DNA of 39,762 nucleotides from Bacteroidaceae bacterium. Its GTDB lineage: Bacteria; Bacillota_I; Bacilli_A; RF39; UBA660. The stretch covers positions 1-39,762 of the forward strand of contig CAVFIB010000003.1 in assembly GCA_963622385.1 (NCBI GenBank), given 5' to 3'. Each line of letters begins with the position of its first letter. Position 1 is the first letter of the stretch. This document shows, one piece after another, positions 1 through 39,762 of the stretch. A model generated the notes under the pieces. That model saw only the letters and a list, made by a program, of their open reading frames with translations, was not told where the DNA came from and ran no database searches. A program made the position numbers and the translations under genes.

Positions 1-101
1 CATACGTACAAGTGTACGATTTATTTTAACGTCTTCATTGACGATTTTTGTCGTGAGATAATTTTAAGTTTTTATTTTCAACCTTACTCCTTGTTTTTAT
101 T

Positions 102-1316
102 TTAATATTTATATTTATCAAGTTTATCTTTAACTTGTTTTAATGCTGTTTCATATTTTGATGTTTCTTTTGGTATATAATATTTTTCATTTTTTATTTT
201 GTCTGGGAGATATTGTTGTTTAACAATGGATCCTTTGTAATTGTGTGGATATTTATATCCAATATAAGGACTTTTTAAGTGTTTTGGAATGTCTCCGATA
301 TTTTTTGTTTCTATATCGTTTATTGCTTTTGCTATTGCTAGATATGCTGTATTACTTTTTGGAGATAAGGCCATTTCTATAACTATATTTGATAAAATGA
401 TTCTGGCTTCTGGAAGTCCAACTCTTTCACTAGCAGAAATAGCACTAGCAAGTTTAGGACCAAGACTAGGATTTGCAAGTCCTATATCCTCATAGCAAAT
501 GACAGAGAGTCTTCTATAAGTACTATCTAAATCTTCTGCTAAAAGAAGTCTTGCTAAATAATGAAGAGAGGCATCTACATCTGATCCCCTTATTGATTTT
601 TGAAGACCGCTTAATACGTCATAATGACCATCTTCATTTTTATCATGAAAAAAATTCGGTTTATTACATATGTTTTTTATGGTGTCTATATCTATTTTAT
701 GTTTATCATCAAAATAATACGCAACTTCTAAAAGATTGAGTGCAAATCTTAAGTCACCACCTGATATGGTTGAAATATAATTTAATGCTTCTTCAGTAAT
801 ATCGATATTTTTAAGTTCATCACATTGAATAGCCTTCTTAAGACCCTTTAAAATATCAATGTTTGTTAAAGGTTCTAGTTTAAATATTTGACATCTACTT
901 CTTATGGCAGGATTTATTTTATGATATGGATTAGATGTGGTCATTCCAATAAGTGTAATTAGACCACTTTCTAAACAAGGAAGCAAAATATCTTGTTTGT
1001 CTTTATTCATACGATGTATTTCATCCATTACTAGAACCATTCCATCTAACATTTTAGCTTCTTCAATTACTCCTGATAAGTCTTGCTTATTATTTAAGGT
1101 TGCATTTAAAAATCTGTAATGACATCCTAAATCATTAACTATTGCATTTGCAAGTGAAGTTTTTCCGGTTCCAGGATTTCCATATAAAATCATTGAAAAT
1201 ATCTTTTTGTTTTTAATCATGTTAGTAATTATTTTATTATCTCCGATTAAATGAGTTTGACCTACTATATCATTTAATGTTTTTGGTTTTAATATAAGTG
1301 CAAGTGGTTTTTCCAT
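102..1316 (-). CDS. rarA: Replication-associated recombination protein A (RarA/MgsA family AAA+ ATPase)
   Basis: Walker A is GNPGTGKTS and Walker B is VLVMDEIHR. The C-terminal MgsA-type helical domain is present (LHYLARLL, YEDIGLANP). I moved the start from 1370 to the ATG at 1316 (MEKPLAL...) because AGGAGA lies about 8 nt upstream and the 18 extra codons are hydrophobic filler. Confidence 0.9.
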   Translation of the reverse strand: MEKPLALILKPKTLNDIVGQTHLIGDNKIITNMIKNKKIFSMILYGNPGTGKTSLANAIVNDLGCHYRFLNATLNNKQDLSGVIEEAKMLDGMVLVMDEIHRMNKDKQDILLPCLESGLITLIGMTTSNPYHKINPAIRSRCQIFKLEPLTNIDILKGLKKAIQCDELKNIDITEEALNYISTISGGDLRFALNLLEVAYYFDDKHKIDIDTIKNICNKPNFFHDKNEDGHYDVLSGLQKSIRGSDVDASLHYLARLLLAEDLDSTYRRLSVICYEDIGLANPSLGPKLASAISASERVGLPEARIILSNIVIEMALSPKSNTAYLAIAKAINDIETKNIGDIPKHLKSPYIGYKYPHNYKGSIVKQQYLPDKIKNEKYYIPKETSKYETALKQVKDKLDKYKY

Positions 1317-1481
1317 ATACATCTCTCCTAAAAAATATTTTATCAAAAAATAGAGAAAAATGAAAGTCAACCAGAACTTATTTGAAACATAATATCTAAA
1401 ATAAAAAGAAATAAAAATAATTTATAGTCAAACTATTTATATTTATTTATATTTTTGATATAATTATTGTGAGGTAGAATT

Positions 1482-2363
1482 ATGGAGATAACTGATTATT
1501 TAGATTATATTAAATATGAAAGAAAACTATCACCTGAAACTGTTAAGAATTATAAGTATGATTTACTTAAGTTTTCTAGATTTTTAAAGGAAAAAAATAT
1601 TGATAGTTTTGTAGAAGTTTCGCAAAATGATATTGAGGAATATTTGATTTTTTTAAATAAAATGAATCCTAAGTCTATTTCTAGGAACATAACCTCTATT
1701 AATAATTTATTTATTTTTCTTTTAAGGGAAGGTAAAATAAATAAGAATCCATGTGAATTTATAGATAGACCTAAAATTATGAAGAGTTTACCAAGTACTT
1801 TAAGTGTAAATGAAGTTTCTAATCTTTTAGATATTCCGTTAAATAACAAATATGATTATAGAAACAAGGCTATGCTTGAATTAATGTATGGATGTGGTCT
1901 TAGAGTTTCAGAACTTGTATCACTTACTACAAGAGATATAGATATGGAAAATGATATTATTCGGTGTATTGGTAAAGGTTCAAAAGAGAGAATTGTTCCA
2001 ATAAATGATTATGCTAAGCATTATTTAAAATTGTATTTAGATAAGCGAGAACTGTTTTTAATAAAAGGAATAAATAATTATTTATTTTTAAATAATCATG
2101 GTAGTCAGATGACAAGACAAGGTTTTTTTAAAAATTTGAAAAAGATTTTGTTTGAAAAAGGGATAGATAAAAATGTTACTCCTCATACTTTGAGGCATTC
2201 TTTTGCAACACATATGTTAAGTGGAGGAGCGGATTTAAGGAGTATACAACTGCTTTTAGGTCATAGTGATATTAGTACTACTAAAATATATACACATATT
2301 AGTAGGGAAAAAATAAAAAAAGATTATATGGATTATCATCCGCATAGTAAGAAGGAGAAATGA
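1482..2363 (+). CDS. xerD: Tyrosine site-specific recombinase XerD (chromosome dimer resolution)
   Basis: It has an N-terminal core-binding domain. The catalytic signature is GLRVSE...HTLRHSFATH...LLGHSDISTTKIYTH (Arg, His-x-x-Arg, His, Tyr). GAGGT is an upstream RBS. The gene sits next to deoB and near spoIIM, like B. subtilis ripX/xerD. Confidence 0.85.
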   Translation: MEITDYLDYIKYERKLSPETVKNYKYDLLKFSRFLKEKNIDSFVEVSQNDIEEYLIFLNKMNPKSISRNITSINNLFIFLLREGKINKNPCEFIDRPKIMKSLPSTLSVNEVSNLLDIPLNNKYDYRNKAMLELMYGCGLRVSELVSLTTRDIDMENDIIRCIGKGSKERIVPINDYAKHYLKLYLDKRELFLIKGINNYLFLNNHGSQMTRQGFFKNLKKILFEKGIDKNVTPHTLRHSFATHMLSGGADLRSIQLLLGHSDISTTKIYTHISREKIKKDYMDYHPHSKKEK

Positions 2364-2367
2364 TAAA

Positions 2368-3537
2368 ATGAAATTCAAAAGAGTATTTTTAATAGTTCTT
2401 GATTCACTTGGAGTAGGGGAAGCTATTGATGCATCAAATTATAATGATGAAGGAGCATGCACTCTTGGACATATTAATCAAGTGAATGAACTTTTTATTC
2501 CTAATTTGAAAAAGCTTGGTTTTTTAAATACAATAGATATGAGTGTAAACGATGAAACTGAAGGATATTATACGATAGCAAGGCCTACAAATAAAGGAAA
2601 GGATACATTATGTGGACACTATGAAATTATGGGTGTACGTTGTAGCTATGCATTTCCTACTTTTCCTAATGGTTTTCCTTCACAATTAATTAAAGAAATA
2701 GAAAGATTAACTGGAAGAAAAGTAATTGGTAATGTTAGTGCAAGTGGTACAGAAATTATAAAGGAATTAGGTGAAAGACAACTACAAACAGGAGAGCTTA
2801 TTATCTATACTTCTGGGGATTCTGTTTTACAAGTTGCAGCACATGAAAGTATTATTCCTCTTGAGGAACTTTATAAAATATGTGAAATTATAAGAAAAAT
2901 AACTAGTATGAAAGATGAATGGAGAGTAGGGAGAGTAATTGCTAGGCCTTTTAAAGGAAAAACAAAGGATGATTTTGTGAGAACGAGTAATCGTAAAGAT
3001 TTTTCAATGGATCCTCCTTCAAAATCTGTGTTAGAAAAATTAGAAGAGAAAAAACTTAGTGTTATTGGTATAGGAAAAATATATGATATCTTTAATGGAA
3101 AAGGGATTACAAAGAAGGTAAGAACTGCTAATAATAAAGATGGTGTTGATAAATTGCTTGATATTATGGATAAAAAGTTTACTGGAATATGTTTTGCCAA
3201 TCTAAATGATTTTGATACATTATACGGACATAGAAGAGATGTTGAGGGCTATGCAAGAGCAATTGAAGAACTTGATGTTGAAATACCAATGATATTAAAT
3301 AAATTGAATAATGATGATTTATTGATTATTACTGCAGATCATGGAAATGACCCTACATTTAGAGGAACAGATCATACTAGAGAGAATACTCCGGTGCTTA
3401 TTTATAGTAGGGTATTTAAAGAACCAAAAATGCTTCCAATTATGAATACTTTTGCAGATATAGGTGCAACAATTGCGGATAACTTTGAAGTTGATATGCC
3501 TATGATTGGAACTAGTTATTTGAAAAAATTAAAATGA
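2368..3537 (+). CDS. deoB: Phosphopentomutase
   Basis: The N-terminal metal-site motif is VFLIVLDSLGVGE. The C-terminal motif is ITADHGNDPT...GTDHTRE. The length (389 aa) is typical. AAGGAGA is an upstream RBS. Confidence 0.9.
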   Translation: MKFKRVFLIVLDSLGVGEAIDASNYNDEGACTLGHINQVNELFIPNLKKLGFLNTIDMSVNDETEGYYTIARPTNKGKDTLCGHYEIMGVRCSYAFPTFPNGFPSQLIKEIERLTGRKVIGNVSASGTEIIKELGERQLQTGELIIYTSGDSVLQVAAHESIIPLEELYKICEIIRKITSMKDEWRVGRVIARPFKGKTKDDFVRTSNRKDFSMDPPSKSVLEKLEEKKLSVIGIGKIYDIFNGKGITKKVRTANNKDGVDKLLDIMDKKFTGICFANLNDFDTLYGHRRDVEGYARAIEELDVEIPMILNKLNNDDLLIITADHGNDPTFRGTDHTRENTPVLIYSRVFKEPKMLPIMNTFADIGATIADNFEVDMPMIGTSYLKKLK

Positions 3538-3556
3538 TAAAGAAAGAAGGCGTTAT

Positions 3557-4078
3557 ATGAAAAAAGATAATAGTAAAAAAGTAAAACTAATTGTAATAAT
3601 AGGAATAGTATTAATTGCTGCTGCTATATTTTCGTTTATGGTAAAAAGTGACAATACTTATGTACTAAAAAGTGAATACAATATGGGGGAAGTAGGGTGC
3701 CTTGACGATATAGAGGTTACTCTAAAAGATGCAACTTATATAAATAAAGGAACTGGTATAGAAGTAACATTTAGAATAACTAATAAAAGAGATAATACCA
3801 TTACTATAACGCCAGATGATTATTTTGTTTTTTATGATATAAATAAAGTTCAAATTCCAAATAAATATTCAAATGACAAAAATATCATAAAAAAAGATGA
3901 AACAATAGATTATAAATTACAATATGATGTAACAAAAAAAGAACTGTATGAAATTTATTTTTATTCTCAAGTTGTGGAAAATAATATTAAATTCAGTTTT
4001 AAATCAAGTAATATAAATAATAATGAATTATCAGATGAAACGATTGATAAAGAAGAAAAAGCTATGAATCAAGAGTAA
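3557..4078 (+). CDS. Membrane-anchored hypothetical protein, DUF4352-like beta-sandwich ectodomain
   Basis: A basic N-terminus is followed by one TM helix (LIVIIGIVLIAAAIFSFMV). The ectodomain has the pattern VTLKDATYINKGTGIEVTFRITNKRDNTITITPDDYFVFYD, which resembles DUF4352 anchored proteins. The function is unknown. Confidence 0.6.
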   Translation: MKKDNSKKVKLIVIIGIVLIAAAIFSFMVKSDNTYVLKSEYNMGEVGCLDDIEVTLKDATYINKGTGIEVTFRITNKRDNTITITPDDYFVFYDINKVQIPNKYSNDKNIIKKDETIDYKLQYDVTKKELYEIYFYSQVVENNIKFSFKSSNINNNELSDETIDKEEKAMNQE

Positions 4079-4108
4079 GCGAGATAATGTTTGCTTTTGA
4101 TTTTTTTT
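4077..4108 (+). terminator. Weak rho-independent terminator after the 3557..4078 gene
   Basis: The stem is AAGCGAG / TTTGCTT (7 bp, two G-U pairs). It overlaps the stop codon and is followed by TTGATTTTTTTT. Confidence 0.45.
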
Positions 4109-4575
4109 GTGTAATCGCAAGATCAGAATTAGATGTTGGCTTTTTTATGAATTTTATGTATATTCTAATCAGAGGTACAAAGATCAGGAAATCACACAGG
4201 TTAACATAATATCAATTATAGGAAGTGAAGTGTAGTGAGAAATATTTTGTGTAATATTGGTTGAATTGGGTTGAATATTGTTCTTAGGTTATATTATTTT
4301 TAATTATTTTATTAACAGATTATGTGTATGTAATAAATTACATTGTAATAAGTTGCTTAAAAATAAAGAATTTTGATATTAATTAATGGGTCTAAAATTT
4401 TGGTTTTTGTGAATTAACTTGAATTAATTTAAGTTAATTATATTACTTTTTTAGTGTCTTGAATTGATTTGAGATATATAATTTATTACTTTTGTTGTCT
4501 CGATTTAAAATATAAGCCTAATTTTTTATTTAGAACTCCCTTTTTATGTAAATTAATAAATAGGGGGCTTTGATG

Positions 4576-4608
4576 AAAAAAATCTTATAGACTATATCAT
4601 CTATAAGA
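4576..4608 (-). terminator. Rho-independent terminator of the HTH gene
   Basis: On the minus strand, directly after the stop codon, a perfect 9-bp stem TCTTATAGA/TCTATAAGA with an 8-nt loop is followed by T7. Confidence 0.75.
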
Positions 4609-5376
4609 TTACATTTTACGAGACATGATTTCTGCTATTTTTTCAAAAACTTCTTTAGCATTATTTTCACTAACACAACTGTATCCTAATTCTTTTAAAG
4701 CTTGTTGTTTAAAATGAGTTAGTTCTTGTGTTCTGCTTAATTTATCTTCTTTTTTTTGTTCTATACGTTTTTCCCATTTTTTGTGAGATTCTGAAACTTT
4801 TGAACGTGATGCATTTCCGGTTATAAATAGTGTTTCTGCAGAATAGTAAATTCCTTCATAGATGTATTGTTTATCTTCATCATATATGTATTCAGAAACT
4901 GGTATTTGGGTGGTTGATTTAGCCATATACGCCAAGAAGTATTTAAGTTCTTCGATTTGTTCCATATTTTGTAAAAACATAAGTAGATATCTTAGAGTAT
5001 GATATGATATTTCATCTTCATCATTTAATAATTTATCTTTTAATAATGTTATAATATCTGCTAAAACCGCTTGTTCTTTCTTATTTAGTCCTCTTAAATC
5101 AGATATAGATACCCTATTGGTTGAATCTATTATTCCGTCGTTTATACGTGATTCTAATAATTCTATATATGTATCGTTTACTTTTATATTTTTTAAGTCC
5201 CCTTCTCTATCCACTCCGAAAAGCATTAGTAGCTTTGTTTGTTTATCTTTTGGCAAATCTTCTATTTTTTCTAGTGCTAAGTAATTATATAACATTTGTC
5301 TAGAAACTCCTAAAAATTTTGCTATACTTACTTTTGATATATTAGCTTCATTTATAATTCTACTAGCTTCTTTCAT
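4609..5376 (-). CDS. Helix-turn-helix domain protein of unknown function
   Basis: The N-terminal HTH is ISKVSIAKFLGVSRQMLYNYL. The remaining roughly 200 aa match nothing I recognise. I set the start at the ATG at 5376 (MKEASR...) because AGGAGATGG lies 7 nt upstream. The longer ORF (to 5463) would overlap mnmA. Confidence 0.6.
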   Translation of the reverse strand: MKEASRIINEANISKVSIAKFLGVSRQMLYNYLALEKIEDLPKDKQTKLLMLFGVDREGDLKNIKVNDTYIELLESRINDGIIDSTNRVSISDLRGLNKKEQAVLADIITLLKDKLLNDEDEISYHTLRYLLMFLQNMEQIEELKYFLAYMAKSTTQIPVSEYIYDEDKQYIYEGIYYSAETLFITGNASRSKVSESHKKWEKRIEQKKEDKLSRTQELTHFKQQALKELGYSCVSENNAKEVFEKIAEIMSRKM

Positions 5377-5447
5377 GTTATAACCATCTCCTACTATAAT
5401 TGTATCATAAGTGTCAAGAATGTCAAGTGTAAACCATGTAAAGTTAC

Positions 5448-6554
5448 TTAAAGTAAATACCAAAGTTTTTTATTATCTTTTCTGACTTCTTTGATTATTC
5501 CACTTCCTATACATCTGTCTTCTAAATATAGGGCACATACTTGTCCTGGTGTAACGCTTTTTACTTCATTATACTTAACAAGAATTTCATCATTATTTAA
5601 ATATTCTAAGGTAACAGGAACGTCTTTGCTACGGTATCTAAATTTTGCATTACAATTTTTAATTTTATCTTTTGTATTAAGAACTAAATTGTCTATTATG
5701 CAACTGTCAGAATATAAATATTTGTTATTTTCTCCTTCACAAACATACAATATATTTTTATCTAAATTTTTTCCTACAACAAATAATTTATCTTTTGTAC
5801 CACCGATATTCAATCCTTTTCTTTGACCAATTGTATAGTGCATTAAACCAATATGATTTCCTATTTCTTTGTTAGTTTCAATATTTATTATTTTTCCTTC
5901 TTTATTAGGTAAATAGTTTGATAAGAATTTTTTAAAGTTCCTTTCTCCAATAAAACATATACCTGTGGAATCCTTTTTGTCTTTTGTTATTAAATCATAT
6001 TTTTTAGCAATTTCTCTTACTTCAGTTTTTTTTAAATCTCCAATAGGAAATAAGACATTTTCTAATTGTTTATTAGTAAGCTGTGCTAAAAAATAAGTTT
6101 GATCTTTATTGTCGTCTGTAGCTTTATATAAATTTCCATTTTTCATTTTTGCATAATGTCCAGTTGCAATATAATCTGCACTATATTTTTGGGCTTCTTT
6201 TATGAATAAATCAAATTTTATATATTTATTGCACATTACATCTGGATTGGGAGTTCTTCCTTTTTTTAATTCGTCTAAAAAGTATGTAAAAACGTAATCC
6301 CAGTATTCTTTTACAAAATCAACTCTATGTAATTTAACTCCTAGCTTATCACAAACCTTTTTAGCGTCATTGTAATCTTGTTCTTGTGTACAAATATCGT
6401 TTTCTAATGTAGGATTACCTTTAATATCATTATTTACTAAGCTATCCCAGTTTCTCATAAATATTCCTTCGACTTCGTATCCTTGATTTTTTAAAATTAT
6501 GAGTGCTACAGAAGAATCAACGCCTCCAGAAACTCCGACTATTACTTTTTTCAT
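5448..6554 (-). CDS. mnmA: tRNA-specific 2-thiouridylase (tRNA 5-methylaminomethyl-2-thiouridine synthesis)
   Basis: The PP-loop is VGVSGGVDSSVA. Conserved motifs include CNKYIKF, ATGHYA, KDQTYFL, DSTGICFIG and QRKGL. The length is 368 aa. Confidence 0.92.
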   Translation of the reverse strand: MKKVIVGVSGGVDSSVALIILKNQGYEVEGIFMRNWDSLVNNDIKGNPTLENDICTQEQDYNDAKKVCDKLGVKLHRVDFVKEYWDYVFTYFLDELKKGRTPNPDVMCNKYIKFDLFIKEAQKYSADYIATGHYAKMKNGNLYKATDDNKDQTYFLAQLTNKQLENVLFPIGDLKKTEVREIAKKYDLITKDKKDSTGICFIGERNFKKFLSNYLPNKEGKIINIETNKEIGNHIGLMHYTIGQRKGLNIGGTKDKLFVVGKNLDKNILYVCEGENNKYLYSDSCIIDNLVLNTKDKIKNCNAKFRYRSKDVPVTLEYLNNDEILVKYNEVKSVTPGQVCALYLEDRCIGSGIIKEVRKDNKKLWYLL

Positions 6555-6590
6555 ATTACCACCAACTTCGGTTTATATTATATCATAAAG

Positions 6591-7229
6591 TTAACATCTT
6601 GTAAAAAGTTTAATCAGCATAGGATCGATAAATACTTTTGCTAAGGATATTACTATTACAAAAATAAAAGCAATAATTAAAATTTTCATATATTTTTCTA
6701 TTTCTTTTTTGATATTTATTTCTTGTTTAGAGAAACAAACAAGTATTATTTTATAAGATATTTTAATTGCTAAGAATGTTAAAATAAATAGCATAATTAA
6801 GTAACAAGCTTTTGATAAAAATAAATAACATATACTAGCGATTATTCCTTTTATACTATAAATATTAAAGATACTAGCGAGTGCTACTCCTATACTGAAA
6901 ATTTCACAAAAATAAATGAAAATACATGCAAAAACTCCTATTACACTTATTCCTAATATCCATATTAAAAATACGTTATAGGTATTACTTAAAATATTGG
7001 TTTTGATTTCATTTAAATAGTTTATATTGGTTTTTATAGTAAAATAATTATTTATAGAAGAATTAACAGTTTCTTTATCGGCTGATGACATGAGAAAATA
7101 AAAGATAATTCCTATTATTAAAGTAATAATAGAAAATGATAGAATAAATAAGAATAGATTTTTTGATGTGAGTTTTATTTTATTAAATTTTAGTTTTTTG
7201 AAACTTTTATTTTTTAAATTCATTTTCAT
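6591..7229 (-). CDS. spoIIM: Stage II sporulation protein M
   Basis: It is a 212-aa polytopic membrane protein. The segment NVFLIWILGISVIGVFACIFIYF resembles the conserved WILGISIIG core of B. subtilis SpoIIM. Length and topology agree. Confidence 0.7.
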   Translation of the reverse strand: MKMNLKNKSFKKLKFNKIKLTSKNLFLFILSFSIITLIIGIIFYFLMSSADKETVNSSINNYFTIKTNINYLNEIKTNILSNTYNVFLIWILGISVIGVFACIFIYFCEIFSIGVALASIFNIYSIKGIIASICYLFLSKACYLIMLFILTFLAIKISYKIILVCFSKQEINIKKEIEKYMKILIIAFIFVIVISLAKVFIDPMLIKLFTRC

Positions 7230-7302
7230 AGTATCACCACTAAATTATATTTGCTTTTAAGTATAAATACTATCATTTTAATACTACAATTTTCTAGTAA
7301 TA

Positions 7303-7331
7303 TTGACTAGTTTTTCTCTATTTGATATAAT
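7303..7331 (+). promoter_or_regulatory. Near-consensus sigma-A promoter
   Basis: The -35 is TTGACT (7303-7308), the spacer is 17 nt, and the -10 is TATAAT (7326-7331) with an extended TG (TGATATAAT). It lies 11 nt upstream of a GGAGGG RBS. Confidence 0.7.
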
Positions 7332-7353
7332 TAACTCATCTGGAGGGATAGAT

Positions 7354-7449
7354 GTGAATAAAAAATTTCAAAAAATAGTTATATTTATTATGCTATTTGG
7401 ACTTCTTGGTTCATCTTTAGCAGTTTCTATATTATATTTACTTGGATAA
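7354..7449 (+). CDS. Small hydrophobic membrane peptide (31 aa, GTG start), absent from the ORF track
   Basis: A GGAGGG RBS lies 6 nt upstream of the GTG. The product is (M)NKKFQKIVIFIMLFGLLGSSLAVSILYLLG, one TM helix after a basic N-terminus. It lies directly downstream of the consensus promoter and 44 nt upstream of the UPF0316 gene. Confidence 0.5.
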   Translation: MNKKFQKIVIFIMLFGLLGSSLAVSILYLLG

Positions 7450-7493
7450 TTATTATTTTAAAAAAATATGTTCATACTAATTATGGTGATTGT

Positions 7494-8015
7494 ATGAACA
7501 TTTTATTTTTATGTATTAAGATTTTTTTTACTAGAATTATTGATGTTACTTTGGGAACTCTTAGGACTATTATTACTATTAAGGATAAGGATCTGTTGGC
7601 GAGTGTTATAGGTTTTTTTGAAGTGCTTGTTTGGTTTTTTGTTGCAAAAGAGGCACTTGATTCATCATCTGGTGGTGTTCTTATTGGTATTTGTTATGCC
7701 TTAGGTTTTGCATGTGGCACATATATTGGAGGTATACTTTCTAAGAAAATATTAAAAGGAAATTTAACTGTTCAGGTAATTACTACTAAAGCTACTCCGT
7801 TATGGCTTTCAACGTTAAGAGAAGCTGGTTTTGCTGTCTCAGTAATGGATATAAATCAAAGGAAAGATAAACCTGATAAATATATGTTTTTTATAGAGAT
7901 AAATAAGAATGACTTTAATAAGTTATATAGAATTATTAAAAAGTTTGATAAAGAAGCATTTATAGTGGTAAATGAAAGTAAAACTGTTATAAATGGATAT
8001 TTTCAAGGTAAATAG
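7494..8015 (+). CDS. UPF0316 family membrane protein (DUF2179-containing)
   Basis: The N-terminal motif RIIDVTLGTLRTIITIKDK and three TM helices are followed by a soluble C-terminal domain. This matches the Firmicute UPF0316 family as I recall it. Confidence 0.7.
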   Translation: MNILFLCIKIFFTRIIDVTLGTLRTIITIKDKDLLASVIGFFEVLVWFFVAKEALDSSSGGVLIGICYALGFACGTYIGGILSKKILKGNLTVQVITTKATPLWLSTLREAGFAVSVMDINQRKDKPDKYMFFIEINKNDFNKLYRIIKKFDKEAFIVVNESKTVINGYFQGK

Positions 8016-8080
8016 AAATAGCATTTGATAAAAGAGGTACAATTAAATATAAAAAGAGAGAGGTTATTTTTTGTTTTTAA

Positions 8081-9493
8081 CTACTCTACTCTTTTTTTCT
8101 TTTTGCTAATAATTTTACATTTGAAATAAAAACATGTTCCTTTGTTGGGAGAGGAATCTATTCCATATTTAAATTTGTGGTCTTCTAGTATTTCTTTTAC
8201 TATTGAAAGCCCTAATCCTGTTCCTACGACTGTTCTTCTATGTCTTTTGTTGATTCTAAAATACTTATTCCATACTAGTTTTTTATCTTCATCAGAGATT
8301 CCTTTTCCTGTATCTATGATATTTATTCTAAGTATTTTGTTGTTTTCTTCTTGAAATGTAATTTTTATTTTTTTATCTTCACCAGTATAATTTATTGCAT
8401 TATTTATAAGATTATATATAACTCTTTCTATGGATTTTCTGTCTGCGAATATGACATAGTTTTCTGTTTCATTGAATTCAAAAATATAACCATCATTTTT
8501 ATAAATTGCAAATCTTTCAAGTATTGTCTCTATTTCTTCTTTAATATTTATATTTTCGAGTTTTAATTCTTGTTTATTGTTTTCGAGTTTGGAAAGAAGC
8601 AATATATCGTTTACTAGCATATTAAGGCGTTCTGCTTCATCTATAATGATATTGAGATCTCTTTCTCTTTTTTCTTTGTTGTTATAGTTTAAATCTCTAG
8701 CAGATGCTGCATAAGCTTCGATCATTGTAAGTGGGGTTTTTAAATCGTGACTTACATTTGCTAAGAATTCTTTTCTAAGCTCTTCTGTTTTGCTAAGTTC
8801 TTTTGCGGCATCATTAAGTGTATTAGCAAGTTCTTTTAATTCTAGTACTTCTGTTTCACATAAAAATTTTACGTTTGCATTTTTATTTGCTAGTTTTTTT
8901 GCTTCGTTGTTTATTTTTACTATTGGATCTGCTATTCTTCTTGAGAAATAATAAGATATTATAAAAGATAAAAATAGTAGTATAAATGTTACATACAGGA
9001 ATTGTCCTTTTAAAAGGCTTATACTTTTATCCATGGGTTCAAGAGAGGAATTGGCAAAAACATAAATATCATTATCTAGTTTTTTTCCATAGACAAGTGA
9101 TTTGTTATTGTATCTGGTGTTTATAAATTCAACTTTTAAATATTTTTTATTACCATTAATGAAGTTGTTTGTTATTACTGATAAAGCTCTGTTATCTTTG
9201 CCTGCACAATGTTTATAATTGTCAGAATAAAAAACTAGTTTATCTTTGCTTATTATTTGGATACATACTTCGTTATCTAAAGATAATTCATTGAAAATTT
9301 CGGTTTTATCTTCGCTTTGAATATTGTTTTCGATAGAGGATACTGTTTGTTCTAAATTTTTTGTTTGACTTATCTTATAATAGGTATTGAAAAATATTAT
9401 TTGAAAGAAATATAAAAAACCTAGCATAATAGAAGAAAATATTAGGAAATATATGAATAAATTAGCACGTAGGCTTCTAGTCTTTAATTTCAA
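8081..9493 (-). CDS. Sensor histidine kinase (two TM helices, extracytoplasmic loop, HAMP, HisKA, HATPase_c)
   Basis: The H-box is SHDLKTPLT, the N-box is NLINNAINYT, and the G-boxes are DTGKGI and GTGLGLSIV. It overlaps the upstream response regulator gene by 17 nt. Confidence 0.9.
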   Translation of the reverse strand: MKLKTRSLRANLFIYFLIFSSIMLGFLYFFQIIFFNTYYKISQTKNLEQTVSSIENNIQSEDKTEIFNELSLDNEVCIQIISKDKLVFYSDNYKHCAGKDNRALSVITNNFINGNKKYLKVEFINTRYNNKSLVYGKKLDNDIYVFANSSLEPMDKSISLLKGQFLYVTFILLFLSFIISYYFSRRIADPIVKINNEAKKLANKNANVKFLCETEVLELKELANTLNDAAKELSKTEELRKEFLANVSHDLKTPLTMIEAYAASARDLNYNNKEKRERDLNIIIDEAERLNMLVNDILLLSKLENNKQELKLENINIKEEIETILERFAIYKNDGYIFEFNETENYVIFADRKSIERVIYNLINNAINYTGEDKKIKITFQEENNKILRINIIDTGKGISDEDKKLVWNKYFRINKRHRRTVVGTGLGLSIVKEILEDHKFKYGIDSSPNKGTCFYFKCKIISKKKKRVE

Positions 9494-10142
9494 ATTTATA
9501 CCCCACGGCTCTTACTGTTTTTATAAGATTTCTATATTCTCCTAGATTATTTCTAAGCATTTTTATATGTGTATCTATTGTTCTATCGTCACCATAAAAA
9601 TCATAACCCCAAACTTTACTTAGCAATTGTTCTCTTGTAAGGGCAACATTTTTATTGTCAATAAAGTATGTTAAGAGATTATATTCTTTTGGTGTTAGTA
9701 AAATTTCTTTTTCATTAATAAAAACACTATGTCCTACTCTATCGACTTTTAAATTTTTGTATATAAATTCATCACTATCTTTTGGATGATTTCTTTTTAA
9801 AATTGCTTTTATTCTGGCCATTAATTCTTTGGGAGAAAATGGTTTTGTCATGTAATCATCTACTCCTAAGTCAAAACCAAGTAATTTATCTGCTTCTTCA
9901 CTTCTGGCTGAGAGTACAATGGTAGGAATATTTTTTATGTCTTTTATTTGTCTATAGGAAGAATATCCGTCTAGTTTAGGCATCATTAAATCAAGAATTA
10001 TTATGTCATAATCATTTTCTTTTACTTTTTCAATGGCCTCTAAACCATCTCCGGCCTCATCAGTTATATAACCGTCATTGTGGCAATAATCAACAATTAT
10101 ATTTCTTATTAATTCTTCATCATCTACTACTAAAACTTTCAT
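9477..10142 (-). CDS. OmpR-family response regulator
   Basis: The receiver domain shows VLVVDDE, IILDLMMP and TKPF. The winged-helix output domain shows LTPKEYNLL and RAVGYKFE. AAGGAGG is an upstream RBS. Confidence 0.9.
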   Translation of the reverse strand: MKVLVVDDEELIRNIIVDYCHNDGYITDEAGDGLEAIEKVKENDYDIIILDLMMPKLDGYSSYRQIKDIKNIPTIVLSARSEEADKLLGFDLGVDDYMTKPFSPKELMARIKAILKRNHPKDSDEFIYKNLKVDRVGHSVFINEKEILLTPKEYNLLTYFIDNKNVALTREQLLSKVWGYDFYGDDRTIDTHIKMLRNNLGEYRNLIKTVRAVGYKFEIKD

Positions 10143-10180
10143 TTGAGTTACCTCCTTAAAGTAATTATATCATATTATAG

Positions 10181-10203
10181 AAAAAAGACCTAAAGTCTTT
10201 TTT
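10181..10203 (-). terminator. Hairpin terminator between spoIVB and the two-component operon
   Basis: AAAAAAGAC-CTAAA-GTCTTTTTT forms a 9-bp stem with a 5-nt loop. On the minus strand it runs into a T-tract and is followed by TATAAT-like boxes upstream of the regulator gene. Confidence 0.55.
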
Positions 10204-10463
10204 ATTTTTAAAATTGAAAGAGGTAAAGTAAATATATTTGATATGGATTTGGTTTATTTTGGTTAAGGTTTGTAATAACATAGGAACAATAAGTTCCTTA
10301 TAAACTATTGTTTATTATATAAAAAATAAAAGTGAAAACTAATTATAAAAACCTCTTTCGTATATGATTATAGATAGTAGATATGGTATTTATAAGTTAG
10401 AAATGTGAAAATTTAGTGAAAAGATATGTTTTTTTCTTTATAATAATTAAAGAGCAGCGTTTG

Positions 10464-11444
10464 CTACTCTTTTTCTGATTCTTTTAACATATTAGTAATT
10501 AGTATTCCATAACCTTTATGGGGATTATCTACTACTACGTGTGTTACTGCTCCTACTAGTTTGTTATCTTGGATGATTGGTGAACCACTCATGCCTTGTA
10601 CTATACCGTTTCCTTTGGATAATAAAGTTTCATCTGTTACTTCAAATAGTATATTTTTAGTTTTGTGATTTTTATCTATACTTAAGATGTTAATTTCAAA
10701 GTTTTCTTTATTTTGTCCTTTGATTACTGTTTTGATATAAGCTTTTCCTGTTTTTATGTCATTTGATATAGGCATTAAATCTTTTTTATTGTATTTGCTG
10801 CTATAAGTACCATATATACCAGTTTGATCGTTTTTATCTATTGTTCCATATACATTGTTTTCGTCATATATAGCATTTTTTTCTCCAACTGTCCCTCTTT
10901 GTGCTTTTTCTATACCTGTTACGTTAGAAGAGAAGATTTTTCCATCTTTAATTTCGAACTTTGTCATTGTTGTTTGATCTTGAATTTCGTGTCCTAATGC
11001 CCCGAATCTGTTAGTGGTCGGATCAATAAAGGTAAGTGTTCCTATTCCTACTATGCTATCTTTTACATATAAACCAGTTTTATAAACGTTATTATCTTTT
11101 ATTAATTTAAGTGTTGTTTCATTTACTTTATTTTTACGTTTATAAGTTATTTTTAGAGATTTTTTATTATTAAAATGATCTGATAGATCAGTTATCCCAT
11201 GAATAACAGTGTCATCTACCTTAATAATAGTATCTCCGATTTTAAGCCCTGAAGCTCTTCCTGGTGATGAACCTCCTACATTATAGAATCCTACAACGAG
11301 TACTCCACTTGATTTTACTTCTATTCCTACATTTTCTCCTCCTGGTATTACACTATTTGAATAAGCATATGCAGTAAATGGTATACTAAATATAGTTAAG
11401 AAAAGAATCATCAATAGTTTGTTTTTAAAATTTTTAAAAATCAT
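10464..11444 (-). CDS. spoIVB: SpoIVB peptidase (S55 serine protease, sporulation signalling)
   Basis: It has an N-terminal anchor and a PDZ segment (GLKIGDTIIKVDD). The S55 motifs are GTLTFIDPTTNRFGALGHEI and GMSGSPII. Confidence 0.88.
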   Translation of the reverse strand: MIFKNFKNKLLMILFLTIFSIPFTAYAYSNSVIPGGENVGIEVKSSGVLVVGFYNVGGSSPGRASGLKIGDTIIKVDDTVIHGITDLSDHFNNKKSLKITYKRKNKVNETTLKLIKDNNVYKTGLYVKDSIVGIGTLTFIDPTTNRFGALGHEIQDQTTMTKFEIKDGKIFSSNVTGIEKAQRGTVGEKNAIYDENNVYGTIDKNDQTGIYGTYSSKYNKKDLMPISNDIKTGKAYIKTVIKGQNKENFEINILSIDKNHKTKNILFEVTDETLLSKGNGIVQGMSGSPIIQDNKLVGAVTHVVVDNPHKGYGILITNMLKESEKE

Positions 11445-11583
11445 TTTACCAACTCCTTAAACAAACTACATTATTATTATCTACAAAATAGGACAATTTA
11501 TTTTATATAAAAATTGGAAGAAAAAAATAACACATAAAGTGTAATTTTTGAATTTTATAGAACTAATTTTGTGTTTTAAAGAA

Positions 11584-14358
11584 TTAACCGTTTTTTTTAA
11601 ATGATCTGATAATTCGCCATAAATAAAGCTTTATTCCTCTATTTTTCAGTATGACAAAAGGTCTTTTTAATTTCCATAAGATACTTCTTTTTATAGGTTT
11701 ACTCTTATGGATGATATATGGATAATCTCTACTTGCATCTAGAACACTAATATAGTATCTGTATAATTTTCCAATTTCATAAATATTTTTGTTCAAGATA
11801 TCATCATCGAGAATTGTTTTTATGATGTTATTAGTACCTAATAATTGTTTGCAAGCACTTTGAGAGTGTGAATTATTATTAACATATACTTTTGTTAATG
11901 GTTTATTTATTGCTTTGAAATTATATTTTTTTGATAACTGTAGCCAAAGCGAAACATCTTCACCACTTGTTTTGGTGATATCAAATTTATTGTCCTTTAA
12001 AAGTTCACTTTTTATCATAATGGTAGGAAGTGCAATAGAACAACCTTTGATCAATTGTTTCATACATTCTCCATCATACCTAGTAGTTTTTATTTCTTTT
12101 TCTGTATCACTTTTTACTCTTATATAATTAGTATGTGAAATATAGGCTTCGGATTTTAGAATTTCTTCCAGTTGATATCTAAGTTTTTCTGCTAAAAACT
12201 CATCATCTGAATCTAAAAAGGCTATATATTCTCCAGTTGCATTATCAATACCGATATTTCTTGCATATGATACACCTTTATTCTTACCCAGTTTAATATA
12301 TTTAATTTTGTTTTTGTTTTTACTGCGTTTGATATATTTTTCAACTATACTAATATCATCTGTTGAACCATCATTAACTAAAATCAGTTCCCAATTTTTA
12401 TGAGTTTGACTTTCAACTGATTTTATTGCTCTTATAACAAGGTCTTTTCTATTATAGAATGGAATTATTACGGAAATTTTAATTTTATCTAGTTTTTTTG
12501 TCACTTGTTTTTCTATATATTCGATAGCCTCTTTATATGGTGTTTCTCTAAAAGAGGATAAAAATTTCTCATCAAAAGCTAGTTCACTATTTTCATATTC
12601 TTCTTTTAATTTTTTAGGAATTTCATTAAATATTTTTATCCACAGTTCATTACATTCTGGTAAAGTTTTAGGATTTGAATTTGTGTCCTGTTCAGGGTGA
12701 ATGCGATATTTAGCTAAAATTTTATCTATGTGATAAAATTTATATTTGTACAAAATATTATTCCAATAATGATAATCTTGTGTTGTTCTATATCGAGTTT
12801 CAAATAATCCATTTTCATCAAAGACTTTTTTAGGTATTAAAAGTGTTATCCCATTAATATTGCGATTAATTAAAGAATATTTATCTTTTTCAATTAAGAC
12901 TCTATGGTTTCTTATAATGCTTTTATATACTTTATCATTTTCATCCATAAGATGATTGTCAGAGTAAAGTACAATATTTTTTTCTTTTTCCTTAGAGAGG
13001 AATTTTATTTGATCTTCTATTTTTGTTGGATAATAGTAATCGTCATGAGAGAGCCAAGAAAAATACTCACCTTTCATATTTTTTATAGCAACATTTAAAG
13101 CAGTAGCAACACCACCATTTTCTTTTTTAAAATATCTTATTTTACTACCATAAGATTTTGCTATTTCATCTGTTTTTCCTTCATCATCGCTTCCGTCGTT
13201 CACTACTATTATCTCCAAGTTTTTATATGTTTGAGCAAGAGCGCTATCTATTGAGGTTTTTATATAGTTTGAACCATTATAAACGGGAATTACAATACTG
13301 ACTAAAGGGTTAAAAGTTTGTTTTTCTTTACATTTGGGCTCGTATTTATTTATAAACTTTTCTACTGATTCACTTAAATTATCATAATTTTGATAATTAA
13401 AATTTGAATTATCAAAATAATAAGTATGGTAAATAGTATGTTTGTATATTTCAAAAATATTTTTATTTATTTTTTCTAATTCGTTTTTAAAATAAGTTAC
13501 AAAACTTTTTTTGTCATCTTCATTTGTTAACTTTTCATATGAAGAAAAGAAAAAATTCAAGCAGTTATTGTAGAAAAATATTCTAGAAAATTCATCATTT
13601 TTATAATAGAAATATTCAAGTGTATCTCTAATAGAATTAATAGTGTCAAAATAGTTTTCTATTTTTTTACATTGAGATATTTGGTTTTCAGTATTTAATC
13701 TATAATATTTGTAGAGGTTAGGAATATAGATTATTTTTTTAGCCTCACAGATAATAGGAAGAATTTTCATTAAATCATTAGCATGAGTACCTTTATAAGA
13801 AAATTTAGAAAATAATTTTCTTTTTATTATTTTTGTACTGCTAGAGGCACAGGCCCAATGGCCCATTAAAATTTTATTGTTTATTTCATAAGGCTTACTT
13901 TCAAATGAGTTTATATCCATTGTAGAAACGTAAATATTATCGTTATAAATTGAGGATTTAATAATATTATTTTCATCAAAATATTTAGCAATATCTGAAA
14001 TAACAATATCTGCATTTGTTTTCAAAGCTTGATATAACATTTTTTTGTAATACTTATTATCTACAAAATCATCAGCACTTTGAACTCCAATGTAAACACC
14101 CTTAGATTTTTTTATTCCTTTTTGGATTGAAGGCCCTGACCCAAGTCTTTCCTCGTTTTTGATAATTTTTATTATTTTTTTAAATTTCTTTTTTCCTTTT
14201 ATGAAACTATAGACTTTTTCTAATGATTTATCAATAGAACAGTCATCTATAATAATTATTTCAACATTTGTACCTATTTTTTTTGTTACAGATTCTAGGC
14301 ATTTTGTGATATATTTTTCTTCATTATACATTGGAATTATAATGCTTAAATCTTTCAT
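11584..14358 (-). CDS. Giant glycosyltransferase with three GT2 (GT-A) modules and a basic amphipathic C-terminal tail
   Basis: Module 1 (aa 1 to about 230) has LSIIIPMYNEE, IIIDDCSIDKS and QSADD. Module 2 (about 351-570) has VSIVIPVYNG, VVNDGSDD, NGGVATALN and SHDD. Module 3 (about 627-830) has ISVIIPFYNR, VNDGSTDD, NKGVSYARN, LDSDD and GEDVSLW. The tail is SILWKLKRPFVILKNRGIKLYLWRIIRSFKK. Confidence 0.85.
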   Translation of the reverse strand: MKDLSIIIPMYNEEKYITKCLESVTKKIGTNVEIIIIDDCSIDKSLEKVYSFIKGKKKFKKIIKIIKNEERLGSGPSIQKGIKKSKGVYIGVQSADDFVDNKYYKKMLYQALKTNADIVISDIAKYFDENNIIKSSIYNDNIYVSTMDINSFESKPYEINNKILMGHWACASSSTKIIKRKLFSKFSYKGTHANDLMKILPIICEAKKIIYIPNLYKYYRLNTENQISQCKKIENYFDTINSIRDTLEYFYYKNDEFSRIFFYNNCLNFFFSSYEKLTNEDDKKSFVTYFKNELEKINKNIFEIYKHTIYHTYYFDNSNFNYQNYDNLSESVEKFINKYEPKCKEKQTFNPLVSIVIPVYNGSNYIKTSIDSALAQTYKNLEIIVVNDGSDDEGKTDEIAKSYGSKIRYFKKENGGVATALNVAIKNMKGEYFSWLSHDDYYYPTKIEDQIKFLSKEKEKNIVLYSDNHLMDENDKVYKSIIRNHRVLIEKDKYSLINRNINGITLLIPKKVFDENGLFETRYRTTQDYHYWNNILYKYKFYHIDKILAKYRIHPEQDTNSNPKTLPECNELWIKIFNEIPKKLKEEYENSELAFDEKFLSSFRETPYKEAIEYIEKQVTKKLDKIKISVIIPFYNRKDLVIRAIKSVESQTHKNWELILVNDGSTDDISIVEKYIKRSKNKNKIKYIKLGKNKGVSYARNIGIDNATGEYIAFLDSDDEFLAEKLRYQLEEILKSEAYISHTNYIRVKSDTEKEIKTTRYDGECMKQLIKGCSIALPTIMIKSELLKDNKFDITKTSGEDVSLWLQLSKKYNFKAINKPLTKVYVNNNSHSQSACKQLLGTNNIIKTILDDDILNKNIYEIGKLYRYYISVLDASRDYPYIIHKSKPIKRSILWKLKRPFVILKNRGIKLYLWRIIRSFKKNG

Positions 14359-14437
14359 CTTATTACTCCTGACTTTTAAAAATTTTATAGTTTTACAAAG
14401 CTAATATTAGTTAAATAATATATTGTTAAAATATTTT

Positions 14438-15544
14438 TTACTTTTTCCACACATTTCTATTAATATAGTGAGTATAACTCAATATTATATTGACTACAGT
14501 TTGTGAAACATTATTTTTATTGTAATCCTCTACAATTGCAGGTCTACTTTTTCTACCAGTTACGACATTAATAGAATCAATAATATTTTCTAGCTCTAGA
14601 CCACTCATTACTAATGTTCCGTTGTCCATTCCTTCTGGTCTTTCGTGGGCTTGTCTTATTGTAATCGCAGCATATCCCATTAATGAAGCTTCCTCTGTTA
14701 TTGTTCCACTATCAGATATGACGCAAAATGACTCTTTTTGTAGCTTATTATAATCAATAAAACCAAGTGGTTTCATATATTTGACTAAACTATTAAATTT
14801 AAAGTTTAATTCTTCTATCTTTTTTTGTGTTCTAGGATGAACACTGAAAACTATAGGCATTTTGTATTTTTCACATATTCCATTGATAGATTCTAATAAA
14901 TCTCTAAAATTCTTAGGATTATCAACATTTTCTTCACGATGAGCACTTAAAACAAAATATTTTCCTTTTTCTAACTTTAATTTATCTAAAATTTTGCTTT
15001 TCTCTATTTCATTTTCAAATTCTTTGTAAACTTCTTTCATACTAGAACCGATTTTAAAAATAGTTTCTGGTTTGATGCCTTCATCCAAAAGATATCTTCT
15101 TGCATGTTCTGTAATTGTCATATTTATATCACTTAAATGATCTACTATTTTTCTATTTACTTCTTCTGGAACACGGCAATCAAAACATCTATTACCAGCT
15201 TCCATGTGAAAAATTGGTACCTTATTCTTTTTAGCAGATATTATGGATAAACACGAATTTGTATCTCCATATAGTAAAATAGCATCAGGCTTCTCTTTCT
15301 TTATTATTTTATCTGAAAGAGAAATAATGTTGCCTATTGTTTCTGCGGTAGTAGAACCTACTGCATCTAAATAATAATCAGGTTCTCTTAGGTTTAAGTC
15401 TTCAAAAAAAATCTTATTTAATTCATAATCGTAGTTTTGTCCGGTATGAACTAAGACATGCTCTGTGAATTTATCTAATTCTTTTATGGTACAGGATAAT
15501 TTTATAATTTCTGGTCTTGTACCAACGATTGTCATTACTTTCAT
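14438..15544 (-). CDS. UDP-2-acetamido-2,6-dideoxy-L-hexose 2-epimerase (CapG/FnlC/WbvD-like, WecB family)
   Basis: Strong similarity to S. aureus Cap5G as I recall it: MTIVGTRPEIIKL, VHTGQNYDY, GDTNSCLS, FHMEAGNRCFD, VPEEVNRKIVDH and SAHREEN. Confidence 0.85.
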   Translation of the reverse strand: MKVMTIVGTRPEIIKLSCTIKELDKFTEHVLVHTGQNYDYELNKIFFEDLNLREPDYYLDAVGSTTAETIGNIISLSDKIIKKEKPDAILLYGDTNSCLSIISAKKNKVPIFHMEAGNRCFDCRVPEEVNRKIVDHLSDINMTITEHARRYLLDEGIKPETIFKIGSSMKEVYKEFENEIEKSKILDKLKLEKGKYFVLSAHREENVDNPKNFRDLLESINGICEKYKMPIVFSVHPRTQKKIEELNFKFNSLVKYMKPLGFIDYNKLQKESFCVISDSGTITEEASLMGYAAITIRQAHERPEGMDNGTLVMSGLELENIIDSINVVTGRKSRPAIVEDYNKNNVSQTVVNIILSYTHYINRNVWKK

Positions 15545-15599
15545 TTATATTCTCCTTTTTCTATCTATATTTTTAATTGTTTGATAGGTACTAATATTT

Positions 15600-16625
15600 T
15601 TATTCTATATCACCCATTTTTTCTAGTAATTTTACAGTTTCATCAATATTGAGTCTTTTTGTTGTTTCTGATGTATAAGATTCATATTTTATTATTTCAC
15701 CAGTACCTTTTTTATAAAAATCGTTATAATTTAATCCTCTATCATCCATTGGAATTCTGTAGAAATTATCTAAATCTTCAGCCCTAGACATTTCTTCTCT
15801 AGTAACTAAAACTTCGTGTTTTTTTTCTCCGTGTCTTGTTCCTATTATTTTTACTTGGCATTCTTTATTTTTATATTTCATTATAGCTTGTGCCAAAGTT
15901 TCAATTGTAGCAGCAGGTGCTTTTTGAACAAATAAATCACCTTGTTTACCATTTTCAAAAGCAAATATTACTAGGTCAACTGCTTCACTTAATGTCATCA
16001 TGTATCTGGTCATGCTAGGATCGGTAATTGTTAGTGGTTTGTTTTCTTTGATTAGTTTATAGAAAAGTGGTATTACTGATCCTCTTGAGCCCATTACATT
16101 TCCATATCTAGTAAGACATATTGTTGTATTAGAATCGTTACCTAATTCTCTTGCTTTTGCTACGATTATTTTTTCCATCATAGCTTTGCTTGTGCCCATG
16201 GCGTTTATAGGGTATGCAGCTTTGTCAGTGGATAAGCATATTATTTTTTTTACCCCGTTTTCAATAGCGGCGGTAAGAACGTTATTTGTTCCAATTATAT
16301 TTGTTTTTACTGCCTCCATTGGAAAAAATTCACAAGATGGTACTTGTTTTAAAGCGGCAGCATGGAAAACATAATCTACTCCTTTCATAACAGGATTAAG
16401 AGTGTTTATGTCACGAACATCTCCAATATAAAACTTAATTTTATCTGTATTATATTTTTTTCTCATATCATCTTGCTTCTTTTCGTCACGAGAAAAAATC
16501 CTTATTTCTTTTAATTCTGAATTTAAAAATTTTTCTAAAACTTTGTTACCAAAAGATCCTGTTCCTCCTGTGATTAAAAGAACTTTATCCTTAAACATAG
16601 ATTTATTTAGTGATTGGTTACTCAT
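15600..16625 (-). CDS. UDP-GlcNAc 4,6-dehydratase/5(3)-epimerase, CapE/FnlA/WbvB family (copy 1)
   Basis: Near-collinear similarity to Cap5E as I recall it: LLITGGTGSFGN, IRIFSRDEKKQDD, FYIGDVRD, FHAAALKQVPSCEFFP, CLSTDKAAYPINAMG.SKAMMEK, RYGNVMGSRGSVIPLF and IGTRHGEKK. An AGGAGG RBS lies before the ATG at 16625. Confidence 0.9.
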   Translation of the reverse strand: MSNQSLNKSMFKDKVLLITGGTGSFGNKVLEKFLNSELKEIRIFSRDEKKQDDMRKKYNTDKIKFYIGDVRDINTLNPVMKGVDYVFHAAALKQVPSCEFFPMEAVKTNIIGTNNVLTAAIENGVKKIICLSTDKAAYPINAMGTSKAMMEKIIVAKARELGNDSNTTICLTRYGNVMGSRGSVIPLFYKLIKENKPLTITDPSMTRYMMTLSEAVDLVIFAFENGKQGDLFVQKAPAATIETLAQAIMKYKNKECQVKIIGTRHGEKKHEVLVTREEMSRAEDLDNFYRIPMDDRGLNYNDFYKKGTGEIIKYESYTSETTKRLNIDETVKLLEKMGDIE

Positions 16626-16890
16626 AAATTTCCTCCTAAGTAAAAAACTTTAATTTCTGCGTTTTCCCCTCTTTTATTCTAAATCCATTATACAGGAAAA
16701 AATCTTATTTGTCAGCTTTTTTGTCTTTTTTTATTGCTCTTTTGATAGAAGTTTAATAAAATCAACTAAAAATAAGTGAGCTTTTTTGAGATGGTATAGT
16801 TCCAATTGTTGGAGATAGTATAAAGTAAAAGCTTTGTACAATTTATTATATTGAGGATTTGATTACAGTACTTTAATAAAAAATATAGAC

Positions 16891-16922
16891 AAAAAACAAA
16901 AAAGCATTAATTTTGCTTTTTT
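16891..16922 (-). terminator. Rho-independent terminator of module 2 (stop codon in the loop)
   Basis: The minus strand reads AAAAAAGCA-AAATTAA-TGCTTTTTT followed by GTTTTTTG. The hairpin spans the TAA at 16907-16909. Confidence 0.6.
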
Positions 16923-19642
16923 GAATTAATAAACATATGTATAGAAAGAATAATTCCTCTATTTTTTATGTTTAGTAAATTTCTTTTTAATCTCCATATA
17001 ATGCTTTTTTTATTTTTAGAATTATCTATATTACAAATTGGTTTATATTTTAAACTTTTGTCTAATAGATCTATATATTTTTTGTATAAAATACCGACTT
17101 CGTAATAGTTTTTTCTAAGGGTTTCGTCATTAGTTACTAGGTTAATTATAGTATCTAGTTCTTCCAACTTTTCAGTGTTTTTTTGATTTTTACTACTCTT
17201 TTCTGTCTTTGTTAAGGTATTATTGATTGCTAGGAAACTATATTTTTTTGATAAATTAATATATAATAATATATCATTTTGGCAACATTTTTCTTCTATA
17301 AATGCTTCTTTTTTAATCATTACTGTTGATAAGTTTATATAACAGTTTTTTATTAGTTCTTTAGAGCATTTTCCATTAAAAATACTGGTATTTACTTCGT
17401 TTACAGTATTTTCACTTATGATGTTATAATGTGTGTGAGATATTACCCTGTCGTCTCTTAGCATTTCTGTTAGTTGAATTAATAGTTTATCTTTATGAAA
17501 TGTGCTTTTAGAATCTAAAAATGATATATAATCTCCGGTTATATCTTTTATGCATTGAAGAGTTAGTTCTTGTTTGCTTTGAGGTTCTTTAAATTTGAAA
17601 TATTTTATTATTTTATTGCTTTTGATGTATTCTAAAATTTTGGTATTGTCTTCGATGCAATTATTATCTATTAAAATTAATTCCCAATTATTAAAACTTT
17701 GCAGTTCTACTGATTTGATTGATTGTATTGTTTTTTCTATATCATCGTTACAAAAAAGAATCACAGATATTTTAAATTTTTCAAGTTCATTTTTAACTTG
17801 TTTTTCTATATATTTGATGGCTCCATCATAGTTTGTTTTTCTAATATGAGTTTGAAAACTAATATCAAATTTTAAATTTGTATCTCTATATTTTTCTTTT
17901 ATTTCTTTTGGAATGTCTTCATATATTTTTATCCATAGTTTGTTGCATTCTGGTAAGGTATTTTTGTTTTTTTGCGTATCTTGATTTTCATGAACTCTAT
18001 ATTTTGCTAGAGGTTTATCTACATGATAAAATTTATATTTATATAAAATTTTATTCCAATATTCATAGTCTTGAGTTGTTTTATATTTTGTTTCAAATAA
18101 ACCGTTTTCATCAAAGACTTTTTTTGGTATTAAAAGGGTTATACCATTTATGTTTCCATTTATTACGGAGTATTTATCTTGTTTTATTAAGGCTCGGTGC
18201 CAGCGTATGGAACTTCTATAAACAATACCATCTTTATCCATTACATCGTTATCTGAATATAAAACTATATTTTTGTTTTTTTCTTTTGATAGATATTTTA
18301 TTTGATCTTCAATTTTTGTTTTATAATATATATCATCGTGAGAGAGCCAAGAAAAGTATTCTCCTTTCATATTTTTTATAGCGATATTAAGCGCTGATGC
18401 AACTCCCCCATTTTTCTTTTTTATGTATCTTATCTTGTCTTTATAGGACTTTATTATTTCATCTGTTTTATCAGCACTTCCGTCGTTAACTACTATTATT
18501 TCTATATTTTTATATGTTTGGTTAAGTGCACTATCTATGGCTTCTTTAACATAGTTTTCTCCATTATAGACAGGGATTATTATACTGACTAAGGGATTAA
18601 ATATTTCATTTTCTTTTTTTGAGTGATAGTTTTCTATAAAGTATTTAGTGCTTATGATTAGATTATCATAATTTTTATAATTAAAGTTCGAATTATCAAA
18701 AAAATATGAATGGTATAAGGAGTGTTTATATACTTCCAGTAAATCTTTACTTATCTTTTCTAGACCGTTTCTAAAATAACTTGTAAATTCTATTTTTTCT
18801 TCTTCTTTTTCTAGGTTTTCAAATGATGTAAAGAAAAATGTCAAGCAATTATTATAGAAAAATATTCTTGAAAATTCTTCATTGTTTTTATAAAAATATT
18901 TCATTGTTTCTATTACAGAATCTAAAGTTCCTAAGTATGAATCTAGGGTCTTACAAGAGGATAATTGTGTTTGGGGATGCATTCTGTAGTATTTAAATAA
19001 ATTAGGGATATATATTATTTTTTGTGATTCTTCGATGATTGGTAAGATAGCCATTAAGTCGTTTGCATGTTTTCCTTTGTAAGGATGTTTTTGTAATAGT
19101 TCTTTTTTTATTATTTTGTTTGAACTAGAAGCACAAGCCCAATGTCCCATTAAAACTTGTTTTTTAAGCTCGTGAATAGAATCTGTGTTTTTTTCTATGC
19201 TCATGGTGCTGGTATAGATATTATCTTCATAAATGGAAGCTTTTTTTATTTTTTTATCATTATGATAAATTGCAATATCTGATACTACAATATCCGCATT
19301 TGTTTTTAAAGCTTGGTATAGCATTTTTTTATAGAAGTTTTTATCTACAAAATCATCAGAACTTTGTACTCCAATATAGGTTCCTCTAGCTTTACTAATT
19401 CCTTTTTCTAAAGTTTTAGGGCATCCTAAATTTTCTTTATTTTTGAAAATTCTTATTAATTTTTTATATTTTTTGTTTTTATTTTTCCATTTTCTTGCTT
19501 TAGATAGGGACTCATCAGTAGAACAGTCATCTATTACTATTATTTCTACATTGCCTTTTATTCCTTTTGTGATACTATTTAAACACTTCTCTATATATTT
19601 CTCATGATTATACATTGGAATTACTATGCTTAGATCTTTCAT
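16907..19642 (-). CDS. Giant glycosyltransferase, paralogue of 11584..14358: two intact GT2 modules plus a degenerate third module
   Basis: It is collinear with the 924-aa protein. Modules 1 and 2 keep their motifs (VIDDCSTDES, QSSDD; VVNDGSADK, NGGVASALN, SHDD). Module 3 (aa about 623-812) reads ILFCNDD, IDNNCIED, EPQSKQELTLQ, LDSKS and QNDILLY in place of the nucleotide-binding, DxD and catalytic-base motifs. Confidence 0.85.
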   Translation of the reverse strand: MKDLSIVIPMYNHEKYIEKCLNSITKGIKGNVEIIVIDDCSTDESLSKARKWKNKNKKYKKLIRIFKNKENLGCPKTLEKGISKARGTYIGVQSSDDFVDKNFYKKMLYQALKTNADIVVSDIAIYHNDKKIKKASIYEDNIYTSTMSIEKNTDSIHELKKQVLMGHWACASSSNKIIKKELLQKHPYKGKHANDLMAILPIIEESQKIIYIPNLFKYYRMHPQTQLSSCKTLDSYLGTLDSVIETMKYFYKNNEEFSRIFFYNNCLTFFFTSFENLEKEEEKIEFTSYFRNGLEKISKDLLEVYKHSLYHSYFFDNSNFNYKNYDNLIISTKYFIENYHSKKENEIFNPLVSIIIPVYNGENYVKEAIDSALNQTYKNIEIIVVNDGSADKTDEIIKSYKDKIRYIKKKNGGVASALNIAIKNMKGEYFSWLSHDDIYYKTKIEDQIKYLSKEKNKNIVLYSDNDVMDKDGIVYRSSIRWHRALIKQDKYSVINGNINGITLLIPKKVFDENGLFETKYKTTQDYEYWNKILYKYKFYHVDKPLAKYRVHENQDTQKNKNTLPECNKLWIKIYEDIPKEIKEKYRDTNLKFDISFQTHIRKTNYDGAIKYIEKQVKNELEKFKISVILFCNDDIEKTIQSIKSVELQSFNNWELILIDNNCIEDNTKILEYIKSNKIIKYFKFKEPQSKQELTLQCIKDITGDYISFLDSKSTFHKDKLLIQLTEMLRDDRVISHTHYNIISENTVNEVNTSIFNGKCSKELIKNCYINLSTVMIKKEAFIEEKCCQNDILLYINLSKKYSFLAINNTLTKTEKSSKNQKNTEKLEELDTIINLVTNDETLRKNYYEVGILYKKYIDLLDKSLKYKPICNIDNSKNKKSIIWRLKRNLLNIKNRGIILSIHMFINSKKQN

Positions 19643-19643
19643 C

Positions 19644-20462
19644 TTATTCCTCCTTATTTAAAAGCATCCATTTATGCATTTCTTTTACCATAACTTCATA
19701 TGATGGAATTTTAAAATTATAGGTACTAGTATTTATGAAGCTTTTATCACATGTAACGTCATTAAAAGGAATAATATCAATGTCTTTGTTAAATTCTTTT
19801 TTAAATAAATTAAGTAAATCATACTTACTTATTTTTTTATTATTAGTAACATGATATAAACCATTTAAATCATCTAGAATTGCTTTTTCTATACATTTAG
19901 ATAATTCTAAGGTTGTTACTCCAGACCAAAAAACATTCTTATAACCATTCACACTTTTACTACTTTCCATGAACCATTTGAATAATCCTATTCCATTTTT
20001 ATTGTTATCTGGTCCAATTATGGAAGTTCTTAAAGTTAAATTATAATCATTGTTTATTTCTCCTAGTGATTTGGTCATTCCATAAAAACTTTTTGCATCT
20101 TTTATGTCATTTTCTTTATAGGATCCCTTTGTGCCTTCGAAAACACAATCAGTTGAAATGTGAATAAATTTGATATTTCTTTTTTTACATAGTTCATCCA
20201 TATAATGAGGAAAATAACTATTTATAAAAATAGCATTTTTTTTATTGTCTTCAGCATTTTTGTTTAAAATTCCTATGCAATTTATTATATGAGTTGGTTT
20301 AAAGTCTTTGATAATAGTGTTTATTTTATCTATTTCTAAAGCATCATAGATATAATCACCTTTTTTTCTATCTGTTCCTTTTACTATATATCCTTTATTA
20401 TTAAGGTAATTCTTGACTACATGTCCAAGCATTCCTTTTTCTCCGATTACTAATATTTTCAT
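19644..20462 (-). CDS. RmlD-like SDR 4-reductase (WbvR-like, UDP-6-deoxy-4-keto-L-HexNAc reductase candidate)
   Basis: The Rossmann motif is KILVIGEKGMLG. A YxxxK is present (FYGMTKSLGE). At 272 aa it has the size and shape of dTDP-4-dehydrorhamnose-reductase-type enzymes, not the roughly 370-aa CapF/FnlB type. It is packed between the dehydratase and the GT with 1-nt gaps. Confidence 0.7.
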   Translation of the reverse strand: MKILVIGEKGMLGHVVKNYLNNKGYIVKGTDRKKGDYIYDALEIDKINTIIKDFKPTHIINCIGILNKNAEDNKKNAIFINSYFPHYMDELCKKRNIKFIHISTDCVFEGTKGSYKENDIKDAKSFYGMTKSLGEINNDYNLTLRTSIIGPDNNKNGIGLFKWFMESSKSVNGYKNVFWSGVTTLELSKCIEKAILDDLNGLYHVTNNKKISKYDLLNLFKKEFNKDIDIIPFNDVTCDKSFINTSTYNFKIPSYEVMVKEMHKWMLLNKEE

Positions 20463-20463
20463 T

Positions 20464-21456
20464 TTAATTCTCCATTTTTTTTAACAATTCTATAACTTCA
20501 TCTACATTAAGTAATTTTGTGTTTTTTGAAGTGTATGCTTTATGCTCTTTTATTTTACTGTTACCATTTTTATAAAAATTGTTATAGTTTAAGTTTCTGT
20601 TATCCATGGGAATTCTGTAAAAATGTCCCATGTCTTCTGCTCTTGAGATTTCTTCTGCGGTTACTAAAACTTCATGTTTTTTTTCTCCGTGTCTTGTTCC
20701 TATTATTTTGGTGCCAACTTTACTGTTTTTATATTTTAATATAGCTTTTGCTAGAGTGTCAATTGTCGCAGCTGGGGCTTTTTGGACGAATAGATCACCT
20801 TGTTTACCATTTTCAAATGCAAATAGAACTAAATCTACTGCATCTTTTAAGGTCATCATATATCTTGTCATGTTAGGATCAGTGATGGTTAAAACTTTTT
20901 TATTTTCTACTAATTCATAAAATAATGGAATAACAGAACCACGTGATCCCATGACGTTTCCATATCTGGTTAGACAAATAATGGTTTTTGATTCATTACC
21001 TAGTTCTCTTGCTTTAGAGACTGCTATTTTTTCCATCATGGCTTTACTTATTCCCATGGCATTTATAGGATATGCAGCCTTATCTGTACTTAAACATATT
21101 ATTTTTTCTACATTATTTTCAATTGCTACACTTAAAACGTTATCAGTTCCTAAAACGTTAGTTTTAACTGCTTCTATAGGGAAAAACTCACAAGATGGTA
21201 CTTGTTTTAAAGCAGCGGCATGGAATATGTAGTTAACACCTTTCATGACGCTATTTAAAGAGGATTTATCTCTAACGTCTCCTATATAGAATTTTAATTT
21301 ATCAGAATTATATTGTTTTCTTAAATCGTCTTGTTTTTTTTCATCTCTTGAGAATATTCTTATTTCTTTTATATCAGAATTTAAAAATTTTTTTAGAACT
21401 TCGTTTCCAAAGGAGCCAGTTCCTCCGGTTATTAATAATATTTTATCTTTGAACAT
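20464..21456 (-). CDS. UDP-GlcNAc 4,6-dehydratase/5(3)-epimerase, CapE/FnlA/WbvB family (copy 2)
   Basis: It carries the same motif set as copy 1 and, by eye, is roughly four-fifths identical to it at protein level. AAGGAGGG is an upstream RBS. Confidence 0.9.
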   Translation of the reverse strand: MFKDKILLITGGTGSFGNEVLKKFLNSDIKEIRIFSRDEKKQDDLRKQYNSDKLKFYIGDVRDKSSLNSVMKGVNYIFHAAALKQVPSCEFFPIEAVKTNVLGTDNVLSVAIENNVEKIICLSTDKAAYPINAMGISKAMMEKIAVSKARELGNESKTIICLTRYGNVMGSRGSVIPLFYELVENKKVLTITDPNMTRYMMTLKDAVDLVLFAFENGKQGDLFVQKAPAATIDTLAKAILKYKNSKVGTKIIGTRHGEKKHEVLVTAEEISRAEDMGHFYRIPMDNRNLNYNNFYKNGNSKIKEHKAYTSKNTKLLNVDEVIELLKKMEN

Positions 21457-21476
21457 TTTCTACCCTCCTTATATTA

Positions 21477-21504
21477 AGTATATCACGGATGATACAAATA
21501 TCAA
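21477..21504 (-). promoter_or_regulatory. Putative sigma-A promoter of module 2
   Basis: On the minus strand the -35 is TTGATA (21504-21499), the spacer is 16 nt, and the extended -10 is TGATATACT (-10 at 21482-21477). It lies just downstream of the strong terminator and about 20 nt upstream of the start codon. Confidence 0.45.
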
Positions 21505-21505
21505 C

Positions 21506-21532
21506 AAAAAAAACCTTAATATATAAGGTTTT
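21506..21532 (-). terminator. Strong rho-independent terminator ending the long nusB-to-GT893 transcription unit
   Basis: The minus strand reads AAAACCTTA-TATAT-TAAGGTTTT (9-bp stem) and runs into a U8 tract. It starts 1 nt after the TAA at 21534-21536. Confidence 0.8.
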
Positions 21533-21533
21533 C

Positions 21534-24215
21534 TTAGTTTTTATGGGTTTTATCGTACTCCATAAGAGCTTTATATGCTCTTTCGCAGTTTTTATTGTCT
21601 TTATGATAGAAGAATTCATCACATCTTTTTATGTATTTGTCTTCCATTTTACAATCATTTTTAATTACTTTTATAATGTTATCTATAGTTTCGTCATAAC
21701 TTTTACAGTTTGGACCAAATCCATTTTTATCGTAATTAAAGTATCCTGGATTATAATAATGTGTTTCAAAAATAGTATCAAAGTCAAAATTGGCATATAC
21801 TACTGGTTTTCTTAAATAAGCAAAATCACAGGCTGATGATGAGTAATCAGTAACAATGAATTTAGATACTTTTGTTTCATATTGAGAATCAACGTCAATT
21901 GCTATATCAACATATTCGTTGCCTTTAAAATCATCAAATTGAGCTCTGAAACTTGGATGAATACAAAATTTTATTTTTAAATTATGCTCTTTGAGTACTT
22001 TTTGTAATTTTTTATCGTTGAATAATTTATCGTAAAATTTAAAGTAATCACTTTGAGTGAATTCTTCGTTATATTCTCTTCTTTGAGTTCCTGGAATAGT
22101 AGGTCCTGCGAGTTTTGATCTCCAGCTTGGCATAAATAAGATTTGATTTTTTTCATTTTCTTTTAGAAAAAGGTTATCGTGACGAGGTAAACCACTTTTT
22201 ATTAGTTGTTCTTCTTTAAAATAATATTCGCCTTCTAAAATGCTTTTGCATTCTAAAGGACTTGTAACAACGTTTAAAGTAAAGTCTTTATTTATTCTGT
22301 TAAGCCAAGAAGAGGAGTCGTGAAGTAAAATTCCGTGTGTTAAATAAATATATTTGAAACTATATAAATCTACGAAGAAGGATCTTTCTGCTCCAAAAGC
22401 ATTATTAATGTAACCATCTGCATGGGATGAGATGAGATACTTAGCATTTAAAAAGAATAGTTTATATTTAAATGTATGATATTTTATGACTTTACCATAT
22501 TTTTTAATTCTTTTATAGTCTTCGTATCTTTTATCGATTACAAAATAACAATGTCTATTATCTGTGTTTTCTTGTGATAATGTATACTTATATAGAGCTT
22601 CTGCGTTATCTCTACCCATAAATTCTCGATCGCAGAATAACCAAATATTCTTAGGCATAAAAGGTTTAGTAATGAAATAAATAAACCTAGTAAAGACTAT
22701 TCTTATAAGAGATAAAAATTTTAATTTTCTATTTTTTTTCTTATAATATAATATTCCAAACCAGTATCTTAGTTCTTTTTTGATTCTTCCTAGTTTATTT
22801 GGTTTTTTTGTTATATTAAGTTTACTTTTTCCTTTTGTAATCATGAAATCGTCGTGGATGTAATAACTTTTAGAAATATTGCTTATACGAGAATGTTTGA
22901 TATAGGTATTGGTTACTTGATAATATTTGTTATTATACTTGAAATAAAATTCTAAAACGTCATTCTTTTTAAGAGGTATTTCAAGGGAATAGCCTTCTTT
23001 TTTTATTGTGTACTTATCAGAAAAAGAAGTATTAAATTTTGTTCTTGGATAAGTATTTATTTTTATGTAATCTTTTGAGTTTTTTAACTTATAAAATAGT
23101 TTTATGTCATTTGATAAATGTGTTATTCTACCATCGATATAAAGAGTATTCTTATCTATTTTTAGGATTTCAATAGTATTTCTTATACCTGATATTTTAC
23201 ATAGATTAGCATTGTTTACAAATGCCTTTTCGTCTTTGAAAGTTACGTTTATATTGCCTTTATTTTTTATTAATAAAGTAAGCATTTTGTAATATGTTTT
23301 TATATTTTTTTGGTCAAGAATAACTTCGTCTTCGACATAAGTTAATAGTTTTTCGATTAGTTCTACATATTCTTTTTGTTCTTTTTCCTCTAAAACATCA
23401 GTAATACCAAGTCTTATCTTCCATTGCAGATCATACATGATGAAATATTGTAGAAATTGTGGTACTTTTCCTAATTTTTTTTCATATATTTTGATTAATT
23501 CAAGTTGACAATTTTTTAAAGTATCAAGATACCATTCTTTTTTTAAATGTGATGTTTGTATAGCAGATGTTTCTTCCATTCTTCTTCTGTAGTTGTATAA
23601 AGCATCAGATATAATACCATATTTTTGTTTATCTACTAGTATTTGATAAATAACTTTGGTATCTTCGCTTATTTTTAAATTAGTGTCAAAAGGGCTATTC
23701 CATAGCTTATTTTTTCTAATAATACAGGTTGGAATGTGAAGTACTATTCCACTTGGTTCTTCTTTTAAATCAATTATTCTATTTCCTGTAAATTTATAAT
23801 CTAAGTGATGATATGTGGTGAATTTTTCGAAGAATTTAATTCTAAAGGCTACTAGGTCAATTGAAGGGTTTTCGTCAAGCATCTTAATACCTTTTTTATA
23901 AGCGTTTTTATCCCAAATGTCATCACCGTCAAAGAAGTTTATATATTCTCCATGTGCTAGTTTAAATCCAAGATTTCTTGCTGAGGATACTCCGCCATTT
24001 TTTTTCTTTTTATATACTATGTTATTTGGATATTTTTCTAGGTATTTTTTACAAATTTTTTCGGAATCATCTGGAGAACCATCATTAATTAGGATAAGTT
24101 CTATGTTTTCTTCGAATCCTATTGACTGTCTGATAACACTTTTTATTGCATCTTCAAGATAATCTTCAACGTTATATATTGGTATAATTGTTGTGATTTT
24201 ATAGTTTTTTTTCAT
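21534..24215 (-). CDS. Bifunctional GT2 glycosyltransferase / TagF-like (Glyphos_transf) polyol-phosphate transferase
   Basis: The N-terminal GT2 shows TTIIPIYNVEDYL, LINDGSPDDS, NGGVSSARN, FDGDD and SEDTKV. A middle region of about 240 aa is beta-rich. The C-terminal roughly 410 aa have TagB/TagF-type features (IWLFCDRE, RDNAEALY, SHADG, TLNVVTS, PRHD, MPSWR, VTDYSS). The architecture resembles B. subtilis GgaB. Confidence 0.85.
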   Translation of the reverse strand: MKKNYKITTIIPIYNVEDYLEDAIKSVIRQSIGFEENIELILINDGSPDDSEKICKKYLEKYPNNIVYKKKKNGGVSSARNLGFKLAHGEYINFFDGDDIWDKNAYKKGIKMLDENPSIDLVAFRIKFFEKFTTYHHLDYKFTGNRIIDLKEEPSGIVLHIPTCIIRKNKLWNSPFDTNLKISEDTKVIYQILVDKQKYGIISDALYNYRRRMEETSAIQTSHLKKEWYLDTLKNCQLELIKIYEKKLGKVPQFLQYFIMYDLQWKIRLGITDVLEEKEQKEYVELIEKLLTYVEDEVILDQKNIKTYYKMLTLLIKNKGNINVTFKDEKAFVNNANLCKISGIRNTIEILKIDKNTLYIDGRITHLSNDIKLFYKLKNSKDYIKINTYPRTKFNTSFSDKYTIKKEGYSLEIPLKKNDVLEFYFKYNNKYYQVTNTYIKHSRISNISKSYYIHDDFMITKGKSKLNITKKPNKLGRIKKELRYWFGILYYKKKNRKLKFLSLIRIVFTRFIYFITKPFMPKNIWLFCDREFMGRDNAEALYKYTLSQENTDNRHCYFVIDKRYEDYKRIKKYGKVIKYHTFKYKLFFLNAKYLISSHADGYINNAFGAERSFFVDLYSFKYIYLTHGILLHDSSSWLNRINKDFTLNVVTSPLECKSILEGEYYFKEEQLIKSGLPRHDNLFLKENEKNQILFMPSWRSKLAGPTIPGTQRREYNEEFTQSDYFKFYDKLFNDKKLQKVLKEHNLKIKFCIHPSFRAQFDDFKGNEYVDIAIDVDSQYETKVSKFIVTDYSSSACDFAYLRKPVVYANFDFDTIFETHYYNPGYFNYDKNGFGPNCKSYDETIDNIIKVIKNDCKMEDKYIKRCDEFFYHKDNKNCERAYKALMEYDKTHKN

Positions 24216-24233
24216 AAAGACTTTCCCCCTTTT

Positions 24234-25253
24234 TTAAATTTTCCATTTCATAATTGTTTTGTAATCATTGTTAGCACTTGCTTCAAATGCTTTTGTTATG
24301 TCTTTTACATCGTTTACTATTATTTCTTCGGAAATTATATTTGTTAAATAATCTACTGCATCTTTATTATTTTCTAAAAAGTCTATAGAGGCTTTGAAAT
24401 CTTCATAAGAACTTCTGCTGTTTCCTATTAAGGTAAGGCCTTTTTCTAAGACCATGCGTGTATTTATTGGTACATTGTTTTCATTTACTCCGAGTAGTGC
24501 TATTGTTCCTTGGGGGTTAATTATATCTATTATTTGATTTATTGCATTTTCTGATTTAGGACCACCAACACATTCGAAAGCGTGATCTACTCTTAAGTCT
24601 TCTGGTACTTCATTAACTAAATAAGTTTCATCTACGAAGGGTAAATAGTTTAGTTTGGTCTCGTCTGCATCAAATGCTACTATTTTAGCATCTTTGTAAG
24701 CATATTTTAAGATGAGTGCTGTACAAAGACCAACGTTACCGCATCCCCATACACCAAGGGTTAATTTGTTTTTATGACTATAATTTTTAAAATGATCAAG
24801 TGCATTCATTGAAACGCTTAAAAGTTCTAGGAGTACTGCGACTCTATCGGGTATTTTTTTATATTCTATGACTCTGTTTCTTGAAATGCAGACAAAGGAT
24901 TGCATAAAACCATCAATACCACTAGATTTGAATTTACTGCTTCTTAAATAGTTTTCTTTTATTACATCACTTTTTTCTACTGGGGTATTAGGAATCATAA
25001 CTACTTTTGTTCCTTTTTTGTAAAGACCTTTTGGATCGTATATAACCTCTCCTACTGCTTCGTGTATTAAAGCCATTGGAAGTTTTTTTCTTAGTATTTC
25101 TGGTTTTCTAAGTCCAAAAAAATATCTTTTATCTGCAGCACAAATGGATAAGTAAGTTGGTCTAACGATTATATCATCATCGTGTAAGTTTTCTTCAACT
25201 ATGTCTATTCTTATTTGTTTGGGAGAAGATAATCTATAAGAATGATTAAGCAT
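24234..25253 (-). CDS. tarJ: Ribulose-5-phosphate reductase (ribitol-5-phosphate dehydrogenase)
   Basis: It is collinear with S. aureus TarJ as I recall it: IVRPTYLSICAADKRYF, KLPMALIHEAVGEV, KGTKVVMIPNTP, FECVGG and VLEKGLTLIGNSRS. Confidence 0.88.
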   Translation of the reverse strand: MLNHSYRLSSPKQIRIDIVEENLHDDDIIVRPTYLSICAADKRYFFGLRKPEILRKKLPMALIHEAVGEVIYDPKGLYKKGTKVVMIPNTPVEKSDVIKENYLRSSKFKSSGIDGFMQSFVCISRNRVIEYKKIPDRVAVLLELLSVSMNALDHFKNYSHKNKLTLGVWGCGNVGLCTALILKYAYKDAKIVAFDADETKLNYLPFVDETYLVNEVPEDLRVDHAFECVGGPKSENAINQIIDIINPQGTIALLGVNENNVPINTRMVLEKGLTLIGNSRSSYEDFKASIDFLENNKDAVDYLTNIISEEIIVNDVKDITKAFEASANNDYKTIMKWKI

Positions 25254-25959
25254 CGTTTCTCACCGTAACTATTGCACTAGCTAGTTTCAAATCGAAAACA
25301 GTTGTAATCTTTATATTGAAAGTTTCTCCCATAACTATTTTAACTGGTTTATTCTTTAAAACAAATATTTTACAAGCATCAGTAAGAATATCTTTTTCGT
25401 CTTCTGTTAAAGATGTATATAATTCCATTAATTCAAGGATATTAAATGTTTGCGGAGTTTGTCCATAATATAAAACACTTCTATTAGGAATTGATTCTAT
25501 TTCTTTATCGTCTAAGCTTTTAATGATTGTATCAGTAGCAGGTATTACAGTATCTACTGCAGAACATTTTTTTCCGGCTTTTATATTATCTTCAATTATT
25601 CTTTGGTTTATAAAAGGACGAACTGCATCATGGGTTATTATTATATCATTTTTATTTATACCATAAGTTTTTTCTATGTATTTGCAACCGTTTATTATTG
25701 ATTCGTTTCTAGTGGAACCACCACAAGTTACTTCAATGTTATCGTTGTTTTTAATATATTTTTTGATTAAATCTTCAGTATAAGAAATCCAGTTTTTAGG
25801 AGTACAAACTATTATCTTATCGATATCTTTGTTTATAACAAATTGTTCTATTGTATGTATTATAATTGGCTTTTCGGAAAGCATCATAAATTGTTTAGGA
25901 AGATCTTTGTTTCCAAATCTTTTTCCATGTCCTCCTGCTAATATTTCTGCATAAATCAT
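25246..25959 (-). CDS. tarI: Ribitol-5-phosphate cytidylyltransferase (CDP-ribitol synthase)
   Basis: It is collinear with S. aureus TarI: ILAGGHGKRFG, LPKQF, THDAVRPF, YGQTPQTF, DACKIF and NIKITT. It overlaps tarJ by 8 nt. Confidence 0.9.
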   Translation of the reverse strand: MIYAEILAGGHGKRFGNKDLPKQFMMLSEKPIIIHTIEQFVINKDIDKIIVCTPKNWISYTEDLIKKYIKNNDNIEVTCGGSTRNESIINGCKYIEKTYGINKNDIIITHDAVRPFINQRIIEDNIKAGKKCSAVDTVIPATDTIIKSLDDKEIESIPNRSVLYYGQTPQTFNILELMELYTSLTEDEKDILTDACKIFVLKNKPVKIVMGETFNIKITTVFDLKLASAIVTVRNDA

Positions 25960-25977
25960 ATTATTACCTCTTTTCTT

Positions 25978-26742
25978 TTAATCTAAACTTTTCATAAATT
26001 CTTCGTATTTATCTACTATTTCGTCAGGTTTTCCGTCACCTTTTAAAACACCATCATTTATCCAAATTACTCTGTCACATAGACTTCTAAGTGTTCTTGA
26101 ACTGTGTGATACTATGATTACGGTTCTGTCTTCATCAGAAATAAGTTCTTTCATTTTGTTATAGCTTTTTTCTTGGAATCTAACATCTCCGACTGATAGA
26201 ACTTCATCTATTAGCATTATATCCGTTTCAAGAATAGCAGTTATTGCAAAAGCAAGTTTTGAATACATTCCAGAGGAATAGGAGTTAACAGGTTTATAAA
26301 TAAAATCTCCTAGTTCAGAAAATTCTATTATTTCGTCTATTCTTTCTTTTATTTGGGCTTCTGAGTATCCTAAAAGGAGGCCTGATAAGAATATATTTTC
26401 ATATCCTGATAATCTTCTTTGAAAACCAACACCAATTGAAAGAAGTGATATGGAATTACCATGTAAATCTATAGAACCAGAATCTGCTGAAAAGATACCT
26501 GCTATAGCCCTTAGTAGTGTTGATTTCCCTGAACCGTTCTTACCACAGATACCAAGTATTTGTCCTTTTGGAATTTCAAATGATACATTTTTAACTGCAT
26601 GGAATTCTTTAGCATTAAGTAGGTTTTTAATGCCAGATCTTGCTAAAGAAAATCTTTTTATGTCTTTATAAAAGATATTTAAATTTTTAACAGTAATAGC
26701 AATTTCTTGCTTTTGTTTAGTTTTAACTTGTTCTTTTTCCAT
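25978..26742 (-). CDS. tagH: Teichoic-acid/polysaccharide export ABC transporter, ATP-binding subunit (short form)
   Basis: Walker A is GKNGSGKST, the signature is YSSGMYSKLAF, and Walker B is IMLIDEVLSVGD. Its start overlaps the tagG stop (TAATG). Confidence 0.88.
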   Translation of the reverse strand: MEKEQVKTKQKQEIAITVKNLNIFYKDIKRFSLARSGIKNLLNAKEFHAVKNVSFEIPKGQILGICGKNGSGKSTLLRAIAGIFSADSGSIDLHGNSISLLSIGVGFQRRLSGYENIFLSGLLLGYSEAQIKERIDEIIEFSELGDFIYKPVNSYSSGMYSKLAFAITAILETDIMLIDEVLSVGDVRFQEKSYNKMKELISDEDRTVIIVSHSSRTLRSLCDRVIWINDGVLKGDGKPDEIVDKYEEFMKSLD

Positions 26743-27527
26743 TACTTCATCACCTTTACATATGTATTTTCATATTTATATATGGTTCTTATACCGATCA
26801 ATGAAAGAACGATTCCTATTACAAACCAAAATGCAAGTAGTTTTAAACTAGGGGTTTTCTGGTACATTAGACATTTTCTAAATGATGAAATCATTGCTGC
26901 GATAGGGTTAAATTTTTCAAGTAAACCACTATATGGCTTAGGTACTCTGTTTAAAGAGAAGAATACACCAGATATATAGAATAGCATTCTAAATAGTATT
27001 GGTACTAAGTTTTTCAAATCTTCTACAAATACTCCGAAATGCATAAAAATAGATGCAAGTCCAAAAGTAACTAGATATAAAATTATATATATTGGTATAA
27101 AGAATAAAACATTCCAAGAAATAGGTACTTGATAGATAAACATACATATAACAACTAAACTAAAGGATATTAAAAACTTGATAGTTTTTACAGACATGTT
27201 TGTTATCAAGAGAATGAATTTTGGTACATATACTTTTATAACGGTATCTCTATTGTTTCTAACGAGTGAGACTGCTGAGGTAATTGTTCCTTGAAAGAAG
27301 TTCCATGCTGTAAGACCAATAAAGACAAATACTGTATAATATTCTTGTTGAGATTTAAATACTATGATAGATATAAATGTATAAATAAGCATAAAACAAA
27401 TTGGATTAAGGAAAAGCCAAATCCAACTTAAATATGAACCAGTAACTTCAGTCTTTAACTGAGATTTAGTAGAATATTTAATATATTTCCAGTACTTTTT
27501 TAAGTCGCCGAAAAATCTTTTAATCAT
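26742..27527 (-). CDS. tagG: Teichoic-acid/polysaccharide export ABC transporter, permease subunit (ABC-2 type)
   Basis: It has six predicted TM helices and the ABC-2 pattern (SYLSWIWLFLNPI...). I set the start at the ATG at 27527 (MIKRFFGDLKKYW), which overlaps the upstream stop. The longer ORF (to 27587) would overlap the neighbouring gene by 68 nt. Confidence 0.85.
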   Translation of the reverse strand: MIKRFFGDLKKYWKYIKYSTKSQLKTEVTGSYLSWIWLFLNPICFMLIYTFISIIVFKSQQEYYTVFVFIGLTAWNFFQGTITSAVSLVRNNRDTVIKVYVPKFILLITNMSVKTIKFLISFSLVVICMFIYQVPISWNVLFFIPIYIILYLVTFGLASIFMHFGVFVEDLKNLVPILFRMLFYISGVFFSLNRVPKPYSGLLEKFNPIAAMISSFRKCLMYQKTPSLKLLAFWFVIGIVLSLIGIRTIYKYENTYVKVMK

Positions 27528-28131
27528 TGTTAACACCATCCTTTTGTAATTTACTATTTTCATATTCTTTTGGAGTATTAAAGTCAATTGTATCTTTGTC
27601 GACTATTATATATTTATCCGCTATTTTCTTTACATCAAATTCTAAATTCATAAATGATTGATAAACTTGCCAACCTTTACAATTTTTAATTTTTCCTTCT
27701 AAGTATAGTTTTCTAACACGATCAACGTGTTTTTTGAATAGCTTTCCATCTTTTATTTTTATTGCTACTATCGATTTTTCATTTCCAAAGAATAGAATAT
27801 CATCTGGTTCAGTATTTAAAATAACCTTTATAGATTCTTCTGGGTAATATGTATCACCATATAGGAAACAAATATTATCTTCTATTAATTCTTCAGTAAA
27901 TCTATCTATTTCTAAGACATTATTTTTAGGTTCATATCTAGTAGAACCTTCTATATCGTATTTTTCATCGTGAGAAGTAATAATAACATCTGGCTTTTCT
28001 AATTCTTCATTAAGTTGTCTAACAGTTCGTTTTATTAATGGTTCTCCATTTATTGTAGCGAAATGTTTTGGCAATCCTTTATAATTATTCCATCGAGTTG
28101 CTTTCCCATCACACATTATTATATATTTCAT
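27520..28131 (-). CDS. Atypical nucleotidyltransferase-fold protein (putative sugar-/polyol-phosphate nucleotidylyltransferase)
   Basis: The N-terminus MKYIIMCDGKATRWNNYKGLPKHFATINGEPLIKRTV follows the layout of the G-x-G-x-R ... PK ... G.PL signature of GT-A-type nucleotidyltransferases, but the Gly-rich loop is replaced by CDGKATRW. A later LYGDTYY could be the acidic metal site. Confidence 0.45.
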   Translation of the reverse strand: MKYIIMCDGKATRWNNYKGLPKHFATINGEPLIKRTVRQLNEELEKPDVIITSHDEKYDIEGSTRYEPKNNVLEIDRFTEELIEDNICFLYGDTYYPEESIKVILNTEPDDILFFGNEKSIVAIKIKDGKLFKKHVDRVRKLYLEGKIKNCKGWQVYQSFMNLEFDVKKIADKYIIVDKDTIDFNTPKEYENSKLQKDGVNND

Positions 28132-28139
28132 GTAATCAC

Positions 28140-29255
28140 CTAATTATCAATATTTTTCATTATATAATCCCCAATTAATTTAGTAGATTGTCCTAATTTG
28201 CTTGGTAAGTATTTTTTTCTAAAATCTTCATATGCTTTAACATCATAAGTATCTTCGTTAATGATTCTGAATAAATCTTTTATGTTTTTTGACGTACAAG
28301 TTGGTAAAACCTTAGTAGCATCTAAGTTTATACCGTTTTCTGACATATACTTGTCATAATCATAGACATAAAAAAGGACTTTTTTGTCAAGAACAGCAGC
28401 TTCTAAACAAATTGATGAATAGTCTGTTATAACATAATCAGCAACAGCTAATAGTTCTATATTTTTAAATCCTGGGCAATCATATATAACATTATGATCA
28501 AATTCAAGAGGTTGATTAGGATGCCCTCTTACAATTAATACAAAATCATCTTTATTGTATTCTTTAAACATTTTAGCTGGTCCATCTATATCATACTTCC
28601 TAAAAGTTGGGGCATAATATACTATTTTTTTGTTTTTGAATTCAGGATACTTTTCAAATACTTCTTTTTTGAATTTATTTTCATTTTCTAATAGATAATC
28701 TATTCTTGGAAGTCCATAATGTAATAAAACATCTTTTTTAACATTAAATCCAGCCTCATAAAAATCATCAAATGCTGGTCCTCCAGCAAGTATCTTTGTA
28801 TAGTTTTTATGCATGCACATAAGTTCGGCCATTTTTTTGCTTCTTCCAGAGGCGGTATCAAGTGTTTGATATCCTGACTTTTTAATTTTACCAATAGAAT
28901 GCCATATTTGCAAGACAACAAGGCTTTTTTTATGGTTTAAAACACAGACTGGAATGCAGTAAGAATCAATTATTGCTATTTTTGATGTTGCTAAATGATA
29001 CATTTGTCTGATGATTGTAAAGAAATATGCTATTTTTTTAAATATATTTCCTTCAATTCTTTTACACAAAAATACCATTTTTATACTGCTGTCTCTTTTT
29101 CTTATTTCATCTCTTATCATACTAAAGTCTGTATTTATATCATTGGTTTGTCTGCTTATAAATACTATTTTCTTATTATTGGTAGGTAATAGTTTTAAGA
29201 AGAAATAAATAAATTTTAAGATTCCTTTAAAAATATAAATAGCTATTGTTTTCAT
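28140..29255 (-). CDS. TagB/TagF-family (Glyphos_transf) polyol-phosphate transferase
   Basis: An N-terminal amphipathic segment is followed by motifs shared with the C-terminal half of the 893-aa fusion: VFISRQ, QIWHSIG, ILAGGPAF, GLPRIDYL, YAPTFR and ITDYSSI. Confidence 0.8.
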   Translation of the reverse strand: MKTIAIYIFKGILKFIYFFLKLLPTNNKKIVFISRQTNDINTDFSMIRDEIRKRDSSIKMVFLCKRIEGNIFKKIAYFFTIIRQMYHLATSKIAIIDSYCIPVCVLNHKKSLVVLQIWHSIGKIKKSGYQTLDTASGRSKKMAELMCMHKNYTKILAGGPAFDDFYEAGFNVKKDVLLHYGLPRIDYLLENENKFKKEVFEKYPEFKNKKIVYYAPTFRKYDIDGPAKMFKEYNKDDFVLIVRGHPNQPLEFDHNVIYDCPGFKNIELLAVADYVITDYSSICLEAAVLDKKVLFYVYDYDKYMSENGINLDATKVLPTCTSKNIKDLFRIINEDTYDVKAYEDFRKKYLPSKLGQSTKLIGDYIMKNIDN

Positions 29256-29612
29256 ATTAATTATACCATTGGTAAACGTAATGGTTACCCAACCTTTCTA
29301 TCAGTTCTTCTTTTTTTATATTATTACATACTATAGACCTAATAAGAACTCAGATAATTCTTTTGCCTTGAAGTTAAAATAAATATCAGTTATTCTTCTT
29401 GCTATAGTTAAATGTTACAAGGTACTAGCCATAAATTAGACACCTCTCTAGTAATTATTATATCATACTATTGACGTAAAACAAAATTTTTACTTTATTA
29501 TACCTTGTTTTTTGTAGTAATTACCTAGTTTTTTGTTACGTTGTCCTCCAAAAACTTGTATTATATTAACTCCTGATGAGTTGTTGGCTTCAATTACAGA
29601 GAAACTACTATA

Positions 29613-31103
29613 TCAGTTCTTTTTGAAATGCATTTGTACTTCGCGTAAATATTTTATTACAAAGCGTAGTAATAGAAAGTGTTCGATAAGTAATGAGCTG
29701 TTATCCTCAACAGAATATATTTTATTTTTTAATATACCACATCTTTTTTTCATTTTATTGTGCTTATCAACATTTATATTTGGTTTAAATATAATATCCG
29801 ATCCATTATACTTTGTGTAAAACATGAGTCTTGTTTTTTTTCTATCTAAAGTAATAAAACCAGAAAAACTTTTAATAATATTCATGTCATCATTTAAAAA
29901 TGATTTTCTATTCTTATCTGTTTCTAAAAGATTTATTTTATAAGTTTTTCCAACTTCATCAATATATAAATGATTAAACTCAAAATATGATGACATTTTT
30001 ATTAATCCATTTATCCAGAGTTTTCCTTTTTTTAAGGACATATTAGTTATAGTAAAACTATTTTTATTTATTATTTTATCAATTTTTTTATTTTTGAAGT
30101 AAGCAAAACCATCTTTGAATTCAAGAGCATCTTCAGGCAATTCATCGTATTTTAGCTTCAGTAAATACAATTTGGTATCTAAAACAACTTTATTTGTATT
30201 AATTATAACATCATCGTCAATTTGTTTTATTATGTTAATTATTTTACTTTGATAATCTTTTTTTATATCTGGAGATATGTTTTCAGGAATTTCTTCCCCT
30301 ACCCTATATTTTATGGCATTAATAAGAATGTATTGTATATATGGCAATATTGACTTATATTTGTTTTTTGAAAGTTCTACTAAATATTCATAATAATACT
30401 TTACGGTGTCTGTATATGCTTCAACTCTATATTTTTTATTTTGAGTTGCAGATGTCATATCAAATCTTTTTCTTATATTATAGGTACAATCACTCATTAA
30501 AGCATATTTTTCTTTTTTTAATATAATTTCGGTTACATATTTTGCATCTTCGGCATACTTTAACTTTTCATCAAATTTATAATTCTTTGCAACTTCTGTT
30601 CTTATAAAAACCGAAGCAACACTTAATTGGATAAAACTTGGATAGTCATTAATATTTATTATTTTATTTCCGTTCTTGTATTTATAATCTAAAGAATGAA
30701 CACTTTTTTTGCCTTCGAAATATTTTTGCCTACAGCTAATTAGATCAATGTTTTTATTGATGTCAAAAAAGTGGTTAATTTTTTCAAAAACATCGTTGTT
30801 CCAAATATCGTCAGCATCAAAAAAATTGATATACTCACCAGTGGCGAGTTTGAGTCCTTCATTCCTAGCTTTTGAAACACCACTATTTTTTTGCTTTTTA
30901 TAAATTACATTGTCGGGATATCTGCTTACATATTTTTTGCATATTTCATCTGAATTATCTGTACTTCCATCATTAATAAGGATTAATTCAATATTTTTTT
31001 CAAAGCCTATTGTTTGATTGATAACAGAGCTAATTGATTCGTCCAGAAAATGTCCAACATTATATATAGGCATAACAACTGAAAATTTAATTTTCTTACT
31101 CAT
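29613..31103 (-). CDS. TarS-like GT2 glycosyltransferase (GT-A + helical linker + beta-rich C-terminal domain)
   Basis: It is paralogous to aa 1 to about 480 of the 893-aa fusion: FSVVMPIYNVGHFL, LINDGSTDNS, NSGVSKARN, FDADD and AEDAKY. It has no phosphotransferase domain. AAGAGGTG is an upstream RBS. Confidence 0.85.
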   Translation of the reverse strand: MSKKIKFSVVMPIYNVGHFLDESISSVINQTIGFEKNIELILINDGSTDNSDEICKKYVSRYPDNVIYKKQKNSGVSKARNEGLKLATGEYINFFDADDIWNNDVFEKINHFFDINKNIDLISCRQKYFEGKKSVHSLDYKYKNGNKIININDYPSFIQLSVASVFIRTEVAKNYKFDEKLKYAEDAKYVTEIILKKEKYALMSDCTYNIRKRFDMTSATQNKKYRVEAYTDTVKYYYEYLVELSKNKYKSILPYIQYILINAIKYRVGEEIPENISPDIKKDYQSKIINIIKQIDDDVIINTNKVVLDTKLYLLKLKYDELPEDALEFKDGFAYFKNKKIDKIINKNSFTITNMSLKKGKLWINGLIKMSSYFEFNHLYIDEVGKTYKINLLETDKNRKSFLNDDMNIIKSFSGFITLDRKKTRLMFYTKYNGSDIIFKPNINVDKHNKMKKRCGILKNKIYSVEDNSSLLIEHFLLLRFVIKYLREVQMHFKKN

Positions 31104-31114
31104 ATAGCACCTCT

Positions 31115-32239
31115 TTACTCATTAACTGGTAGTTCCCATTTTTTTATGTTCTTGTTTTTCTTTTTTAGTCTTTTATAATTGATAAGTTTTTCCAGTTGTT
31201 TTTTCTTTCCAATTTCATCAGGTATTTGTTGCCCTAAAAACTGTGTTTTCCCGTTTCCTTCGACTATTACTACTTCACCTTTGTCATTGATTGCAACATC
31301 CCAACCTATGTATCTTGTTTTATCAAATGCTAATGCTGCTTTTTTAGCTACATTTATTACCTCTTTCCATTTTGGTATCTGAAAACCTTTAAATCTAATA
31401 TTGGTATCTGGATGAAACTCATAAACTATATTGGTTTCATCTTTGCCATCAGTAATTATAATACCTGTTTCTGGATCTATCATAGCAAGTATTCCTCCAT
31501 CTCCGCCATTATCTACAAATGAAGAACCTTGTCCAACCTTTATAAATGGTAAATGAATGAAGACATTATCTTTCTCATCTCTATATGTTACTATTCTTAA
31601 AGTGTTAAGAGATTCTGGATGTAAAGAAGCTGTTTCTTTGCACTGGATAATTCTTTCTTCTAGTATTACTTCACCGTCTCTTAAAATATAATTAAACATG
31701 TTTTTCATGTTATCATAATTAGATAAATCTATCAGTTCTATTCCGGATCCAAAAGATGATGAAATAGGTTTTTTAACGAATTGATTATGTTTATGTACAA
31801 AATTTTCAAATTCTTTATAATCTTTTTCTCCTATTTTTATCATATCTCTTTTGTAAAATTTCTTTAAAAGCTCATAAGTTTTATATTTATCATTCAAAGT
31901 TTGTTGTCCTTCTTTTTTTCCTAACAAATACAAATAATTTTGTCTATCCCTATTAATTATAAATTTTTTTCTTTGAAAATGATTCTTGTTTTTAAATCCA
32001 AACAAGAAATATTCCTTAAATGATAAATTATAATGTACTCTACAATAACTCATATCATTTTTAAAGTAGTTTTTTTCTGTATTTGATAAATTATGTTTAT
32101 TTGTATATGTATCTATTGTTTCATTTATAACCTTTTTTCTTATTTCATTTGAGCAATAATACATTTTTCTTAAAATAAACGGTCTAAAGAAAATTGATTT
32201 TCTAGCAAGTCCCATTATAATTTTCTTTTTTGTTACCAT
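31115..32239 (-). CDS. ATP-grasp ligase, sugar-transfer-associated type (paralogue 1)
   Basis: The ordered motifs are VKKPISSSFGSGI, ILEERIIQ, LNTLRIVT, VDNGGDGGILAMIDPETG, HPDT, IPKW and IGWDVAINDKGEVVIVEGNG. GGGAGTG is an upstream RBS. Confidence 0.75.
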   Translation of the reverse strand: MVTKKKIIMGLARKSIFFRPFILRKMYYCSNEIRKKVINETIDTYTNKHNLSNTEKNYFKNDMSYCRVHYNLSFKEYFLFGFKNKNHFQRKKFIINRDRQNYLYLLGKKEGQQTLNDKYKTYELLKKFYKRDMIKIGEKDYKEFENFVHKHNQFVKKPISSSFGSGIELIDLSNYDNMKNMFNYILRDGEVILEERIIQCKETASLHPESLNTLRIVTYRDEKDNVFIHLPFIKVGQGSSFVDNGGDGGILAMIDPETGIIITDGKDETNIVYEFHPDTNIRFKGFQIPKWKEVINVAKKAALAFDKTRYIGWDVAINDKGEVVIVEGNGKTQFLGQQIPDEIGKKKQLEKLINYKRLKKKNKNIKKWELPVNE

Positions 32240-32256
32240 ATAATCACTCCCATCGA

Positions 32257-33315
32257 TTATTTTATTAAATGATGATATCTGTAAAAGTCTCCTAAAGGTT
32301 TATTTTTTTGTCCCCCCCATAACTGAAGAATGTTTATACCTGAAGAGGCATTTGCTTCTATGATGCACATACCTTTTTCTGTTAAAAGTACATCCCATGC
32401 AACAAAGTTTAAATACGGAAATTTATTAGCTAAGTCAACTATTTCACGTTTTATCTTATTCCAATTCGGAATTTTAACTCCTTCTATAGGACGTTTACTA
32501 TCAGGGTGTATTTTGTAAGTATTTGTGTTGTGTAGACATTTAGCAGCGCTTAATTCACCTGTTTCTAAATCCACCTTTGCAACAAGACCTCCTTGACTAC
32601 CGTTATCAACAGGTATTGTATTAAAAGTTCCTATTCTTTGAACAGCAAAATAAAGGATAAATTTTTCAGTTTTCGGATCTTTAAAGGTTACTAGTCTAAG
32701 AGTATTAGAAGTTTTGTCATAAAGATTATTCAAATATTCGTTTTGTTTTACTGTTTCGCAAACAAAATAGTTTTTTTCTTTTTCAAAATACTTTAGAACA
32801 TCATTTCTAGTTGTTTCTTTTTCATTTATAAAGTACTTTTTATCTATATATTCAAAAGTAGCTACGCCATTACCTTTTCCACTATCTATAGGTTTTAAAT
32901 ATAAACTATTATTTTTTTCTAAGAATTGTACTAGTTCCTCAGCAGTATTTATATTTTCGCCAAAATTAGCAATGGATTTATTTTGTTTCAGACAATATAT
33001 CGCTGGAACATATACATATTGTTTTAACAGCTCAGTAGTTACTATTTTGTTGTTTAAAATGAATTTGTAATTGCCATTAATGTATCTTGATTTATACCAA
33101 TCAAATTCTGACAAGTATTCTTTTTTTCTTTTGTGATTAAGTTTATACAGTACTACTTGGTCTCCTATATATCCACCATTAATGTTCCAATAAAGTCTCT
33201 TGAAAAAAGGGACTTTCATATGGGATTTGGCAAATAAAATTCTAACTATCCACAGAAGGGCTAATCTCGCTTTTCTTCCTAAATAATCATTAGTTCTTCT
33301 TAAAAATTTCATCAT
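32257..33315 (-). CDS. ATP-grasp ligase, sugar-transfer-associated type (paralogue 2)
   Basis: The motifs are YLKPIDSGKGNGV, FVCETVKQ, NTLRLVT, VDNGSQGGLVAKVDLETG, HPDS, IPNW and VAWDVLLTEKGMCIIEANAS. The ORF-track start at 33324 is a GTG. I prefer the ATG at 33315 (or 33312), 5-8 nt after AAGGTGA. Confidence 0.75.
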   Translation of the reverse strand: MMKFLRRTNDYLGRKARLALLWIVRILFAKSHMKVPFFKRLYWNINGGYIGDQVVLYKLNHKRKKEYLSEFDWYKSRYINGNYKFILNNKIVTTELLKQYVYVPAIYCLKQNKSIANFGENINTAEELVQFLEKNNSLYLKPIDSGKGNGVATFEYIDKKYFINEKETTRNDVLKYFEKEKNYFVCETVKQNEYLNNLYDKTSNTLRLVTFKDPKTEKFILYFAVQRIGTFNTIPVDNGSQGGLVAKVDLETGELSAAKCLHNTNTYKIHPDSKRPIEGVKIPNWNKIKREIVDLANKFPYLNFVAWDVLLTEKGMCIIEANASSGINILQLWGGQKNKPLGDFYRYHHLIK

Positions 33316-33320
33316 AATTA

Positions 33321-35711
33321 TCACCTTTTCTCTCTTCGATCAATAAATTTAAATAATTTATGTGGCATATGTTTATCATATCCATATATTTTCTTTTTTT
33401 GTTCTATTTTATATAATAAATACTTCATGGAACGTGGCTTCAATTTATCTATTTTCATATAATCAGGATACCTATTTATTTCTGGGAATTTGATTCCATT
33501 ATCTGTAATAGATACGTCAAAACCAAAATATTCAATCTGTTCAAAAAAACTGGAAATTTCTTTTATGTCATTTAAGATTTTTTCCCAATTGGGTATAGAT
33601 CCTTCGATAGGAACATGCGTATCTGGATGTTCTTTGCATGGTGCTATTTTTAAATCATCTGTTATTATTAATGCATCATGGAAAACACCTGTTTCTTCAT
33701 CAATAGTAACATTGATTCCACCAGCACCAATATTATCGACAGTACCAGTTTTACTTGAACCGAATCTCATATAAACATTTCCAACTTCAGGAGTTTTGCC
33801 ATCTGCTTTAAAAACTATTACTCTCATAGTGTTAACGGATCCAGCATATATTTTATTTATAAAATCACTCTGTTTAATATACTCAGTCACCAAATACTCA
33901 TTATTCTTATCTGATAATATATTGATGATATCTTGTTCAGTAGCTTCATTTAAGTTTAAGTATAACTTATTGTTTTTATAGCTTACTCTATAAAAACCTT
34001 CTCCATGAGAACCATTATCTCTTTTTAAGGCTATATCTCCTTCTTTTTTTATTAAATTAAATATATCTCTATAAGTGTTTTTATATCCTCTTGGACAATC
34101 CATCATTGGAATTATTTTATTTTCACCTTGTCTTAGCCCAATATAATAATAATATTTCGGAAACAAATGATTATACTCGCTGGCAATGTGTTTAATTGTT
34201 ATCTTATCTTCGAACCATACTTTATAATAGTTATTTATATGTCTTAACCATCTATACTCAAAATCAGATATGAATTCTTTATAGTTATCTTTAGTTATGC
34301 CATACTGGTCTAATCTATATGATAAGAAGCCATGCCTATATGCCCAAAGTTTTGTTTTTACTGGTACATCTTTATTTTCAAAAAAATCATCTTTTACATT
34401 TTTTAGCCATCTAAAACTTAGATATGGCACTAATCCTTTAGGGTAAAAAATATCTGCAAATAATTTTGCGAACTTTAATCTTACTTTCTTTGTAAATATC
34501 TTAAACTTAAAACCAAAGTCTGAATATAGTTTTCTTTTAGTGTGGTATTTATAGGTTAAAAATTCGCTGTAGTCTTCGTTGAAATAAGAAGCATTACAAT
34601 ATTCTGGATCATTACAAATATTAACGATTTTGATGCCATTACTTGAAATCATTAGTTTTACTTCAGCCATTTCTATTTGAGGGATTTTTTTGAAAATATC
34701 GTGAATTATAGATTTTATATTTTTAAAATTCTTTTCTACTAAATTTATCAGTTCTTCGTTTTTGTAAACTTTGCTGAGTTTTACTACTTCTTTGCCTCTT
34801 TTGACTAAACAAAATTTAAATCTACCAGTTTTTTCATCAAAGTAAATTCGTGCTTTACTGTCTTCTTGTTCTTTTTCTTTATTTTTTTTATGTTCTTCAA
34901 CACTATAATTTTCTGATTCATCTTTTTTCGAAATATTACTTTGCTTGGTTATATTATCGACTATATAATCGTCATTATTAACTTTTGCAAATAGTTCTCC
35001 AATTAAAGGATCAAGTCCATCCTTATTATATATGCTTAGATAAATAACTGCAGGTTTATCATATACTTTGAACGATTCGTTTGGTTCAACACTTTCAGCA
35101 AGGATCAAACTATTGACTTTTTTAGCAGTTTTTTTAATAAATGAATCTAATTTGTCTTGCTCTATTTCTTTGCCATCAAGAAAAAACTTTTTATCGGTAT
35201 ATTTGATAGAAAACTTTTTTTTATAATCTGAGTACATTAATACCAATGACTTTTGTTTTTTTATGAAATCATAAAAAGAAATTTCATCATTTTTTAATTT
35301 TTTATCGATAGCAATTATTTTTAAATTTCCATCTCTTAAGTACAATTGATAATAAATGGAAAGTAAGTTTTTATTTAACTCATTAAGTACTTTGTATGTT
35401 GTTACGGCATCAGATAACCAAACATTGTATTTTCCATTAGCTCCATATAAATACAAATATTTTTTATATGAAAGATATTTATTGACGTTTTTATTATTAA
35501 TCTTTAATGTTTTCATTTGATTAGGCAAATATCCATATTTATATGCTTTTATTTTATTGAAAAATGATGTTTTGTGATCGTGAAAAAAATTGTCAATTGC
35601 TTTTTCTTTCCATTCCATCGCTGCATTAAGTGTATAGCCATTATAAACCATTCTTGATGAGATGAATGCTAGAATACTTTTTTTCAACTTCGTTTTTTGC
35701 ACATTTGACAC
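33321..35711 (-). CDS. Two-module ATP-grasp protein: degenerate N-terminal module + intact C-terminal sugar-transfer-associated ATP-grasp ligase (paralogue 3)
   Basis: The C-terminal module (aa about 395-796) has ALKRDNGSHGEGF, LVTEYIKQ, NTMRVIV, VDNIGAGGINVTIDEETG, HPDT, IPNW and FGFDVSITDNGIKFPEINRYPDY. The N-terminal module aligns with it by eye but lacks the Lys/Gly loop, the GG loop and the E-x-N motif. The start is a GTG at 35711 or 35702, and the second has AGGGG 8 nt upstream. The gene begins 2-11 nt after the xseB stop. Confidence 0.75.
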   Translation of the reverse strand: MSNVQKTKLKKSILAFISSRMVYNGYTLNAAMEWKEKAIDNFFHDHKTSFFNKIKAYKYGYLPNQMKTLKINNKNVNKYLSYKKYLYLYGANGKYNVWLSDAVTTYKVLNELNKNLLSIYYQLYLRDGNLKIIAIDKKLKNDEISFYDFIKKQKSLVLMYSDYKKKFSIKYTDKKFFLDGKEIEQDKLDSFIKKTAKKVNSLILAESVEPNESFKVYDKPAVIYLSIYNKDGLDPLIGELFAKVNNDDYIVDNITKQSNISKKDESENYSVEEHKKNKEKEQEDSKARIYFDEKTGRFKFCLVKRGKEVVKLSKVYKNEELINLVEKNFKNIKSIIHDIFKKIPQIEMAEVKLMISSNGIKIVNICNDPEYCNASYFNEDYSEFLTYKYHTKRKLYSDFGFKFKIFTKKVRLKFAKLFADIFYPKGLVPYLSFRWLKNVKDDFFENKDVPVKTKLWAYRHGFLSYRLDQYGITKDNYKEFISDFEYRWLRHINNYYKVWFEDKITIKHIASEYNHLFPKYYYYIGLRQGENKIIPMMDCPRGYKNTYRDIFNLIKKEGDIALKRDNGSHGEGFYRVSYKNNKLYLNLNEATEQDIINILSDKNNEYLVTEYIKQSDFINKIYAGSVNTMRVIVFKADGKTPEVGNVYMRFGSSKTGTVDNIGAGGINVTIDEETGVFHDALIITDDLKIAPCKEHPDTHVPIEGSIPNWEKILNDIKEISSFFEQIEYFGFDVSITDNGIKFPEINRYPDYMKIDKLKPRSMKYLLYKIEQKKKIYGYDKHMPHKLFKFIDRREKR

Positions 35712-35713
35712 CC

Positions 35714-35941
35714 CTATTCTACTACCTTAAACTCTTCTTCTTCACCATTTTTATTTAATGCCTTAACAATTGTTTCACTTGCATTTTCAAGTATCTTATT
35801 GCAGTTATTTGCTAGGGTCATTCCTTCGTTAAACTTATCTATTGCATCGTCAAGAGCAATATCTCCGCTTTCTAATTTTTTTACTATTTCTTCTAGTTTA
35901 TTTAGATTTTCTTCAAAAGAATTGTTTTCGTTATTTTTCAT
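35714..35941 (-). CDS. xseB: Exodeoxyribonuclease VII small subunit
   Basis: It is 75 aa with the motif FEENLNKLEEIVKKLESGDIALDDAIDKFNEG. It overlaps the xseA stop. Confidence 0.9.
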   Translation of the reverse strand: MKNNENNSFEENLNKLEEIVKKLESGDIALDDAIDKFNEGMTLANNCNKILENASETIVKALNKNGEEEEFKVVE

Positions 35942-37133
35942 TTTTTACCTCCATTATTTGTGATGTTACTATGCCATCAACAAGTTCAGTTGTTATAATA
36001 TTTCCTTTTTTTACATCGTTTATGCTTTTTATAGTTTTATTATTAAATCTTGTTATAGTGTATCCTCTTTTTATTGTTCTAATTGGGTTTAATGCTTCCA
36101 TTTTATCGAGTAGTGATACATATCTAGTTGATTTCATTTCTAAGATTCTATTAATGGCAAGTTCTAAATTATCTATTAATATGTCAAGTTTCTGTGTTTT
36201 TATTTCATATAGTGCTAGGGGATTTTTTAAGGCATAAGAATTCAGTAATGTACTAAGTCTATTTTTACTGAATTCAAGTTTATTATTCATGCTTTTCATT
36301 AGTCTTTGTACTTTGTTATTAATTTCATTTACAAGTTCTATTTTGTTAGGTACTGCAAGTTCTGCTGCGGCAGTTGGAGTTGGGGCTCTTAAGTCGGAAA
36401 CAAAGTCACTTATTGTGAAATCTATTTCATGGCCTACTGCACTTATGATAGGAATATCACAATTAAAAATAGCATTTGCAACAATTTCTTCATTGAAAGC
36501 CCAGAGATCTTCAATGGAACCTCCACCACGTCCCAAAATTATTACATCTAGGTTTAAATCTTTTGCTTTATTTAAACTGTTTACTATGTCTTCTCCTGCT
36601 TTTTCTCCTTGAACAAGTGTTGGGATGAGAATGACTTCTGCTAGGTGATATCTTCTATTTATAGTAGTTATTATATCTCTAATAGCTGCTCCAGTTGAAG
36701 CAGTAATAACCCCAATTCTTTTTGGAAACTTTGGAATCGCTTTTTTTCTTGATTCATCAAAATAACCAAGATCTCCTAGTTTTTTCTTTAACTTTTCAAA
36801 TTCAACGTAAAGATTGCCTATTCCATCTTCTTCCATTTCTTCTACATATATTTGATAATTACCATTTGCTTCATAACAACTTATTCTACCTGTTACTAAA
36901 ACACTAGTACCATCTTTTGGGACAAAGTTAATTTTTGAAGATGCAGATTTAAACATAACCGCAGGAATTCTAGATGTATCATCTTTTAAAGTAAAATAAA
37001 AATGTCCTGAGGTATGATTCTTAAAATTACTTATTTCACCTTTCAAAAATACTTTTTGCAAATTAACATCATTATCAAATTTATATTTTATATAATGATT
37101 GATTCTACTTACTGTTAAATATTTATCATTCAT
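35931..37133 (-). CDS. xseA: Exodeoxyribonuclease VII large subunit
   Basis: The N-terminal OB fold shows FLKGEISNFKNHTSGHFYFTLKD. The catalytic core shows IGVITASTGAAIRD, RGGGSIEDLW and SAVGHE.D. A C-terminal coiled coil is present. Confidence 0.92.
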   Translation of the reverse strand: MNDKYLTVSRINHYIKYKFDNDVNLQKVFLKGEISNFKNHTSGHFYFTLKDDTSRIPAVMFKSASSKINFVPKDGTSVLVTGRISCYEANGNYQIYVEEMEEDGIGNLYVEFEKLKKKLGDLGYFDESRKKAIPKFPKRIGVITASTGAAIRDIITTINRRYHLAEVILIPTLVQGEKAGEDIVNSLNKAKDLNLDVIILGRGGGSIEDLWAFNEEIVANAIFNCDIPIISAVGHEIDFTISDFVSDLRAPTPTAAAELAVPNKIELVNEINNKVQRLMKSMNNKLEFSKNRLSTLLNSYALKNPLALYEIKTQKLDILIDNLELAINRILEMKSTRYVSLLDKMEALNPIRTIKRGYTITRFNNKTIKSINDVKKGNIITTELVDGIVTSQIMEVKNEK

Positions 37134-37530
37134 TATAAGCCTCTTTATGCATTATTGTATCAAGAGTTCCATTTATTAATTTAGTAACTTTTTCATCACT
37201 ATATTTTTTAGATAATTCTATTGCTTCATTTATCGCTACAACGTCTGGTGTTTCTGTATAAAGAAGTTCATAAATAGCAAGGGATAAAATAGCTTTATCA
37301 ACTTTACTTATTCTATCTATATTCCAGTCTTTCATATACTTGTTAGCAATAGAATTTATCTTATCTTGGTTTTCTATAACACCATTTATAGAATTTTCTA
37401 CGAACTCATTTTTTCTATCTAATTGTTCTTTAATTAAATCATTAACAGAAAAATCTATGTTCTTTTCTTTATAAATATATACTTGATATAAAATTTTAAT
37501 AATTATTTCTCTTAATTCACTTCTATTCAT
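37126..37530 (-). CDS. nusB: Transcription antitermination factor NusB
   Basis: Motifs include RSELREIIIKILYQ, W...R....DKAILSLAIYEL and P.VVINEAIELSKKY. I set the start at the ATG at 37530, with GGAGGA 7 nt upstream. The longer ORF adds 19 hydrophobic codons. Confidence 0.88.
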   Translation of the reverse strand: MNRSELREIIIKILYQVYIYKEKNIDFSVNDLIKEQLDRKNEFVENSINGVIENQDKINSIANKYMKDWNIDRISKVDKAILSLAIYELLYTETPDVVAINEAIELSKKYSDEKVTKLINGTLDTIMHKEAYNE

Positions 37531-37549
37531 ATTGATTTCCTCCATAATC

Positions 37550-37578
37550 ATTATATAAAAAATTAGGTTTAAAGTAAA
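37550..37578 (-). promoter_or_regulatory. Putative sigma-A promoter of the nusB-xseAB-glycopolymer unit
   Basis: On the minus strand the -35 is TTTACT (37578-37573), the spacer is 17 nt, and the -10 is TATAAT (37555-37550). It lies directly after the terminator of the upstream gene. Confidence 0.55.
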
Positions 37579-37588
37579 TAATAACAAG

Positions 37589-37619
37589 AAAAAAACATCT
37601 TAGTTTAGGCTAAAATGTT
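37589..37619 (-). terminator. Rho-independent terminator of the SH3b-deacetylase gene
   Basis: The minus strand reads AACATTTTAG-CCTAAA-CTAAGATGTT, a 10-bp stem with one G-U pair, followed by T7. Confidence 0.8.
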
Positions 37620-37623
37620 CATT

Positions 37624-39456
37624 TTAATAAGACAAATAATCTTTTAGTGTTTCAACAGTAGAAGAGCCATTAATTTTAATTCTAGAAATTAAATATTGAT
37701 AATTTGTTCTTTGAGCAGCTTTGTATGGATTAAACCCAAATCCTAATAGGTATTTATTTTCCTTAGTAACTTCTTGTAAGTCTTTAGTATAAACTCCGTA
37801 TGGATATGCAATATATTTGAAATTATATTTTTCGTTTTGTTTAAAGTCTTCTCGTATTTCGTCTTTTGTCATGTTTTTAACGTGTTTTTGTCTATTGATA
37901 TCAACATAATGAAAATTATAACTGTGGCTTTGCAGTTCATGTAAAGGATACTCGATTTTTATTTTTTCCATTAGATCTTCGGAGATGTATCTTATTTCGG
38001 TTTCATCGTATATGCCTTCTTCTTTTTCTTTTGTTCTTGAACCCACTACAAAGGTTACAGCTTTAAAATTGTACTTTTTAAGAAGAGGCATAACTAAGTA
38101 ATAATCATCTAAATTACCATCATCGAATGCAAGAACAACAGTTTTTTTAGGAAAGTTGCAATTACCTTTATACCAACAATAAAACTCATCTAAACTTATT
38201 GTTTTATAATTATTATCATATAAATACTTTATTTGTTGCTCAAATATATCATATGACTGAACCCATTGATCTTTTTTGTATTTAGCATTTTTAAGCTTAT
38301 CTGAAACTATTCTATGAAAAGTAAATATAGGTATTTGAATAGCTTTTTCATGTTCAAGACTTGTGTTGGTACTACAAATATATGCAATTTCTTCATTTAT
38401 GCTTACCTTATAATAACCATCATTACAATTTTTACCATCATATTTTTTTGTTGTTTCTAAAATAATTGGTTCATTTTTTTTATATTTATATGTTGCCTTT
38501 TTTCCTTTTAAATTTTTGTAAATTGTGGTTTTTTTGATTGCTTTAGTGACAGTTGGAGCATTAGAGAGTAATCTACTACAAACATAACCTTCTTTATGTC
38601 CATATTTAATCTTATAGAAACCTTGAGGGCAACCTGCTCCTTTATATTTTTTGTGTGATGCTACTGCTATTTTTTTATTGTACTTTATTCTCATTATTTT
38701 TTTAGAAGATGAACTAGCTTTTGCTCTTACATTAATTCCATCTTTATTATTAGAAACACTTATATATTTTGTTTTTAAAACATCAACTTTTTTTATAAAC
38801 CTTACTTTATTTTTATAATAAACTTTATAATAATTACCATAACTCTTGCTATCATATAAAGTAAGTGGAGTGTTATAGGATAGTTTCCTTAAAACATGTT
38901 TTCCCTTGGTGTTTGAATATACTTTTACTTTATCTAAAGTAGTTATTACACTAGAGCTTTTATTTGAATAGTTAACATACTTACTACAAATATATTTTAT
39001 ATTTCCATCGTAATTAACTTTATATAATCCACTTTTACAATACTTAGTATAATACTTTTTACTACCTACTACAGTAAATAATATATTTTTTATATTTCTT
39101 TTATATATTGTTTTATTAGAAGTACTGTTATATAAAAAAGCTTTCTTGTTGTTTGTTCTAATGGTATGATTAGATATAACTATTTTACTGCTACAGACAT
39201 AACTTGTTTTATTGTTATGGGTTATTAAATACCAACCCGCTTTGCACCCTTCAGTAGATGCAACCTTAGTTAAACTATTTATTACAACCATATCATTGTA
39301 GGATAGACTGTCATATTTTTTATAATTAGTACCTGGACCACTTCTTACATTTAACTTAGTAGTACTAGTTACCCTACCTATTTCAAGTGCATTACAACTT
39401 TGTATCCCCACAAAAGATATAAATATGAAAAATATAATAAACCAAAATTTCTTCAT
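37624..39456 (-). CDS. Secreted protein with five SH3b-like repeats and a C-terminal polysaccharide deacetylase (NodB-type) domain
   Basis: The signal peptide is MKKFWFIIFFIFISFVGIQSCNA. A module of about 70 aa repeats, with the pattern G.YK[VI]......Y[VI]CS. The C-terminal part shows FTFHRIV, VLAFDDGNLDD, KAVTFVVG and LQSHSYNFH. GGAGGAG is an upstream RBS. Confidence 0.8.
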   Translation of the reverse strand: MKKFWFIIFFIFISFVGIQSCNALEIGRVTSTTKLNVRSGPGTNYKKYDSLSYNDMVVINSLTKVASTEGCKAGWYLITHNNKTSYVCSSKIVISNHTIRTNNKKAFLYNSTSNKTIYKRNIKNILFTVVGSKKYYTKYCKSGLYKVNYDGNIKYICSKYVNYSNKSSSVITTLDKVKVYSNTKGKHVLRKLSYNTPLTLYDSKSYGNYYKVYYKNKVRFIKKVDVLKTKYISVSNNKDGINVRAKASSSSKKIMRIKYNKKIAVASHKKYKGAGCPQGFYKIKYGHKEGYVCSRLLSNAPTVTKAIKKTTIYKNLKGKKATYKYKKNEPIILETTKKYDGKNCNDGYYKVSINEEIAYICSTNTSLEHEKAIQIPIFTFHRIVSDKLKNAKYKKDQWVQSYDIFEQQIKYLYDNNYKTISLDEFYCWYKGNCNFPKKTVVLAFDDGNLDDYYLVMPLLKKYNFKAVTFVVGSRTKEKEEGIYDETEIRYISEDLMEKIKIEYPLHELQSHSYNFHYVDINRQKHVKNMTKDEIREDFKQNEKYNFKYIAYPYGVYTKDLQEVTKENKYLLGFGFNPYKAAQRTNYQYLISRIKINGSSTVETLKDYLSY

Positions 39457-39501
39457 ACTGCTCCTCCACTACAAATATATTAAAACTTTATAATAATTCA
39501 T

Positions 39502-39657
39502 AAAAAAAGTCAGAAAACTGATAACGAAAACCTGTTTAAGTACAGGTGGTAAACCACATAATATTATTAGGATTCTTAAATAAATTTAAGCATTCAACAC
39601 AAATATTAATTAGATTCCCTTATCGTTGCTTGTACGGTTTAACATATGTTTTCTGAC
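39502..39657 (-). ncRNA. Candidate structured 5' leader (attenuator/riboswitch-like) or small RNA
   Basis: A perfect 10-bp helix GTCAGAAAAC (39657-39648) / GTTTTCTGAC (39518-39509) encloses 129 nt. That interior holds three local hairpins (39575-39590, 39546-39557, 39531-39546). The helix is followed directly by U7 (39508-39502). Its 5' arm starts at the predicted transcription start of the promoter at 39664-39692. I could not match it to any riboswitch class I know. Confidence 0.4.
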
Positions 39658-39663
39658 ATAACA

Positions 39664-39692
39664 ATTATAACCGATAAAATTATTAAAGGCAA
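39664..39692 (-). promoter_or_regulatory. Putative sigma-A promoter upstream of the structured leader
   Basis: On the minus strand the -35 is TTGCCT (39692-39687), the spacer is 17 nt, and the -10 is TATAAT (39669-39664). The predicted start is near 39657. Confidence 0.55.
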
Positions 39693-39717
39693 TATCTTTT
39701 GATAAAAATGTTAAACC

Positions 39718-39759
39718 TTTTTTAAAATGTCACTTATAAATTTTTTTAAAATGTCACTT
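39718..39759. repeat. Two perfect 18-bp direct repeats, 24-bp period
   Basis: TTTTTTAAAATGTCACTT occurs at 39718-39735 and again at 39742-39759. Relative to the minus-strand promoter, the repeats lie about 26 and 50 bp upstream of the -35 box, at the window edge. Confidence 0.8.
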
Positions 39760-39762
39760 GTT

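Follow-up and report, generated by a model that had tools for sequence, protein, structure and literature searches.

A putative UDP-L-RhaNAc/UDP-L-QuiNAc pathway divided between two diverged gene modules in a wall-glycopolymer locus of uncultured gut Bacilli

Introduction

The genome (ca. 1 Mb) of an uncultured member of the gut Bacilli carries two diverged copies of an L-RhaNAc/L-QuiNAc gene module, which raises the question of why the genes occur twice and whether either copy could operate without the other. We addressed this question in a window of 39,762 nucleotides (the whole stretch of DNA analysed), where the modules belong to the 3' portion of a wall-glycopolymer locus of the ABC-transporter (TagGH) type. 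Module 2 (16907-21456) consists of a dehydratase gene (D2), a reductase gene (R), and a large glycosyltransferase gene (GT911); module 3 (11584-16625) consists of a second dehydratase gene (D3), a 2-epimerase gene (E), and a second large glycosyltransferase gene (GT924). All six open reading frames lie on the minus strand at the positions given in an earlier note on this DNA, which was also right that the modules differ in their middle gene, whose product has an RmlD_sub_bind domain in module 2 and an Epimerase_2 domain in module 3. Two D genes, one R, and one E are split in this way over two transcription-unit-like modules, each with its triple-GT2 gene last.

Results

Predicted enzymes of the pathway

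The dehydratases D2 (330 aa; 20464..21456, minus strand) and D3 (341 aa; 15600..16625, minus strand) both have a Polysacc_synt_2 domain. In a search of NCBIfam profiles, the FnlA profile TIGR04130 gave 511 bits for D2 and 507 bits for D3, versus 321 and 328 bits for the PseB profile, and among structures in the PDB D2 scored 459 bits against S. aureus CapE (3VVB) and 458 bits against 4J2O, versus 236 bits against PseB/FlaA1 (2GN4). By these scores both proteins are CapE/FnlA/WbvB-type UDP-GlcNAc 4,6-dehydratase/epimerases, as the earlier note had proposed, and a PseB-type assignment is ruled out. In CapE-type enzymes, Met-x3-Lys replaces the Tyr-x3-Lys of other SDR proteins; the corresponding stretch of D2, YPINAMGISKAMMEK, with the motif AMGISK, is identical in the alignment to that of CapE, and the catalytic motif of D3 (AMGTSK) is intact. 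Neither protein reaches the TIGR04130 cut-off of 730 bits that defines an FnlA equivalog in the strict sense. However, PGAP likewise gives the dehydratase from the L-QuiNAc cluster of E. coli O181 no name beyond 'polysaccharide biosynthesis protein'. This suggests that the cut-off singles out the L-FucNAc subgroup, and we assign D2 and D3 no more narrowly than to the broader clade.

R (272 aa; 19644..20462, minus strand) is a short RmlD-fold SDR of the QnlA/WbvR type, with PF04321 (RmlD_sub_bind) spanning residues 1-227. Its Thr/Tyr/Lys triad is intact, and T104, Y127, and K131 are invariant among 13 homologues. As references for R we took the RmlD-family reductases encoded in two E. coli D-R-E clusters, O181 and A31, and not V. 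cholerae WbvR; R is 35-36% identical to them over the full length (35%, E 1e-51, for O181). The O-antigen of E. coli O181 contains L-QuiNAc (PMC4380953; PMC7685785). R is thus predicted to be the C-4 reductase that gives UDP-L-RhaNAc. The L-manno configuration expected of its product is inferred, since the closest reductase linked to an identified sugar shares no more than 35% identity with R. A true RmlD (dTDP-4-dehydrorhamnose reductase) was considered and rejected, since R scores 94 bits on TIGR01214 against a cut-off of 224. The genome assembly to which the window belongs is 94% complete, so that absences from it are not proven; within it, no RmlC-family gene was found either.

E (368 aa; 14438..15544, minus strand) is a 2-epimerase of the CapG/FnlC/WbvD type, predicted from its sequence to interconvert UDP-L-RhaNAc and UDP-L-QuiNAc. 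The earlier note had described WbvD as a WecB-type 2-epimerase. E scores 467 bits to CapG (7YA2) and 468 bits to the Rickettsia enzyme (4HWG); an assignment to MnaA/WecB does not hold, because the scores drop to 160 bits for Cap5P, 135 for MnaA, and 103 for WecB of E. coli. E does exceed the cut-off of the generic wecB profile TIGR00236 (245 versus 210 bits) and sits in a teichoic-acid-like locus, which would suit an ordinary MnaA/WecB that has no part in a 6-deoxy-L pathway and provides the linkage unit of a teichoic acid with UDP-ManNAc. We rejected this as scarcely credible, because CapG outscores the ManNAc-forming enzymes by so much, because the E orthologue of a sister species lies between R and GT, and because the 94%-complete genome has no match to the ManNAc transferase TagA (WecG family, PF03808). 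The lack of a PF03808 match also means that the genome, which has a single PF00953 gene together with TagGH, TarIJ, and TagF-like genes, does not encode a recognizable classical wall teichoic acid pathway with a TagO-TagA-TagB linkage unit.

Together, D, R, and E are the same three enzyme types as V. cholerae O37 WbvB/WbvR/WbvD and E. coli O181 FnlA/QnlA/QnlB, which supports their assignment as a set for UDP-L-RhaNAc and UDP-L-QuiNAc. In vitro, UDP-L-QuiNAc is the product of WbvB/R/D (PMC6765297). Identities to the O181 cluster are 64% for D, 35% for R, and 55% for E. The D and E enzymes also fall in the same clades as those of the UDP-L-FucNAc pathways of S. aureus (CapE/F/G; 459 and 467 bits), P. 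aeruginosa (WbjB/C/D), and E. coli (FnlA/B/C); in contrast to those pathways, the reductase is not of the ca. 370-aa CapF/WbjC type. R has no match to WbjC and lacks the CapF C-terminal domain, and the absence of CapF/FnlB that the earlier note had reported extends to the whole 94%-complete genome.

A reductase whose stereochemistry differs from that of WbvR/QnlA would instead lead to UDP-L-PneNAc and UDP-L-FucNAc, the L-talo/L-galacto pair, or to a different C-4 epimer. The low identity of R to the O181 reductase leaves room for this, and D and E do not speak against it: they are equally similar to the O145 FnlA/FnlC and O181 enzymes of E. coli (64-66% for D and 52-55% for E, to both), so neither their trees nor their identities separate the L-QuiNAc from the L-FucNAc route. 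Nevertheless, we consider it highly improbable given the dissimilarity of R to WbjC/CapF, the lack of a CapF-type gene in the genome, and the company that the R family keeps. Across phyla, R homologues adjoin both D and E at 69 of 80 loci, no CapF type occurs in any of the 80, and the sole chemically anchored reductase of this type examined goes with L-QuiNAc. The cassettes closest to that of R adjoin TagH/TagG-like transporters and multi-GT2 genes.

Organization of the modules

As the earlier note had observed, module 3 does not encode a reductase. R, which adjoins D2 and is separated from E by 4.1 kb on its downstream side, is the only RmlD-like gene found in the 94%-complete genome. These findings support the view that each copy of the module lacks a different enzyme and that only both together encode the pathway. 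Searches for remnants of another R or E gene gave nothing above background, either in the spacers or elsewhere between 11 and 22 kb.

The paralogy of the two modules that had been recognized by eye is clear in both gene pairs: D2 and D3 share 78% protein and 76.7% DNA identity, and GT911 and GT924 share 57-58% protein identity and 70% DNA identity over 2.5 kb. GT911 (911 aa; 16907..19642, minus strand) and GT924 (924 aa; 11584..14358, minus strand) each contain three Glycos_transf_2 stretches. NDGS and DxD-type motifs are intact in all three stretches of GT924, whereas the third stretch of GT911 is without catalytic motifs; the two proteins are therefore not equivalent.

The earlier note had also assigned each module an upstream region and a terminator-like hairpin of its own, which holds in part. 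Upstream of D2, a strong hairpin followed by U8 (21503..21539, minus strand; -15.8 kcal/mol, z -4.52) overlaps the stop codon of the preceding GT2-TagF gene. Next come TTGATA-16-TATACT, a promoter-like site that includes a TG extension (21477-21504, minus strand), and the ribosome-binding site AAGGAGG. A moderate hairpin with a T-run (16897..16923, minus strand; -9.4 kcal/mol, z -2.85) marks the end of GT911, and a promoter-like CTGACA-17-TATAAT (16687-16715, minus strand) lies in the 282-bp spacer 5' of D3. In contrast, the weak hairpin and T-run after GT924 do not stand out from shuffled sequence (z -1.05), and promoter-like hexamers occur across the region at the frequency expected by chance, with no excess.

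We also asked whether the paired arrangement could be an assembly chimera of two strain alleles. It is not: two further MAG contigs, 99.3% and 98.9% identical to the window and hence independent at 0.7-1.1% divergence, have the same gene order and junctions, as do several metagenome contigs.

Comparison with a sister species

The earlier note had suggested establishing whether relatives carry one module or two. Same-lineage assemblies carry two, and the sister species G008 carries one contiguous module at the same site, in the order D-R-E-GT921-spoIVB, which keeps the D-R-E order of the WbvB/R/D type. The single module is also found on all 11 of 11 contigs with a GT911-type protein (P0122), and most genomes of the genus are without the cassette altogether. 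D2 is 97% identical to the sister-species D, and GT911 is 91% identical to GT921.

Alignment of the window with G008 resolved both breakpoints. Module 2 is without E, and the gap reaches precisely from one start codon to the next, with the junction at a shared ATGAAAG, so that the ATG of GT911 follows one base after the stop codon of R; by this alignment, the R-GT911 junction is the scar of a precise epimerase-gene deletion. The second difference is a segment of 5,370 bp (11528..16897, minus strand) that is absent from the sister species and comprises the 282-bp spacer, D3, E, GT924, and the weak hairpin with its T-run. It is bounded by T-runs after hairpins; its left edge lies in the T-run of the GT911 hairpin, the last shared base being 16898.

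In phylogenetic trees, D3 is sister to the group of D2 and the sister-species D (SH-aLRT 91), and E is sister to the sister-species E (SH-aLRT 99). Between the paralogues dS is 1.3-1.7, versus about 0.3 between orthologues, with dN/dS of 0.09-0.23 (0.088 for D3 versus D2). The duplicated dehydratase, which the earlier note had left unexplained, can be explained as the leftover of a whole-module duplication or import that was followed by reciprocal losses. We infer an order of events in which two diverged D-R-E-GT copies came to lie in tandem, through an old duplication or import from a close unsampled relative; one copy would then have lost E by the precise deletion, the other is without R, and both would have retained their own promoter-like regions. 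Because no donor or intermediate, such as a genome with both modules complete, was found, duplication followed by loss is not separable from import of an already pruned cassette. Strain polymorphism does not show module 3 to be a recent import: D3 and E are invariant among strains, but the low-diversity block between strains begins at 18842, inside GT911 and not at a module edge, and is therefore a recombination mosaic that is uninformative on the origin of module 3.

Some observations would fit a locus in decay, in which a glycan pathway is being lost, the rearrangements are its neutral debris, and one or both modules no longer function. Most genomes of the genus lack the cassette, the third GT2 domain of GT911 is without catalytic motifs, and in the one-module sister lineage D carries two frameshifts that arose independently. 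The sister lineage thus preserves the ancestral gene order but is probably no working reference. In the organism studied here, however, all six genes are intact in three strains, between-strain dN/dS in module 2 is 0.09-0.15, the catalytic motifs of D2, D3, R, and GT924 are preserved, and the deletion of E kept R and GT911 coupled. We therefore regard decay as very unlikely.

Dependence between the modules

The explanation that we favor overall, and consider likely, is a split L-RhaNAc/L-QuiNAc pathway left by reciprocal losses from two tandem D-R-E-GT copies. The earlier note's proposal of a divided pathway is supported by the enzyme types, the gene content, the contiguous sister-species module, and the R-homologue loci. 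In this scheme D2 or D3 would convert UDP-GlcNAc to a 4-keto-6-deoxy-L intermediate, the sole reductase R of module 2 would reduce it to UDP-L-RhaNAc, and the sole 2-epimerase E of module 3 would convert part of that to UDP-L-QuiNAc. GT911, with two catalytically competent GT2 domains, and GT924, with three, could then build L-sugar-containing chains or side chains in the cytoplasm, to be exported together with a ribitol-phosphate polymer.

Dependence of module 3 on the reductase of module 2 had been noted before and stands, but as a one-way relation it is doubtful. In the sister species, the GT911 orthologue comes immediately after a full D-R-E set, which means that the 2-epimerized product was at hand while GT911-type enzymes evolved. 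Mutual dependence is accordingly more likely: module 2 probably needs E of module 3, just as module 3 needs R of module 2. In the alternative, module 2 would need nothing from module 3, GT911 would take UDP-L-RhaNAc as its donor, and dependence would be confined to module 3, with GT924 using UDP-L-QuiNAc and the loss of E an adaptive specialization. Module 2 does encode exactly both enzymes needed for UDP-L-RhaNAc, and the two glycosyltransferases are strongly diverged and have unequal numbers of intact catalytic domains. Yet the closest cassettes in other phyla also have D-R-E followed by multi-GT2 genes, which together with the sister-species arrangement indicates that the GT911 lineage evolved with E present, and E is made in the same cell, so that both nucleotide sugars are available to both glycosyltransferases whatever the gene order. 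We consider this partition of sugars unlikely, and the earlier suggestion that each glycosyltransferase receives its own sugar is unsupported. A combined reading, in which reciprocal pruning created obligate cooperation and also partitioned the products (L-RhaNAc for GT911, L-QuiNAc for GT924) into two distinct wall polymers, seems quite unlikely; if it were true, two independent promoters would set the ratio of the polymers.

Discussion

What is new here is the duplicated, pruned form; the cassette itself is known, and the rearrangement is fairly ordinary. Unlike the O37 and O181 sets, the genes are duplicated and split, with each module ending in a triple-GT2 gene, and they lie in a Gram-positive TagGH-type locus, not in a Wzx/Wzy O-antigen cluster with the GT4 enzyme WbuB. 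The locus offers a clean, breakpoint-resolved natural case of duplicated biosynthetic operons that lose complementary genes and become mutually dependent. It also places the L-RhaNAc/L-QuiNAc pathway in a wall-polymer locus of reduced-genome gut Bacilli, beside an uncharacterized family of multi-GT2, polymerase-like proteins. Because the enzymology holds no surprise and the organism has not been cultured, the contribution is mainly to annotation and evolution and not to mechanism.

Like K4CP of E. coli K4 and the Pasteurella heparosan synthases, GT911 and GT924 have tandem GT-A/GT2 domains in one soluble polypeptide; in contrast to them, they add a third GT2 domain, which looks active in GT924 and degenerate in GT911. 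Both are probably polymerase-like. The best PDB match of the GT924 middle domain, to the chondroitin polymerase K4CP, is weak (76 bits, one domain); the putative donor sugars and polymerase behavior of the two proteins would follow from the pathway and domain assignments above. Homologues of GT924 are mostly double-GT2 proteins of ca. 600 aa, and its own sequence cluster has three members, all of this lineage. The multi-GT2 family is also common in Saccharibacteria and in gut Firmicute MAGs.

Two modules with complementary gene content

Both modules lie on the minus strand. Module 2 (copy A) encodes a CapE/FnlA/WbvB-type dehydratase (D2, 20464-21456), a 272-amino acid QnlA/WbvR-type reductase (R, 19644-20462), and a 911-amino acid triple-GT2 protein (GT911, 16907-19642); module 3 (copy B) encodes a second dehydratase (D3, 15600-16625), a CapG/FnlC/WbvD-type 2-epimerase (E, 14438-15544), and a 924-amino acid triple-GT2 protein (GT924, 11584-14358). 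Pfam and NCBIfam searches agree with these assignments and find three GT2 stretches in both large proteins. The paralogy described in the earlier note was likewise evident, with D2 and D3 sharing 78% protein and 76.7% DNA identity, and GT911 and GT924 sharing 57-58% and 70%, respectively. The terminator-like hairpins proposed for each module held up in part: a strong one with a U-run precedes module 2 and a moderate one lies at the end of GT911, but that of GT924 is no better than shuffled sequence.

Identical gene order and junctions recur in contigs of two further MAGs (99.3% and 98.9% identical), as well as in several metagenome contigs, which rules out an assembly artefact. Over window positions 14408-24626, all 76 differences in strain contig L107, and 91 of 97 in L108, fall at coordinates of at least 18842; the rest, from the 3' two-thirds of GT911 through the spacer and D3 to E, is identical to the window or nearly so. 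This restriction places a recombination breakpoint within GT911 rather than at the boundary of a module.

The reductase type discriminates between L-sugar routes

D2 scores 459 bits against Staphylococcus aureus CapE versus 236 bits against PseB-type FlaA1. It has in common with CapE the stretch YPINAMGISKAMMEK, which contains Met-x3-Lys at the position where other SDRs carry Tyr-x3-Lys; D3 has AMGTSK at the corresponding motif. E matches S. aureus CapG and the Rickettsia bellii enzyme at 467-468 bits, and Cap5P, MnaA, and WecB at only 103-160 bits. Because D and E resemble L-FucNAc and L-QuiNAc references equally, the type of reductase is the sole discriminator.

R is a short RmlD-fold SDR in which T104, Y127, and K131 are invariant among homologues, although at 94 bits against a cut-off of 224 it was rejected as an RmlD equivalog. 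We anchored it via E. coli O-antigen clusters that were found because their DNA resembles D2. In the O181 cluster and in strain A31, D is accompanied by an 'RmlD family' reductase and an epimerase of the WecB type; O145 has FnlA, WbjC, and an epimerase. Aligned over its full length, R shares 35-36% identity with the reductases of O181 and A31, and it does not match WbjC. O181 contains L-QuiNAc (PMC4380953), QnlA and QnlB have been assigned to the L-QuiNAc route in a review of E. coli O-antigens (PMC7685785), and UDP-L-QuiNAc was made in vitro by WbvB/WbvR/WbvD, as stated in PMC6765297. The window's own genome (94% complete) has one RmlD-like gene, and neither a CapF-type gene nor RmlC was found in it.

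Another member of the genus, G004, carries a canonical trio of FnlA-like, CapF/WbjC-like, and FnlC-like genes (L017:14353-17802), which sits in a different locus among many other genes. Its CapF/WbjC-like protein has 399 amino acids and is 40% identical to E. coli WbjC. Since this trio is of the L-FucNAc type, both types of reductase are used within the genus.

A sister species with a single module

The whole contig is syntenic with the sister species G008, of the same genus, the DNA being 88-95% identical; at the equivalent site G008 has a single module, D-R-E-GT921-spoIVB. Its D and R are 97% and 94% identical to D2 and R, its E 74% to the window's E, and its GT921 91% to GT911 and 56% to GT924. 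The 1.1-kb epimerase gene between R and GT in G008 is absent from module 2, where the GT911 ATG lies one base after the R stop codon. Up to ATGAAAG the window sequence matches the R/E junction of G008, and from there on it matches the E/GT junction of that species; the loss of E is a clean start-codon-to-start-codon deletion at a 7-nt microhomology. Copy A probably lost E once the lineages leading to the window and to G008 had separated.

Relative to G008, an additional 5,370 bases (11528-16897) are present in the window: a spacer of 282 bp that carries a promoter-like site, then D3, E, and GT924, followed by a weak hairpin. The left edge of this segment lies in the T-run behind the terminator-like hairpin of GT911, and its right end is a T-run too. 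A search of 11-22 kb, spacers included, gave no remnant of a second R or E above noise.

In maximum-likelihood trees, D3 is sister to D2 plus G008 D (SH-aLRT 91), and the window's E to that of G008 (SH-aLRT 99). The nearest relatives of GT924 are GT911 and GT921 (57%); the next aligned over most of its length, P0123, is 32% identical, and matches of higher identity (up to ~50%) span only 50-63% of it. dS is 1.3-1.7 between paralogues versus ~0.3 for window/G008 orthologues, with dN/dS of 0.09-0.23. Thus, the modules are old, closely related copies of one D-R-E-GT unit. The second copy could have arisen by duplication within the lineage, module B being deleted later in G008, or could have been imported from an unsampled close relative; no genome in an intermediate state was found.

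The only CapE-like dehydratase of the one-module lineage is broken. G008 (L015/L004), L118, and L119 (6067-7058 in both contigs) have lost one nucleotide from an A4 run at nt 138, and L117 (6068-7058) has independently lost two at nt 486-487. These separate breaks suggest that in the sister species the L-sugar pathway is either decaying or being switched on and off. The one-module lineage keeps the ancestral order, but its pathway probably does not work.

Glycosyltransferases and probable mutual dependence of the modules

The earlier note proposed an L-6-deoxy-HexNAc pathway (UDP-L-RhaNAc, UDP-L-QuiNAc) split over the two modules, with one sugar per GT. Its observation was confirmed, and its interpretation is largely supported, with corrections. 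D, R, and E are encoded only by both modules together. In G008 the GT911 orthologue follows a complete D-R-E set, and the same order recurs in other phyla. Because of this order, we think that UDP-L-QuiNAc was available to both GTs as they evolved and that each module depends on the other. The assignment of one sugar to each GT is possible but unsupported.

The third GT2 domain lacks catalytic motifs in GT911 (17207-17776, minus strand) and GT921, whereas all three domains of GT924 are intact: IIPFYNR, VNDGSTDD, and DSDDE in GT924 correspond to ILFCNDD, IDNNCIED, and DSKST in GT911. Being common to GT911 and GT921, the degeneration is older than the lineage split, yet purifying selection still acts on it in GT911 (dN/dS 0.20 for this domain, versus 0.07-0.14 in domains 1-2). 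The family usually takes the form of a ~600-amino acid double-GT2 protein, and its best match of solved structure, a weak one, is the chondroitin polymerase K4CP. Together with the neighbouring ABC transporter, these features make a cytoplasmic polymerase-like action plausible but unproven.

Conservation and setting of the cassette

A scan of species-representative genomes gave 80 loci with R homologues, from Saccharibacteria, Bacillota, Bacteroidota, Campylobacterota, and Pseudomonadota. D and E both lie within 6 kb in 69 of these, and none of the 80 includes a CapF type. In the closest cassettes, D-R-E is followed by multi-GT2 genes, usually with adjoining TagH/TagG-like transporters. The contiguous D-R-E cassette is already well known; new here are the duplication with reciprocal pruning of the two copies, and the exact positions of the breakpoints.

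Loci of Bacillaceae and Paenibacillus (L051-L053, L061, L064, L069, L073, L074, L078, L084, L088, L092, L093, and L099) have the order E-D-R, with R homologues 43-48%, dehydratases only ~44%, and epimerases ~43% identical. These form a distinct cassette sub-type, which may make a different sugar.

The window is one complete 39.8-kb contig of a 1.06-Mb MAG (94% complete, ~26% G+C), whose closest relative with a name comes from a Hadza gut metagenome and is listed as 'uncultured Bacilli bacterium'. Between 8 and 36 kb every gene is on the minus strand, in the transcription order of three ATP-grasp genes, a GT2 gene, a TagF-like gene, a 203-amino acid ORF, TagG-/TagH-like ABC transporter genes, TarI-/TarJ-like genes, a GT2-TagF fusion (893 amino acids), modules 2 and 3, and spoIVB. 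No TagA/WecG family gene was found in the 94%-complete genome, though TagGH, TarIJ, and TagF-like genes exist, and only one gene there belongs to PF00953 (MraY/TagO family). Judged by gene content, the priming step and linkage unit of the wall polymer are unaccounted for.

The 357-bp spacer at 29256-29612 is an indel site, as the sister species carries 1.75 kb more exactly there. This extra DNA holds two ORFs (315 and 305 amino acids); neither has a confident Pfam match, and one shows a faint Zn-phospholipase-C-like match.

Follow-up and report, generated by a model that had tools for sequence, protein, structure and literature searches.

Three tandem putative ligase genes of one family

The window considered here, the whole stretch of DNA that was analysed, is 39,762 nucleotides long and comes from an uncultured gut Firmicute. 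Three consecutive genes on its minus strand, designated G1, G2 and G3, match the Pfam family ATPgrasp_ST (PF14397). G1 (31115-32239) encodes 374 amino acids and scores 171.5 bits (E 2.9e-50). G2 (32257-33324), with 355 amino acids from the first GTG or 352 from the first ATG, scores 145.8 bits (E 1.9e-42), and G3 (33321-35711), a two-module protein of 796 amino acids, scores 121.7 bits (E 4.5e-35). All of these values are far higher than the gathering score of the family (31.4 bits), and at such scores matches by chance are excluded. The three proteins are mutually paralogous, with 24-29% identity. Residues invariant among them (G1 numbering) are K157, G164, G166, E195, Q199, N212, T213, R215, D243, N244, G248, G249, H276-P-D278, D314, E327 and N329, and so include the Lys, the Gly-loop, the hinge Glu and the D/E-x-N residues. 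The predicted ATP and Mg motifs are intact in three modules, namely G1, G2 and the C-terminal half of G3. An earlier note on this DNA had described three tightly packed paralogous ORFs of the ATPgrasp_ST clade, and these are present with the lengths it gave (352 amino acids for G2, from the ATG), as is every motif string that it quoted. Its spacing of 11-17 nt fits the gaps between G1 and the adjacent glycosyltransferase gene (11 nt) and between G2 and G1 (17 nt), but G3 runs 4 nt into G2.

An AF2 model of G1 (pLDDT 92.4) returned 472 Foldseek matches in the PDB at E<=1e-3. The 50 matches listed are all ATP-grasp enzymes, as the earlier note had expected of the fold, and include Ddl/VanA, RimK, PsnB, PurK, CPS and TTL types. 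In this model the domain at the N-terminus is all-helical, in place of the usual alpha/beta pre-ATP-grasp domain. When the PF14397 profile was compared with the PDB, no solved structure of the family was found; the best match was the polyglutamylase TTLL7 (7e-4), with RimK weaker. The sole NCBIfam match of the ligases is to the alpha-L-glutamate-ligase-like model TIGR02291, with a score of 45 against a far higher cutoff of 314. By these comparisons the nearest sequence relatives are ligases that add amino acids to proteins or peptides. Matches to PF14398 (YheC/D-like) are marginal (27.6-28.7 bits, cutoff 26.8) and lie beneath the much stronger PF14397 matches, and none of the three proteins matches PF14305 (TupA-like ATP-grasp) at E<=0.01. 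Close homologues all come from MAGs. No paper naming ATPgrasp_ST was found in a literature search, and literature and structure searches together found no biochemically characterised member, in keeping with the earlier note.

G3 joins two modules of different quality. The PF14397 match is confined to residues 487-755, within the C-terminal module (amino acids 436-796; 33321-34406, minus strand), where K563, the G567-S-H-G570 loop, E610, R630, D659-N660, G664-G665, H695-P-D697, D732, E744 and N746 are conserved in 34 of 34 homologues. The N-terminal half (amino acids 1 to about 400; 34512-35711, minus strand) is nevertheless related: it matches G2 by BLASTP (E 2e-5), and hhalign aligns it with single-module ATPgrasp_ST proteins (probability 99.5%, E 2e-22, 307 columns) and with the C-terminal half of G3 itself (E 6e-64). 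This half lacks the Lys/Gly loop as well as the NTxR, VDNGG, HPD and E-x-N motifs, the only residues invariant across the 34 homologues are G, A, W, P, S, Y, N and Q, and amino acids 247-283 form an acidic disordered loop. Judged by these residues it is a degenerate, putatively dead copy of the ATPgrasp_ST module. The locus is thus predicted to encode four such modules, three catalytically intact, as the earlier note had counted, and one degenerate, which it had not. The AF2 model of G3 (pLDDT 85.9, pTM 0.86) has Foldseek matches to Ddl, to RimK and, over ~900 alignment columns, to CPS, which has two ATP-grasp modules; the kinases PPIP5K2 and Asp1 are also among the matches. The full-length architecture is kept in nearly all of the best 120 of 216 matches, at 36-65% identity and 93-100% query coverage.

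Genes surrounding the ligases

The neighbouring genes, on the minus strand wherever coordinates are given, were identified by Pfam, NCBIfam and PDB searches. Directly upstream of the ligases is xseB (35714-35941), recognised from its ORF and translation and from the syntenic genes in two related loci (L079 and L081), which are Exonuc_VII_S. Its stop codon is only 2 nt from the G3 start; contrary to what had been proposed, the ligases are not at the head of a free-standing locus or operon. Downstream of G1 lies a GT2 glycosyltransferase of 496 amino acids (29613-31103; PF00535, E 3e-33) that is related to TarP (6h1j, 8e-20) and TarS (5tze, 5e-16). Beyond it, a 357-nt gap (29256-29612) contains a short segment (29337-29432) that is 87.5% identical by tblastn to the first 32 amino acids of a 305-amino-acid gene in L001, a 95%-identical locus, where that gene is intact at the same position beside a 315-amino-acid paralogue. 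By this alignment the segment is a remnant of a deleted gene.

Next come a TarB-like CDP-alcohol phosphotransferase of the Glyphos_transf family (28140-29255, 371 amino acids; PF04464, E 1e-52), whose best NCBIfam match is TarB (1.3e-33, short of the TarB cutoff), and a small nucleotidyltransferase of 203 amino acids, designated NTP_203 (27520-28131). The latter has weak NTP_transf_3 and IspD matches; its best PDB profile matches are the IspD/TarI-like 3f1c, LicC, CobY and IPCT, and it has more than 1000 homologues, the best 120 at 63-95% identity. The remaining genes are a TagG-like ABC-2 permease (26742-27587; PF01061), which probably starts further downstream than the TTG overlapping NTP_203, a TagH-like ABC ATPase (25978-26742; PF00005, E 4e-22), the CDP-ribitol synthesis genes tarI (25246-25959; PF01128, E 1e-40) and tarJ (24234-25253; ADH_N and ADH_zinc_N), and an 893-amino-acid fusion of GT2 and Glyphos_transf domains (21534-24215; PF00535 and PF04464). 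On the other side of the locus from xseB is spoIVB, with spoIIM nearby. NTP_203 was absent from the earlier note, which had correctly named the TarS-like GT2, the TagB/F-type transferases, TarI/TarJ and TagG/TagH. No terminator-like site was found on the minus strand between 21000 and 38000, consistent with its view that none precedes 21506, and the window holds no uronic-acid or free-amine-sugar genes, again as it had reported. Also without a representative in the window are racemase genes, amino-acid supply genes, PGA_cap or CapB-type genes, and dlt genes or families of the Dlt type (adenylating enzyme, carrier protein, MBOAT).

Related loci and gene fusions

We used G1-like peptide patterns as seeds for a survey of 78 ATPgrasp_ST loci, which are phylogenetically non-independent; the counts stand without a genome-wide background control. 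Tandem arrays of 2-6 ATPgrasp_ST genes occur in 38 loci, and other ligase or epimerase-type genes (ATP-grasp_4, MurF-like, PGA_cap, Asn synthase) in 41. The glycan linkage proposed in the earlier note holds for at least 56 of the 78 loci, which carry glycopolymer genes; an ATPgrasp_ST gene is immediately beside a GT2 gene in at least 11, and some members are found in Wzx/Wzy/Bac_transf polysaccharide loci. In roughly one locus in four, however, glycan genes are not seen, and the family is therefore not exclusively glycan-linked.

The partners of the ligases are in part those that had been foreseen. Across phyla, the orthogroups of G2 and G3 are found alongside the TarB-like gene, NTP_203, TagGH and an LCP ligase, and NTP_203 proved central to this cassette. 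The comparison ties the ligases to the TarB-like gene, NTP_203 and TagGH, and neither to ribitol synthesis (TarIJ) nor to GT2; these three, with the LCP ligase of relatives, make up the conserved core of the pathway. A TarB-like gene is present in 9 of 12 loci with a G2 orthologue and in 1 of 66 without (Fisher 1e-8, for loci that are not phylogenetically independent). The minimal form, in L087 and L088, is a self-contained set of seven genes (Glyphos_transf, G2-like, NTP_203, G3-like, TagG, TagH, LCP) surrounded by unrelated housekeeping genes; it has neither TarIJ nor glycosyltransferases, and its sole polymer-building enzyme is the TarB-like phosphotransferase. TarIJ is missing from L081 and from L083-L088, and TarI and TarJ are a variable add-on to the cassette, not part of its core. 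The ligases are themselves accessory and not obligatory, since the cassettes of L079 and L080 have GT2, TarB, NTP_203, TagGH, TarIJ and GT2/TagF but lack ATPgrasp_ST genes, and MurF-like genes upstream of nusB are the sole ligase genes in these loci. In the orthologous loci L002 and L003 a MurF-like ligase sits between G2 and G1, and in other related loci CapA-like PGA_cap genes lie among the ligases. The interval from xseB to spoIVB is a syntenic backbone that receives variable cassette insertions.

Several of these associations are also seen as gene fusions. Four separate sequence clusters (L066, P0363, P0371 and P0387) carry NTP_203 joined to a G3-like ligase, and the other partners of NTP_203 are a TupA-like ATP-grasp domain, a Mur ligase plus LRR, and an Asp/Glu racemase. 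ATPgrasp_ST domains are joined to a TupA-like domain in L066, to PGA_cap in L031 and L044, and to MurF-LRR in L083. The NTP_203 family is not specific to ligase pathways: in its more distant relatives the fusion partners include ordinary glycosyltransferases as well as methyltransferases and sulfotransferases. The fusions with ligases favour a nucleotide-activated precursor as the target at least as much as the finished polymer.

Proposed function of the ligases

We think it somewhat more probable than not that the three proteins carry out stepwise cytoplasmic ligation of amino acids onto an activated unit or a lipid-linked teichoic-type polymer before export by TagGH. G1, G2 and G3 would act as ATP-dependent carboxylate-activating ligases of the RimK/TTL/Ddl type, converting a carboxylate to an acyl-phosphate and coupling it to an amine or hydroxyl, with one ligase per step; the dead module of G3 may be a degenerate scaffold. 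NTP_203 would make an NDP- or CDP-activated unit, and the TarB-like phosphotransferase would move that unit as its phosphate. The acceptor may be the nucleotide-activated unit, by a logic like that of the Park nucleotide, or the nascent lipid-linked polymer. Our best guess for the amino acids is acidic ones, such as Glu or Asp. The polymer would then be exported by TagGH with amino-acid or short-peptide substituents already attached and, in relatives, could be tied to peptidoglycan by the LCP ligase. G1 forms a pair with the TarP/TarS-like GT2, and its role is probably in a branch specific to the strain.

A specific version of the earlier note's proposal has the ligases act as a cytoplasmic substitute for Dlt, esterifying the hydroxyls of a finished or growing poly(ribitol-phosphate) chain with D-Ala or other amino acids. 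This is unlikely, although TarI, TarJ and the GT2/TagF-type enzyme share the operon, ester formation is within the reach of ATP-grasp enzymes (the top Foldseek matches include VanA-type D-Ala:D-lactate ligases) and the window is without dlt genes, since a Dlt system may exist elsewhere in the genome, related cassettes have the ligases with neither TarIJ nor any polymerase beyond the TarB-like enzyme, and L079 has TarIJ with no ATPgrasp_ST gene. The nucleotidyltransferase fusions point, moreover, to a soluble precursor, and a simple alanyl ester would lack the free carboxylate that MurF-like partners extend. Those same MurF-like ligases, the YkuD (L,D-transpeptidase) genes that adjoin L027 and L051, and the addition of D-Asp to peptidoglycan precursors by ATP-grasp enzymes of other families would suit ligases that modify the side chain or cross-bridge of peptidoglycan precursors, with the wall-polymer linkage reflecting only envelope co-regulation. 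We consider this quite improbable, given that the G2 and G3 orthogroups track TarB-like, NTP_203, TagGH and LCP genes across phyla in a compact cassette, that the direct fusions are with the cassette nucleotidyltransferase, and that other members of the family occur in Wzx/Wzy/Bac_transf loci.

It is very unlikely that the proteins are not amino-acid ligases at all, but kinases or enzymes joining an organic acid or other non-amino-acid carboxylate to the polymer: in sequence they lie closest to the TTLL and RimK-type glutamate ligases, and the neighbours and fusion partners of their relatives are MurF-like ligases, an Asp/Glu racemase and CapA/MslH-like proteins. These points outweigh the presence of kinases in the ATP-grasp superfamily, with PPIP5K2 and Asp1 among the G3 matches, and the lack of an amino-acid supply gene in the window. 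Least credible to us is a spore-surface glycan locus with YheC/YheD-like spore-coat enzymes in place of a vegetative wall polymer. The marginal PF14398 matches and the position between xseB and spoIVB, near spoIIM, would fit it, but PF14397 matches far better over the same stretches, the adjacency is backbone synteny with cassettes inserted, and TagGH with LCP indicates a peptidoglycan-anchored polymer.

The preferred reading, stepwise amino-acid ligation in the cytoplasm, has parallels in several known systems. The Dlt system, which acts outside the membrane by means of an adenylating enzyme, a carrier protein and an MBOAT, would likewise place amino acids on a teichoic-type polymer, whereas the ligases described here are predicted to be cytoplasmic and to form acyl-phosphates. 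RimK and TTL/TTLL, the nearest by profile and fold (RimK with a TM-score up to 0.57 on the target), add free amino acids to carboxylates of macromolecules, and the TTLL family has separate paralogues for initiation and elongation; identity to our ligases is only about 12-16%, however, the N-terminal domain is all-helical here, and the gene context points to a wall polymer, rather than a protein, as the target. On the MurC-F route to UDP-MurNAc-peptide (Park nucleotide), each cytoplasmic ATP-dependent ligase attaches a single residue to a precursor linked to a nucleotide, and a phosphotransferase afterwards shifts that precursor to a lipid carrier. Gene fusions suggest that a nucleotide-linked peptide intermediate may exist here too, and MurF-like ligases occur in related loci, but here ATP-grasp ligases take the place of Mur-type ones, a TagF/TarB-type transferase that of an MraY-type one, and export is by TagGH. 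Archaeal pseudomurein gene clusters, in which Mur-type ligases occur with an ATP-grasp protein and a MobA-like NTP transferase (PMC11915815), have an enzyme mix comparable to that of the related loci. Teichuronopeptide of Bacillus halodurans is a wall polymer of an acidic glycopolymer plus polyglutamate (PMC8153356). As in poly-gamma-glutamate systems (PgsB/CapB, CapA), CapA-like PGA_cap proteins are found among or fused to the ligases of related loci; the present window differs in its lack of a PGA_cap or CapB-type gene and in a backbone that would be teichoic-type (phosphodiester) and not polyglucuronate. Cj1438C of Campylobacter jejuni, cited in the earlier note as a precedent, forms amides between capsule glucuronate and serinol-phosphate or ethanolamine-phosphate (PMC11800379). 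It resembles our ligases, as do TupA and WemR, in being an ATP-grasp enzyme of a surface-polysaccharide locus, but it belongs to another Pfam family (PF14305) and is a single ligase, whereas here there are tandem ligases and no uronic-acid pathway.

The link to surface polysaccharides predicted for ATPgrasp_ST, a family known solely as a computational prediction, fits the context of these genes. Tandem arrays, a dead module fused to an intact one, and linkage to a cassette of TarB-like, nucleotidyltransferase, TagGH and LCP genes all exceed what the family name conveys, and the attachment of amino acids to a wall polymer by ATPgrasp_ST ligases would be a chemistry that nobody has demonstrated so far.

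The three ligase genes and the operon that contains them

The three minus-strand ORFs described in the earlier note are present in this window of 26% GC as G1 (31115-32239, 374 aa), G2 (32257-33324, 355 aa when read from a GTG start, 352 aa if the first ATG is used) and G3 (33321-35711, 796 aa). G1 lies 11 nt from the adjacent GT2 gene, G2 lies 17 nt from G1, and G3 and G2 share a 4-nt overlap. A Pfam search bore out the suggested membership of all three in PF14397 (ATPgrasp_ST), whose gathering threshold is 31.4 bits: G1, G2 and G3 score 171.5, 145.8 and 121.7 bits (E-values 3e-50, 2e-42 and 5e-35). They are also paralogues, as had been supposed, with pairwise identities of 24-29%. The ATP-binding Lys, Gly-rich loop, hinge Glu, NTxR, VDNGGxGG, HPD and D...E-x-N motifs are invariant among the paralogues, and the same columns are invariant in 38 family members. 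The Lys/Gly-rich loop, the hinge Glu and the Mg-binding D...E-x-N are intact in G1, in G2 and in the C-terminal half of G3, which keeps every catalytic residue across 34 homologues. Partial matches to PF14398 (YheC/YheD-like; 27.6-28.7 bits, cutoff 26.8) lie beneath the far stronger PF14397 matches. The sole NCBIfam match of the ligases, TIGR02291 (RimK-related alpha-L-glutamate ligase), covers only their C-terminal part at 37.7-45 bits and does not reach its cutoff of 314 bits.

The AlphaFold2 model of G1 (pLDDT 92.4, pTM 0.89) gave 472 Foldseek matches in the PDB at E<=1e-3. Every one of the 50 listed is an ATP-grasp protein (Ddl/VanA, RimK, PsnB, PurK, CPS and TTL), with TM-scores of at most 0.45 (query) and 0.57 (target); at identities of 10-16%, none of them is a close solved relative of G1. 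The model of G3 (pLDDT 85.9, pTM 0.86) gave 95 matches at E<=1e-3, and Ddl, RimK, PurK, CPS and TTL dominate the 50 listed. The ATP-grasp fold suggested for the ligases is thus confirmed, with its three domains, at the level of predicted structures. In the G1 model residues 1 to ~130 are all-helical, where the usual ATP-grasp N-domain is alpha/beta. A solved PF14397 structure was found neither by a PDB sequence search with G1 alone, which returned spurious matches, nor by a PDB profile search, in which the nearest sequence relatives of the family were TTLL7 (7e-4) and, more weakly, RimK. ATP-grasp enzymes convert a carboxylate to an acyl-phosphate, which is then ligated to an amine, hydroxyl or thiol; those of the TTLL7 and RimK class add free glutamate or tyrosine to a carboxylate of a macromolecule.

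The ligase genes had been placed at the head of an operon, a position that they do not occupy: xseB (35714-35941) ends 2 nt before the start of G3, and nusB and xseA lie further upstream. The absence of a terminator before 21506 did hold, with nothing terminator-like on the minus strand between 21000 and 38000. A promoter scan was uninformative in DNA of such low GC content (99 promoter-like sites found, 112 expected), and the window has no Rfam matches. Downstream of G1, on the same strand, lie a TarP/TarS-like GT2 gene (PDB 6h1j, 8e-20; 5tze, 5e-16), a 357-nt gap, a TarB-like Glyphos_transf gene (28140-29255) and a gene for a 203-aa nucleotidyltransferase, NTP_203 (27520-28131). These are followed by TagG and TagH, TarI and TarJ, a GT2+Glyphos_transf fusion, sugar genes of the 6-deoxy-L-HexNAc type, two proteins with three GT2 domains each, and spoIVB. 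The Tag/Tar pathway parts found (PF01061, PF00005, PF04464 twice, an IspD-type TarI and an ADH-type TarJ) identify, from sequence matches, an ABC-transporter-dependent wall teichoic acid pathway with exporter, Glyphos_transf transferases and CDP-alditol synthesis. Our ORF scan took in every minus-strand ORF of 100 aa or more, together with the plus-strand ORFs except four short ones nested within these. Pfam and NCBIfam matches to these ORFs included no TagO, TagA or LCP ligase in the window, and these may be encoded elsewhere in the genome. The Pfam families of Dlt (DltA AMP-binding, DltC carrier, DltB MBOAT and DltD) occur in no window ORF. The scan also found no aminotransferase or racemase genes in the window and, in agreement with the earlier reading, no uronic-acid genes.

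Several other features of the window deserve mention. The gap between the GT2 and TarB-like genes (29256-29612) is a deletion scar, in which a relic at 29337-29432 (minus) retains the first 32 codons of a 305-aa gene at 87.5% identity; that gene is intact in four related loci (L001 and L083-L085), where a 313-315-aa paralogue follows it, and neither product has a Pfam or NCBIfam match. When its first TTG is taken as the start, the TagG ORF (26742-27587, minus) shares 68 nt with NTP_203; since homologues are 261-268 aa long, its true start is probably further downstream. The two giant proteins with three tandem GT2 domains are encoded at 11584-14358 and 16907-19642 (minus; 924 and 911 aa). The sugar genes (14438-16625 and 19644-21456, minus) comprise two Polysacc_synt_2 paralogues (341 and 330 aa), an RmlD-like reductase (272 aa) and a UDP-GlcNAc 2-epimerase (14438-15544). 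Together they point to the production of a 2-acetamido-2,6-dideoxy-L-hexose, presumably of the L-RhaNAc, L-QuiNAc or L-FucNAc type, and/or of UDP-ManNAc. Just upstream of nusB, at 37624-39456 (minus), a 610-aa secreted protein with SH3_3 repeats and a polysaccharide deacetylase domain is encoded, as it is at the matching place in L001 and L002.

A degenerate module in G3

The PF14397 match in G3 is limited to residues 487-755. Its N-terminal half aligns with G2 (BLASTP E 2e-5), and profile-profile comparison identifies this half as a duplicate of a full-length ATPgrasp_ST module: hhalign matched it to single-module proteins with a probability of 99.5% (E 2e-22, 307 columns) and to the C-terminal half of G3 itself with E 6e-64. 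The duplicate lacks the Lys/Gly loop, NTxR, VDNGG, HPD and E-x-N and contains a disordered acidic insert (aa 247-283); G, A, W, P, S, Y, N and Q are the only residues that stay invariant in it among 34 homologues. With this half a degenerate duplicate, the trio amounts to four modules of which three are competent; the three active ligase modules proposed earlier are represented by three intact active sites, and to these must be added a fourth, dead module fused in G3. The two-module architecture is seen over approximately the full length, at 36-65% identity, in nearly all of the best 120 of 216 matches, and the sampled G3-like clusters all come from MAGs. The G3 model gave long Foldseek alignments to carbamoyl-phosphate synthetase (CPS), which itself consists of two ATP-grasp modules. 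Many ATP-grasp enzymes act as dimers, and we infer that the dead module may be a built-in dimer partner or a substrate scaffold.

Related loci, conserved core and gene fusions

A genome scan, run with 19 closer sequences and seeded with G1-like motifs, found 78 loci, mostly in gut and rumen Bacillota MAGs with a few in Eggerthellaceae and Bacteroidota. Among them, L001 represents this very locus, with proteins 95% identical, in an uncultured Bacilli MAG obtained from a Hadza sample. Two to six tandem ATPgrasp_ST genes occur in 38 of the 78. Neighbours within 6 kb were clustered and the cluster representatives were scanned with Pfam; the resulting counts are of loci that are not independent and have no genome-wide background behind them. 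A second type of ATP-grasp gene (ATP-grasp_4/Ddl-like) lies near the ligases in 21 loci, GT2 in 17, Bac_transf in 16, Wzx in 15, TagH and DegT aminotransferase in 12 each, PGA_cap (CapA-like) in 11, TagG in 10, Wzy and OCD/mu-crystallin in 9 each, and Mur-ligase+LRR_5 in 8; TarB-like, NTP_203, TagD-like, LicD, Asn synthase and LCP genes were each found in fewer loci. Glycopolymer genes are present in at least 56 of the 78 loci and a further ligase or epimerase-type gene in 41. The expected association with glycan loci is thus seen in most neighbourhoods and fails in some: L046, L040, L024 and L037 have aminotransferase, hydrolase or unrelated neighbours, and the PF14397 family is not exclusively glycan-linked. 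The pairing of G1 with the TarP/TarS-like GT2 is paralleled by ATPgrasp_ST/GT2 pairs in at least 11 loci.

A more specific association was found for G2. The TarB-like gene is present in 9 of 12 loci with G2 orthologues versus 1 of 66 without (Fisher 1e-8); NTP_203 and TagG show the same co-occurrence, and the pattern for G3 is like that for G2. The set is reduced to a compact cassette among unrelated housekeeping genes in abundant MAGs of Anaerovoracaceae type (L087 and L088), in the order Glyphos_transf, G2-like, NTP_203, G3-like (747-757 aa), TagG, TagH and LCP-like protein, with no glycosyltransferase and no TarIJ. The seventh protein (449-482 aa) has a membrane anchor and an LLLGVDSRD motif, and matches the LCP genes of other loci. 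Two further loci, L079 and L080, contain GT2, TarB, NTP_203, TagGH, TarIJ and GT2/TagF genes, with two MurF-like+LRR genes upstream of nusB, and lack ATPgrasp_ST. They rule out that TarB-like and NTP_203 genes always need ATPgrasp_ST partners. Since these loci keep the TarB-like and NTP_203 cassette without them, the ligases are, judged by gene content, a variable accessory set on a TarB-like/NTP_203/TagGH/LCP core and not on the ribitol/GT2 part. The loci L081, L083-L085 and L086 combine three or four ATPgrasp_ST genes with PGA_cap, MurF-like+LRR, TarB, NTP_203, TagGH and an acyltransferase or transglutaminase-like protein, and lack TarIJ and any glycosyltransferase. In the orthologous loci L002 and L003 a 667-aa MurF-like ligase with a BspA-type LRR end lies between G2 and G1 (TIGR01143 at 5e-64, below cutoff; MurF structure 4qdi at 9e-24).

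In related Bacilli MAGs (L001-L003 and L079-L086) the region from xseB to spoIVB (10464-11444) forms a hypervariable island of wall-polymer genes; its flanks are constant, and combinations of ligase, PGA_cap, MurF-like+LRR, TarIJ, glycosyltransferase, acyltransferase and transglutaminase-like genes vary within it. MurF-like ligases with C-terminal BspA-type LRRs are found at L002:7968-9971, L079:1-2902 and L083:281-3502, the last additionally fused to ATPgrasp_ST; the LRR fusion is odd for a ligase that is presumably cytoplasmic. YkuD L,D-transpeptidase or transglutaminase-core proteins lie beside cassettes at L027:3433-4695 (also in L051), L086:13556-15226 and L088:17707-20349, and could perhaps cross-link the wall with a polymer that bears peptides.

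NTP_203 has more than 1000 homologues, the best 120 at 63-95% identity. It matches only NTP_transf_3 and IspD in Pfam, and a PDB profile search shows weak likeness to IspD/TarI-like enzymes, LicC, CobY and inositol-phosphate cytidylyltransferases (IPCT). The possibility that it is a CofC-like 2-phospholactate/phosphoglycerate nucleotidyltransferase supplying a carboxylate handle was dropped, as neither CofC nor FbiD appeared in that search. A full-library search gave 943 relatives, many of them C-terminally extended. An Eggerthellaceae protein of 1069 aa (L066) joins a complete NTP_203 (44% identity, E 2e-57) to a G3-like ligase, and its 1202-aa neighbour joins ATPgrasp_ST to a TupA-like ATP-grasp domain. 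By Pfam, P0363, P0371 and P0387 are further NTP_203/G3-like fusions; the 968-aa G3 homologue P0231, considered as another, carries no such fusion. NTP_203 is also fused to TupA-like ATP-grasp (P0452), to Mur ligase and LRR_5 (P0392) and to Asp/Glu racemase (P0362), and L031 and L044 contain fusions of PGA_cap with ATPgrasp_ST. In more distant relatives of NTP_203 the fusion partners are GT1, GT2, GT10, methyltransferases and sulfotransferases; the family as a whole makes nucleotide-activated donors.

Possible function and relation to known systems

The ligases are linked, and in relatives fused, to a pathway of nucleotidyltransferase, TagF-type transferase, TagGH and LCP proteins, in which they would add amino acids one by one in the cytoplasm ahead of export by TagGH. 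The earlier note had proposed direct decoration of poly(ribitol-phosphate). The window itself encodes CDP-alditol synthesis and the GT2 adjacent to G1, and G1, paired with this GT2, probably serves a strain-specific branch. The comparative data fit direct decoration less well than assembly at the precursor level: the minimal cassettes lack TarIJ and glycosyltransferases, and the recurrent ligase/nucleotidyltransferase fusions indicate that a peptide would be built on a precursor. These fusions and the MurF-like partners favour a nucleotide-linked acceptor, in a logic like that of the Park nucleotide. MurF extends the C-terminus of a nucleotide-linked peptide, and pseudomurein peptide assembly begins on UDP-activated glutamate. 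In pseudomurein clusters, too, Mur-type ligases occur together with an ATP-grasp protein and with a MobA-like NTP transferase (PMC11915815). The CapA-like neighbours weakly match the model of MslH (2e-14, far below cutoff), a C-terminal peptide epimerase (PMC10406935). Together with the Asp/Glu racemase fusion, these neighbours make acidic and D-residues the best guess for the substrates, which is only a lead.

A broader proposal, which we hold tentatively and regard as doubtful, is that peptidoglycan is not the only peptide-bearing polymer in the walls of some Eggerthellaceae and of Bacillota from gut and rumen, and that these bacteria make a second one by a Park-nucleotide-like 'teichoic peptide' route. 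The small nucleotidyltransferase would activate a handle to NDP-X. On this the ATPgrasp_ST ligases would assemble, still in the cytoplasm, a short peptide that is partly D-configured and probably acidic, with MurF-like ligases and a C-terminal epimerase of CapA/MslH-like type also contributing in relatives. A TagF/TarB-family transferase would then transfer or polymerise the peptidyl-X-phosphate, TagGH would export the product, and an LCP enzyme would anchor it to the wall. The dead module of G3 would serve this route as dimer partner or scaffold.

Our literature searches found no paper naming PF14397 or ATPgrasp_ST, and those on ATP-grasp with teichoic acid, amidoligase or O-antigen returned TupA-like or unrelated work only. 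The precedent cited earlier, Cj1438C, is a valid example of a glycan-directed ATP-grasp enzyme, but it is TupA-like, PF14305 (PMC11800379), a family with no Pfam match at E<=0.01 in G1, G2 or G3; WemR and CfmP are likewise TupA-like (PMC13419641). PF14305 does occur in the fused relatives L066 and P0452. Teichuronopeptide, a co-polymer of the wall made up of polyglutamate and polyglucuronate (PMC8153356), is a conceptual relative of the proposed polymer, whereas Dlt is mechanistically unrelated to the ligases. A probable role of ATPgrasp_ST proteins in modifying surface glycans is already implied by the family name; what is new is the arrays of several ligases, the conserved fusion to a pseudo-ligase, a defined cassette of seven genes and the recurrent nucleotidyltransferase fusions.

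Amino-acid substituents set the charge of the Gram-positive wall, and in this way affect how it resists cationic peptides, adsorbs phages and is recognised by the immune system. To our knowledge Dlt, which acts outside the membrane, is the only well-understood route of amino-acid substitution. For heterologous reconstitution, the compact cassette of seven genes is a tractable unit. A cytoplasmic ATP-grasp route, if true, would be a new branch of envelope biochemistry in abundant uncultured gut and rumen Firmicutes, and the more so if short peptides are built on a nucleotide-activated unit. It would also provide a first function for the large Pfam family PF14397, and functions for a highly conserved family of 200-aa nucleotidyltransferases and for the MurF+LRR proteins.

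Follow-up and report, generated by a model that had tools for sequence, protein, structure and literature searches.

A probable short 6S RNA gene of the Bacillus 6S-1 type in a small-genome lineage of gut Bacilli

The structured RNA element encoded at positions 39502-39657 of contig CAVFIB010000003.1 is very likely, as judged from sequence comparison, the 6S RNA gene (ssrS) of this genome, and would represent a short member of the Bacillus 6S-1 type. 6S RNA is a well-known small RNA that binds RNA polymerase and holds it back. The window analyzed here (39,762 nt) is one whole contig of the 1.06-Mb, 94%-complete assembly GCA_963622385.1. The element is homologous to 6S RNA in both sequence and structure, its helices covary among relatives, it occurs about once per genome and its gene context varies from one genome to another. 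Two of its features are modestly unusual, namely its short length (~150 nt) and a closing stem that, together with the adjoining U-run, apparently acts as a terminator. The features on which the analysis draws are the following.

39664..39692, minus strand: putative sigma-70-type promoter of the 6S RNA gene, read in the sequence
39502..39657, minus strand: probable 6S RNA gene (ssrS), 149 nt plus a U7 tail, from Rfam RF00013, the custom model R1 and covariation
39648..39657, minus strand: 5' arm of the closing stem, GUCAGAAAAC, RNA positions 1-10, in perfect pairing with 39518-39509
39509..39518, minus strand: 3' arm of the closing stem, GUUUUCUGAC, exact complement of the 5' arm
39636..39640, minus strand: AAACC, 5' strand of the P2-equivalent helix at the closing-stem end of the central bubble, pairing with GGUUU at 39532-39528
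39620..39635, minus strand: GUACAAGCAACGAUAA, 5' side of the central bubble, unpaired in the aligned Rfam model
39623..39627, minus strand: AACGA, distal 5' bubble, candidate by complementarity for a central bubble collapse helix with UCGUU at 39527-39523
39548..39619, minus strand: apical (terminal) arm, a GGG...CC(A)CC stem with internal loops and an apical hairpin, from the Rfam alignment
39531..39546, minus strand: 3' central-bubble hairpin CCUGUA/(U)ACAGG, a conserved pairing that competes with AAACC/GGUUU
39502..39508, minus strand: U7 run and probable transcript end, read in the sequence
37624..39456, minus strand: gene for an SH3b-repeat and NodB-type polysaccharide deacetylase (Pfam SH3_3, Polysacc_deac_1), downstream neighbour and not part of the RNA

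Homology to the 6S family and distribution among relatives

At gathering thresholds, the Rfam scan of the whole 39,762-nt stretch returns no matches. In E-value mode, applied to a 363-nt region, the 6S model RF00013 aligns model positions 38-149 to 39640-39528 with 35.1 bits (E 1e-5), a local match that spans the central bubble and the apical arm, leaves the closing stem unmatched by the model and falls short of the RF00013 gathering cut-off of 46.4 bits. Both its local nature and its sub-threshold score can be traced to the inner part of the closing arm, which is reduced in this genus. The snoR03, U7 and snoZ242 matches returned by the same scan (E 4.7-7.6) are chance fits to AT-rich sequence, so that 6S is the only meaningful match in the scan that the first-pass annotation had proposed as a check. 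That annotation had been unable to fit the element to any riboswitch class it considered, in agreement with the absence of matches to Rfam riboswitch families, and had left 6S RNA out of its list of classes. Its alternative suggestion of a discrete small RNA is borne out by a free-standing gene of the 6S family that carries a promoter of its own and a U-run directly after the closing helix.

Since the window sequence itself scores below the cut-off, its membership in the family is established through homology to members that pass it and through the structural tests described below. The Rfam 6S model finds a single match in the whole 1.06-Mb genome. Sequences of the same genus score between 29.8 and 47.8 bits, the highest of them (G015, 47.8 bits) lying above 46.4, and those of six other genera of the family (G021, G018, G017, G022, G024 and G020) score from 84.3 down to 50.7 bits in full-length alignments (model positions 1-187), all above the cut-off. 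These family homologues align unambiguously with the window RNA, with 26 invariant columns that include GGG, CCACCU and CCU. A covariance model built from the 19 homologues that were aligned, here termed R1, scores 156 bits at 39502-39657, and its matches coincide with those of the Rfam 6S model in the genomes scanned with both.

A sub-threshold Rfam score is also what might be expected if the element were an unrelated, lineage-specific small RNA that resembles 6S RNA by chance in an AT-rich genome, a background from which weak covariance-model matches come easily. We regard such a coincidence as highly improbable, however, because an unbroken chain of alignable homologues connects the window RNA, at the same coordinates as the R1 match, to full-length sequences of 50-84 bits, because no other 6S candidate is found in these genomes and because the helices specific to 6S RNA covary.

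The distribution of the RNA is that of a housekeeping gene, with about one copy per genome regardless of its neighbours. R1 locates it in 56 of the 61 genera of the family sampled, 48 of the 50 genomes of good quality among them, and in nearly every case there is a single copy of 156-189 nt; the Rfam 6S model, applied to 40 relatives, finds a match in 24 of them, again nearly always one per genome. Within the genus, R1 matches are found in 11 of 17 genomes, and of the six genomes that have none, five are 52-84% complete and one (G001) is 92% complete. Only two genomes (G053 and G067) carry two R1 matches each, on different contigs, and the second match could be either a 6S paralogue or contamination of the metagenome-assembled genome. 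Two class-level relatives, G038 and G029, each harbor two tandem 6S genes, about 230-310 bp apart, an arrangement that resembles the tandem 6S genes reported in the Bacillus cereus group (PMC7726162).

6S RNAs are usually about 160-200 nt long (PMC8414754), and the window RNA is shorter, measuring 149 nt when counted up to the last base of the closing stem and 156 nt once U7 is included. In this it resembles the other RNAs of the genus (151-161 nt including the U-run), those of other genera in the family ranging from 160 to 188 nt. Truncated variants of B. subtilis 6S-1 of 78-82 nt complete the release cycle in vitro (PMC8876501), and a short closing arm need not, therefore, abolish function.

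Fold, covariation and competing pairings

The structure evaluated here consists of the Rfam 6S consensus transferred to the window RNA plus the 10-bp closing stem, and it was assessed on a plain MAFFT alignment of 19 homologues that was not fitted to structure. The canonical 6S fold accounts for 83.3% of cells as paired, with 22 of 39 pairs changed on both sides, values that none of 500 shuffles reaches; when the 3' partners are slid by 1-3 columns, paired cells drop to 34-59%. RNAalifold independently recovers the closing stem and the apical hairpin, and these two elements also contribute most of the covariation signal (8 of 10 and 5 of 5 pairs, respectively). Covariation thus accompanies a rod-shaped 6S fold, in which the ~150-nt RNA would be arranged as the 10-bp closing stem, the AAACC/GGUUU helix, a large central bubble and a long, interrupted apical arm. 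Folded as a single sequence, the 156-nt RNA has a minimum free energy of -31.5 kcal/mol (z = -2.63; 1 of 200 shuffles as good), which taken alone is weak evidence, the strong evidence being comparative.

The closing helix is 91.4% paired across the 19 homologues, and its 8 compensatory pairs include exchanges such as GUCAGAGAAU/AUUCUCUGGC and ACCAAAGGU/ACCUUUGGU. The AAACC/GGUUU helix, which aligns to Rfam 6S model positions 38-42 and 145-149, is 89.5% paired, with C-G pairs that hardly vary. At the apical hairpin, CUUAAAU/AUUUAAG (39590-39575), 100% of cells are paired. The central bubble is bordered by conserved G-C pairs on both sides: on the apical side, all 19 sequences have G39-C110 and G40-C109 unchanged, and on the closing-stem side a G-C pair occupies C22-G126 in 17 sequences and C21-G127 in 13. 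Conserved G-C pairs on either side of the bubble are described as a hallmark of 6S RNA in a statement of PMC4064990 that cites Barrick et al., and fold features of the kind seen here are those by which 6S RNAs are identified in published work (PMC4064990, PMC8414754).

The three local hairpins originally proposed for the enclosed region fared unequally. CUUAAAU/AUUUAAG is retained as the apical hairpin and CCUGU/ACAGG is conserved (87% of cells paired); GUGGU/ACCAC was discarded, being 41% paired in the 19 homologues, no better than the slid controls and devoid of covariation. The internal direct repeat noted in the same region turns out to be a by-product of a self-complementary AAUAUU that forms both strands of the apical stem, for in relatives the two segments are reverse complements of each other (e.g. 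AAUGUC and GACAUU in G015) and not direct repeats.

The first-pass annotation had also pointed to a competition between AAACC/GGUUU and CCUGU/ACAGG, and both pairings are indeed conserved in the 19 homologues. The second of them corresponds to the small 3'-bubble hairpin that has been described for B. subtilis 6S-1 and for the 6S RNAs of lactic acid bacteria (LAB) (PMC8876501, PMC8414754). A terminator-like call at 39547-39530 is this same hairpin, its tail (UUUCGUUAUC) containing no U-run. A further element of B. subtilis 6S-1, the central bubble collapse helix, is defined as a helix that joins the distal part of the 5' bubble to the 3' strand of the helix next to the bubble (PMC8876501). At the sequence level it has a counterpart here in AACGA and UCGUU, the latter on the strand just 3' of GGUUU; complementarity of 5-9 bp is present in 16-17 of the 19 homologues (76% paired on the MAFFT alignment). 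In other genera AACGA is lengthened to AACGAUAA and its partner to UUAUCGUU, and the helix covaries, as seen in AACGAUAA/UUAUCGUU, GUGAUA/UAUCAC and UACAU/AUGUA.

The predicted energies are -22.7 kcal/mol with AAACC/GGUUU formed and -25.6 kcal/mol with the hairpin formed, and those of the alternative states lie within a few kcal/mol of each other. The ViennaRNA minimum-energy fold of the free RNA favours the collapsed pairings over AAACC/GGUUU, and an open-bubble ground state would hence need to be held by the polymerase or by kinetics. By analogy, the competing pairings would correspond to the conformational switch of Firmicute 6S RNAs, in which product-RNA synthesis, rather than a ligand, is the driving force.

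In B. subtilis 6S-1 the product RNA begins with a G opposite C40 (PMC8876501, PMC3753640), and the product RNAs of LAB and Bacillus present GG at positions 5/6, with an adenine beside the start site in the template (PMC8414754). The 5' bubble strand of the window RNA shows the same template hallmarks: a C at 39632 is followed by an invariant A at 39631 (A27), and a CC lying four to five bases 5' of C 39632 would give GG at product-RNA positions 5/6. The gene would be expressed with the transcript ends described below, its RNA would bind polymerase and, by analogy with these RNAs, product-RNA synthesis would start opposite C 39632. On the return of nutrients, the polymerase would take the 5' bubble strand as template, yielding a predicted product RNA 5'-GUACGGUUUAAC... 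(the predicted plus-strand product starting opposite 39632 reads 5'-GUACGGUUU...). The product RNA would then unwind AAACC/GGUUU, the freed 3' strand would become locked in two pairings, the CCUGU/ACAGG hairpin and a collapse helix made of AACGA and UCGUU, and the polymerase would be released.

Promoter, termination and gene neighbourhood

The coordinates of the locus given in the first-pass annotation hold throughout on the minus strand, from the promoter and the start at 39657 to the complement 129 nt further on and the U7 run. The promoter consists of TTGCCT (39692-39687), a 17-nt spacer and TATAAT (39669-39664); it agrees with the consensus at 10 of 12 positions and is the top minus-strand promoter-like site of the region in a promoter scan, even if such matches are equally frequent in shuffled sequence. 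Six bases separate the -10 box from 39657, the first base of GUCAGAAAAC, and transcription from this sigma-70-type promoter would start at about that position. A TATAAT-like box is likewise found 5-7 nt ahead of the first base of the closing helix in 17 of 17 homologues of the same family, and in the 17 family homologues inspected the 3' arm runs straight into a T-run of at least 4-10 T. Every family member inspected thus presents the same layout of -10 box, 5-7 nt, closing helix of 8-12 bp, body of 150-188 nt and adjoining T-run.

Just upstream of the promoter, at the very end of the contig (39718-39759), lies a perfect 18-bp direct repeat, AAGTGACATTTTAAAAAA, in two copies with a 24-bp period. 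In the closest relative, G008, with a 6S RNA that is identical except for one base, the sequence upstream of about -45 is different, which indicates that this repeat does not belong to the conserved portion of the 6S promoter region.

The position of U7 directly after the closing stem suggests that the stem itself serves as an intrinsic-terminator helix and that the primary transcript would need little or no processing. In more distant relatives of the class (G038, G032, G027 and G028) a separate small terminator hairpin is found instead. The closing stem is AU-rich, with 3 G-C pairs out of 10, has an energy of about -12.8 kcal/mol as an isolated hairpin and encloses 129 nt. A limited, non-exhaustive search of the literature on 6S RNAs found no description of a closing-stem terminator.

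Downstream of U7, a 45-nt spacer leads to the start of the deacetylase gene, whose GGAGG and ATG (39456) lie where the first-pass annotation had placed them; the product has 610 aa, and nusB and xseA are the next genes. The mechanically called nusB ORF (37126-37587, minus strand) has a TTG start and encodes 153 aa. Alignments to several relatives begin at its residue 20 (MNRSEL...), which is also where the nusB of G010 starts, and the true start is therefore probably an ATG near 37530.

In the spacer itself, between 39502 and 39456, the promoter scan finds no promoter-like sites on the minus strand, so that some read-through into deacetylase-nusB-xseA is possible. The AU-rich nature of a stem closing around 129 nt, which may make termination incomplete, and the co-transcription of ssrS and ygfA in E. 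coli (Chae et al. 2011, as listed among the references of PMC10578484) also speak for a 6S gene that contributes, through partial read-through, to transcription of the downstream operon. Against this stand a weak -10-like TATATT, with a poor -35, that can be read in the spacer and the clear promoter that follows the U-run in relatives, which argues that such coupling is not a conserved design. We consider a contribution of this kind unlikely, and it would in any case add to the 6S assignment rather than replace it. The broader proposal of a pared-down ~150-nt 6S RNA in a small-genome family of gut Bacilli, with the closing stem as terminator, a primary transcript identical to the mature RNA and a leakage that might tie envelope and nusB-xseA expression to 6S synthesis, is put forward as a tentative and rather doubtful one.

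The genes that follow the RNA differ widely among relatives. The SH3b-deacetylase lies between the RNA and nusB in four genomes of the genus (G000, G008, G011 and G013), nusB follows the RNA directly in five congeners (G010, G005, G003, G002 and G009) and a PIG-L-domain gene is found downstream in G006. In other genera, the downstream position is taken by a gene for a pseudouridine synthase, a ThiF-family protein, a TM2/zinc-ribbon protein or FtsK. Moreover, a promoter with good -35 and -10 boxes and a 17-nt spacer lies between the U-run and the next gene in five congeners (G015, G009, G003, G010 and G013), taking the form TTTACA-17-TATAAT in several congeners. The variability of the downstream gene implies that the RNA is not a deacetylase leader, as it had been framed initially, and the pattern fits a free-standing housekeeping RNA gene. 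Within the genus, the interval between 6S and nusB, empty in five genomes and occupied by a SH3b-NodB deacetylase in four and by the PIG-L-domain gene in one, resembles a site of repeated insertion of genes for cell-envelope enzymes. On the upstream side of the RNA, linkage to rarA was sought in the relatives G011 and G008 and was not found. The upstream region of G011 contains a 264-aa ORF and a 447-aa ORF that, by eye, we take to be histidyl-tRNA synthetase-like, and that of G008 (L028, 1-2900) is wholly unlike it, with small ORFs of unknown function.

These observations also bear on the ligand- or protein-responsive OFF switch proposed by the first-pass annotation, in which the leader of the deacetylase mRNA would bind a metabolite or protein that stabilizes the closing helix and brings about termination at U7. 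Such a cis-acting riboswitch or attenuator would agree with the location of the RNA on the strand of the deacetylase gene, ~45 nt upstream of its RBS, with a U-run after the helix that closes the structured domain, with the mutually exclusive pairings and with the lack of a clear independent promoter in the spacer of this genome. The RNA is, however, homologous to 6S RNA and kept about once per genome whatever gene lies downstream, five congeners carry nusB and not the deacetylase next to it, and in five the next gene has a promoter after the U-run; neither a coherent downstream gene set nor a known aptamer class was found, and the competing pairings are those of the 6S product-RNA cycle (PMC8876501). 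The same misreading has a precedent in the 6S RNA of C. jejuni, first proposed as a purine riboswitch (PMC3847290). Taken together, this evidence overturns the OFF-switch proposal, which we now judge extremely improbable, and favours a 6S RNA gene.

Significance and comparison with known systems

Reading the element as 6S RNA clears up its annotation, turning a structured "orphan leader" into the 6S RNA of an uncultured human-gut lineage (with metagenome-assembled genomes from Hadza gut and rabbit) and removing one riboswitch candidate. It also indicates that bacteria with ~1-Mb genomes keep this global regulator of RNA polymerase. The shortened closing arm explains why the Rfam cut-off misses 6S RNA in this genus, and the family sequences could be used to extend the Rfam 6S seed. 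They offer natural instances of minimal closing arms, in line with the truncated 6S-1 RNAs that are functional in vitro (PMC8876501), and the layout of closing stem and U-run provides a small testable point on termination by a long-range helix.

The closest known system is B. subtilis 6S-1 (BsrA), with which the window RNA shares a rod fold made up of closing stem, central bubble and apical arm, G-C pairs flanking the bubble, a small 3'-bubble hairpin and a central bubble collapse helix (PMC8876501). To these can be added, as a prediction in the present case, a template C from which a product RNA would start with G and carry GG at positions 5/6 (PMC8414754, PMC3753640), as well as a single gene per genome with its own sigma-70-type promoter. 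On the other hand, the window RNA has ~150 nt against the 190 nt of B. subtilis 6S-1, and its closing arm is reduced to the 10-bp helix and a loose internal loop. Its transcript, moreover, apparently has its 5' end where the closing stem begins and its 3' end in the adjoining U-run, whereas B. subtilis 6S-1 carries an 11-nt 5' leader that is removed by RNase J1 (PMC10578484). The gene neighbourhood differs as well, since the 6S loci of Bacillus and LAB lie beside rarA and the present one lies upstream of nusB-xseA.

B. subtilis 6S-2 (BsrB) and E. coli 6S RNA belong to the same family and present the same polymerase-mimicry architecture. B. subtilis 6S-2 has a separate putative terminator hairpin (PMC10578484), unlike the window RNA, in which the closing stem and U7 are the only terminator-like element. 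For E. coli, works listed among the references of PMC10578484 assign ssrS a Rho-dependent termination and a linkage to ygfA, and release of the E. coli 6S RNA depends on a 9-bp extended 3'-bubble hairpin and not on a collapse helix (PMC8876501). With terminating riboswitches, finally, the window RNA has in common a structured domain, mutually exclusive helices and a helix with U-run upstream of a gene; it departs from them in matching none of their families, in having no fixed class of downstream gene and in alternative helices that correspond to the 6S release cycle.
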